DNA of 64,000 bases, taken from contig NW_026889794.1 in the NCBI RefSeq assembly GCF_033153115.1, positions 1,674,001-1,738,000 on the forward strand. Direction: 5' to 3'. The notes beneath the pieces are model-generated. The model had not been told where the DNA came from. It searched no databases and saw only the letters and a program-made list of their open reading frames with translations. The stretch's first letter is position 1. Every line of letters begins with the position of its first letter. The DNA comes from Saccostrea echinata (lineage: Eukaryota). Position numbers and translations under genes: made by a program. Shown here piece after piece: positions 1-64,000 of this stretch.

Positions 1-13440: not shown

Positions 13441-15904
13441 TTACGCATTGATAGGTTTTAGCAAACTAGATAACTTAACCATTATCAAATCATTATTTTT
13501 ACGTTCTGTAGACCACCTTAAATACTCAATACACTACCATACATGTATAATTTTTTATATCGTTTGGGAGCCTCTCTAATGGTATATTGTCTTTGATTAT
13601 GACAACAATGGAACTCTGACGCTGGTTGTGGAAGGCGTGAGTAATTGCCATCTGGACGGCGTATGAGGCCCAACCACTCTCCAAAAAACATTTTGTGATC
13701 ACGAACAGCACTTTTCTACTTTCATTTATACATTTAACTTTCTCTTTTGCTTCCCAGTCTCCTGGAGTTGAATCTTTATCTTTAAGCTACACTTTCATGT
13801 TCAAACTTTCTAGTTTTGGATACAAAGTATGAAAAATCCACAGTGAGTCTTGTTGAACATAAGACACAAACACATCATAAGTATTGTTATTTTCTTTGTG
13901 TTTTTTTTAATGTACACCCTTCCATCTGATTTAAGTCTCAGTTTGACATATTCTACGTGTACATGGTATTTTCGTAAAGCAGCCATAATTAGAATTAGAG
14001 ACAAAGTAAACAAAATTAACACCACATAGAAAATAAGCCATTACTTTGTTTGGCTTTCTTCATTAAATTTTTTCTAGATCTTCTCGTCATTAAATAAGTG
14101 GTTGATAGGCGTTCGATTCTTTGCACATAACGTTTTATTGAGATCAGAAAACAGATGGTTGTGACTTCTCATCCACTGCAAAGACTGAATATGTGAACAG
14201 GTACAGGAAATCGGATTTCCTTCTAAATAAATTGATATATTACTTAGAGTTTTAATCTTTCTTTGGTCATTTATGGAGAACGCATATATCGAATTGTATC
14301 GAAAATAAAGATTTATCGAATTCTGCATATAATTGAAGGCACCAGGAATGTTAGAAAAATTATTATTGTCAAGGTTTATTTCCATCAAAGATTGCTGTTG
14401 GTCTATGAAAAGTGACGAAGGTAAATCATTCAATCTGTTTCTTGAAAAATCGATTGTGGAAAGATTTTTGAGATTTTTAAATACTAGTATATCTTTAGTA
14501 TTTGATATTTCTATGAAATCTAGGCTCATGCCAATCGCATATATGACCTGAATACCTCGAGAATGCTGAAGTAAATCAGGGTGTATTTTTTCAAATATAT
14601 TACCAGACACGTCAAGCGTTGTTAAAAACGGAAAATCCAATTGATCGACGTAAGCCAGTGAAAAATTTGTTTTTTGGATGTACAATTCTTGCAATCTTTC
14701 CCCAATAATTTTTAACGAGGTTTCCATCTTTTCACAGTATGAAGATGGTTTTCAGAAATATCGACTACCTCCAGATTTTCAGATAGAGTGATATTAACAT
14801 ATGTGAAGACGTTTTATATTGATAGACATTCAATTGTTCCTCTTTATATTGTGGATTATTGCAGCAAAAATTCATTTTTTTTCAAATTGTTCAATGATAA
14901 CAAAGTCATAATTACAGATACGTCTACGACATGGAAATCATTTCCACTCATATCACTCATAAATATTGCAAACAATTCTATAATGTTGTATTGTCGATAT
15001 TTATTTGTACAGAAACAATACCATTCTTTCACAAAGACAAGGCACGAGCACATATATTTACAAGATATTCCGACACCCATTCGTCAAAAAACATAACTCC
15101 TGTTTCAGGATCTTTTTTGTTTTCACAAATGAAAATCTCTTCAATATTGCGATGTTGTAGACATTTTAGAGAGCGGAATGCAGGAGTCATATCACATTTC
15201 CCACCAAAGTTATTAATTACCTCTGGTGAAAGATATGGAAAGGAACAAAACAGATCTTCAGTGACGTCACAAAACACGCGATGTTTAAAATTCATATTAA
15301 GGTGATGAATTTTGGAGCGCCGAAGTCCTAAAAAGGAAGTATTTGTTAAACTTAAATCATTTACAATATGAAACTTTAATTCAGAAAAATTTATTCAGTT
15401 TTCAAATGGTGCTGTAAATGAAAATCCGCTGAAAATGTCGATATGAAGGCTCGACAATGACTAGCAGAAAGTGCTATGTCCGGATAGCCTTCTAACTGGA
15501 AATTATCTTGATCAATTTGAAGGTACTTTAAGTTGTGTACATAGGAGAAATTTTCACTTCTGTTTTGTTTTTATCAAGCTCACAACTTGAAAAATCTAGA
15601 CTGCATATTCCAGAAAGTCTATGGAAGGCCTTATTTTCTATTCTTGTAATTTTATTATGATTCAGGATTCTGGATGACACCCCTGATAAAGCAGCAAGAT
15701 TTTTAAAAGTCTTTTCTGTTAAAATAGAAAATCTATTAAATGATAAATCTAAAGTCACATTGCAGTTTCGTAACTTTTGTGATATTTTTTCAAGTAGTCT
15801 GTTTGTATTGAGGCCACTACAGTTCCATAGAATTCCAAGATTTCCACATTCGTCTGTGTAAGGCGCTGTTGGACAGGGGTATGAAATAAAAGCCAGACTA
15901 CAAA
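13441..15904 (-). pseudogene. Toll-like receptor paralog B, pseudogene (LRR-TM-TIR)
   Basis: Full-length colinear homology to the intact TLR, broken into ORF fragments (15528-16004, 15029-15295, 14856-15080, 14074-14727, 13810-14025, 13526-13711) by several frameshifts and stops. TIR motif ESGWASYAVQM..LERLPNDIKN retained; homologous stop at 13441-13443. Confidence 0.9.
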
Positions 15905-16293
15905 CTGCAAAAAAGAATTGTTCAAAATACAAATGTATCATAAAGCATTCTTTTTTTACTCTTAAGTAGATAGTGAAAATTTGCAATGAAAATAAAAAAT
16001 ACAAACGAATTCTTCATTTCTTTTTAATCTCTGTATTTTTATTAACAAAGCAAGAAGAACACAACATACATGTAGTGTTCATAGTCTGTGTTCTAAAATT
16101 CCGCATACTCGAATACTTGATTACACGCAACAGCGAATATGAAGTGAAGAACGTTTTTATTTGAGAAATAAATAATAAGTTTAAAATATTCTGGGAACTG
16201 GACTTCGTTGGTCACAAGATCAAATCCTGTGAAACCAGAAGGGCTTATTAGTAGATTTACGCAATTGATTATATGGATTTATCGCAAAATCGT

Positions 16294-16445
16294 NNNNNNN
16301 NNNNNNNNNNNNNNNNNNNNNNNNNNNNNNNNNNNNNNNNNNNNNNNNNNNNNNNNNNNNNNNNNNNNNNNNNNNNNNNNNNNNNNNNNNNNNNNNNNNN
16401 NNNNNNNNNNNNNNNNNNNNNNNNNNNNNNNNNNNNNNNNNNNNN
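16294..16445. other. Assembly gap (N run)
   Basis: Run of n. Confidence 0.98.
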
Positions 16446-17850
16446 GTACAGTCAGACAGGATAAAACGAGTGAAAATTTACCACCATTGAACTGGGGTTT
16501 ATTGTAATTTTTATCAAGAATGCCCCCAAACGATCAGCTTTTGGATTAATCACTTTTACCTCTTATAAACTAGCGAATCCAAAAATGATTATAAAAGATT
16601 CAGAAAAAATAGAATTAATAAACAAGAAATGTTCTTCATTCCAAACTAAAATGATTCCATTCAAACACACTAAGATTAAATATTACGATATATATTGAGT
16701 TTTAATATGATGTAAGTTTGAGAAAATGCGAATTGTCTAGCAAATGAAGAGTATTATAACTAGATATTTTAAAACAGCACGGAAATTTACGCAGTGTACG
16801 TACAATAAAAACAAAATTAAAACTCAATAAAGATATGCAGTGTATTTTTACCAATATGGTTAATATCAAGTTACAAGTAATATTTCAGTTTTTACAACGT
16901 TGAACAACCGTTGCAAGAGCAATTCAGCAGAAGTTTTTTTACCCTCAAAAGAGGTGTTTTCTGCCATCTACCTGCAGTTTGTGCCAACTTAACCTCCAGA
17001 ATAGTATACCTTTTTTATCAACAGCTGATACAAACTACAAGTAGGTGGCAGTAAATGTCTGTTTTGATGGTAATAACCTTCGGTTGAATTACTTTTGCGG
17101 CAGTCCAAAGTAGGTAGGGTATTAGCATGTTTTATATTGGAATTTTCGCCAATACAAACTACAGGTAAGTGGCAAAAATATTTGGTATAAGGGTTATTTC
17201 CTTCCATTGAAATACTCTTGTGACCGTCTAAAGTTTTGCATGTTTTATGCTGGAATTTCAGTTTGTACAAACTACAGGTAGGTCGGATAAAAAAATCTGA
17301 GATCAGGGTAATAAATCTGATGTTGTTCAAAGTTTGTTGATAAATAACTTCCATAAATCAATATATTTCTCGACACCGATTTTCGCGGGATAGTTATTTG
17401 GTATTTATCAGCGAGACAAAATTTTCTCGAGCTGTAGCTATTGTGATTTATAATCCTTTACATTAAAACTATCCGCGAGAATAAAATCTTAGCAAGCAGA
17501 CAAAATGCATACAGACGTTATTCCACAAAAATAAAATTCTCGCAAATAAAAAGTGATTTACAGTAAAAAACTTGGATTTTAGTTGGATCAAACTTTAGAT
17601 AGGTCGGATAAACATCTGAATTCAGGATAAAATTTTCATGTTAAATAAATCTGGTTTGTTGATGAATAATTTCTACTTTGCCGGAAGTTAAGCTAGTACA
17701 AAATACAAATAGATGGCAGAAAAGTTGGTATCAGGGTCATATCCCTCTGTTGAATTACTCTTGCGACTGTCTAAAGTAAGTAAGGTATTGGCATATTTTA
17801 TCCTGGAATTATAGCTGGAACAAACTACAGGTAGGTGGGATAAAACATCT

Positions 17851-18148
17851 GTTTGTTTGTATGTTGTTTAAAGTCCCTCTCGAGAAGTTTTCACTCATAT
17901 GGACACGCCACCACTTGCCGGTGGAGAACTGCCAATTTTATCCTATACTCGGCACTTACGGCCATTGAGCACTGAGGGATCTTTATCGTGCCAGCACCTA
18001 CTGCGACACGGGACCTCGGTTTATATGGTCTCATCCGAAGGACCGGTCTCCACGTCCCACAGTGGGATTCGAACCCTCGACGTAAGGATCAACTCCTTTC
18101 ACCGCGACTCTAGAGCAGACGCTCTAACCACTGCCCCACGCGGGCGAC
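17851..18148 (-). mobile_element. tRNA-derived SINE, related subfamily
   Basis: Same core and 3' end as the 10691 SINE with a different head (GCAGTGGTTAGAGCG..GGTTCGAATCCC); (AAAC)n tail; imperfect TSD GATAAAACATCT / GATAAAATATAT. Confidence 0.85.
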
Positions 18149-19044
18149 GATAAAATATATGAGGTTGGAGTAATATTTTCATGTAAAATAAAATCTGGTT
18201 ACTGTGCGAAGTGTGTTGACAATTACTGGGCTGGAAGATAACCTGGTACAAGACAAGGGTAGGCGGGAAAACAATATCAGCTATCCTTATGTTAAATTAT
18301 CTTATGTTAAATTATCTTTTGACTCAGCAGAGTAGAAAGAGTTTTACAATATTTTTGCATGAGTATTAGCTAGTAGGTAGGAAAGAAAAGGCACTTGGGA
18401 TCAAAGAAGTATTCCCATATAATTAAATTAATCTTGTTTCCATCCAAAGTACCTAAGAAAATGGTGAAAAATGCACAGTATTCTAAGCTGGTACAACCTA
18501 CAGGTAGGTGGAAGAAATAATTTAGCATCAGAGTTTTATTTTCATGCAAATTAATCTGGTAACTGTCCAAAGTTTGTAGATGAATAGCATATGTTATGAT
18601 GCAGTTAAGCTAGTACAAACTTCAGGTAAGTGGGGAAAATATATTGAAAAAACGTAAATATCTTCAAGTTAAGGTCAGACGACACGTTCCTCAAATATAT
18701 GGTTTTCTCTTGGTATTATATCAAAAACTATTTATAAATTTTCATGTTCTTTTGATTTTTAAATTGTTTTCAATTTTATTTCTTAATAACTACACCCAAA
18801 ATTGTGACATTGGACAATTCAAAAGATTACCCATAAGGATTTTGAAAGTAATAGCATCCTCTTGTATCTTGCACAAATGCCTGGTAAGGTACCTCGATAT
18901 TTTGTGAGGAAACTTGTTTAAGTAGCAATAATTCAGTGATGAATTCTTGGGGGAAATTATATATTTTTGAGGAACGTGTCATCTGACCTTAAATTAAATG
19001 TGATTGTCAAAAGTCAGTAAGAGTATTTACTTTTTTGTGCAGGA

Positions 19045-19393
19045 TTGATTGATTGATTGTATATTGTTTTACGTCCCATTCGAGAATCTTTCACTCATAT
19101 AGAGACGTCACCATATACCGGTGAAGGGCTTCAAATTTTGACCTTTACTCGGCACTCAGGGCCATTGAGCAGTGAGAGATCTTTATCGTGCCAACGCCTG
19201 CCGTGACACGGGGCCTCGGTTTTTAAGGTCTCATCCGAAGGACCCGCAACTTTCACTTCAAAGTGCCGAGCGCATGGCGAAGGAACAGTTGCTACCTATT
19301 TTTTATCGACTTAGGTCTGTCGCGGCCGAGATTCGAACTCACGACCTCCCGATCACGGAGCGAGCGCTCTACCGACTGAGCTACCGTGAACGG
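19045..19393 (-). mobile_element. tRNA-derived SINE, near-identical to 10691-11040
   Basis: Reverse-complement copy; perfect 14-bp TSD TTTTTTGTGCAGGA (19031-19044, 19394-19407). Confidence 0.92.
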
Positions 19394-19647
19394 TTTTTTG
19401 TGCAGGAACACAAGCTGTTAGAAGCTAAGGTAGATGGGGAAATCATCTGTAACCTAGGTTATATTTCCATATCTAATTAATCTGAAACCGTCAAAAGTGC
19501 ATAGGAGTACAGATAGGTGGAAAAATTGTCCGATGTATGTTGAGCATTAGCTTGTTTTATGAAGCAGTCTTAAATGATACATACTGTACTTCAGGTAGGT
19601 TGGGAGAATCACATCTATAGGATCAATTTTTTTAATGTGAAATTATC

Positions 19648-19800
19648 AGCCATGTGGAGCAGTGGTAAGAGTTTTTGCTACAAAGTTACGGAGTAAGGAG
19701 TTGATCCATTCCTCACAGGTTCGAAACCCACTGTGAGACGAAAATATAGGTCCTTCATATGAGACCGCATAAACCGAGGTCCCATATAGCAGTATGGGTC
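19648..19800 (+). mobile_element. 3'-truncated SINE (17851-type subfamily)
   Basis: GCAGTGGTAAGAG..GGTTCGAAACCCACTGTG..ATGAGACC..AAACCGAGGTCCC. Confidence 0.65.
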
Positions 19801-19975
19801 ATTTTTCAAGTGGTATGTCTGTAATCTTGCAATGGCTTTTGTGATTAACTATTGAAACGTTTAAAAAGAAAAGCTGTAACACAGGTATCAGTTGAGACAA
19901 CAAATCACACACTATTTCATTAAACACTGAATAATGACGAAAGTCATCCAAAATTAGATTTCTGTGTTGGGATTC

Positions 19976-20103
19976 NNNNNNNNNNNNNNNNNNNNNNNNN
20001 NNNNNNNNNNNNNNNNNNNNNNNNNNNNNNNNNNNNNNNNNNNNNNNNNNNNNNNNNNNNNNNNNNNNNNNNNNNNNNNNNNNNNNNNNNNNNNNNNNNN
20101 NNN
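19976..20103. other. Assembly gap (N run)
   Basis: Run of n. Confidence 0.98.
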
Positions 20104-21741
20104 ACAATGACTGATATAAGAATCAAGCAAAAGTTTATTCCTCTTTTCCAGATCTAATTTATATTTTCTGTAAATGAGTTCTTCAAATTAAAGAATTAGG
20201 AAATTATTTCTTGTACGCCCATAGGATTCAACCAATTTGAATCCTCCATTGAGTTAAAAAAAAATTAAATGTAATGATTATTTTTAGTGCTTAATTTTTA
20301 GTTTGTACTTCCTTTAAGTGCTTTCAACACACATCTCAAAACATCTGTTTGCAAGTCAGCAGCTTATAAATAACCAGTTATATAGATATGGACTTTTTCT
20401 TTGTATTTATGGTTATGCTCAATTAATTTGTTACTACACACGCTGATTTCTTGACTGTTGACTAGTTTCCTTATTAACAGTTAAAGTAAAACATGACTTT
20501 AAAAGAAAACTCATTTTGTAAATCTTTTTGTTCTGTGAAGGATTTTAATTATAGAAAATGAACATTTAACTTCTTTTGTGTTTGTTTCACTATCTTGAGA
20601 AGGCAGGGACTTATGTGTTTTTGTGTTTAGATAAACCTACGTAAGGTAGTACACAATAGATAGGCTTAATATTTTCCTCAAAATATACATAGCCCAGGTT
20701 TTGAAAATTCCCATGTAAATATGCTATACTTTAAGTCCTCTTTAGAGAAGATGTAAAAGTCATTTTTGACAAAATATCAACAGAATAGTGGAAATAGAAC
20801 CCAAATTAAAATATTTCAAAATGAGGAAAATTGAACCAACCATTCCAGATATTTTTGCTATTTAAAATAAATCCAGTGCAAAAAAATTAAAAGAATCAGT
20901 AAATGACGTCATTATATTTGACCTTTAATTATAACCTCCTAATATAACCTTGACCTTTATTGTACAAAAAGGATTGAGAAACCTCATTAATATGTACAAA
21001 TTATCAGGTCTCTACTATAAATGGATCAGAAGTTACTTTTCATTTAATAACAGACGGTTATATGGCATGTCGATGCCATGAAAACAATTCAAAATGTAGG
21101 CTCTCGAATAACCAATATATAGGATGTCTCAAATTAAAAAAAGTAACAAGGAGAAAACTTATTATTTTTCTTACAAAGATCCTTAATTATTGACATTATA
21201 GTGACATTATTCTTTTTTCTGGTATATTTTATATGAAAAGAGTTAAAACAGATTTCATGGATGTTTGTAGTACCTTAAAAACCAGGTCATTTCCATTTCA
21301 TTAAGCAAATACATGAACATAAGTATGGAAAAACCAATACCTGTACAACAAAGCTTAAGGGCAGTAGATGTAACTCCATGTTCATTCATTAATGAATAAA
21401 AGTTTTAAATGGTGAAGGCACAGACGACGAATTTTGATAAAGATTTCCCCCCAAACTTCGTGCAAAGAGTATCAGAGGTAGAAAATTTCATGTGAGAAAG
21501 GCTACAGTCTAGGAGTTTTTGACGAAACCCTTTTTAAATGGGTAATTATGGTTCTATCTAGAAAAGGACGCTTACACTTCACGAAATACAGCTCATGAAG
21601 GTCCTGGTGAAGTTGCTGTGGAATATATACAAGCTACCCAAACTTCTACTCTTAGATTGTAAAAACAGAATAGATATTTGTGATTTAATTTAGTTATTAC
21701 ATACCTTGATTGGAGACGGTTGAAGTAGTATTTACTTTTTT

Positions 21742-21751
21742 GGAATTTCCC
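21742..21751 (-). promoter_or_regulatory. Candidate NF-kB/Rel site GGGAAATTCC upstream of TLR-B
   Basis: Matches the GGGRNWYYCC consensus and sits in a non-coding block shared with the TLR-A upstream region, which has GGGACTTCTC at 11911-11920. Confidence 0.3.
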
Positions 21752-23532
21752 AAATATCCCGTTGTTGTAAAAAAAAACAATTTTCCTTCCAAATGTGTTG
21801 GATACACTCGACTGAGTAAACTTTACGTTAACCTGTTTTTTTTTTTTTTTTTTTTTTTTTTTTTGGTCGATGGTCTTCTTGTTTTTATTGGCAAAATAAA
21901 GTGTAATGGAAAGAATCTGTCGCAGAAATTTTTGTAAGTCCATTAAAATTGACTAGTATGAGAAAACATTTTTTTCTTATTCTCTATCTCATTTTTTTGT
22001 GGGGGGATACATTTCTGAAAGTCTTAATTGCTTCACTTTCTTATTGAATTTTACCTGTCATTATAAACTTAAATTAATGCCACACATATGTAACAAGGAA
22101 AAGGAATGTACACGTATTTACACCTAGGCGCAGTTTGACATTGCATTTTTGTACAACCTTTACAAATTATGCAATGCGTTTGTAGTGATATAAATTCACA
22201 TCTTTTGCAATGCCCGAAATCTCAAATAAGTGTGGGGGTTTTTTCCATTCAACCCACAATAACCAAATTTTGTTCAGCTATAATTTGTTCAGTGTTCCTT
22301 TAAAAAGTGAATTTTTACCAAAAAATCTTTCATATTAATAATATCATATGTATGTCTATTTGTAGGGAAGGTCGATATGGTCTGTCGATGCACGAATAAA
22401 ATCCGGAATAATTTGCGATAGTAACTTTTTCAATTGCATTTGTTTTTCTGATAATATGTAGAAACTCAAAGAACAAGTCTCAATAAGGCTTATTTGTGGT
22501 CCCCGGTAACTCGTCAAATTTCGAACATTTATTATTTTTTTTTAAAAAAATAAATTTTATTATTAACTAATGTCTTTATTATTTGAATCATCATCTAAAA
22601 ATGTCAAACAATAGATACAGGCAGCATACGAAGCTGCGCGTTTAAGGTAGGGTCCGTAGATTTTCATGAATATCAAAAGAAATCAGTGGCAGGTACACAC
22701 TTCAAAGCTTTCGTAAACACCGAGCACAGGTTTGTTCAGAGTCGAGTTTGAAATATAATGTGTCTATTATATGTGTAAAGGTTGAGTGAAAATATCTTTG
22801 TTGAACAACCTTGTGCTCTATGTTTTCTAATTAAAAGTATTGTGATTTTGAATCTCTTTGCTGACTTCATTTACATGCGATTAACCTCTTTATGACCTAT
22901 TTAGAATCATAACAAGCCACGTGGATTTGTGTCGTTACGGGTAAATGCCCCCAGTAAACGTGCTAGTTCTCAGTTGAAACGTACTCAGTTTTATGTCGAT
23001 CAGCATGAACTTGTTTGGTTCATCTTGTTATATATTTTATTGCCAAAGTTTTGTAAATGGAAAATTGCATTTGTAGTTGATTGTGAATCTTCAACATATA
23101 ATTCGTCTTTGAAAGAAAAATATCATACCAAGATCTTCTTTTTGTAGTATCTAATCTAAATGTCTCCGCCCATTTCCATGTAATAGAGAAACCATAGTCT
23201 GATCGGGTGAAAATGTTCCGGCATTTTTTAGTGCGATAGGTGTTAAGAATAGGCATATATTTTTTGATATGTTTAATTATTCATTATAAATACACAATGT
23301 TTTAAGTAGAAATACTTCGTTGTACACAATGAAAACAAACAAAATACCGTATGCTAATATTTAACCGGTAAACCAAGGGTGTAAAAAGGGACCACGCTAC
23401 TATACTTAAGAAGAATACTCCTTTATATCCTTTAAACCAGAAAAAAAATTTAGGAATACATCAATTTTCACATACTAGTAAATGGCATCAGCGACAAAGG
23501 ATTGGTGTAGTACTTTTTAAAGTATGTAATAT

Positions 23533-24546
23533 ATAGAGTATCTTTTAACGAGTGTATCTTCAGATATCAGCTGAGGGGGCTTGTCCCTTGAGTCTGATAT
23601 CTGAAGATGCACGAGTTAAAAGATACTCAATATGTTTTGTATCATTGTTCTCAGGTATTGAGTTACCCATGATCTATCAATTTCACGTTAATAGCGTGTA
23701 ATTCAAATATATTCTCATGCACTCAGTTAGCCATGATCTATCAAAATTTCACCATACCATTTTATATGACCAATGAAAAAAGAACACGTGATTCGGAAAG
23801 TATAACGCGCTGTATTTCTTGAACTTTCTACTTCGTCCATTCAATTCTGAACGCAATGGATGACGGTTGTGATTTTATGCTTTCGCAATTCTTAGACACG
23901 GAAACCGGAAATGAAGGAAATTCCTTAGATCAGTTACGAAACCAGATACAGGTTGAAGATTCTTTGGGAAGTATGATGTTTGATCTACCGGAACTAAGAA
24001 CTGAACATATTATGGGTTTCAATATAGGAGGTACTTTAGACATGATGGAGACTGAGTTGAGTGTGTGAATTTCACCAGTCCCGAGGTCGAGACGAAGATA
24101 TGTACAAGTGTCCGACCATGAAATTCAGCGTTTGATAGGCTCTCAAAAAAAAATTCTAACACTCGTAAAAATACCAAATGGGCAATTTAAACGTTCAAGT
24201 CAATCGAGTGGCGTGCGGCACGGGAAAATGTCCACTTTTGACCGAGATGAACAGCGATTCTCTAAATTAATGGATGCAGCGATTTGTGTTGGAATTAGAA
24301 ATCAAGGAATATCGCTCCCTGTACTACATTGTGTGTGGTTTGTTACGCTTCAAGTTTATGAGAGACGAAAACATTCATTTAAAAATGTGCTTGTGTGAAT
24401 TCCATTTTGGATTTAAAAATTGACGTGCAAAATTTAGAATTTTTTATGTTGACCTAAGGAAAGATATACCTTCACTATGTTTATATGTGTTTTGTATTTT
24501 GCTTATAAAGTTAGCTCAAAGGAAAAACACCGTAGCAATGATACAA
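23533..24546 (+). mobile_element. Crypton-like (tyrosine recombinase) remnant with terminal long hairpin
   Basis: Hairpin with ~35-bp arms at 23536-23628; decayed coding fragments SDHEIQRLIGSQK-NSNTRKNTKWAI*TF and LN*WMQRFVLE..SLYYIVCGLLR resemble Crypton/DUF3504-associated N-terminal motifs; short inverted TGTATCATTG / CAATGATACA. Confidence 0.55.
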
Positions 24547-26922
24547 TGTTGGAATTGAGTTTGTTACAAATGACGTCGTCAAACGCGTTTGCGGCGCACG
24601 GGGATGTAAAAAAATCGTTTTAAATATGGCTTGTCAGCTTCAGAGACAATTAGTAGCGAAGTTGTTTATAAATGACAGAAGAGAATCATGAACTGTTTTC
24701 AAAATAGACAGACCTCAAATAAGTAGGGTACTGTTTGTTAAATTCAGACGGTATGGAACGTTATTGGTCACGATCGACGTCAAACCTTGTGTATTGTCTG
24801 CTTCCTACAGTACAAGGTAAGGCAACCTTTCGAGGACTGAAATTAAATTACGGTCAGAAATAATGTGGTATTCGTGGGATTTGAACCCAAAAAAGAAAAT
24901 CCTGAATATTATTGAGATTAATACGCTAACCACTGCGCTTAACATGCAACTCTTGAAGATTAATGACATTAAAATCATTTTTGAGATTGATCCTTGACGA
25001 AATGGACTGCAAGAGTTTTTAGGAAAGATGCGAATGTTGTCTCATAAAAGTGTATTTTTAAGGTGCAGTGGATCCTTGCTCCATGTTTTTGTTAACTAAT
25101 AATGTACATTTTTACGCAAACTATGAGGATAAGCTTTCAATTAAATGGAGTGAAGACCCACTCATATCGAAAAATTGTGTTATAGTATGAGAAAATTTTT
25201 TGCCCTATTTAGTGTGTGTGTTATTTTAATAGCAAATAATTTCATTATTGGTGAGATTTATAAGTTGTGGTGATTTTACATACAGTATACCAGTACTTTA
25301 ATATTAGATGAAAATTTAAAGAAAATTTAAAGAAAATTTTGATGTAATTGAGATTTAATTCATTCATATTTGACGAACAAGGTATTTCGCTTGCCTTGTT
25401 CGCTCATCTTCTTTATCTCTGGGTCTATTCTCTATTTTCAAAAATACTTACCACACAGATATAGCCTGATACAAATGATCTTATTGGGTTAACTAAAAGC
25501 ATTTTTGTTGTAATTTTCTTCCACTTTTATGATTCATTTATTTAATTTTTATTTACTGTTATATGCCTGTATACGCTTTTGATACAGACAATATGTTAGT
25601 TTCTTAGATGAACTTTTAATAATTTAGATAATTTAAAATACTTTTTGTAACCTTGTTGAAAATCCATAATTAAAAATTGTTTTGTTTGATCTGAAAAATG
25701 AGCATTACCACAAGTGTTTATAATTTTTCCAACTTGACATCTTTCTTCCCGTCCCTAGTATCGATGGTGTTCGGCCATTATTGTTATCAGATATATATGG
25801 TCAGATCTTAGACTGGTGTTTCTTTGAATTTGTTATGATTACTCACACTCTGTCCTTTAATTAATCAAATTAACTTCAATGAGCTTTCCCCTTACTTGAC
25901 TACCGTCTTTAAACTTGTTTCATTGGTTCATTTAAGAAAACCTTGGATATTTCACCACTGCATGTAATAAAAAATATCGAGTTAATAAAACTATGCAAAG
26001 TCATGAATGCATTTGTATTTTAGGAATATTTATTTTTAAATCACATTGTTCCAATTTCTTTTTGACTCACGTTGTATTAAAAAAATGATAAAATAAATTA
26101 AAAAAATTCAGAGTCTTCATTAATTCTTCATTACTTGCTACAATTCCTTTTATATAGTAATACAACATAAGCTTTTTTTTCTAATTTCCACGCAAAACTT
26201 CTCTTGAGTTACTTTTATTTAGAAGTATTACAAATGTATAAATATAATTATACCTAAATTAATGTCAACTGGAATTTTTATATATGAGATCCTTATTAGA
26301 TCTAATATATGTTAACATATCTTTATGTCCTTCCTGAATACAATTGTATATACAATATACAACCATTTATATACATGTAGTCAGATAATATAATTTTTAT
26401 AACCAACATAAACTAGGGTATGACCACTTAATCATTATTGACAGCACTGATGAAGAATTAGAACATCTGAAATCGAAAACGTCAGATTATAAGTATATGT
26501 AAACTTTATGTTTATCTTGGACATGTTTGCAAAATACTTTAAGAATCTGAGTATTCAAACACTTAAACATTAAAACTATAACGCGTAAATTGTCGGCATC
26601 ATACCAATTACGGTTTGGTCATATACAAAAATATACAGATTCGCAGAATTTGTTTTCTATAAGTAAAGAGTACAAAATAAATAAAGAGACACATGGGAAA
26701 AATAACAGAAGATTAACAAAAGAGCAACGCTTCTGTCATTAGAAGTTCTCAAATATAATTGCACAGAAGATATATTTTGTATGGCACAGTTCATGTCTAA
26801 TAATTTTCATTTGTTAACAAACTCTTTCAAAATATATAAAATGATTAAAATATTTTATAATATATGTACATCTTTTATTTTTTAATTCTACAACTAAATA
26901 CTTCTATATACCGTCTTGGTAT

Positions 26923-29842
26923 TTAAGCATCTACTGGTTTTAGCAAATTTGATAACTTCTGTTTTATTAGGCCATCATTATCATCTTCTGTAGACCATCT
27001 TAAATACTCAATACACCACCATATATTTTTGATATCGTTTGGGAGCCTCTCTAATGGTATATTGTCTTTGATGACGACAACAATGGAACTCTGACGTTGG
27101 TTGTGAAAGGCGTGAGTAACCGTCATCTGGACGGCGTATGAGGCCCAACCACTCTCCAGAAAACATTCAGTGATCACAAACAGCACTTTTCTACTTTCAT
27201 TTATACAATTAACTATCTCCTCTGCCTCCCAATCTCCTGGAATCGAATCTCTGTCCTTAAGCCACGCCTTAGTATTTAAGCTTTCCAATTTTGGGTACAG
27301 ATAACGAATAATCCAGGCATAGTCCTCCTCACCATATGACACAAAAACGTCATAGATATAATTACTTTTTCTGTTTTCTGGACTCACATCTTTGCATCTA
27401 TTTTTTAGTCTTAATATGACGTATTCCACATGTACCCGGTATTTCCGCACCGTAAAGGATATAAAAAGTATAGATAAAGTCAACACGATTAATACCACAG
27501 AGAAATTGAGCCAGGTTTCTGTTTGACATTTTAGTTGAAATTTTCTCCAGATTTGTTCATTATAAAGTAAGTGAGCGATTAAATTTCTACTTCCTGCACA
27601 TGAGATTCTACTTAAGTCAGCAAAGAGATGCTTGTTATTTTTCATCCAGAGTAAAGACTTAAAACTAGAACAAGTACAAGAAATCGGATTCCCTTCCAAG
27701 TAAAGTGATATATTATTCAGCGTTTCAAAAATATTTTGATCTTTTTTAGTAAATTCCGATATCAAATTGTTTCGTAAAGAGATATTTTTCAAATTTTGCA
27801 AATACCTTAATGAGTCCGGAATATTAAAAAATCGGTTGTGGTCAAGACATATTTCTGTCAAAGATTCTTTCTGGTCTATGAATAAAGTAGGTGGAAGAAA
27901 ACGCAAATCGTTTTCTGAAAAATCTAGTATGGAGAGTTTTTTCATATTCCTGAATATATTTTCAGAATTTAATACTGTTGAAAACGTGAACGTGAAGTTA
28001 ACAGCTTTGACAGATAAACTTTGAATACCTAAGGAAGACTGGAATAAATCAGTGTGCACATTAACAAATTTATTACCAGATAAGTCAAGAATCTTTAAAG
28101 ACGGAAAATCAAATTGGTCGACGTACGCCATAGGAAAATTAGTGTCTTGGATGTACAATGCTTGCAAACTTTCACCAACAATTTTAAAACGAGGTATTTT
28201 TTCTTTAATGTTGTGCAACCAATTGTTCGAGAAATCAAGTACTTCGAGTTTCTCTGGTAAAGTTAGAATGATATCTGAAGTATCCTGATATTGGTATTGT
28301 ATTATATCAGCAAAGCTGTTCTTTACACAATACGGATCATTGCAGCAATAATTCAAATATTTCAATTTAGGTGCTAAGATCCAAGAAACAACCACTGAAA
28401 CATCTACGACATGCAAATCGTTTTTGCTTAAATCTAATTCTTGCAAACAGTTCCATAACGTTGTGTTATGAATATTCTTTGTTATAGATGCAATGCTGTT
28501 TTCAATCATAAATAATTTTAGAACACAGATATTAACAGCATATTCAAGTAACCTTTCATTTAGAACTATCACATTTGTCTCAATCTTTTTCTTATTTTCA
28601 TAAAGTGTAATGTTATCAATATTGCGATGCTGTAGACATTTTAAAGAGCGTAATGCCGGAGTTACGTCACATTTCCCCCCGAAATTAATGAAAACATCTG
28701 TGAGGTTGGGAAAGGAGCAAAACAGATCCTCAGTGACATCACAATACACGTGATTTGCAAACGTCAGATTTAGATGTTGGATTTTAGAGCTTTTGAGTCC
28801 TAAAAAGGACGTATTTGATAAACTAAAATCACTAAGAACATTAAACTTTAACTCAGACAAACTTGTTAGGTTTTCAAATGGTGTTGTAAATTCAAAATTT
28901 TTAAAAACGTCTTTTTCCAGGCTACACAACGACTGAAGTGCAGAAAGTGCAACATCCGGGTACATGTGTTCACTTTCGAAATTATTATGATCAATTTTAA
29001 GGTACTTGATTGGTAGCTGTAAGAAGGCGTCTACTTCTATGCTATTGTTATCAAGATGACAATATGAAATGTCCAAACTACACATGTTTGTGAGTGCTTG
29101 AAAGGTATTGCTTCCAATCGTTGTTATGTTATTGTGATTGAGAATTATGGATGTCACAACTGACATATTTGCAAGATTTTCAAAGGTACTGTTGTTAAGA
29201 ATAGAAAATCTATTAAAGGATAAATCCAAGATGACATTGCGGCCCAGTAATTCCTTTGGTATTTTCTGTGGCAGTCTGTGTATTTCAAATCCACTACAGT
29301 TCCATAAAACTCCTATATTTCCACATTGATCTGTATAAGGTGTTGTTTGACACGCTTCTGACATTATGACCAAGCTACTGTCTGCAAAGGAAGTAAAAAA
29401 TTCTTTGTTATCGACGCAATCATTCTGCTTAAATATCATCCATGTATTCTTTGGATAAATGCCCATAATTATAGTACCTCTTTAAGCATCATCATATTTC
29501 CATTTGGTTGTTCAAATGAACAACATGTCATTTCTGTCAATGAACCCTAAAACCATAGTAATTACATGTACCTATTGGTAGTCATAAATTGATAATTTAT
29601 AAAGAAGATATTAGTATTATTAATTATATTTAAAGATTCGTCAGTATACAATTGTACTCACATATAAAATAGCTTAATATATGTCGTCAGTATATAATTG
29701 TATTCACATATGAAATAGCTTAATATATGTCGTCAGTATACAATTGTACTCACATATAAAATAGCTTAATACATGTCGTCAGTATACAATTGTACTCACA
29801 TATAAAATAGCTTAATATATGTCGTGGTTTCATCTCCGTCAT
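26923..29842 (-). CDS. Toll-like receptor paralog C, intact (signal peptide, LRRs, LRRCT, TM, TIR), about 833 aa; exons 29842-29800 and 29381-26923
   Basis: 847-codon ORF with LRRs, NPISCTC LRRCT, TM (WLNFSVVLIVLTLSILFISFTV) and TIR boxes YDVFVSY / DRDSIPG. The ORF-track N-terminus is not a signal peptide. Splicing a 43-nt exon (ATG 29842, donor T|GTGAGT) to acceptor TTCCTTTGCAG| in phase 1 gives MTEMKPRHILSYFIYSSLVIMSEA-C, a good signal peptide. Confidence 0.93.
29638..29824. repeat. 46-bp minisatellite x4 spanning the TLR-C exon-1 splice donor
   Basis: Unit TCGTCAGTATACAATTGTACTCACATATAAAATAGCTTAATATATG. Confidence 0.95.
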
Positions 29843-31389
29843 GATTTAAAATCCACACTTCCAATGAACTGGTCTTCAAAAAAGTATTGATTAGCTAAAC
29901 ACGAACAAGTCAGACTTTCTTCTAAATATTCTGCTCATAAGGCAAAAAAATATGAGCAAATGATACTTATTGTGAGTGCACAGTCATAATAATCCATACA
30001 CTTTCGGTATGAATCGAGTAAACTGCTGAATAAAAAAATAATTCAAATTATCTCAAAAAAGAGAGTGAATTAATATTTGTGGTCCAATTTAACAAAAATA
30101 TATGACAGTTAAAGCGGAAGTGATTTTATTACAAACTTTGAGCAAACATATTTTAAAAGAGATTGTCAATATCTACCTGTGCCAATATTTAATAATTATA
30201 TTTACATAAAACGTTCAACAAATGCTTCGACAAGGTAGTCGCTTTTTATTTGAACATAGAAATAATTCATAAACTTTCATTCAGGTGAGAATAAATGTCA
30301 GACTGAAAGCAGGGTGGCCTTTAGAGTTTATTCCTTAGGAACACACTCTCAGACTGACCTGGTGCACTACAAGCTATTTGCATTTAAAGTACTGATTAAA
30401 TACCGTATAGAATGACGTTCCATAAATGTTGCTTCCTCGGAGATGCTTAAGCTCGTCAAAAAATTCCAAGGTTCATTTAAGTCCGTAGAATTGTGTAACT
30501 TGCTAGTGTGCCAGTATTTGCCCGATACGTATAGCTTCCGCTTGTTATTCCAGTCTTTTAATTATTCATGCAAAATAAATTTGCACAAACATCAACTAAG
30601 TAAACGTTCCTGGTAGAATATAATGTTCCATTTAAAGATTACAAAAATCTTGTCATCAGAATAATTTGCGTAATATAAAAAGAAATTGAAAGAAAAGATA
30701 TGAACTTTCTGCTTGCCTTAAATTAAGGTTTTCAAAGATAAAAATTGCTAATTCAGACAACTTTTAGTGGAAGAAATTCAGTTCCAGCCTTTGAAAAAAT
30801 AAAAAAAAAGTCAAATACATCAGTAAGTATTAATCGGGATTAACTAAATGTTGCTTTTGCAAGAATTAAGACGTTTCTTCCTTTATATTGCTTGCGTATG
30901 TCAGTTTTGAAAAACTTCATACCAGTAACGCCCCTTAGTTCACTTGTTGGATTGAAGTCGGGTTTATGTATTAGCAGTTGCAGGATAAGATGAATTAAGG
31001 AACTAACTGAAGAACTTATCAAAGAAAGTATTTCCCTTAATGTTGAACTCACATATAAAGTTTCTGACAGTAGGTTCCTGGTAACTATTCAGCTGTCAGA
31101 TGCATGTTGATTCTGTGTTCTGTTTTACTTGGGTGAAAACCATGAAATACATCGTGATATTGTACCCAAGGATGAAATTGTTGAGCAGTTTTTATCATGA
31201 TAACTGACAGCATAAATCAGTTCAGTTCTTGGCAAGCATAATATAAAATTATATTTTAAGATTGTTCCTTGTAAATCATGCGTCGCGTCCCTGTCTACTA
31301 ACATGGTGTCGGAAATCGGCGAGGATATGTCAAAAATAAGAGAGATCAGAAGAACAAAACATAAGCCAAAACTTATAAAATGCATGAAA

Positions 31390-31560
31390 ATCTTAACTGA
31401 ACAAGGATATCAACAGTCTAGTTTGATGTCATCATTTTGCAAGTTTTTTGGTCGATACAATGACATTGTCAGCAAATACAACCTATCACTGGGTCAAATG
31501 CTGACTGACGTTTTTCATACTTATTGTTAGGCCATTATTTACACTAATTTACATTAGTTT
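31390..31560 (+). mobile_element. Penelope-like retroelement 3' fragment
   Basis: QGYQQSSLMSSFCKFFGRYNDIVSKYNLSLGQMLTDVFHTYC*; homologous to the inverted fragment at 32040-32630. Confidence 0.6.
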
Positions 31561-32039
31561 TTAATTTCAAAAAATTACGTTGCCATGGTTACTAAAATAG
31601 AAGTTTTACATAGCGATATATTACCTGATAATTGTGTCACGATACGATATACATATCAGGATATTTTTCATTATTTACAAATATTCTTTTTGTGTTGAGA
31701 TGAACAAAATCAAAAGAATAATTAATTCATGGAAGACATATATCTGTTGTAAAACAAAATTATTTAATAAAAGTAGAGTTCATTATTATGCATTTCATTG
31801 TTATTGTGACGTCAGGCATATCGCATATGCAAAAATCCAGGTATTTGACTTTTTATTACTTTGTCCTATCTTACTGAATTTTTAGTTTGATCTCTATTAA
31901 AATTTTGCTATCTTGACGTTCCAGAACTTTTATAAACCCTTTTCGAAAACCGGGACATTTACTCAAATAAAAGTGTTTTAATGACAAGGTGAAGATAACA
32001 AACAGTAATCGATCTCCTAAAAATCTATAATCAATATAA

Positions 32040-32630
32040 ATATGTGAGCAGGGCATAAAACACTGACCCCAGGAAATTCCAGAGGTGGGATCAGGTGCCT
32101 AGTAGGAGTAAGCATCACCTGTTGAATGGTCATAACCGCCATGTATAGATCAGGTAGAAGGAACATTCCGTAGTCAAAATCAGTATAAAACACAGGCCTA
32201 ACAATTGGTATGAAACACGTCACCCAACATACGACCCAGTGACAGGTTATATTTTCTAACAAGATCATTATAACGACTATAATATTTACGAAATGCTGAC
32301 TTTCAACGAGGTTGTTGAAATCCCAGTAACATCAACTTATTTGTCAGTAACCTGTCTCTATTTAAAAATTGATCGTACTCGAAGTATGCTCGTGAGTATC
32401 GAATAAGTTGGGAGATGTAAACACTCGAACTTTGGTCAGTCGCGGCCGTGATTCGAACCCACGACCTTCCGATCACGGACATAAATAAGGAAAGTTGACG
32501 ATGGAAAAGCTGAAGTCAGCTCGTTTCTCATACAATTTAGTTATTAGTTTGCCTTTCTCGTCTACAGTCAGTAAATATCCAAATATGAAACAGATGTGGT
32601 AGACTCTGTGGTGTTTTTTATCTCAAGCAT
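32040..32630 (-). mobile_element. Penelope-like (possibly Naiad-type) RT C-terminus and 3' region, decayed, with a SINE fragment at about 32430-32480
   Basis: LEIKNTTESTTSVSYLDI..KLYEKRADFSFSIVNFPYL and VYISQLIRYSRA..DQFLNRDRLLTNKLMLLGFQQ..RYNDLVRKYNLSLG are PLE RT/thumb motifs. A further 3'-end fragment lies at about 36340-36440. Confidence 0.7.
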
Positions 32631-32668
32631 ATAATTATAATACATAAAAGAAAATTCTATTTGAACAG

Positions 32669-32712
<44 letters not shown>

Positions 32713-33066
32713 TCCATTGCAGGCCATTTTGCAAACCTACAACATGTAATGTATTAAAGTTATTCTCAATGACGATAAGTAGTAAACATTTAGAGGTACC
32801 CGTCCGTTAATTTGTTTTGTTATTTGAAGCTCTTTTAAATGGAAATTTAAAGTCCTCAAACTGCGATATACATGTATATCTATAAAGTGCAAATGTGCTG
32901 CCATTTTTGAACTGATAAAATAACCACGGTAAGATATCAGAGTAACTTTTTTTAAGGAAATATTTAATGCCGTACAGTGTATAATTTATTTTCTTTTTGT
33001 ACTCAGTTAATATTCCTTTTAAAAAGTTCTTATAGTAAAATAACAAATTACATATTTTGAAGCACT

Positions 33067-35837
33067 ATGGCGACATCCCATGATCCGTTGATCAGATCAC
33101 AGGATATAAAAAGATGTCAATTTTGCCCTGGAAAAGACAGGAAATCTGCAGCTGAAACTGTTTGTAGCTCCTGTCAAGTAAACCTCTGTAAGGACTGTGT
33201 AGGTCAACATGTCATATCTGATCCAAAAGTGAAACATGATGTTGTCACTTTTGAATTTAAAAAATCTGAAATCATACCACCCCTGTGTAGCCAACATGAA
33301 GAATTTAAATGTGACATATCTTGTCTACAATGCAATTCTCCTGTTTGTCTAAAATGCCTCACTTCTGGATCACATGAAAATCACGACGTTCAACAAATTT
33401 CTGAAATCTACAAATCTAGACGAAACAGGATTATAAAAGATAATAAAGAGCTTGTAAATGACATAGCACCTGTGTATGAATTAATCATATCTGATATAGA
33501 TACAGTGTTAACAAATGTTGCCCATCAACATAAAGAAAGACATCAAACCATTATAACCTTTGGTGAAAATGCCACAAGCTTATTGACAGTGTTATTGAAA
33601 GGTATTTGAATGAATCAAATGCAATTCAGAGAAAGGATACGGCCTCTCTGTTGGCTTTAAAAGTAGATTTTCAGATGATACAATCATTAATTCAGTCAAC
33701 TGTCAGTGAAAACAAATCCATCCTAGATTCCAGTGAGTCTTCCAAACTAATTCATTATACTTCAAGAAATGAAGATTTTAGATACGTCCCCTCCAGTTTT
33801 GAACTAACAGTACCACAACTAAATCCCATGGATTTTACAGAAGAAGAACTATGTCTTATGATCGGCGTCATTCCAAATACAATTAAATCAAACATTCCAG
33901 CAAGTGTTACTCTACCCATTCAAAGTTCTATTGAACCCTACAAACAATTTATTGACAAACCTATAGTGATGGAATCTGTAGAAACTGGTTATGGGAAAAT
34001 TAATGGAATAAACTGCATTCCATACACAGATGAATTTTATGTCAGTGGTAACAGTGAAATCATCCTACGAATGAACACAGGGGGAGAAATATTAGATGAG
34101 ATTATCACAACGTCAAGAGGAATGCCATATGATACTGGAGTCACCCCAGAGGGTTGTTTGGTTTACACTGAGAGTCTGTCAAATCTACACTTATAAATTA
34201 ATAAATTTTGCAAATAAACTCCGAAACGGATGCATCAGAGTTCTTACTTACTCCTCTAACAATACACTAGATACAAGCTGATGTCCGTAAACTATATTTA
34301 AATTTCACTTGCATAGTAAATATCGTACATTAAATTAAAAGTCTACTTTTATTTTCTATAAACAGCCATGAAATAGCAAAAACCTGAGTACGGTGGCGTT
34401 TCCGGTTGGCGGATCTAAGTTACTGGCAATTTTTAATGAAATTGACAACAAGCAATCATTTATTTATTTCATAAAACGTCATCACTGAATTATTCAATCA
34501 AAACTTGATTTAAATGATATAAAAGAAATAAGTTTTGATAACCGATTAAAAAGGGAAATGTGCAAATTATTTTCGTCATTCACCGATCTTAATATTGACG
34601 GAAGCTTCTAGAACATCATATAGCATCGAGCCCGATGTTAAAAAGAAAAACGAGGCGATCATTTAAAAAAAAAAAAAGCTTTTGTATGAATGGTCATTGA
34701 AATAATGGTAAATCATTGATAACACTATAAGTTTTGAATATATTTATATATCGAAAGACTATTACATGTATGTCGTAGGTTTTTCTATAATAAATTTATT
34801 AGAATATTAATAAAATTTGTATTTATTCCTTATACTGAGAGCATCGTGGCAACGAACCCGAAGTACAATTTGTACTTCGGAATAAACCAGCTTACATGAA
34901 AGACAATTAAAGCTGTGTAAAATATTGTGCTTTAATCAATACATTTCAGTTTTTTTCTGAATAAAGTCATTTGTATCAAATACTCAGCCTAAAAGCTAAT
35001 TTTTACACAGACCCTGTACTTGGGTCTTGCATTATAAATATGTATGTACCTTATTGATATGTAAAAAAAAAGTAAAGTACATTTTTACATATCAGTAAGG
35101 TACATACATATTCATAAACCAAGACCCAAGTACCTGTGAATTTTTAACCCCCCCCCCCCCCCGAAAAAAATCAATTTATCAGTAAAATGTGCATATTCGC
35201 TGCTTTTATCCTTTACGGAAATGAAATAAGAGCATCTGAAGTACAATATCCATAACATAGTATAACAGGTTTCACAATAAAGGTCAATTAATGAAATTGT
35301 TATATTTCAAGTTTTTACAGAAAAGGGGGGGGGGGGGGGTGGTGGAGACGTACATCTACTTCATGCGGAATTTTGAACAAAGTATTTCTTCCTCCTATAA
35401 GCCTGTAGGCTGTCAGTAGAAACTACAATATATTTTCTGTCGTTAGTGATATAAATTCAATTCCCCGCGCTTGCGCGCGGGATTTCATCTAGTGGTATAA
35501 ATATAGAAAAGAGTGGCAGGACAAGACGCCTATTCCCGCCTGAGGACTGGATACCGGTGGTCATATGTTGTACCCCAACAGATGAATTACTTGTTGCTGT
35601 GAAATCAATTGAAAGTAACATCACACAGAGTAAAATACTCCGTAATCCGAGATTCCTCTGACTCTAACCCCTGCTTTTATATTTTGACATGTCATCGATG
35701 GGGACGGACAGTTCCTTTTATACATTTCAAATTGTGAATTAGAAATTCCATTTGATCTCAGTACAGATGAAGATGACAATCTGTTTGTTGCTGAACGTCT
35801 GAGTGGCAAAGTGAAGGAAATAAAACTGTTTGAATGA
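33067..35837 (+). pseudogene. TRIM-like protein (two B-boxes, coiled coil, NHL-like beta-propeller), disrupted
   Basis: B-box1 CQFC..CSSCQVNLCKDCVGQH..H; B-box2 CSQH..CLQCNSPVCLKC..HENH. One-base frameshift near 33565-33570, Helitron insertion 34184-35492, apparent deletion near 35645. C-terminus HVIDGDGQFLLYI..PFDLSTDEDDNLFVAE..GKVKEIK..* ends 35837. Confidence 0.85.
34184..35492 (+). mobile_element. Non-autonomous Helitron
   Basis: 5' TC (A|TCTACACTTATAAA), 3' GC-rich hairpin CCCGCGC-TTGC-GCGCGGG then CTAG|T, no TSD. Removing it restores the TRIM frame (LS-N-GINIEK). Carries an internal ~120-bp hairpin at 35016-35133. Confidence 0.88.
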
Positions 35838-37436
35838 TAAGATTAGATCTAAATATTTAAAAATAATACATACAACACGAAATAAATTCAAGAAGTTTCA
35901 TGTTCAAAATATATACATGTACCATGAAAGCACCACTTATCCTACTTTCATATTTTTGAAAAAAAAAAGATGCATGAACTTTATTTTGTCCAATGGCATA
36001 ACTTTTTACCTTTGAATAAGAAAGACATCCCAATTTTCTCCTTTACAAAATCGAACAATTACCGATGACATTAATCTACAACTGAATTTTGAATATTGTG
36101 CTAATATTAGTTAATTTGCTGTACATGTATGTGTTGCCTGAGCCACCTTCTCCTTTGCCAGATATTTAAATAAATTTTTAAAACAACAATACCATTAACA
36201 TCTACTTGCTTAAGTTATATATATACTTATTAATTAAACCTTTCCTATTTGGAGAATTTTTCTACAGTTTTATCCTTATATTTATATACATATATATATA
36301 TATAAACATATTGAATATAAATTTAAAAGCATAAAAAAATGGCATCTGATCCTACTTCTAATGTTTTTAGAGGTCCCTGTTTGCTCTGCTCCAAAATTTG
36401 TATTGTTTCATTGGACTTTTGAGATTGATTAATGTTTTATCTTTATATATCATTACAAGCCTGTGAACCTGTCTATGAACCTACCTGGCTTCAATTGGGG
36501 GTATAATTATTATATTTACTTTGCTATATCTATTACATCTGTTTGATAGAATCTTTTTCACGCATTATTAAGGTCATGGTCACAGGATCAAATAAATTAC
36601 ACATAATTGTCCATTTTCATTTCATCAATACATTTTAAAATAAGCAAATGAATCATTGAAGATACCCTTAAATTGATAAAAGGAAAGATATATCACCATT
36701 TTCAGTTGATATATATTTATAATTTTGAGACTATGTAATGCAGGGAAAGTTTTAATGAATGTATGTCCATGACATGACTTCTGGTGAATTATACATGTAT
36801 GACTGATAGCCTTGCACCAAAGATATTGTGGCCGGTCATTCATAATACAAAGGTTTCTTATAACCTTGATTCTTGAGACATTTCAGGATTTTGAATAAAA
36901 ATCACTTAGTCCAATAAAAAAAGGTTACAAAGGCACTATATATTAGCACTGCTGCTAATGTGTATATTTTGAAAGTTTTTTTCATTTAATTCTTATTTCG
37001 TTTTCACTTCCTGACAAATGAGTATGTTGGTAAATAAACATTTTGTAATAGAGTCAGTACAAACGTTAAGGCTTGTCTTGTGTCTTGAAACTTAAGTCTT
37101 AAGCATAATGTACACCCTTAACACAAACTTTTTCTCAAGCTATACAAGTCTGACTAAAACCCTGTTTTCTTGAGTTCACCTAGTTTTGTATACCTTAACT
37201 ACTTGTACTGAAGATAATTTGTGTTACATTTGGTAAAATTTCTCACTGTGGTTTTTGAAAATAATTTTAAAATGCAAAAATTTTTACAGAAAAAAAAAAC
37301 AAACAATTTCCAGAATTCAATTGACTGTCATTACAAAAATTCTTGCAATTCTTGCAAATACATCCATTATTTTCATAGACTCTTCTACAGACACAATTTA
37401 ATGTCAAATTTAGAAACACTATAAATACACACTGAA

Positions 37437-40400
37437 TTAGCTGTGTTCTGGTGACTTTGGTTTGATGAACCTCCCCTGGACAAATATCCTAGGGACACAC
37501 AAGTCCTCCTTTTTATTGACTGTGTCTCTTTGTATGTACTCACACTGACTCAATGTCATATCAAATCCAACACTCTTCACAAGATCTAACAATTTGTCTG
37601 AAAAAAAAATTATTTTCTATCATTTCAAACATAACTTTCTTAAAAACATCCTTGCCCCCTGACAAAAATTGAATAAACTTGAATTTGTACTGCATGGGCA
37701 TACATAAGATTAATGATAGCACTGTAAAATTCATTGGATTCTTCATAGACACAGCTACATTCCTATGTAAACTTAGAACCTTTAATAGACTCAAGCCTAG
37801 TCTGAGACCTTGACTGGAACAATTGAATTCTACATTAGATGGGGTGAATGCATAATAATTTGACTTTTTGATGCCCTCCTGCTGTTAATGACGACATTTT
37901 TTTGGTGGTACATTTGTATGAAAAACTTTGGCCCCCTTCTGAAACCCTACAGGAAAACATGGATCTAGACTATGACTACTTGTTCTTTTGAATGCTTGCA
38001 TATCAATTCAATTAATTTTGGTACTTCTGTCCTTAAAGTTACATAGTGAGTCGATATCATATGTTTCTTTTAAGATAATTGTATCGTAAAGCTAAAGATT
38101 TATGAGAAATATAAATAAAGTGAAGTTTTGAGATCTCAACTGCACGGTAAAAGCAAGAAAAGACTGCAAAATGTAAATGCCAGAAAAAGAAAAGTTGTTC
38201 TAAGGCGTGGTTGTTATCGTCAATGTCTACAATGTCAAGGTCATGTGTCTTATTCTTAGCGTGAAACTTGTAAACAACATTGAATTAGAGCAATCAAAAG
38301 TAAGGAATAAGTTCTGATCATCTTTTTTGAAGATCATATCAAAATCCTCGGTCATCCGACATTTATATCTATGGAATTGACACCATGGTAACTTCTTCAA
38401 CTTTTCTGTGCATGCGTACCTTAAAGAGGAAGAAGTGAAGCAATATTTTCGTGTTGGGGCAAACTAAAATTATTTTTACTTATATTTTCCTCCTTAAAAG
38501 TAGATTTTTCAGATTCTGAATCCTGTAATTTTCTGAAACCTGATACTTTTAAGAATTGAATAAAATTTGCATGTGTCTTGCAAAAATTCTACTTTTGTCA
38601 ATTTTCCCGTTCGTCCGTCACAGTGTCTCTTTAAAAAGAGGATTAAAAATCATCCTATCCTATTTTACAGGTGGTGTTTACCATTCATTATTTATCTCCT
38701 GCAGAGTTTTGGAAGAAGTCAACAAGAAACCCATGAGTCACAATGCTCACCTTAATGATCTTGGCCCTGCTGTTTTTCATCAGATTTTAAAGTTTTTTTC
38801 TACTCATTATTTCCATGAAAAAGTTTAACCCCAATTCCAAGAAGTCTCCTTGACATGGGGAATCTTGCACTATGTGAGGGTGCTTGCTTATTAATATTAC
38901 TTATTGTGACACTGCTATTCTTGAAAAAGAGATTTTTACATTTATATTCCCAAGAAAAACTTTGATCCCCTTTTGTGGCACCACACTACTCCCAAGGCAG
39001 AAATACAGAATTTACACATCTCAGCAAGCTTTCACCTAAATTTCATCTCTTCTCATCTGCCGGTTCTTTAGATGAAGATTTTTAAATGACCCAATCCTAT
39101 TTTTGCCTTTTCTTGCTGATCTTCCACCAAAGGATGCTTTGTGCCAACTTCAGTTTAAACTGACCCAGTTGTTCTTGAGAAGAAATTAAAAATGTGTTAA
39201 GTTTACATACATACAGACAGCTAGACAGACAGATGCCAGAGATGGCTCCGGTGAGCTAAAAATGTGAAAAGCTAGAATAAGTAAAATTGATTTTACAGCT
39301 CTCAGGCCAATTTTCCTAAAAACAGATGTGGGTGGAAGGGGTTTTTTTTTTTACCTTTTTATGGGCAGTAATTACATATGTAGATGTGGGAGGCAGTTTT
39401 TATTCCAGAATTTTTTATGAAATAACAATGAAAATCCTTTCCCTATAAGTGTACTGGGGTCCTACTGTAAATATATTCAACATCTCACAAAATTACCAAG
39501 TATATGCATATTTTTCATTTTATTGAACAGAGTGTCCATGTTGAATGACTGTCCATGTTTATACAAAATGGATACCAGAAACAAAAATGAAGTGCAAAAC
39601 TATGGATAATGAGTCCGGAATTTTTTTCCCTGGATGGGTCTCCCCAATACCAAATTTTTATTTTATTGAAAATGTGATAAAAATTGTAATGCTGCTACCT
39701 TAAAACTGATGTGCAAGGGCTCAAAAAAACCATAATTTCAATTTTATATAGCCTTAACAGACAGGCAAAGACACATAGTCAACAAATTTTTTATCAGAAA
39801 AGCTTATTTGAATCTCTCTCTCATTTTCACTATATACCGGTATTTCCTTTGAACTCATCATGATTTTTACCTGTAGAGAAATAGTAAGCCCTGGTTCCAT
39901 CTTGTCTGACATAGAAGTTTTCCGACAGCTTGTGACCTGACGCGAACCTCAGCATGGCATAATCATAGAGACCATAGTCCCTGAATAACAGATTGCCTCC
40001 AGGCTTCATCACCTGAAAATGAATATTTCTTAATAAATCAAAATCCTCTATTTCACTGATTTTTTTTTCTAAATGCCTTGGATCCATCTTTTTTAACTGT
40101 TATGAATATCTGTCACCTTTACAATATATCAAACACTTTTGAACTTATAGTTCCCTGCCTTTTGGGATATTAAAAGTAAAACTAAAGACATAAATAACAG
40201 ATTTGCAATGCTGCCATTAACATGTTTTTTTCACTAAAATTTATGTGAAGGCCCCGACACTACCCTAAAAATTACTCTTTATTAGTTGTGTATTTCTGTC
40301 TAAAGTTAAATCAATTTAACTTTATCATATATAAGTGTACAGTTGCAAAGTTTTAAACTGATTAATTCATAAATTGATTATTAAAAGCAAACTAGGCAAA

Positions 40401-40632
40401 TCAAGGAGGTCAGTGTTTGGAAGTTGACAAAATCACAGTAATATGGCCAACAATGAGTTACTGTTTACTGTTATCAATGTAATTATCAATGTTATCAATG
40501 TATTAAATAAAGAAACTTGCAAAATTGAAAAATATAACATCCACAATATTTTTTTTTAATTAAAGGTCTTCCTTCATTATCCTTCATAATTTTAAAGATT
40601 TATGTGATTTAAATTGCGCAATGTTTGAAAAA

Positions 40633-40679
<47 letters not shown>

Positions 40680-42726
40680 TTCCTTATGCCAAATGTTAAC
40701 TTAGGGTAATGGAACACAATGAGCTGTTCCTAGCACCTCGGGAAATATATTCTGAATACTGATATATTTCTAATAAGGTATTAAATTAAAATAACTGTAT
40801 ATTATTCCATTTTATAAAAGTTATATTAGAAATTGAGGCTCATCTCAGCAATTTATTGGTGTATTATATTCATAGATATTTATAACCTTCATGATATTGG
40901 ATAAAGCTGCCTCCATCTTGTCTGGATGGATAGCTGACAGGACGAAGATCATAGACACCACATCTACCGAGTCTTGAGGAATGGTCACACTCAGATCATC
41001 CTTTGTGATGTCACACTGGAAGGCAGAGCATCGAGTCGAGTCATACTCAGGATTGTCCTACATGAAATGTAATCCCACACATTTTAATCTTATATTTCAG
41101 AACTAAACACATGCATGTTTAAATGTACAGTTTTTTTGTTTTGTTTTGTTTTTTGTTTTTTTTTTTTTTTGGGGGGGGGGGTGTTTTTTGTTTTTTTGTT
41201 TTTGTTTTTTGGTTTTCTTTTAAATGAAACAATGTTAACATGAGCATTTTGCAAACTTTCACCAAAGATACACAAAAGAAAGATAACTCTTGCAGTTTTT
41301 CAGAAGTTTCTTTTTCACAGAGAGTTATCTCTCTTTGTTCATAAACCTCAGACTTTCAAAAGAGAATATTGTACAAACATCAAATCATATCAAATTTATG
41401 TCTATGAAATAAAAATGAAAGTTATTAAATAAGCATACATCAAGAGTAAAATTTCTACTTACATACCTGGAAAAACTTCATTAAATAGAATAAGTGATGA
41501 CAGAGAGAATAGGGATAAATAGTAGATCTATTTACTCTTATTTTGTATTTCAAAGTTGTTTACGTACAATATATAAATAGTACATGTTTGGGAGGGTAAA
41601 CAGTTGAAATTTACACTCCGAGAAAAAACTATAACTATCATCTTACACGTCAGCTTTATATATATGCATCTGACATTATCATTATTTGTTACCCAAGTGT
41701 GTTGCTAATGCTGAGGGAAACATTGAAAATTGGTAATGCTTCTAAACCATACGCATTCCCCATCTTAATTTGTAAATAAGAAATATAAATACTATCAACA
41801 TAACATTTATAGTGTAGTAGATATAAATTTTTATATTTACTAATTAAGCTGGGGAATGCCTATGTTCTAAACCAATCAGATTTCAGTATTTAACAAGAAA
41901 GTATCATAATTAAAAATACCTTCACAAACTGTACAGCTCTAGGAGAGAAATCACAGGCATAGAAGAAGAGAGATTTGTCCTCTTGTAGCAGTGGCCAGAT
42001 AAAGTTCCCCACCCCACAGCCTACCTCCAGTATTATCCTCTGACCTGTCTGTAAAAAGCAATACTGAGAATTATTGGATAAACAAAAACTCATTTCTCTG
42101 GATAGCATATTATTTGCAAGTATAAATATCATGGGTATCTGATTCTGCTGAATACACTAAAATCTGCATGATTATGCTATTGCACAAATACCATGATACT
42201 TTTTAAAATTTTGTGAATAAAAGAATTGAACATTGATATCAATAGTAATTTCTATGGAAAATTTCATATGTTACTCAACTCTGATACATGTAGCTATGAA
42301 TATTTTTGCCTTATATTTGCCTTATACCTCTGTTTCCAAGGCGCATAGATCATCAAACTCCCGCTTTGTCCAATGGCGGTCCTTAAAGAACTTTGTGGTG
42401 TTTCTCTTATAAAATAGATCCCAGTTTTTCTGAGCTTCTTTCTCAAGCTTGTTCTGTTTAAAATCGGACACACAGGTTACATCTTTTTTCAGTTTAGCAA
42501 TTTCCTCCGGTGTGAGAGTTCTAGCAGAGTGACCAAAATTCTCCTCGCAGTCATTGCTGGCTAACATCTCAGATTTGTCAACTTCTACTTTTGAGTCTGT
42601 GACTGTCATTTTCTTTAAATGAACATCTACAGAATCTGCTAATGAGTCGTCTACACTTTGCTCTGAATTATGAGATGAATTTTCATTTAACTCATTTCTT
42701 TCTCCTAAATTACACTTGTTATCCAT
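37437..42726 (-). CDS. METTL6: tRNA N3-methylcytidine (m3C) methyltransferase METTL6, about 333 aa; exons 42726-42328, 42048-41920, 41057-40887, 40012-39871, 37597-37437
   Basis: [36 protein letters not shown] (SAM motif I), [62 protein letters not shown]. All introns GT-AG with consistent phases. The ORF-track start at 42744 is a TTG; first ATG is 42726. Confidence 0.95.
38720..39262 (+). mobile_element. Helentron-associated (HINE-like) element in METTL6 intron
   Basis: 5' AACAAGAAACCCATGAGTCACAATGCTCACC; 3' (ACAG)n microsatellite then GGTGAGCTAAAAA (sub-TIR GCTCACC/GGTGAGC). Confidence 0.7.
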
Positions 42727-42801
42727 TTTATTTTGAGATGACAATTTTCCACAATTTTTTTTTCCTAGCCAAAAAATCTAAAAATATACTTGATCATTCA
42801 A

Positions 42802-43299
42802 TTAATGCCCAACATGAAGTAAAGGGACACAACTGCATCCAGTTACTTTGTTAAATTCCTTCAAGATCAATGATTCCTTTGCAAACATTTGCTCATACTG
42901 TTCCTTTGTTTCATGATCATAGCCAATCAGATGAGAGATACCATGGGTTACCATGACAGGGAGAACATTCTGTATCTTCTGGTTGTTATGACGACACTGT
43001 CGGTTAATGTACGGAATTCCCAGGTAGATATCCCCCAAGTCTAACACACCCTGAGTTGGAGCGGGGGGCAATTTTCCTGGTACAAGATCCTCGTAAAAAG
43101 GAAATGCTAAAACGTCTGTTGGTTGTCTTTTTCCTCTGTATTGAGTGTTTATTCTGGTAATCTCCCTGTCGTTTACACAGGTTACAGATAGGTCATAAGA
43201 TTCAACTCCAAACAGCTTACGCAGGAGGTTAATTTGGGATTTCAACAGGTGTGTGTCAAGGGAAACTACTCTTTGCAAATTTTCAAACAGCACAGACAT
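42802..43299 (-). CDS. YBEY: Endoribonuclease YbeY (UPF0054), 165 aa, intronless CDS
   Basis: N-x-x-YR..PTDVLAFP, LGDIYLG and the metal-binding HGISHLIGYDH motif; N-terminus MSVLFENLQR resembles metazoan YBEY. Acceptor TATTGCAG| at 43323 just upstream. Confidence 0.95.
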   Translation of the reverse strand: MSVLFENLQRVVSLDTHLLKSQINLLRKLFGVESYDLSVTCVNDREITRINTQYRGKRQPTDVLAFPFYEDLVPGKLPPAPTQGVLDLGDIYLGIPYINRQCRHNNQKIQNVLPVMVTHGISHLIGYDHETKEQYEQMFAKESLILKEFNKVTGCSCVPLLHVGH

Positions 43300-44009
43300 A
43301 CTCTTTCAAAATTTTTCATCACCTGCAATAGTTTAAATAAAATATGTATACATCTTTTCATTTATTACTATGATTTCAAATGTGAGATCAACATAAAGAA
43401 ATATCCTTTTCTGAAGAACTCTAAAATGGAGATTTACAATGTTTTATGCAGAAGTTATAATAGCTATTATATTCAGCAAAGAATATTCTCAAAGTCTATA
43501 TTCTCTACATAGAGAAACAGGCAATATAATTGATATTAGCTCAGGGGCTCCGAAAATACTGATGGTCAGATAATTTTTACTATTGACTGGCAAAGAGTTT
43601 TCCCACATTTCCCATCAAAATGTTTGGATAATAATCTGGCGATAGGCTTGCCTTACGCTTTTCCTGCTCAGATACACAGCTGGCTCTAGCTGTTACAACC
43701 ATTGTTTACATTATTTGAGGTGTCCTTGTGACATCACAATCACATGCGCTGACCCTCTGGTGAATACAGCTTTAAATTCAGTGAATATGTAATGTTAGTA
43801 CATTTATAAACCATTTATACAGCAAACTCGTGCCTATATTCACCAATATAAGTTCAATAACCCTGTATTTTCACATCCTTCCAATGACCCTACCAAGAGT
43901 TATTTGCTTAATGAGGTTTTCATTGTTAATTGCTAAACTTTTACTAGATTATACTTTTGTCTATAATAATTAATAATTTTAATTTTGTGTGAAAATCGAC
44001 ACATCTTAC

Positions 44010-44100
44010 CTAGCTACCACTACCCATCAAACATGTAAACAAGTGTCGTTGAGTGGTTGACAGATGACATTTTTTGTTTACAACATATTTATAGTCTTCT
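44010..44100 (-). promoter_or_regulatory. Candidate shared non-coding first exon/promoter of YBEY and METTL6
   Basis: Strong donor TAG|GTAAGA at 44010/44009; TGTTTACA motifs at about 44033-44040 and 44075-44082. A second candidate donor GC|GTAAGG lies at about 43657. Confidence 0.45.
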
Positions 44101-44802
44101 CCATTATGATTATTCAAAAAATGTAATCTCACATTTTCTAAACATAGATTAGCAAAAGAAATGGTGGACTGTTGGCTTATTATTGTTTTAATAAAGTTTT
44201 TTCGTACCTTGACAGTAGTTTTTCAATTTTAAACCTAATAGTTAAACCTAATAAGTAATGTACTGGTATACGTATGCATAATGATGGCCAGTGAAAAAAT
44301 CATGAAAAATACCTTAATTAATTTGAGATGTAATAATTGATTTGCAATACATGTATTATGTGTATTGATATATATTTGTACTTTTTTTTTAAAATGAAGA
44401 CTCGCAACCATCAAATTTTGAAAATTTTGAGATGATTTACAATAACGTCATATATTAATAGTTTATCCTTAGAACTTAAAGTTACAGGGAGATAAATAAT
44501 GGGGATAAATAGAAGTTTACCAAAAGATTCTTGTCAAAAGTGGTTAAAATTCAGTTTATAAAATAACATTTTAATTAGGGCCTAACTCGTAACAAGGGAC
44601 AAGCTGTAAGGAGAAAAAAAACTTACAAGTTGTTGAGTGTAACAGCTTTTCTTTTCGTCATGCTTACAGGAATGAAAATGAAAGTAAAAATAAATGCTAA
44701 AACCTACTGTGGAATGTCCGAGATAAAAATGTAAACAGTGGCCTGGTGTTAATATTTTATGTTTCTATAACCGCTGTTTTAGAGGTATCTTTTCGAAAAA
44801 TG

Positions 44803-44823
44803 TGGGTGGCCCTTAAAAGGGCC
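44803..44823 (-). terminator. Histone mRNA 3' stem-loop plus ACCCA
   Basis: GGCCCT-TTTA-AGGGCC (44823-44808), then ACCCA and a purine-rich downstream element (CGAAAAGA, about 44795-44788). Confidence 0.93.
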
Positions 44824-44849
44824 GTGGGGTTTATTCAGTGAACAGCTGC

Positions 44850-45659
44850 TCACTTAGCCTTTGCTGCTTTCTTTGCCTTCCTTGGGGAGCTGGGCCTTTT
44901 CCTTGCCTTGGATTTGGTTTTCTTAGGCGACTTCCTCGCTGCTTTGGGCTTCTTGGCTGCCTTGGCTTTCTTTGGTGACTTGGCCTTTCTTGCTTTCTTT
45001 ACTTTTTTGGCTGCTGCTTTCTTTGCCTTGGGTTTCTTTGCCTTTGGCTTCTTTGCTTTCTTGGGCTTCTTCGCTGCCGCCTTCTTCTTTGGCTTTTTAG
45101 CTGCCTTCTTCTTCTTGGGCGTTGCTGCAACTTTTCCTACTCTGAAACGTCCGCTTGCACCGTGGGCACTGGATCCTTTAGGCCGAACTAGGGCTCCTGA
45201 CTTAAGACCCTTAGCGAACGCGGCTTTCATTGCTGAAGACAGGTGTGTTGCACTCACCGATTTGTTGTTAGCCAAGATGTATTTTCTGATGGACTGGGCT
45301 GAGGATCCTTTGCGGTCCTTCATGGCAGTAATGGCCGCACACACCATGTTGAGAGTTGTTGGATGGGCCGCTTTCTTGGATGCTGCTCTGGGTTTTGATG
45401 CCTTCTTCTTTGGTGACTTCCTGGCCTTCTTAGCTTTTCTTGGGGATCCACTTCGACTGCGGCTTCTACTTCTGCTTCGGCTGCGACTGCGGCTACGGCT
45501 CCTGGACTTGGTCATCTTGGGGGCAGCTGGCTTTGCTGGTGCTGGAGATTTCTTCGCTACAGCTTTCTTAGGTGCTGCCTTCTTTGGAGATCGACTTCGG
45601 CTTCGGCTCCTAGACCTTGACTTAGACCGGGAACGGGAACGAGATCGGGATTTCGCCAT
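44850..45659 (-). CDS. Sperm-type protamine-like histone H1 (PL-I-like), 269 aa, intronless
   Basis: Two (RS)n blocks, H1/H5 winged-helix domain (HPTTLNMVCAAITAMKDRKGSSAQSIRKYI..GASGRFRV) and K/A/P-rich tail with SPKK motifs; histone stem-loop downstream. Sperm specificity is inferred from family resemblance. Confidence 0.9.
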   Translation of the reverse strand: MAKSRSRSRSRSKSRSRSRSRSRSPKKAAPKKAVAKKSPAPAKPAAPKMTKSRSRSRSRSRSRSRSRSRSGSPRKAKKARKSPKKKASKPRAASKKAAHPTTLNMVCAAITAMKDRKGSSAQSIRKYILANNKSVSATHLSSAMKAAFAKGLKSGALVRPKGSSAHGASGRFRVGKVAATPKKKKAAKKPKKKAAAKKPKKAKKPKAKKPKAKKAAAKKVKKARKAKSPKKAKAAKKPKAARKSPKKTKSKARKRPSSPRKAKKAAKAK

Positions 45660-45695
45660 ATTCTTACGAACTGACTGGTACTCTTGCTGGAACAA

Positions 45696-45745
45696 GAATG
45701 ACGCTCAAAGCTGGTGACGCGCTATTTATTGAGGTGTCACGGACG
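45696..45745 (-). promoter_or_regulatory. Histone-type core promoter of the PL-I-like gene
   Basis: TATA-like AATAAATA (45730-45723), cap motif TCATTC (45701-45696) about 25 nt downstream, GTCCG (H4-box-like) just upstream. Confidence 0.55.
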
Positions 45746-48459
45746 TAAAAGAGAGCACCCTTTACCCGGATGCTGGAATATCATGGCGGACTGCGAAAAT
45801 GGCATATTTGTGCTTTCTGTGTAAACGTTTTCGAGTTATTCTCTTCATGTGATTGCATTCTGGATTCCATTTACCCAACATATCATTGAGCTGACATTTG
45901 GAGATTATTTTAGAGTATTCATATTTTTTCTATTGCGATTTTATGACAAGTAAGCGGCTTTTTAGCGGGTGCTATGTAGGTCATCGTTACTGACATGTCT
46001 ACTTTTTATTCCAATTTCTCTTAAGGGTTACATAATATAAACAATTAAACTGCCGTATGCGTTTGTACACATGTATTTCTTCGTGTCTGGTGTAGAGTTT
46101 TGAAATTTAAACACTATAATTTATGAAATATTACAAATCTTTGATAACCAACTCAACCATTTTCAACTATCAGTAGCCGTTACTATATAGAACCATAACA
46201 ACAGCAATATCAGCTAGGCTGTATATTGATTATTATAATTATTAAATATAAAACTAAAATTCTATTTATCAAAAAAAAATATCATTAGAAAACAAAATTA
46301 TAAACACAAAAGAGCTTTTGAAAACTATTGTGGAAGCATATAGGCCTACATTTAGTGAACCGTTATAGGCTAAACTCCTGTCTAACAAAATTTAACGTTT
46401 TGTCAAACAATAAAAGATGAATAAAATATTTTGTTTATAAGATGAAATTATATATTTTACAACATTTAAGTAAACATTTCATGTAATGTTTTCTTATTTC
46501 ACACAACACTGGGTGACCGCCTGTTTGTGCAGACGAGAAGCCATGATTTTCATTAATCATATTCGTAACGAAAATTTGGTTTCAAAGTTAAATGTACATT
46601 ATAGAATGAAAATCATTAACAAAACTTTGCAGACACTACTAAACAAACTTGTTGAACTTTTTCTCCAATCATTTCTATTTTCATTGAAAATTATTCATAC
46701 ATACACACATGAATATTATCAAAAAAAAAAAACCTCTAATTTCAGTATTAGATCTTTTGGAACTCTAAATAAACATTGAAACTAATTTACTTTTCGGAAA
46801 AAAAGGAATGTTATGTCTATTTTATATGTCTATTTAAGGAAAATTTAAATAGAATATAAAGAACAATGGGCCTTTGAAATGATCATAGCCCCAATGTTTT
46901 GATTGCATTCTGTTAGTTGTTGGTGATGTCCCCACCTCATCCCTTCATTTTATATTTCTTCCTGTTTTCTACAGTGATAATATTCAATCAAATTATTGTA
47001 CTCTTCTCCCTCTCCCTGTATTTTTTTAATCACAATTCCGTATATTGTTAGGAGACATTTCCTAATAAGATAGATCTAGATAATTCCTGTGTCCCATAAT
47101 TTATCTTTAAAAAAAAACACACACTTGTTCCCATTTCTCCCTTACATTTTACCACATGATGATCAATACCCATGACTCTGCATATTTTTTTTTTAAAATA
47201 TTCATATGCATGCATGAATGTACATTTTTAGTACATAGCCTACATGTATTTATAAAACAAGACATTTCAGCCTGAGATGGCGGAAAACTAAAATGAATAT
47301 TGGAAATATGAGGGTACATCTATTAAAATATTTTCATGACCTTAGGAACCGGGAGGGGGTAACCCCCCCCCCCCTTCAATAATTTTGCCGATATATATAA
47401 TAGCTTAGTGTACTACATACATAAAAACATAACTACTTTAATAATTTAGCTTGTGTCACCCCTCAATAATAATGTCTGCATGATGACTTTTTTTTTGTGT
47501 TTGTCATTGAATTTTTGCTTGGCATCCCCCCTCCTCAACTGATATTGTTAGGGTACCCCCCCCCCCAACTGATATTGCTTCCTACAAGTCTGGTTTTGTT
47601 ATTTCCTATTTTGATAAGGAGAGGCTAGAGGGGCCGCGGGGTGATCTTTTTCTCAGAGGAATCTTGGATCACTGAACAATACTAATGTAATCTAGATACT
47701 TTAATTTTTTTTATTTACTCCAGAAAAGATAATATTTATGTTGAACAAGATAAAAAAAAAAAACAAACAAAAAACTACAACATGTATTCTGGCATTAATC
47801 TTTTGAACTTAGTGTTTGTTGCTTTTTCAATTTTTGTATGTGTTTTTTAAAAAAACATTTTATAAAATGCCAATCAGTGACTTTGATTCATTACATTTGA
47901 GGGTTAAAAATACACAGTACACTGAAATACATGTATATTCTATCCTGCTTTGAAAACGCATCTTTGCAGAAGATCTGCAAACTTTCGGTGTGTGTTGAGA
48001 TTTATTACTTCTTGAGTGCTACGGTAGTATTTTGATTTTAAATATTCTCACACTTTGCAGAAGCTAATTAAATAAAATTAATGCAATAAGTTGCAACAAA
48101 TTATCTTATTTTAATTATTTAAGCTGACTGCTATTAATAAGAGTTTTACATATTAAACATTATTACTTATAATTAAAAAATAATAAAATAAAAATTAAAA
48201 ATATCAGCTTAGAATTATAGATATTTTCATGCATAAACATAATCATAGGCGTACAGAGAAATATGTTTTTTATTAATTTTTTTTTAAATTTTTTTAAAAT
48301 AACTAAAATAATAAAATATATTTGATTTAACGAAAGACGGCTATTTTTAAACAATTTAATTATTTTTTTTTACTAAGTAGCAGTTAAAAGAAATAGATGC
48401 CTATTTGTGAATGCCTTCAGAACAAAAATAAATCGGGATCGGGAGGCTGTCAAAGCAGC

Positions 48460-51400
48460 ATGGAAGAGGTCAAGAAAGCAGCGTGTGACTTCATCGACAA
48501 ATATGCCAGTGAACTTCATCAGCTAAGCAAAAGCATATGGGAAAAGCCTGAGTTGGCGTACAGGGAACATTACGCGCACGATGTCATAGCGACATATCTC
48601 GAAAAACACGAGTTTACGGTGGAAAAACATTACAAACTTGACACGGCATTTCGTGCTGAATTTCCGACCCAAAACTCTAAAGACGGTCCCCGTGTCGCTG
48701 TACTTTGTGAGTATGATGCATTACCAGGGATTGGTCATGCTTGTGGTCACAATCTCATTGCAGAGGTGGGCGTGGCAGCTGGAATTGCCATAAAACATGC
48801 AATGACAAAATCTGGACAAGCCCTTGGTGGCCAGGTAACCTTTCACTACAAATTGTTCAACAGCGGGAGTAGCATTTTAAACATGTTAAAAGCAAATATT
48901 ATTGTTGTTGGCTAGAATTCTTTGTCACCCGCAGTTGCTAATCGATTGCCACTACTCTGTATTACAAACTGACTTAAAGAGTATAAGCACTTTACATCAT
49001 CATTCATCTGACAGCAGATTTGTCTACTATGTACAGTTCTACACAAGATAGTCATGATATTTGCAAGGGTTTATCAAATATAAAATGTTTTACCAGCTGT
49101 CAGTGATAGGAACTCCAGCTGAGGAGGGTCGCTGTGGGAAACATGACTTGATTACAGCAGGAGCCTTCACTTCAGTTGATGTAGCCATGATGGCTCACCC
49201 TTCACAGTACACACTAGCCCGTCCAAAGTATACATCCATGATTCCGTAAGTATGAGAAACATTATTGTATGGTTTGTTGAAATAATTCTAATGTACAGGT
49301 CCCCATATATCTATCTATTTGTCTACTGCTCTCTAAGATTGACAAATTAATGAATATAGATTTCATATTTTATATATATACAAAATTAAAGTGTGGCTAG
49401 GTAAACAATAAATGATCTTGGAACTTAAAGCTATCTTCCATAAAACATAATTTTATTTCAATAATTTTGAATCATTTTAGTGTGACTATCAAGTTCAGTG
49501 GTCAGGCAGCCCATTCAGCCTCTCACCCCTGGGAGGGACTCAATGCACTGGATGCAGCGGTCATGTGCTACAACAGTATATCTTGTCTCCGTCAGCAAAT
49601 GAAACCAACATGGAGAGTTCATGGTTAATATAATTCAGGTTCTTGTAATATCAGATTTTTCTCCATAAACTCAGTGCATAATACAACATATATTTTTTTT
49701 TTTTAAATGTTTTAAATTATAACTTTTTTCATAGGAAAGAGTATAAGTGTGAATGAAGCATGATGTCAAAAAAAAGAGGAAAAAAATCATAATCAAAAAC
49801 AGAGGGGAAAAGAGTATATATATTTAAGAAATATCTCAAAAGGTAGTTTCTTTGGTTGATGAGAGTATATCTGAAGCACATAGAAAATTGCATAAATGGG
49901 AGAGATATAGAGGAATTTAAAATTATTACAATGTGCATTAATCATGCATTTTTAATTCCATAAACCCCCAAGTTGTGAAGGTGTTTCTCTTGCTATCCAT
50001 TGCAGTTTTTTCAACATACAATCTTTGTACCCTCCATATATTTTTTTTAAAATATGTATCTGTTTTTTCTACATGAGGAAGAAGTTGATTAGTATGTCCT
50101 TCGATCAGCACCGACTATTGCTGCCTCGATCTTGTTGATGTATCAGGCATATGTTATGTGTTAATTAATTCAGATGTATGTTGCATTAATAATATTAATA
50201 ATGCACATGTTTACACTTTACACATGAAATATAACTAAATATGCAGATGTATCTTAAATAAATAGTAAAAAAAATATGTCTACATGTGAATCTTAAATTA
50301 TACCACCAATGTACTATATTTATAAACTGGAAGACTTACGATACTCTTTATTATCTAATGTCTGTTACTTTATCTATAATATTTTATATGTTTATGCCCA
50401 TTTGGGCCCTGATTTAGTAATGAATGCTATTCTATTTTATTCTATATAATTATACATTTTACACAGTTTTGAAAATTTTTTCCCCCAAATTTGACATTAA
50501 ACAATAATATGCAGCAAAAATGGTTTAAAAAAAAATATGTAAACAGTTTAGCATGCCTGCAAGAGAATGACATTACAGTGTCTTTACATCACACAGCATA
50601 AACAAATTTATACATATTCAGATCTCTTTGAATAGTCTTAAACATCAGTAAATTCAGATATTCATTATAAATCAAGTCATTTTAAGAGATTGAAATATAA
50701 TTATTTAAGTTGTCCTTGATTGCTTTTCTTAGGAGTAATTCGTAATGGAGGTGCAGAGCCAAACATAATACCCGAGGAAACGGAGATGGAATTCTTCCTG
50801 AGAACACCATCAGAAGCGGAACTGGAAGTCCTCAAGAAGAAGGTGATAGATTGTATCAATGGTGCTGCCCTCTGTACAGGGTGTCAGGTAAAACTTCAGA
50901 AGACTAGCTTCAACCACTGAATCCTGATTCCAGTCTTTTTTGTACTTTCCTAAGCAACTTTTAAAGACATCAGGCTCCGGGGTCATAAAACTAAGATGAG
51001 CTCACTTTTGATCTCAGTCTCACCTTTTCTGCTATTAATTCCTTTGGTAAAAGGGAGACTGAGATCAAAAGTGAGCTCGTCAAAATATTATGGCCCCGGA
51101 GCCAGGGCTGGGTCAGGGCTTACTTGCATATAAGTTGCTTTAGTTATAAGTCTGTCATATTTTTTTCAGATTATTTTGAAGAAATTTCCAATTGACCCTC
51201 ATATACATAGGTACAATTTCTTGCCAGAATCTGTTGCAAATTTTATGTCAATATTCTATTTGATTATATAGTCTATAAATAGTCCCTATATAATGTATAC
51301 AAATGCAAACATTTCATAATACAACATATTCACTGGATTTGAAGCCGTATTCACCGGAGGATCAGTGCATGTGCAGCTGCATTGTGATCTCACAATCAAT

Positions 51401-54400
51401 ACCTCAAACTATGTTAAAAACAATGGTTGTAATGGCTGGAGCCAGCTGTGTATCTGAGCAGGAAAAATTTAAGGCATATACCCGATGTTTCTAGGAATGC
51501 TTATAAGTCTGAAATAGAGATTTGGACCAAAATTTAACTCCTAAATATCCAACCAATAGGAGAGTGTGTTTGGTAGGTTCAAATATCACAAGGAAAAATA
51601 TCCTCATACCTAAGATTCATTTTAACATACAGAAATAGATCAAAAGATAAATATTTTTTTTTTTAACATACAGAAATAGATCAAAAGATAAATAAATCTT
51701 TCTTTTAACATACAGAAATAAATCAAAAGATAAATGAATCTTTTTTTTTTAACATACAGGAATAGATCAAAAGATAAATGAATCTTTTTTTAACATACAG
51801 GAATAGATCAAAAGATAAATGAATCTTTTTTTAACATACAGGAATAGATCAAAAGATAAATGAATCTTTTTTTAACATACAGGAATAGATCAAAAGATAA
51901 ATGAATCTTTTTTTAACATACAGGAATAGATCAAAAGATAAATGAATCTTTTTTTCTGCAGTTGCTCTTAAGTAATATATATGGTAGTACAATGTAAATA
52001 TACCTGCAGTGATATTTATGACATGATGCATGAAAGGGTTAGATACATGTATGATAGAAGAGGACACACACAATCCAATACATGCATGATATGATAGGAT
52101 AGACACATGTCCCGATATATGCATACTATTGTCTTCCCAAGGAACACAAAAATACAAATATCCAGACAAAACAAAAAGTGTTCAATGTTGACTAATTTTA
52201 TCACTGGGCATTGAGATTTCAACTAAATAATTCTTTATGGACTTGCCAAATTATTGATGATAATTTAGATACATGTACTTTTTATTCAGATCGTGCCATT
52301 CAATTTGTTTTTTTTTTTAATATAATACAGTTGAACTCCGATATCTCGGAGGTATCTAGAATACCATGGATATGTTGAAGTCACTTGGAAGTTTATGTAT
52401 GTTAACCTTGTTATCTTGAATCCTTGGATATCTCAGGGTTTTTTTCTGTCCCGGCCATTGAGTTCGAGATAATAATTAAAGTTTGACTGTATATCTGTTA
52501 TTCTTGAATTTCAATTACATGTGTAATTGTTAACAAAAAAAAATCATTGCTCTTTTCTCTTAATCTGTAATTTAAGCACTTTGGAATGCTGTGGATATTT
52601 CATGAAATAGACAGTAAAATAATATACTTTCTGAAAACACACAGTAAACAGAAAATCTGATAAGATACATACACAATAAAACAGGCATTATTCACAATAC
52701 CATACATGCTGGGAATGACAGAATTGTCAGTGATAGCAATAGAGTTACTATTAACAGTAAAGGAAATTCAAATACATGTATATGATCATCTTGGGATTAA
52801 AACCTAGCTATTTTCCGATATGAAATAGCTTTTCCAAAAGGAGGAATGATAAATTGTTGTTTCCCAAATTTCCAGTTCTGTGTCTTTTTTTGTTTTATTA
52901 TAATGAAACAGAATAAAACAAAAGTTTATCAGTCCAATTCTTCAAACAATATTGAAGGAAAAAATTACAGCAATGTGAAGAAAAAGAAATAAAATTTCAT
53001 ACATTTTTTTATTCAACAACAGCATCATCAACAACAAAATGTATAAGGTAATCAAATGGATCTAAAAACTTTAGATCTCCCTGCACCAAGAACACCATAC
53101 CTACCAATTAATTTTATTGGTTGAAACTTTATAAGCTTTGCCTGCAAATACATTAAGCCGTCTTTGTTGCAGGGAGTAGTCCCATTTCTGGGGAGAGTGT
53201 AGCTTTCAAATGGATAGAAGTGATTTTAGGAAAATGATAGATTTTATTGTTTTGAAATATCATTGGCAAATACATATAACAAGCAGTCTGACTAAAGCCA
53301 GCCCCTAGTGACTGGCTTTATTCAGACTGATATAACAAGGTTTTGCTTTTAAAACAAGAAAATATGTGTACACTCTTCAAACTGATTTTATAAAAAAAAA
53401 GATTTTATGTGTTTTCTTTCATGAATCTTCCACATTTTGTATGTGATTATAGGCTAGCTATACATGTACCTTTACCACATTTTGTATGAGATTACAGGCT
53501 AGCTACACCTTTACCATATTTTGTTTGTGATTACAGGCTAGCTACACCTTTACCACATTTTGTTTGTGATTATAGGCTAGCTACACCTTTACCACATTTT
53601 TTATGTGATTATAGGCTAGCTACATCTTTTCTACATTTTGTTCGTGATTATAGGCTAGCTTCAGCTTTAATATGTTGTATGTGATTTTAAGTGTACACTT
53701 TTACCAAGTGTTGTGTATGATAATAGGCTAGCTATACCTTTTCCACATTTTGTATGTAATAATAAGCCAGCTACACCTTGACCACATTTTGTGATTACAG
53801 GCTAGCTACACCTTTGCTGAGAAACATTACCAGGCTCTGTTGTCCAATAATACAATGGCTGAACTATTTGAGGAGAATGGGAGACATCTGGGGATTGAAT
53901 TTGACCAGCGGGAGGAAATACGCACCAAGTTTGGTGGTTCTACAGACATGGGTAACGTCTCTCATGTGGTTCCCAGTATTCACCCAAAATTCTACATAGG
54001 AACCACAGTTAGCAATCACTCCAAAGGTTTTACAACAGCTGCAGGTCAGTTCACCATGGAAACTAAAGGTTTTTATTAATTAGCAAAGTATACATTTTTT
54101 CATTGTAATTTGTCATTCTGAGCCTGCAAAATAATACATCTACATGTATATAAGCATAATAAATATGGTATTTAAAAGTATTTTAAGGATTCCTATTTTG
54201 GTGCCTTTGGCACGATTGTTTACTCTATTCTATATCCCACCAAGCTATTGCCACCACTTTTTGCATCATATTCTCAAAATATATAAATATCTTGACCTTC
54301 AAACTAGGTTTGATCAATATACTTATTCATTACTACTACCAAAATATGACCTTTTTTCAGTATTATGCAGAGAAAAATATTGATAGGGTTAATTGAAGAT

Positions 54401-54758
54401 TGTGTCAATTACTGGTAAATCATGGAGTAGGTTTGTGCTAGATTTTAAATACATATATGCACCCTAAAATAAGTACGTATATACACACTATTGGCTAAAC
54501 TGAATTATCACAAATGTTTCACAGCACAATATCTTTAACTATTGTCTTGAGCATTGCTGAAATCAATTCATTGTATGCCAAGTAGAATTATTTTTAGAAT
54601 TATTCAAATTTCATCTTTCAGGAGCAGATATCGCCCAGAGTTACAGCCTGGCAGTAGCAAAATCCTTAGCAATGACGGCTGTAGACATTATGTCCAAACC
54701 AGGGCTGATGGCTAAAATACAGGAGGACTTTCATAAAGACCTACAAAGTGTATCCTAG
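48460..54758 (+). CDS. PM20D2: Peptidase M20 domain-containing protein 2 (Xaa-Arg dipeptidase/amidohydrolase), about 400 aa; exons 48460-48834, 49097-49245, 49481-49623, 50733-50887, 53801-54044, 54622-54758
   Basis: [81 protein letters not shown]; GT-AG introns with consistent phases. Confidence 0.95.
50974..51102. mobile_element. Harbinger-like hairpin MITE (129 bp)
   Basis: Near-palindromic GCTCCGGGGTCATA..GAGCTCACTTTTGATCTCAGTCTC / GAGACTGAGATCAAAAGTGAGCTC..TATGGCCCCGGAGC; CAG TSD; termini resemble the 1201-6500 element. Confidence 0.85.
51618..51955. repeat. ~41-bp minisatellite, about 8 copies (PM20D2 intron 4)
   Basis: Unit TTTTTTTAACATACAGGAATAGATCAAAAGATAAATGAATC. Confidence 0.95.
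52328..52489. mobile_element. pogo/Tigger-like MITE
   Basis: TA|CAGTTGAACTCCGATATCTCG .. CGAGATAAT..AGTTTGACTG|TA. Confidence 0.6.
53430..53815. repeat. 39-bp minisatellite, about 10 copies, spanning the PM20D2 exon-5 splice acceptor
   Basis: Unit CCACATTTTGTWTGTGATTAYAG|GCTAGCTACACCTTTA; the last copy is the real intron/exon junction. Confidence 0.93.
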
Positions 54759-54996
54759 TTTTACCAGGTGTGGAAAAATGACAATACCTTGATATTGTTG
54801 GATTCTATTTATTATATTAAACCAGATTTTATGATTAGAAAAATACATAACTGTTAACTTTTTCACACAAAAAAAAATTCTATGGTTTATCTGAAGATTT
54901 TATTAATAAGATTTGATGATGTTTGAAATTTTAAGCCAGTTTCATGAAAGCATTGAAAAAATACATGAGAATTTATACAACATGTTTTGAACTTAA

Positions 54997-56505
54997 GGAC
55001 GTACACAACGTAGTTTGAACACTATTGTCTTTTTCCCTGGAGTAAAAGAATTGCAATACTTGAAGGACCTGTGTTCTGCTCTTTTAATGTCTATACAGAA
55101 ACTTCCATTTTATCGGATAGCGGTTTAACGAATATTTCGGCTATTTCAATATAATATCAGAGTACAAAACCATTTCTTATATATTTATTAATAATTTCAC
55201 CTGATATTCTGATGAGAAAATATTGGAATTTCGTTTTATCCGATACAAAAATTTAGACTATCATAGTGTTTTTTGATAATCAGCACCTTGTTCACACCTC
55301 CAACTTCGTATGTGAAGCCTTTGTTTAGTACACAGTTTGACACCAATTACCTTGACTGGCTTGAGTACGACAATGAGGGGATTAGTTACGGCTGGACGCA
55401 CACAGGCACCTTACCTGTGTCAATAGTGGGCATAGTAAATAGATATGTTTTGATTACAGTTGTGGTGATCAGCTTGGGTTCAATGATGCACTTGTTAATT
55501 ATGACAATTATTTGCAATTTTTTCGGCGTGAAATTTATTTATTAAACTGATTAGCTTGTGTATGACAATTTACTTGGATAATGAAATAAGCCTATTCAAT
55601 CGTTTAACTTGGTCAATTGGCTTAATATTTATTCACTTTTCAGTGCAAAATTTATGGTAAAAATAATAAATGGACCGTTCTATAAAAATACGTTTCAAAA
55701 TTCATACCATCTTTCTCCACATGGCTCTCAAAATCTCTCTTCAGCAGACAAGAACGAGACTGGTAAACTCACACACAGTATAAAATACGTAACCGTATTA
55801 AAGAAACAAATAAAAACGAAACAATTACATATATTTAATATTTTTGTTTATTTTTAATTTACAATCTATCTAGGGAAAAATAGTTTACGGTTATTAATCA
55901 AGCATTTAGTCTACTTCCGTTTCCAAAATGGCGACCATCGAAGAAGGAATGTAAACATGTGCTGAAGAAAGATGGCAATAACTATCAAAGAATATATTCT
56001 ATACGTCAATTTATTTGAAAAAAAAATTTCATATTAAATTCATAAGTAAGTGAAATAAATTATTTTTAGTAAAGTTATTAAGTAAACATGTCAAAAGAAA
56101 ACGAATGTGCAAGCTGGAAATTTGGAAATTTGGAAATATTATCAATACATGTAGCTCTATGCATCTATCTTTGGACTCGGTATGAAGCAATCGGCTATTC
56201 TAATTTTCGGCTATTCGGATAAAACAAGGCTGACAACTTGACTATTCGATAAAACGGGAACCACTGTATATGGTGCTGTACACCTCTTCCAAAACAAATT
56301 TAGATGAAAAAACATCTAGAATATATGTTTAGTAATTTTTGTATATTTTTCTTTGAATAATACAAGAGTTTTCATTAATTGATATTTATTCAAAACCCCT
56401 GGTAATGCACACTGATTTTTTGTCTGCGAACATCTAATGGTACTATAATTTCAAATTAAGAATATCTTGAAAAATTATTAGTAGGTAAGATAGGTGGGTA
56501 TGTCC
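54997..56505. mobile_element. Kolobok-like MITE (TTAA TSD) hosting a pogo-like insertion
   Basis: TTAA|GGACGTACACAAC .. GGTGGGTATGTCC|TTAA. Confidence 0.55.
55096..56266 (+). mobile_element. Tc1/mariner-pogo-like non-autonomous element, copy 1 (1171 bp)
   Basis: TA TSD; imperfect TIRs CAGAAACTTCCATTTTATCGGATAG / CTATTCGATAAAACGGGAACCACTG. Confidence 0.85.
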
Positions 56506-56954
56506 TTAAGGTTTTCTTGAAGTACATGTATTTTGTACAAATGAACTATATCATGAGTCTTCACTTAAGGATTTTGAAAAAAAATTATGAGATGTTCAAC
56601 TACATTGTTTGTCCAATTAAAACCCCTTCAAATAAAAAAATCAGAATACCCAGTAACCAGTGTGTCGCTTTCAGTAAAAAAGAATTTTAAAATACTTTTG
56701 TAATTCTTGAATTCACCGCTATATTATAATATTATTTTAGAATGAAACCTCATGTTGATTGGTTTTGCTATTGTGTAACCAAAGAGAGCAGCATATATTA
56801 GCGACACGGTAGTGAATTCAGTTAAACATTTCCATCATTTTTGATATGGAAAACATTTCAAGGTTAGAATTGAACATGGGTCATTGACATTTTGTAAACT
56901 TTAAAAACCCAGAAGGTCAGCTAGCAATATGGTTTGAATCACTGTCCTCCTATA

Positions 56955-57025
56955 ACTTTTAAGATTGAGCATCGAGCTGGTCGGTCACATAGCGATGCAG
57001 ATGCCCTATCCCATAGACCTTATAG
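56955..57025 (+). mobile_element. Ty3/Gypsy RNase H C-terminal fragment
   Basis: FKIEHRAGRSHSDADALSHRP matches the F-x-I-x-H-R-x-G-x-x-H-x-N-ADALSR motif. Confidence 0.55.
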
Positions 57026-57242
57026 TGTAACTTGTCTTGTTTATCAACCTGTAATTTCTCAATATGGCTCTGTATGTTGGAGATGGATTGATAGAAATGG
57101 CTTGTTGTCAGGTCTTTTTCCGCATATACTCATGAGATTCAAATTTGTATCAGTTATTTATTCTACAAACAGAAATTATTGATTCATGTTGATTGTTACT
57201 TAATAAAATAGTGAATTTTGATCTAATAGCTTTATTTCTTCA

Positions 57243-59570
57243 TTTTAACTCACCTCAAAGAGGTTGGGGGGAGATTATGCAATACCCTCGGCATCTGTTT
57301 GGCATCCCAGGTTAAAGTTTTTGGAGCAGATTTCTTTTAAGTACTTCTATGCCCTATATTAGTCAGAGATGCATGGACAATGCTTCTATTATGTTTCATT
57401 GTACCAGTCAAGGTTTCAGATGCTTCAATTTCAGCTACAGAATGACCAGGTTAATGTTTTTGGAGCACATTAAAGTTTTTGGAGCAGGTTCATTTAAAAG
57501 TAACTACAGTGGTTCCCGTTTTATCGAATAGTCAAGTTGTCAGCCTTGTTTTATCCGAATAGCCGAAAATTAGAATAGCCGATTGCTTCATACCGAGTCC
57601 AAAGATAGATGCATAGAGCTACATGTATTGATAATACATCGTAGCAAATTTCCAGCTTGCACATTCGTTTTCTTTTGACATGTTTACTTAATAACTTTAC
57701 TAAAAATAATTTATTTCACTTACTTATGAATTTAATATGAAATTTTTTTTTCAAATAAATTGACGTATAGAATATATTCTTTGATAGTTATTGCCATCTT
57801 TCTTCAGCACATGTTTACATTCCTTCTTCGATGGTCGCCATTTTGGAAACGGAAGTAGACTAAATGCTTGATTAATAACCGTAAACTATTTTTCCCTAGA
57901 TAGATTGTAAATTAAAAATAAACAAAAATATTAAATATATGTAATTGTTTCGTTTTTATTTGTTTCTTTAATACGGTTACGTATTTTATACTGTGTGTGA
58001 GTTTACCAGTCTCGTTCTTGTCTGCTGAAGAGAGATTTTGAGAGCCATGTGGAGAAAGATGGTATGAATTTTGAAACGTATTTTTATAGAACGGTCCATT
58101 TATTATTTTTACCATAAATTTTGCACTGAAAAGTGAATAAATATTAAGCCAATTGACCAAGTTAAACGATTGAATAGGCTTATTTCATTATCCAAGTAAA
58201 TTGTCATACACAAGCTAATCAGTTTAATAAATAAATTTCACGCCGAAAAAATTGCAAATAATTGTCATAATTAACAAGTGCATCATTGAACCCAAGCTGA
58301 TCACCACAACTGTAATCAAAACATATCTATTTACTATGCCCACTATTGACACAGGTAAGGTGCCTGTGTGCGTCCAGCCGTAACTAATCCCCTCATTGTC
58401 GTACTCAAGCCAGTCAAGGTAATTGGTGTCAAACTGTGTACTAAACAAAGGCTTCACATACGAAGTTGGAGGTGTGAACAAGGTGCTGATTATCAAAAAA
58501 CACTATGATAGTCTAAATTTTTGTATCGGATAAAACGAAATTCCAATATTTTCTCATCAGAATATCAGGTGAAATTATTAATAAATATATAAGAAATGGT
58601 TTTGTACTCTGATATTATATTGAAATAGCCGAAATATTCGTTAAACCGCTATCCGATAAAATGGAAGTTTCTGTAATATGTTGACGGTGCGACCGCTGGG
58701 GCGAGCGCATTGTTCACTTCATTTTAAGATCCTCCTCTTCAAACCGCACGAGACATTTGGAACGTCTAAACTGTGACGTCACATGACGTGGTATGTTAGC
58801 TGCATTTCCATAAACACAGTTTAAAAAGTGCAAATATTTAACAAAGAACGTTTAATCTACTATCTGCATGCAATAGCCATTAAATTAAGGTGAGTTTATT
58901 TTTTGTGAGATTTTAGTTGTTGTCACCGCGTGAACGAAGTTAGCAGCGAGAACAAGAAGCGATGCATTGTGGGTCAGAATTACTGCGGAAAAAAATTCTA
59001 TTGAATGAATGTGCAGTAGTCCGAATTTTCTCTTCGCCCAGGCGTTGTCGTTAGAGCTCGCAGTGACGAGCGGCGCTTCGCGCCGCTCGCTGCGCTCGCT
59101 ATAAGTGCTATGTTGACCAAACTTGCATGGATTATACATCTAAGGATGCACACTACTGGACTTGCTTCGGATGCTGGATCTGACATACATTTTCTGGATG
59201 AGTGTCATTGAGTGACCAGGTTAAAGTTTTTGGAGCAGGTCCAAGAAACTGTATGGCCTATTTTAACCAAACTTACATGAATGATGGATCAAGAGATGCA
59301 CACTACTAGAGTTGCTTGGGATACTGGATTTGACCTACATTTTCTAGATGAGTTCCAGTGTAACATCAAGCCCTACCCAGGTGATGCATCAAGAGATGAA
59401 CACTCTCAAACTTGCTTCAGATACTAAACTTGTATTAGATTTTCGGGATGAGTGCCTAGTTTCAAGTTTTTAGAACAAGTCCATTTCCAAGTAACTGCAA
59501 GCCCTATATATCAGACCAAAATTGCATAAATGTTGCACCTAGCTAGGGTTGTACACAACTAGATTATTAC
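57243..59570 (-). mobile_element. Decayed Helentron-like element with internal satellite units, interrupted by pogo-like copy 2
   Basis: Terminus TTTTAACTCACC; repeated GGTTAAAGTTTTTGGAGCAGG / GATGCACACTACT units at about 57310, 57450-57490, 59140-59480. Right boundary approximate. Confidence 0.45.
57507..58673 (-). mobile_element. Tc1/mariner-pogo-like non-autonomous element, copy 2 (1167 bp), inverted relative to copy 1
   Basis: Reverse complement of 55096-56266 with its own TA TSD; identical ORF-track peptides on the opposite strand. Confidence 0.88.
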
Positions 59571-59628
59571 TTTAGTGTGGGACTTTGCCTCACTAAAAGA
59601 ATCTGTAATCTTTAATTACATGTACTTA

Positions 59629-60114
59629 CAGATTGTGCCAAAAGTGAAGATAGTTTTACTTTTTTTCTATATATTTCATTGAAAACATCGTTTTGTAAAA
59701 TCACTGGAATGACAACGTTTCTTGACAGATTTTACCACAGTTTTCTCGATAATCCAAGAAATTGTTATAATTGATAAAAACAATAGTTTTTATCTGATCA
59801 GCATCGATATTTAAAAAATATTGTAATTTAAGTGCAACATGAAAATTTAAGTCATATATGCACAATGAATTATATAGTCAACATTGATCTTGAATTTTAG
59901 AACTGATGTAAATGATGAACTATCTTTTTCTAAAAACTAAATATGTAATGATCTTTTAGAAAAAAAAATAACTACACATTTTTTGGTTTAAGTACTGAAA
60001 TAAATAATGAAATTACACAAAAATTGACCATTTGCCAGCGATTTAACTATATGTGATTTTCAATGAAATATATAGAGAAAAAATAAAATTATCTTCACTT
60101 TTGGCACACATCTG
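59629..60114. mobile_element. Tc1/mariner-like MITE
   Basis: TA|CAGATTGTGCCAAAAGTGAAGATA .. TATCTTCACTTTTGGCACACATCTG|TA. Confidence 0.8.
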
Positions 60115-61292
60115 TATGTTTGACTGTTCTTACAGATAGAATTAAAGGATAAATAACATGAACAAACTCTTTACAGAAATCAGCAATATATATCTATTAG
60201 ATGTATGTTCATATAGATAACTAAAATAATGTTTGCCAAACCAAAGTCAGAAATTTGTAAGATTTTGTAATAATGTCATTAAAATATGGGCAAAAATTTG
60301 TATAGATTTATAGAGAAAAAGGCACAAACTTGCACATTTGAACACCAAAGAAATCCTACAATTTCGTCATCTTTTAGAAATCCATTATTCTTATGTCATA
60401 ACGGTTCAAAATCAGTCAAAAACCAGACACCTTATCAACACCTAAGCTCCTCTGGTCTCTGACCATTAAGGATAAATATACTTGTATATCTGTGTTATGT
60501 ATTCTTAATCCAGTAACAAAGATGGGTTGTTATGAGGGCAAGTTTATTTGACCAGAATACCAGTGATCTCCAGAATTTCTGTGCCCCGTGTCACAAAACA
60601 CCTGAAACAAGAGTCAAAATCTCTGTGTTCCTATTAAATGATATTGAAATCTGAAGTGTAAAGATGCAAGATTTCATCACCTGATTTCTCCATATTACCA
60701 AATTTGAGTTCAGTTTATGATTAATAAGCATCTTACAAATTATCAAATTTTTATTTGAATATGTTTCCTGATTTCAGGACTGTTTCCAGTAATGATTCCC
60801 AGTAAAATTTTGAACAGTGGCCTCTTGAATGCAAGAGAGATATTCTGTTCCAATGGTTATTGCCGAATTGCATATCAAAAGCCATTATAAAATCTTACAT
60901 ACATTGTATCCATATTAATTATTAGTTTATTAGTTGGTACATATTTATGATCAAAAATAAGATGCATTGTGCACTATACATAAACATTTTAGCTTGAGAA
61001 ATCTGTTATTAAGTTCATCAATTTTAAAAAGTGGTGATGTTTTTTTAAATTGAATTTGAGAATATGCAAAGACAATGTCTGAAGTTTTATGAATAACATA
61101 ATACATTATACTAATAAAGTTGTGAAATTTAATGTACGTAAAGGTACTTCATGTACTTGCATGCTGAATGTATGAAATGACTTATTTTATAAGTCATCCC
61201 AAAATGTAGTTTTCTTGGCAAGATAACTAAAAAGTTTGTTTTTTTTTAATTCAAGGTTATTTGCCATAATGGTAAGATTATTCAAAGAGTTT

Positions 61293-64000
61293 CTATTCAG
61301 GAAGGTAGCTAGCCGTTTGAAATATAGATGGTAATTTTCCAAACTGCGTTCGTTTCGCTAAAATTGTTGTTATCTTTTCCAGTTCGTCGTTGTCCTCGCT
61401 GTTCTCCAAGATTTTGGAAAGATCAGCAGACGACTTTAGGAGTCCATGTCTATGCATGTCTGATTCCATGATATCGGGTAAGATCAAGGTATTAGTGGGA
61501 GGTTTATCATGTCGGACATCTAAACGAATCGCCACACTGTTTGGGGTTCCCCTATGATGCTGAAGATCTTCGAAATCTCCGTCTTTGGCATGTCTCTTGT
61601 TGGATGAAGTTGATTCACCTACTATAATGTCTGTGCCTGTCCTCGGAACGATGTCTATTGAGAGATCTGTGATGCTGGAATCACTATTTTTGACGAGTGC
61701 ATCACGTTGTTCTTCAATAAAGTTGTCGTTATCCTCTCTAAAAATGGCAAGATGAGGATTGTATTCTTTAACCTCTGTTGTGAGGTAGTCGTCATAGTTT
61801 TCGTAGGCCTTCTGCATTTCGTAGGTCGATTCTGGTGACGATGAGAGCGATTCTGAGTTTTCAGATGCTTTCTCAAGAACAGGCGTCTCGGAGAAACATG
61901 GGGAATTTTGCTTCAGAGATGAAGTTTTCTCCATTAAATCAGATATCTGACTTTCTTTCCACTGCAGTTTCTTCTGCAAATGTTCAATTTCCACGCGAAC
62001 AGTGGCAGCCATATTGCGCAGTAGTTTAAGATCTGTCACCGGTGTAGATGACTGGTAGTTGCTAGATCCCCTCACCGTTGATCTCAATCTTTCCAACTCT
62101 CTGAAAATTGCCACTTTCACCTTTTCCTCTTTGGCTAAGTATTTGCGAACTGTTTCCGATAGAGGTTCCTCCTTCTTCGGAAAAGTATTCAAAAGTTGGA
62201 GAATGCTCCGTTTTTCGTCTAAAATGTCATCTGCATTTTCCTTGCTGTCACGTGCTCTTTCTATCACTAATTTCACGTTTCTTTCCAGAACTGTTAGTTT
62301 AACATAATCTGCCTCTTCAATTAAACTGCTGTCACTTTCTTCCAAAAATCTCTTTAACATAAGATTTATAGACCTGATTTTTCCATTGAAGTTGGTAAAT
62401 CGGTCTTTCAACTTGATCAAAGAATTGCTGTTGGCAGCATTGAATTTAGCTTGAACAGCGAGTTCAGTTTTATATGCTTTCTTTCGTTCATTTTCCTCTC
62501 TTTTCATCAACTCCGTTTCAATGTTTCGCTTTCGCAGTTCCACATTCAACTTCTTTACCTCATCCGAGATTTGGCGAACCTGTTAAAAGGAACAGAATAC
62601 ATAGTCCATGTCTCGAGTACTCAAATAAAAAATAAAGTATACCTAATGCAATTTTGAGCGTATTTTTAGGCAACAGAATTTACAAAGCATGTCATGTCTC
62701 TAGTTTTAAGAATTGCGTACCTGCTTTTGTTTCTTGTCGAGTTTAAATCGTAAGGCTTTTTCTGTTTCAAAGCTCGCCCTTCGTGTTTCAAGGAGTTCAG
62801 TTCGCTCCTCTGGGAATTTCTCCCACATATTCAGCAGGGATTTCTCCTTCATCTTTGAGGAAATCACAATAAAAGTGTTATTTTTTTTATAACGGATGGG
62901 TTTTGATGCTCTTGTCAGAGAAAAACAAGTTTTATACCCAATCAAGTACAGATTCACGCGTCTCTTTACCTTTGACTCAATTGTCCTGATGAATTTCATC
63001 TTCATTTCATCTGGGACTTGGTTGAAAATGGAAGGATACTTTTTAAATATTTCATCTGCCTTAATAACTTTGAGGTCAGCTCCTAGAAATTGGAAACATG
63101 AGTAATGTGGACGTTATATACCCCTACAGAGTTTACCTCTGATTCTGTAGAGCTACGGCAAGCGTTCATTTTGGTTCAGAGACTCTAAAATAGTTTACAC
63201 TGATAAAATTCTGCTTGTGAAAGGCAAAACTTTCTGAACCTTTTGAACCATGCATAAAAAGGTCACCTGCTTTGAATACCTAAAGTTTTCAAATTTTCTT
63301 CATTGCGCCCCTAAAAGAAACCTTAATCCTCTTTGTTTCATCTTTTCAATAAATATATAATGAATCCATTTTATCTCAAGCCCGTAGCAACGGTTTCAAA
63401 AGTGGGAGGATGGCAACTTCCCCACAAAAAAAAAATCTGTCAAGCAATAAAAACAAATCTTAACTGACCAAAAGTGTGTATGTGTGTGTGTGTGGGGGAG
63501 GGGGGGGGGGGCAACTTCCCAAAATTATCTGACAAGCAAAAAAAAGCTAATTTAGTGTCCAAATCCTGAAATTTGCCTGTGCTCGACCTTTCAGCATCTA
63601 AAGGAAAATTTACTACAGCAAAATTTATATTCAGAAAAAAGTGGGAGGCCGGGCCTCCCCCCCCCCCACCCCCACCCCGCGTTCTACGGGCCTGAATCTG
63701 CAGTTGCCATTGTTTCTTTAAAGGAGATGGACGAACAAGGCGAGCAAAATGCCTATTGTGCAACAAAGAAGAAGTGAAAAATTAAATCTCAATTATGACA
63801 AGATTTACTTTGATACTTCATTTAACATTAATGTATGCTTTATGTAAAATCTTCACATCGCAACAATCTCACAAAGATTGAAATAATATTCGTCAATGAA
63901 ATAGCATATACATGTATACACCAAAGAGGACAAAAATGATCAATTCTTCAAACTAAAACATCATTTTCCCATATGAGTGGGTCTTACCTCCATTTTCTTG
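61293..64000 (-). CDS. Uncharacterised coiled-coil protein, 3' part; exons >64000-63988, 63082-62970, 62852-62721, 62579-61293
   Basis: 418+ aa terminal exon rich in E/K/L heptads then a low-complexity tail. Upstream GT-AG exons join in frame (QENG-G-ADLKVIK..IESK / MKEKSLL..KQKQ / VRQISDEVKK). No family recognised. Confidence 0.75.
63377..63694. mobile_element. Short TIR element (MITE) in intron
   Basis: CAAGCCCGTAGCAACG / CGTTCTACGGGCCTG termini with internal G/C runs; TSD not clear. Confidence 0.4.

What the first reader, a model, noticed from the sequence alone, without database searches (positions are those of the whole stretch)
29638..29842. TLR-C signal-peptide exon's splice donor is amplified as a 46-bp minisatellite
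Seen: each unit contains the last ~25 nt of exon 1 plus |GTGAGT and intron start, giving donors at 29799 (in frame), 29753, 29707 (GTGAAT variant) and 29661. Only the first yields the signal peptide; the second frameshifts and the later ones include an in-frame TGA. Inference: competing donors could divert transcripts to NMD, so repeat copy number may tune expression of an immune receptor between individuals.
Basis: partly seen in the sequence, partly recalled or inferred. Interest (0 to 1): 0.7.

Follow-up and report, generated by a model that had tools for sequence, protein, structure and literature searches.

The report
Duplicated splice donors in oyster TLR
A 46-base piece covering the end of a small exon in an oyster immune-receptor gene is repeated four times, giving three spare splice signals that are likely ignored, as in similar human and lancelet genes, so this is probably an ordinary duplication and not an expression switch.

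Summary
The array is real: four 46-bp units (29825-29638, minus strand), each 26 exon plus 20 intron bases, with donors at 29799, 29753, 29707 (weakened) and 29661, in a rock-oyster Toll-like receptor gene. The nearest paralog has one donor, so the array is a later tandem duplication. Contigs of 2 of 4 runs join 29800 to 29381, but they come from a copy only about 90% alike, whose repeat number is unknown; donor competition is untested. The layout is known (human F7, CBS, LMNB2; amphioxus 'mirages'), the first donor usually prevails, and the intact 833-codon frame argues the allele still works. This scan noted the same layout in other genomes and elsewhere in this one. Side finding: one contig splices the last coding exon of METTL6 onto this exon. 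Verdict: new member of a known kind, low interest.

The parts
29638..29825 (-). 46-bp tandem array, 4 units plus a 4-base remainder (ACGA, which also opens every unit); each unit = last 26 bases of the exon + first 20 of the intron
29800..29933 (-). small internal exon: 5' untranslated part, AUG at 29842 (second in-frame AUG 29833), 14 codons + 1 base of the predicted signal peptide; acceptor before 29933 (or 29930)
   Evidence: contig of run X1 covers 29800-29933 and leaves the genome at both ends; paralog exon conserved in phase
29794..29799 (-). donor 1 (authentic), TAT|GTGAGT
   Evidence: joint 29800-29381 in contigs of a related copy
29748..29753 (-). donor copy 2, same 11-mer as donor 1; frameshift with 29381, in frame with 29377 or 29374
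29702..29707 (-). donor copy 3, +5 G changed to A (weaker); TGA upstream
29656..29661 (-). donor copy 4, identical to donor 1; TGA upstream
29382..29799 (-). 418-nt GT-AG phase-1 intron, apparently the last intron of the gene
   Evidence: skips 418, only joint listed in 26500-31500
29374..29381 (-). acceptor cluster: main exon start 29381, further AGs giving starts at 29377 and 29374
   Evidence: all three AGs also in the paralog
26923..29381 (-). large terminal exon: LRR ectodomain, membrane segment, TIR domain, stop; poly(A)-type signals at 26886 and 26879
37433..37597 (-). last coding exon of METTL6 (stop 37439-37437); its end is joined to the small TLR exon in one contig

Best explanation
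A 46-base stretch spanning the exon end and splice donor of an oyster Toll-like receptor gene is tandemly repeated four times, likely through replication slippage, and the three extra donors are likely mostly ignored, so the gene probably still makes its normal receptor. Shown: the array, the single-donor state of the paralog, the 4-base ACGA repeat at both array ends, the intact frame, and use of the donor-1 junction in a related copy. Inferred: slippage on the ACGA microhomology followed by unequal exchange; choice of the first donor because the exon is internal and is defined from its upstream acceptor to the nearest donor (134 nt against 180, 226 or 272 nt); near-neutrality of the array.
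For: Paralog at G000:C45:1626.7 kb has one donor in the same phase and an 830-codon frame; the 27-base exon-end pattern has 5 matches in G000, 4 in the array and 1 in the paralog, control 0; no array at the matching donor of the 3 other cluster members scanned. Joint 29800-29381 in contigs of 2 of 4 runs, the only joint listed. The units differ by 4 substitutions in 184 bases; had the allele been silent that long, 5-8 disabling changes would be expected in the 2,499-base frame and none is there (P 0.0004-0.005; 0.11-0.24 at the low bound of the age). dN/dS against the paralog 0.34, TIR part 0.21. Precedents: F7 uses only the first donor whatever the repeat number; LMNB2 (100-bp unit) and PDGF (81-bp unit) likewise (PMC1557585); amphioxus mirages do not disturb splicing (PMC3087553). 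Similar arrays cover 0.65% of 400,000 sampled bases, so roughly 1 donor in 1,000 would be caught by chance (my arithmetic).
Against: The junction contigs are not from this allele: 24 differences in 177 coding bases and 6 plus a gap in 134 bases of the small exon; their template may have one donor only. The X4 contig has just 25 bases on the small-exon side, which fit unit 1 and unit 4 equally. Donors 1, 2 and 4 have the same 11-mer and context. In reporter tests two strong donors 45 nt or more apart splice almost wholly at the downstream one (PMC3413131, passages); the spacing here is 46. CBS and 6-16 use two further donors (PMC1557585 introduction). The public protein model of this locus is a 340-aa piece without the small exon, though the single-donor paralog's model lacks it as well. 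The age argument assumes the unit changes arose at the neutral rate.
Confidence: 0.68

Rival explanations
1. Leaky array: donor 1 dominates but donor 2 takes a minor, fixed share, as in CBS and 6-16. Most of that share ends at codon 32; a little, through the AG 4 or 7 bases on, gives a receptor with a 13-14 residue longer leader. The loss does not scale with copy number.
For: Identical donor context; leak to the next two donors in 2 of the 5 human cases named in PMC1557585; in-frame rescue exists with a hydrophobic 12-mer of mean hydropathy 2.2 against 1.9 for the normal leader.
Against: No contig shows it (weak, contigs drop rare forms and are of another copy). The rescue needs a second minor event at the acceptor.
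Confidence: 0.17
2. Silent knock-out: the most downstream donor (29661) wins by the intron-proximal rule, a stop at codon 31 is kept in the mRNA, and this allele is functionally dead or nearly so, like its broken neighbours.
For: Spacing 46 nt meets the 45-nt threshold for intron-proximal use between strong donors (PMC3413131); donor 4 equals donor 1; broken TLR copies lie in the cluster.
Against: Frame intact despite the array's apparent age; the donor pairs at only 7 of 11 consensus positions with none in the exon, whereas the rule concerns strong donors; natural arrays with longer units (81, 100 bp) use the first donor.
Confidence: 0.07
3. One reading: repeat number varies between oysters, more copies divert more transcripts to unproductive donors and NMD, and this tunes receptor level.
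For: The decoy donors are real and two of three are intact; such arrays are length-unstable in F7 and amphioxus.
Against: No polymorphism shown (one locus copy). F7 donor choice was independent of repeat number. Stops sit in the last exon, 42 nt or 88 nt before the last junction, and within 100 nt of the AUG, positions that tend to escape NMD in human cells (PMC12776119); the 2.45-kb tail behind the stop could still trigger junction-independent decay (recalled), and oyster rules are unknown.
Confidence: 0.06
4. Assembly or read artefact.
For: No independent DNA covering the array was found.
Against: The units differ by specific substitutions (all 4 are transitions) and the array has clean microhomology ends; no N nearby.
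Confidence: 0.02

Closest known systems
Human F7 intron-7 37-bp VNTR (PMC1557585; parts 1-4 of 6 read: abstract, introduction, results, start of discussion)
   Same: First unit spans the exon-intron boundary; identical donor copies follow in the intron; internal exon.
   Different: Unit 46 bp with 26 exon bases (F7: 37 bp with 4); 4 units (F7: 5-9, polymorphic); one copy has decayed; donor use by this allele and polymorphism are untested; invertebrate.
Human CBS intron 13, 6-16 intron 2, LMNB2 and PDGF arrays (as described in the introduction of PMC1557585; originals not seen)
   Same: Donor reiterated by a minisatellite; outcome is first donor only (LMNB2, PDGF) or first plus next two (CBS, 6-16).
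   Different: Far fewer units here; the exon carries the start codon and signal peptide, so misuse would give start-proximal stops.
Amphioxus 'mirages' (Adh3, globins BflGb6, BflGb9; PMC3087553, passages read)
   Same: Minisatellite-like tandem duplication of an exon-intron boundary in a marine invertebrate; reported not to disturb splicing; edge and inner units differ.
   Different: Haplotype length variation is shown there (6 against 3 units) and not here; unit sizes differ.
Oyster LRR-TIR Toll-like receptors (Saccostrea cucullata 'TLR6' 79%, Crassostrea 'TLR4/13' about 50%; names as given by the sources)
   Same: LRR ectodomain, TIR domain, short hydrophobic leader; in this cluster the leader is split by a phase-1 intron.
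   Different: Only this cluster member carries the array among the 4 whose small exon was found.

Membership tests
Exon-intron boundary minisatellite (F7-type / mirage) | Head-to-tail tandem array | tested here: met
   TRF period 46, 4.1 copies, 94%
Exon-intron boundary minisatellite (F7-type / mirage) | First unit spans a real exon-intron boundary | tested here: met
   Joint 29800-29381 in related contigs; same phase and place in 3 paralogs
Exon-intron boundary minisatellite (F7-type / mirage) | Donor sequence reiterated in the intron | tested here: met
   3 copies, 2 identical to donor 1
Exon-intron boundary minisatellite (F7-type / mirage) | Extra donors silent or minor | tested here: inconclusive
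   Only donor-1-type joints seen, but in a copy about 90% alike and at depth about 5
VNTR (variable number) | Length polymorphism between haplotypes | not testable with these tools
   One copy in G000; no DNA holder listed
Regulated unproductive splicing (AS-NMD switch) | Alternative donor used at a measurable rate | tested here: inconclusive
   No such contig; data too thin
Regulated unproductive splicing (AS-NMD switch) | Stop more than 50 nt before a downstream junction and away from the start codon | tested here: not met
   Donor 2: stop in last exon; donor 3: 42 nt; donor 4: 88 nt but at codon 31 (human rules)
Regulated unproductive splicing (AS-NMD switch) | Decoy conserved across related genes | tested here: not met
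   Absent from the 3 paralogous donors scanned; orthologous DNA of other species not available
Toll-like receptor | LRR ectodomain and TIR domain in one frame | tested here: met
   Pfam LRR_8 7.7e-16, TIR_2 3.3e-11, TIR 8.3e-11; homologs over 99-100% of length
Toll-like receptor | N-terminal signal peptide | tested here: inconclusive
   No predictor available; best 12-residue hydropathy 1.92, within the 1.74-2.92 of 8 homologs

The most novel reading that the evidence does not exclude
The array varies in length between oysters and, with donors 46 nt apart at the threshold where downstream donors start to win, acts as a heritable dial on an immune receptor: extra units divert transcripts into start-proximal stops, while donor 2 with a shifted acceptor yields a receptor with a longer leader. 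It would be the first donor-repeat array shown to tune an invertebrate immune gene.
Probability: 0.07. Interest if true: 0.55.

Novelty: new member of a known kind. Interest (0 to 1): 0.2.

Why it matters
As best read, it matters little: one more exon-boundary minisatellite in a repeat-rich genome. It has some use as a natural test, outside mammals, of first-donor against intron-proximal choice, because the spacing (46 nt) sits at the published threshold and the paralog supplies a single-donor control. If copy number did tune the receptor, it would be a simple marker for immune variation in farmed rock oysters. The METTL6-to-TLR splice, if common, would change how this receptor's expression is read.

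Tried and rejected
Sequencing runs: no RNA holder on record was listed; 4 runs guessed as RNA (2 samples, 1 study) held 0.06-0.16 of the words. No contig covers 29409-29778; contigs show presence only. Exact scan of metagenome contigs for a 23-base unit motif: 0 matches; uninformative. Structure as a selector of donor 1: the array folds no better than shuffles (z -1.07); the small AU-rich hairpin over the donor is the same in units 1 and 4 and in the paralog and is not significant (z -0.5 to -1.0); rejected. Idea that the junction contigs come from the paralog at C45:1626 kb: rejected, since they share its letter at 9 of 19 listed differences, lack 12 of its 21 differences, and differ from the window's small exon at 6 places against the paralog's 19; nor is there a METTL6 copy near that paralog. 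Public protein models: none holds the small exon of this gene; uninformative. Own first untranslated exon of the gene: homology to the paralog runs from 29800 to 31043 but no exon could be placed. Literature: no paper on this locus in the listings (titles and abstract starts only); PMC10078293 passages gave no donor-in-each-unit case. Original CBS, 6-16, LMNB2 and PDGF papers and all supplements were not seen. Earlier notes near this place: none.

Full report
Observation. On the minus strand, 29825-29638 is a tandem array of period 46 with 4.1 copies, 94% matches and no indels. Each unit holds the last 26 bases of an exon and the first 20 of the intron; units 1 and 4 are identical, unit 2 differs at one base and unit 3 at three, one of them the +5 G of the donor. 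Donor motifs start at 29799, 29753, 29707 and 29661. The four bases ACGA open every unit and close the array, the pattern expected of slippage on a microhomology (inference).

The gene. Downstream lies an open frame from 29481 to 26923 with LRR and TIR domains. Its best relatives are Saccostrea and Crassostrea Toll-like receptors (79% and about 50%), so this is a rock oyster TLR. Joining the AUG at 29842 through donor 1 to 29381 gives 833 codons with a hydrophobic leader like that of 8 homologs (no signal-peptide predictor was run). The family is large: 48 matches in G000, several in a cluster on the same contig, some broken. The nearest paralog (L034) has the same small exon in the same phase, its own AUG, a single donor and an 830-codon frame. 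The exon-end pattern occurs 5 times in G000: 4 in the array, 1 in that paralog. TLR-A and the L035/L040 gene have the matching exon with one donor and no array there. The array is therefore a later event in one gene.

RNA evidence. Four runs guessed to be RNA (2 samples, 1 study) were laid as contigs. In 26500-31500 the only joint listed is 29800 to 29381, a 418-base GT-AG skip, in 2 of 4 runs. This confirms the exon and the donor position, with limits. The X1 contig differs from the window at 24 of 177 coding bases and at 6 plus a gap of 134 small-exon bases; it is not the L034 paralog and is best read as another allele or an orthologue, whose repeat number is unknown. The X4 contig has only 25 bases on the exon side, which fit units 1 and 4 alike. 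No contig covers 29409-29778. Donor competition in this allele is thus untested.

First, the exon is internal: the X1 contig leaves the genome at 29933, behind an AG, and its next 30 letters match 37462-37433 at 28 places (19 letters by search, the rest by eye). The two more distant cluster members also have a pyrimidine-rich AG before the exon. Second, donor 2 frameshifts only with 29381; with the AGs giving starts at 29377 or 29374 the frame stays open (847 and 846 codons). Third, NMD is doubtful. The intron seems to be the last (unbroken frame to 26923, poly(A)-type signals at 26886 and 26879; no other joint). The stop lies 7 nt past the junction for donor 2, 42 nt before it for donor 3 and 88 nt before it for donor 4, always at codon 31-32. 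In human cells stops in the last exon, within 50 nt of the last junction, or near the start tend to escape, though the start-proximal zone was as short as 21-23 codons in some genes (PMC12776119, preprint, passages). A long tail behind the stop could still cause decay (recalled), and oyster rules are not known. Any loss would more safely be called unproductive translation.

How it most likely works. Donors 1, 2 and 4 have the same 11-mer, matching the consensus at 7 of 11 places and at none in the exon (consensus recalled). Two published rules conflict. In human F7, whose 37-bp VNTR has this layout, only the first donor is used and constructs with 1 to 12 units did not change that; LMNB2 and PDGF behave alike, while CBS and 6-16 also use the next two (PMC1557585, parts 1-4 of 6; the latter four cases only as cited there). 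In reporters with two strong donors 45 nt or more apart the downstream one is used almost fully (PMC3413131, passages); the spacing here is 46. The sequence favours the first rule: the units carry 4 substitutions in 184 bases, and a frame silent for that long should have gathered 5-8 disabling changes, yet it has none (P 0.0004-0.005; 0.11-0.24 at the low bound of the age). dN/dS against the paralog is 0.34 (TIR 0.21), which covers the whole time since the gene duplication, not only the array's. I put first-donor dominance with a near-neutral array at 0.68, a minor fixed leak at 0.17, a silent knock-out at 0.07, copy-number tuning at 0.06 and artefact at 0.02.

Chance. In 40 stretches of 10 kb taken at even steps from 7 contigs, arrays of period 20-100, at least 3 copies and 85% matches numbered 11, in 6 of the 40 stretches, covering 2,608 of 400,000 bases. 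The window has three. By my arithmetic about 1 donor in 1,000 would lie in the first unit of such an array, so many cases per genome are expected without selection. The array shows no unusual folding.

Known kind. Besides the human cases, amphioxus 'mirages' are the same thing in an invertebrate, length-variable and reported not to disturb splicing (PMC3087553, passages). Earlier notes of this scan describe the layout in at least 7 genomes, including another gene of this one (AI notes, used as leads only; one led me to the mirage paper, one reports use of the last donor). No paper on this locus appeared in the listings.

Side finding. The upstream exon joined in the X1 contig, 37597-37433, is the last coding exon of METTL6 (E 2.6e-9 to solved METTL6; single copy in G000; further exons at 42.7-39.8 kb). 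The joint lies about 4 bases behind its stop codon and skips 7.5 kb that holds a B-box gene on the other strand. One contig of depth about 5 in one run shows this, in a related copy, so it is a lead: a read-through transcript in which the TLR frame would be second. It does not depend on the array.

Verdict. Real feature, new member of a known kind, most likely inert; the tuning model is unsupported but not excluded. Interest 0.2.

Noticed in passing
window 37433-37597 joined to 29933 (minus strand): One contig (run X1, depth about 5, a copy about 90% alike) splices the last coding exon of METTL6, about 4 bases after its stop, onto the small TLR exon across 7.5 kb: a conjoined METTL6-TLR transcript. 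It is the only contig seen that extends upstream of the TLR exon.
   Followed up: partly
window 29205-29381 against 26985-27888: Contigs differ from the window far more in the N-terminal ectodomain (24 of 177 bases) than in the 3' part (0 of 229, 3 of 194, 4 of 240) or the small exon (6 of 134), which may mean diversifying selection or gene conversion at the receptor's tip.
   Followed up: no
window 33061-34196 and about 35455-35837 (plus strand): B-box (TRIM-like) gene lying head-to-head with the TLR and tail-to-tail with METTL6; its first exon appears split over two overlapping frames near 33567-33609, a possible frameshift.
   Followed up: no
window 42802-43305 and 42322-42726 (minus strand): Intronless YbeY frame whose stop lies about 75 bases upstream of the likely METTL6 start codon on the same strand; very tight spacing that may mean a shared transcript.
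   Followed up: no
window 44850-45704 (minus strand): Linker-histone-fold protein with long RS repeats and a lysine-rich tail, like the protamine-like sperm proteins of bivalves (name recalled); the opposite strand is open for 291 codons as well.
   Followed up: no
window 13444-15914 (minus strand): TLR-B is broken into several frames with stops; further broken copies lie at G000:C45 about 1633.8 kb and 1661 kb.
   Followed up: no
window 10118-10156 (minus strand): The signal-peptide exon of TLR-A lies about 9 kb upstream of its large exon (starts near 1085), a much longer intron than the 418 bases of TLR-C and 1,385 of the L034 paralog.
   Followed up: partly
window 51620-51955 and 53430-53815: Two more minisatellites (41 bp x 8.1; 39 bp x 10); not checked for overlap with exons.
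   Followed up: no
window 31047-31059 (minus strand): A 13-base match to the donor region of the repeat unit, at the point where homology to the paralog ends and two contigs stop matching; possibly chance (E 0.17).
   Followed up: partly
window 61293-62582 (minus strand): 429-codon open frame with no Pfam match.
   Followed up: no

What the first reader, a model, noticed from the sequence alone, without database searches (positions are those of the whole stretch)
42328..44060. YBEY and METTL6 appear to form one transcription unit (bicistronic or alternative-acceptor locus)
Seen: a complete intronless YBEY ORF ends 75 nt before the METTL6 ATG on the same strand, leaving little room for a separate promoter. 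There is an acceptor before YBEY (43323), candidate acceptors in the spacer (TATATTTTTAG| at 42778; TTGGCTAG| about 42765) and an upstream non-coding donor (44010). Inference: one promoter gives either a YBEY(+METTL6) mRNA or a YBEY-skipped METTL6 mRNA; YBEY may have retroposed into the METTL6 5' UTR. Established: YBEY acts in mitochondrial small-subunit assembly with reported effects on mt-tRNA-Ser, and METTL6 makes m3C32 on tRNA-Ser, so this would be an operon-like coupling of two RNA-maturation enzymes. I do not know of a description of this linkage, but could not search.
Basis: partly seen in the sequence, partly recalled or inferred. Interest (0 to 1): 0.85.

Follow-up and report, generated by a model that had tools for sequence, protein, structure and literature searches.

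The report
Oyster YBEY sits in METTL6's leader
In oysters the only copy of the mitochondrial ribosome-assembly gene YBEY is an intronless gene lying 75 bases in front of the tRNA methyltransferase gene METTL6. This tight pairing is conserved across oyster genera and probably reflects a shared promoter, but no RNA reads could be examined, so one shared messenger RNA remains unproven.

Summary
An intact 165-aa YbeY ORF (43299-42802, minus strand) ends 75 nt before the METTL6 start codon (42726).

New here:
- The genome is, by inference, Saccostrea echinata. Both genes exist as separate public protein models.
- YBEY is single-copy and intronless in oysters, whereas Mytilus YBEY has introns.
- The two genes share contigs in Saccostrea (two species), Magallana/Crassostrea and Ostrea. 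They are not adjacent in Mytilus, Patella, Haliotis rubra or Bradybaena.
- Thirteen AUGs precede the METTL6 start on any YBEY-containing mRNA, so leaky scanning is excluded.
- AATAAA sits directly before the METTL6 ATG, so a YBEY-only mRNA would end inside METTL6 exon 1.

The proposed functional coupling through tRNA-Ser is weak. In human cells YBEY acts on mitochondrial tRNA-Ser(AGY) and METTL6 on nuclear-encoded tRNA-Ser.

Best reading (about 0.5): a retro-type YBEY captured the METTL6 promoter and leader, and METTL6 is made from an alternatively processed or internally started mRNA. This is a new member of a known kind, of moderate interest.

The scan has noted five other candidate bicistronic loci on other DNA of this genome, but not this one.

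The parts
44088..44093 (-). TATAAA, a candidate TATA box about 30 nt upstream of the presumed start of the non-coding exon
   Evidence: Motif listing. This is a consensus match in 28% GC DNA and is weak on its own.
44010..44063 (-). Candidate non-coding first exon. The 5' end is a guess. The 3' end is the donor TAG|GTAAGA, with exon end at 44010.
   Evidence: Sequence. AGGTAAG is unique in the 1483 nt upstream region (expected 0.07-0.11). The exon holds two short uORFs. Its use is not shown.
43323..44009 (-). Candidate 687-nt intron between the non-coding exon and the YBEY exon
   Evidence: GT at 44009-44008 and AG at 43324-43323 behind an AT/pyrimidine-rich tract. No Rfam family matches inside it.
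43300..43322 (-). 23-nt leader of the YBEY exon, with an in-frame TGA three codons before the ATG
   Evidence: Read. The YBEY start context is AAGAGTATGT, with A at -3.
42802..43299 (-). YBEY coding sequence: 165 codons plus TAA, intronless, the only copy in the genome
   Evidence: PF02130, E 5.7e-30; one match in G000; bacterial YbeY structures at E 2e-15 to 1e-10, His triad intact; 68-79% identity to YBEY of other oyster lineages.
42727..42801 (-). 75-nt spacer. It holds two AG acceptor-like sites (exon starts 42777 and 42764), an A9 run, and AATAAA at 42732-42727 abutting the METTL6 ATG.
   Evidence: YBEY and METTL6 are in the same frame, separated by TAA and one TAG. The spacer's METTL6-frame translation (..IFWLGKKN..) resembles the frame upstream of METTL6 in a Crassostrea genomic ORF (P0137..EFWLRIKN..).
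42328..42726 (-). METTL6 coding exon 1 (133 codons), with donor GAG|GTATAA
   Evidence: 100% identity to P0493 residues 1-133. The start Met, and the reading frame despite indels, are conserved in Saccostrea, Ostrea and Crassostrea proteins.
41920..42048 (-). METTL6 exon 2, carrying the SAM-binding motif LEVGCGVGN
40887..41057 (-). METTL6 exon 3
39871..40012 (-). METTL6 exon 4
37437..37597 (-). METTL6 exon 5 with stop TAA. The five exons sum to 1002 nt, which is 333 aa plus the stop.
   Evidence: ATTAAA signals lie 35, 450 and 680 nt after the stop.
44783..44828 (-). Histone 3' stem-loop that ends the upstream H1-like gene. It marks the upstream limit of the region that can hold the YBEY/METTL6 promoter.
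   Evidence: Rfam RF00032, 40 bits against a gathering score of 34, E 3.9e-09. The H1 ORF is at 45695-44850 with PF00538.

Best explanation
In the oyster lineage a processed (intron-free) copy of YBEY came to lie in the 5' leader of METTL6, and the original intron-containing gene was lost. Since then both genes have depended on one promoter region. That region lies between the histone H1 3' end (44783) and the YBEY exon. It probably includes a short non-coding exon ending at 44010 that is spliced to the acceptor at 43323. YBEY is translated as the 5'-proximal ORF. The 596 nt between that acceptor and the METTL6 start carry 13 AUGs, so METTL6 protein is probably not made by scanning through YBEY. 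It more likely comes from a second mRNA form of the same unit. That form would either join the leader exon to an acceptor in the spacer (exon start 42777 or 42764) or begin at a start site inside or just after YBEY. Mutual dependence on the shared leader and promoter would explain why the 65-75 nt spacing has been kept across oyster genera. Shown here: the anatomy, the identities, single copy, intron loss, conservation of adjacency, and exclusion of leaky scanning. Inferred: the shared promoter, use of the splice sites, and retroposition as the mechanism.
For: 1. Anatomy: a 75-nt spacer, with AATAAA touching the METTL6 ATG. Any YBEY mRNA must therefore extend into METTL6 exon 1, and any METTL6 mRNA must start in or upstream of YBEY or the spacer.
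2. YBEY is intact, single-copy and conserved at 68-79% identity between oyster genera, so it is a working gene and needs a promoter.
3. Oysters have an intronless coding sequence. In Mytilus, genomic ORFs leave the mRNA sequence after FPFIE (codon 70), and one gene model skips residues 71-113.
4. Adjacency is conserved. The window's YBEY and METTL6 both sit on a contig of 6,931,385 bp. In S. cucullata the pairs sit on contigs of 138,677 and 90,545 bp. In C. angulata XP_052712055 and XP_052712054 are both on a 61,934,658 bp contig. Ostrea-type Logan contigs of exactly 3082 and 3074 bp carry both YBEY and the METTL6 exon-1 ORF.
5. The genes are not adjacent in Mytilus edulis, M. coruscus and M. 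galloprovincialis (different scaffolds), Patella vulgata and P. caerulea (different chromosomes), Haliotis rubra (different scaffolds), or Bradybaena (locus tags about 790 apart).
6. The only AGGTAAG in the 1.48 kb upstream region is at 44011 (expected 0.07-0.11), followed 687 nt later by a good acceptor 23 nt before the YBEY ATG.
7. Hints of joint transcripts in Crassostrea: spliced full-length METTL6 contigs reach 2.1-2.8 kb, against 1.1-1.8 kb in the non-oyster bivalves listed; YBEY-bearing contigs fall in the same size class; and N-terminally extended YBEY ORFs are filed in the METTL6 90% cluster.
Against: No RNA evidence of any kind could be obtained. The contig-length similarity is not significant by itself, because near-equal lengths also occur where both ORFs cannot fit (1352 versus 1355 nt). 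A long METTL6 3' UTR could equally explain 2.45-kb contigs. Public annotation treats the two as separate genes. Splice-like and TATA-like motifs are common in 28-30% GC DNA. No target-site duplication was found (p = 0.6). The A9 run is only mildly unusual, at 25 such runs per strand in 64 kb. Intron loss plus local rearrangement could produce the same picture without retroposition. Adjacency in other oysters is inferred from shared contigs, not from read DNA. Only one Crassostrea ORF (P0137) speaks to spacer length there.
Confidence: 0.5

Rival explanations
1. There are two separate, physically overlapping transcription units. YBEY has its own promoter and is polyadenylated by the AATAAA at 42732, with cleavage inside METTL6 exon 1. 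METTL6 is transcribed from a compact promoter embedded in the 3' part of the YBEY coding sequence or spacer, giving a 5' UTR under 75 nt. The tight spacing is kept because each gene's signals lie inside the other.
For: Both genes are separate public gene models. AATAAA lies directly before the METTL6 ATG. A TATA-like TATATTTTT sits about 65 nt before the METTL6 ATG. Crassostrea METTL6 cDNA contigs of 1.74-1.81 kb exist, and one of them (P0485) carries only 9 extra codons upstream of the start.
Against: A working promoter inside 75 nt plus coding sequence is unusual in a 923-Mb genome with large intergenic space. The motifs are weak. The short contigs may simply be assembly breaks at a branch point.
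Confidence: 0.3
2. The locus makes an obligate bicistronic mRNA. A single mature mRNA carries YBEY and METTL6, and METTL6 is translated from it by reinitiation or internal ribosome entry promoted by the A-rich spacer.
For: The spacer is short, A-rich in Saccostrea, and apparently A-rich in Crassostrea (..RIKNKQT.. upstream of the Met in P0137). The METTL6 start context is strong (AAAATGG). The size class of the Crassostrea contigs fits.
Against: ORF1 has 165 codons and 13 AUGs lie upstream (expected 11.4), so leaky scanning is excluded and reinitiation would be inefficient. No IRES evidence exists. The back-translation of the Crassostrea spacer is only an inference.
Confidence: 0.12
3. The YBEY ORF is a silent or decaying retrocopy that happens to lie in the METTL6 leader.
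For: The ORF is intronless. No Ostrea YBEY protein from NCBI was found among the hits.
Against: It is the only YBEY in the genome. The full-length ORF and the His triad are intact in four oyster lineages, with no frameshifts, at 68-79% identity. YBEY is essential for mitochondrial translation in human cells (PMC8191802, PMC7515705).
Confidence: 0.02

Closest known systems
Animal dicistronic genes without trans-splicing, such as Drosophila stoned A/B and Adh-Adhr, and human RPP14-HTD2 (own knowledge, not checked here)
   Same: Two unrelated conserved ORFs lie on one strand with a very short spacer. They share an upstream promoter and are conserved over long times. RPP14-HTD2 also pairs an RNA-processing protein with a mitochondrial enzyme.
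   Different: In those cases a joint mRNA has been demonstrated. Here it has not. This pair (YBEY-METTL6) is not described in any paper of the searched library.
Green-algal bicistronic loci (PMC7896298, PMC11892635; titles and abstracts seen)
   Same: They are conserved two-ORF loci in a eukaryote without spliced-leader resolution.
   Different: According to the PMC11892635 title, ORF2 in the algae is translated by leaky scanning. Here ORF1 and its leader carry 13 AUGs with no depletion, so that mechanism is excluded.
Retrogenes that land in the 5' UTR or an intron of a host gene and borrow its promoter (own knowledge)
   Same: The coding sequence is intronless while a relative (Mytilus) has introns. 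The position is immediately in front of the host start codon. An A-rich stretch follows the short 3' trailer.
   Different: The parent gene is gone, so the retro-type copy is now the sole functional gene. No target-site duplication is detectable. The event is old, predating the split of Ostrea, Crassostrea and Saccostrea.
Spliced-leader operons of nematodes, tunicates and flatworms
   Same: The intercistronic distance is short (about 100 nt) and an AG acceptor sits in the spacer.
   Different: Spliced-leader trans-splicing is not known in molluscs to my knowledge. No spliced-leader RNA could be sought without reads. The literature search was not followed up.

Membership tests
YbeY endoribonuclease (Pfam PF02130 / UPF0054) | Sequence match to the family profile above the curated cut-off | tested here: met
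   104.3 bits against a cut-off of 25, E 5.7e-30. Solved bacterial YbeY chains match at E 2e-15 to 1e-10.
YbeY endoribonuclease (Pfam PF02130 / UPF0054) | Metal-binding H-x3-H-x5-H motif | tested here: met
   HGISHLIGYDH aligns with HGIVHLLGYDH of 1oz9. The motif is conserved in all mollusc orthologues aligned.
YbeY endoribonuclease (Pfam PF02130 / UPF0054) | Mitochondrial location and a role in small-subunit assembly, as in human cells | not testable with these tools
   Known for human YBEY (PMC8191802, PMC7515705). Inferred for the oyster.
METTL6 (tRNA m3C32 methyltransferase) | Orthology-level similarity to METTL6 rather than other methyltransferases | tested here: met
   P0493 maps to the window's five exons and matches human METTL6 chains 7f1e and 8p7b at E 6e-113. 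The next family scores 3.6e-12.
METTL6 (tRNA m3C32 methyltransferase) | Class I SAM-binding motif | tested here: met
   LEVGCGVGN lies in exon 2. Oyster METTL6 proteins carry Methyltransf_12/25/11 domains (precomputed Pfam column).
Eukaryotic bicistronic mRNA | Two conserved non-overlapping ORFs on one strand with a short spacer | tested here: met
   75 nt in the window. About 65 nt is inferred for a Crassostrea genomic ORF.
Eukaryotic bicistronic mRNA | One mature transcript that spans both ORFs | not testable with these tools
Only indirect hints exist from contig sizes and cluster membership.
Eukaryotic bicistronic mRNA | No transcript end or start between the ORFs | tested here: inconclusive
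   AATAAA at 42732-42727 would place cleavage inside METTL6 exon 1, not in the spacer. A weak TATA-like element is present in the spacer.
Eukaryotic bicistronic mRNA | A workable route to translate ORF2 (leaky scanning needs AUG depletion) | tested here: not met
   There are 13 AUGs upstream of the METTL6 start against 11.4 +/- 3.1 expected. Reinitiation or internal entry were not testable.
Processed retrogene | Loss of all introns relative to orthologues | tested here: met
   The window holds a continuous 165-codon ORF, and other oysters carry full-length ORFs on genomic contigs of 5-10 kb. Mytilus genomic ORFs break after codon 70, and one model skips residues 71-113.
Processed retrogene | Poly(A) remnant and target-site duplication | tested here: inconclusive
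   An A9 run lies 38 nt after the stop, where about 0.03 such runs are expected per 75 nt. Flank similarity is no better than shuffles, p = 0.6.
Spliced-leader operon | Spliced-leader RNA and trans-spliced downstream cistron | not testable with these tools
   No reads were available. No spliced leader is known in molluscs (own knowledge; the papers were not read).

The most novel reading that the evidence does not exclude
Oysters have kept, for roughly 100 million years (age from my own knowledge), a true two-protein mRNA. Their only YBEY gene, needed for mitochondrial ribosome assembly, is the first cistron. METTL6, the tRNA-Ser m3C32 methyltransferase, is translated downstream by reinitiation or internal entry at an A-rich 65-75 nt spacer. 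This would tie the output of a mitochondrial translation factor stoichiometrically to that of a cytosolic one.
Probability: 0.12. Interest if true: 0.6.

Novelty: new member of a known kind. Interest (0 to 1): 0.4.

Why it matters
If a shared unit is confirmed, this would be a dated and phylogenetically bracketed case: absent in mussels and gastropods, present in three oyster subfamilies. It would show an essential gene being replaced by its own retro-type copy that survives by borrowing another housekeeping gene's promoter and leader. It would also be a handy model for how animals without spliced-leader trans-splicing translate or bypass a long upstream cistron. It also has a practical side for annotation. 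No NCBI YBEY protein was found for Ostrea, although the ORF is present next to METTL6, so such hidden first cistrons may be under-annotated. I consider the suggested functional link between the two enzymes through tRNA-Ser weak, and it should not be the reason for interest.

Tried and rejected

2. I tried to fetch related oyster DNA from JGI metagenome contigs. The search for related loci with P0004 and a degenerate YBEY pattern both came back empty. No nucleotide comparison of spacer or splice sites across oysters was possible.

3. I looked for YBEY-METTL6 fusion proteins. METTL6-exon-1 hits with N-terminal extensions (P0214, P0269, P0165 and others) have no YbeY domain.

4. I used equal 'longest contig' values as proof of joint cDNA. 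This works for Ostrea, where 3082 and 3074 match exactly, but those are genomic contigs carrying only the exon-1 ORF. For Crassostrea the values are only near-equal (2456 against 2449-2460), and I judged that not significant.

5. The 179-aa Crassostrea YBEY variants turned out to be stop-codon read-through alleles (C-terminal +10 aa), not spliced 5' extensions.

6. The 30-aa N-terminal extension of some Crassostrea YBEY ORFs shows no similarity to the window's upstream region.

7. Leaky scanning is rejected on the AUG count.

8. Target-site duplication is rejected, p = 0.6.

9. The CpG observed/expected profile gave no promoter signal.

10. The bacterial promoter and terminator scan is irrelevant here. 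Its only useful result was the hairpin later confirmed as a histone stem-loop.

11. RefSeq accession-number spacing is not a reliable proxy for gene order. In S. cucullata a pair on one 139-kb contig differs by 185. I therefore based non-adjacency only on different scaffolds or chromosomes and on locus tags.

Exon 1 was searched by reference, and the public protein P0493 was used for the rest.
Full report
**What is there**

On the minus strand a 165-codon ORF runs from 43299 to 42802, with TAA at 42804-42802.
- It is a clear YbeY: Pfam PF02130 at 104 bits, E 5.7e-30.
- It matches solved bacterial YbeY chains at E 2e-15 to 1e-10, with the HGISHLIGYDH histidine triad aligned.

Seventy-five nucleotides further on (42801-42727) comes an ATG at 42726. 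This ATG opens a 133-codon exon ending at a GT donor (exon end 42328).
- The public protein P0493 (METTL6-like, Saccostrea echinata, 333 aa) maps at 100% identity over its exonic parts onto five exons. These are 42726-42328, 42048-41920, 41057-40887, 40012-39871 and 37597-37437, summing to 1002 nt.
- P0493 matches human METTL6 structures at E 6e-113.
- P0493 and the window's own YbeY protein are both recorded on a contig of 6,931,385 bp. By inference the window is therefore Saccostrea echinata.
- I did not build or send a joined spliced model. Exon 1 was searched by reference, and the public protein stood in for the rest.

All of the sites exist at the coordinates given.
- The donor is TAG|GTAAGA, with its exon end at 44010.
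- The acceptor ..TATTGCAG| lies at 43323, 23 nt before the YBEY ATG.
- Two AGs lie in the spacer, giving exon starts at 42777 and 42764.

AGGTAAG occurs only once in the 1483 nt between the upstream gene's end and YBEY, against 0.07-0.11 expected. The donor is therefore a reasonable candidate. None of these sites is shown to be used.

The upstream neighbour is an H1-like histone gene that ends with a canonical histone 3' stem-loop at 44828-44783 (Rfam RF00032, 40 bits). Any promoter for YBEY must therefore lie in the 1.48 kb between 44783 and 43300.

**Constraints from the sequence alone**

1. AATAAA lies at 42732-42727, directly before the METTL6 ATG. It is the only canonical signal after YBEY. 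A YBEY-only mRNA would therefore be cleaved inside METTL6 exon 1.
2. A METTL6 mRNA must begin within the 75-nt spacer, within YBEY, or upstream of it. The two genes cannot be transcriptionally independent in the ordinary sense. They either overlap or share a unit.
3. An mRNA that contains YBEY has 13 AUGs between the 43322 exon start and the METTL6 ATG, against 11.4 +/- 3.1 expected. Leaky scanning is reported for green-algal bicistrons (PMC11892635, seen) and is excluded here. METTL6 would need reinitiation after a 165-codon ORF, internal entry, or a different mRNA.
4. If the 44010 exon were joined to either spacer acceptor, the METTL6 leader would be 92-105 nt with only two tiny uORFs.
5. 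The start Met of METTL6 and the reading frame of its fast-evolving first 40 residues are kept in Saccostrea, Ostrea and Crassostrea proteins. The annotated ATG, and hence the 75-nt spacing, is therefore probably real.

**Copy number and gene structure**

A six-frame search of the whole 923-Mb assembly finds exactly one YBEY.

Oyster YBEY proteins of 165-169 aa are called as single ORFs on genomic contigs of 5-10 kb in several lineages.

In Mytilus the picture differs.
- Three independent genomic ORFs follow the mRNA only up to ..AFPFIE (codon 70). They then read VRVRIC, the translation expected of a GTAAG-type intron start.
- One M. galloprovincialis gene model lacks residues 71-113.

Mytilus YBEY therefore has at least one intron, and probably two, within the coding sequence. 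Oyster YBEY has none.

Classical retroposition marks are weak. An A9 run lies 38 nt after the stop, where about 0.03 such runs are expected per 75 nt. No target-site duplication is detectable, p = 0.6.

**Conservation of the linkage**

I used only the contig sizes, accession numbers and names that the protein collection reports.

| Lineage | YBEY and METTL6 records |
|---|---|
| S. cucullata | Together on contigs of 138,677 bp and, for a second copy, 90,545 bp |
| Crassostrea/Magallana angulata | XP_052712055 (YBEY) and XP_052712054 (METTL6), both on the 61,934,658-bp record |
| Ostrea-type | Logan contigs of exactly 3082 bp (16 and 17 contigs) and 3074 bp carry both YBEY (P0003/P0106) and the 142-aa METTL6 exon-1 ORF (P0490/P0492); the latter cluster at 90% with O. 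edulis METTL6 |

A Crassostrea genomic ORF (P0137) stays open for 21 codons upstream of the METTL6 Met. It resembles the Saccostrea spacer read in the METTL6 frame (..EFWLRIKN.. against ..IFWLGKKN..). This suggests a spacer of about 65 nt there. That figure is an inference from protein strings.

The two genes are not adjacent in the following species.
- Mytilus edulis, M. coruscus and M. galloprovincialis: different scaffolds, although the genes share a chromosome in the chromosome-level assemblies.
- Haliotis rubra: different scaffolds.
- Patella vulgata and P. caerulea: different chromosomes.
- Bradybaena similaris: the same chromosome, but locus tags 01059 and 01850.

The tight pair is thus a derived feature of oysters that predates the split of Ostrea, Crassostrea and Saccostrea. 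From my own knowledge that split is on the order of 100 million years old. I did not test the date.

**Is it one transcription unit?**

I could not test this directly.
- Two scans of metagenome contigs for related oyster DNA were empty.

The following circumstantial hints remain.
- Crassostrea contigs that encode the fully spliced 329-aa METTL6, and so derive from RNA, reach 2.07-2.46 kb and in one case 2.83 kb. The METTL6 cDNA contigs listed for Tegillarca, Argopecten and other bivalves reach only 1.1-1.8 kb.
- YBEY-bearing Crassostrea contigs include 2456, 2436, 2262 and 2050 nt.
- Four YBEY ORFs with a 30-aa N-terminal extension (P0465, P0470, P0472, P0473) are filed in the 90%-identity cluster of Crassostrea METTL6. 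Sequence similarity cannot explain this. A hidden member carrying both ORFs might.
- No NCBI YBEY protein turned up for the Ostrea type, although the ORF is there. One explanation is that the ORF lies inside an annotated METTL6 leader.

None of this is proof. Near-equal contig lengths also occur where both ORFs cannot fit (1352 against 1355 nt). A long 3' UTR would explain 2.45 kb equally well.

**Function**

[quoted passage not shown] METTL6 is described in the context of tRNA-Ser m3C32 (PMC11233606).

The two enzymes work in different compartments, and mitochondrial m3C is made by METTL8 (PMC8980813). The shared 'tRNA-Ser' label is therefore not evidence of a common pathway. No paper in the searched library mentions both genes.

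**Verdict**

| Reading | Confidence |
|---|---|
| A retro-type YBEY captured the METTL6 promoter and leader; both genes now depend on one upstream region; METTL6 protein comes from an alternatively spliced or internally started form | 0.5 |
| Two overlapping but separately started units | 0.3 |
| An obligate bicistronic mRNA with unconventional translation of METTL6 | 0.12 |
| A silent retrocopy | 0.02 |

This is a new member of a known kind (animal dicistronic or host-promoter retrogene loci). It is well bracketed phylogenetically, moderately interesting, and easy to settle with public oyster RNA data.

The scan's notes list five other candidate bicistronic loci in this same genome. I did not test them. 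If several hold up, they would suggest that such units are not rare in oysters.

Noticed in passing
window 44783-45695 (-): An H1-type linker histone gene (PF00538, E 1.7e-22) has long (SR)n/(RS)n runs at its N-terminus and ends with a canonical histone 3' stem-loop (RF00032, 40 bits). An RS-repeat H1 with a replication-dependent 3' end may be a sperm or nuclear basic protein type.
   Followed up: partly
window 41744-41868, both strands (METTL6 intron 2): A 125-nt palindromic hairpin matches Rfam MIR9563 on both strands at 39 and 35 bits, far below the gathering score of 90. It is probably a MITE-like inverted repeat rather than a miRNA.
   Followed up: no
proteins P0465, P0470, P0472, P0473 (Crassostrea, Logan contigs): These YBEY ORFs carry a 30-aa N-terminal extension (starting MKLFSLRQ...). 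They are filed in the 90% cluster of METTL6 (representative P0365), not in the YBEY cluster. This is unexplained. It possibly points to a cluster member that carries both ORFs.
   Followed up: partly
proteins P0116, P0118 compared with P0005 (Crassostrea YBEY): There is a stop-codon polymorphism. Some alleles read 10 codons further (..GHYLKE-WTIWNNLFIL) into the spacer, so the YBEY C-terminus is variable. Saccostrea stops 4 codons earlier than Crassostrea and Ostrea.
   Followed up: no
Ostrea-type proteins P0003/P0106 (Logan only): No NCBI-sourced YBEY protein was found for the Ostrea type, although the ORF lies on the same contigs as METTL6 exon 1. The gene may be missing from that public annotation.
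   Followed up: no
Mytilus, Haliotis, Bradybaena proteins: YBEY and METTL6 lie on the same chromosome-scale record in Mytilus (4 species), Haliotis asinina, H. cracherodii and Bradybaena, although they are not adjacent. This hints at an old shared linkage group, from which the oyster pair could have formed by a local move.
   Followed up: partly
window 41090-41275: A long A/T-rich low-complexity stretch in METTL6 intron 2 gives K-rich and F-rich pseudo-ORFs on both strands.
   Followed up: no
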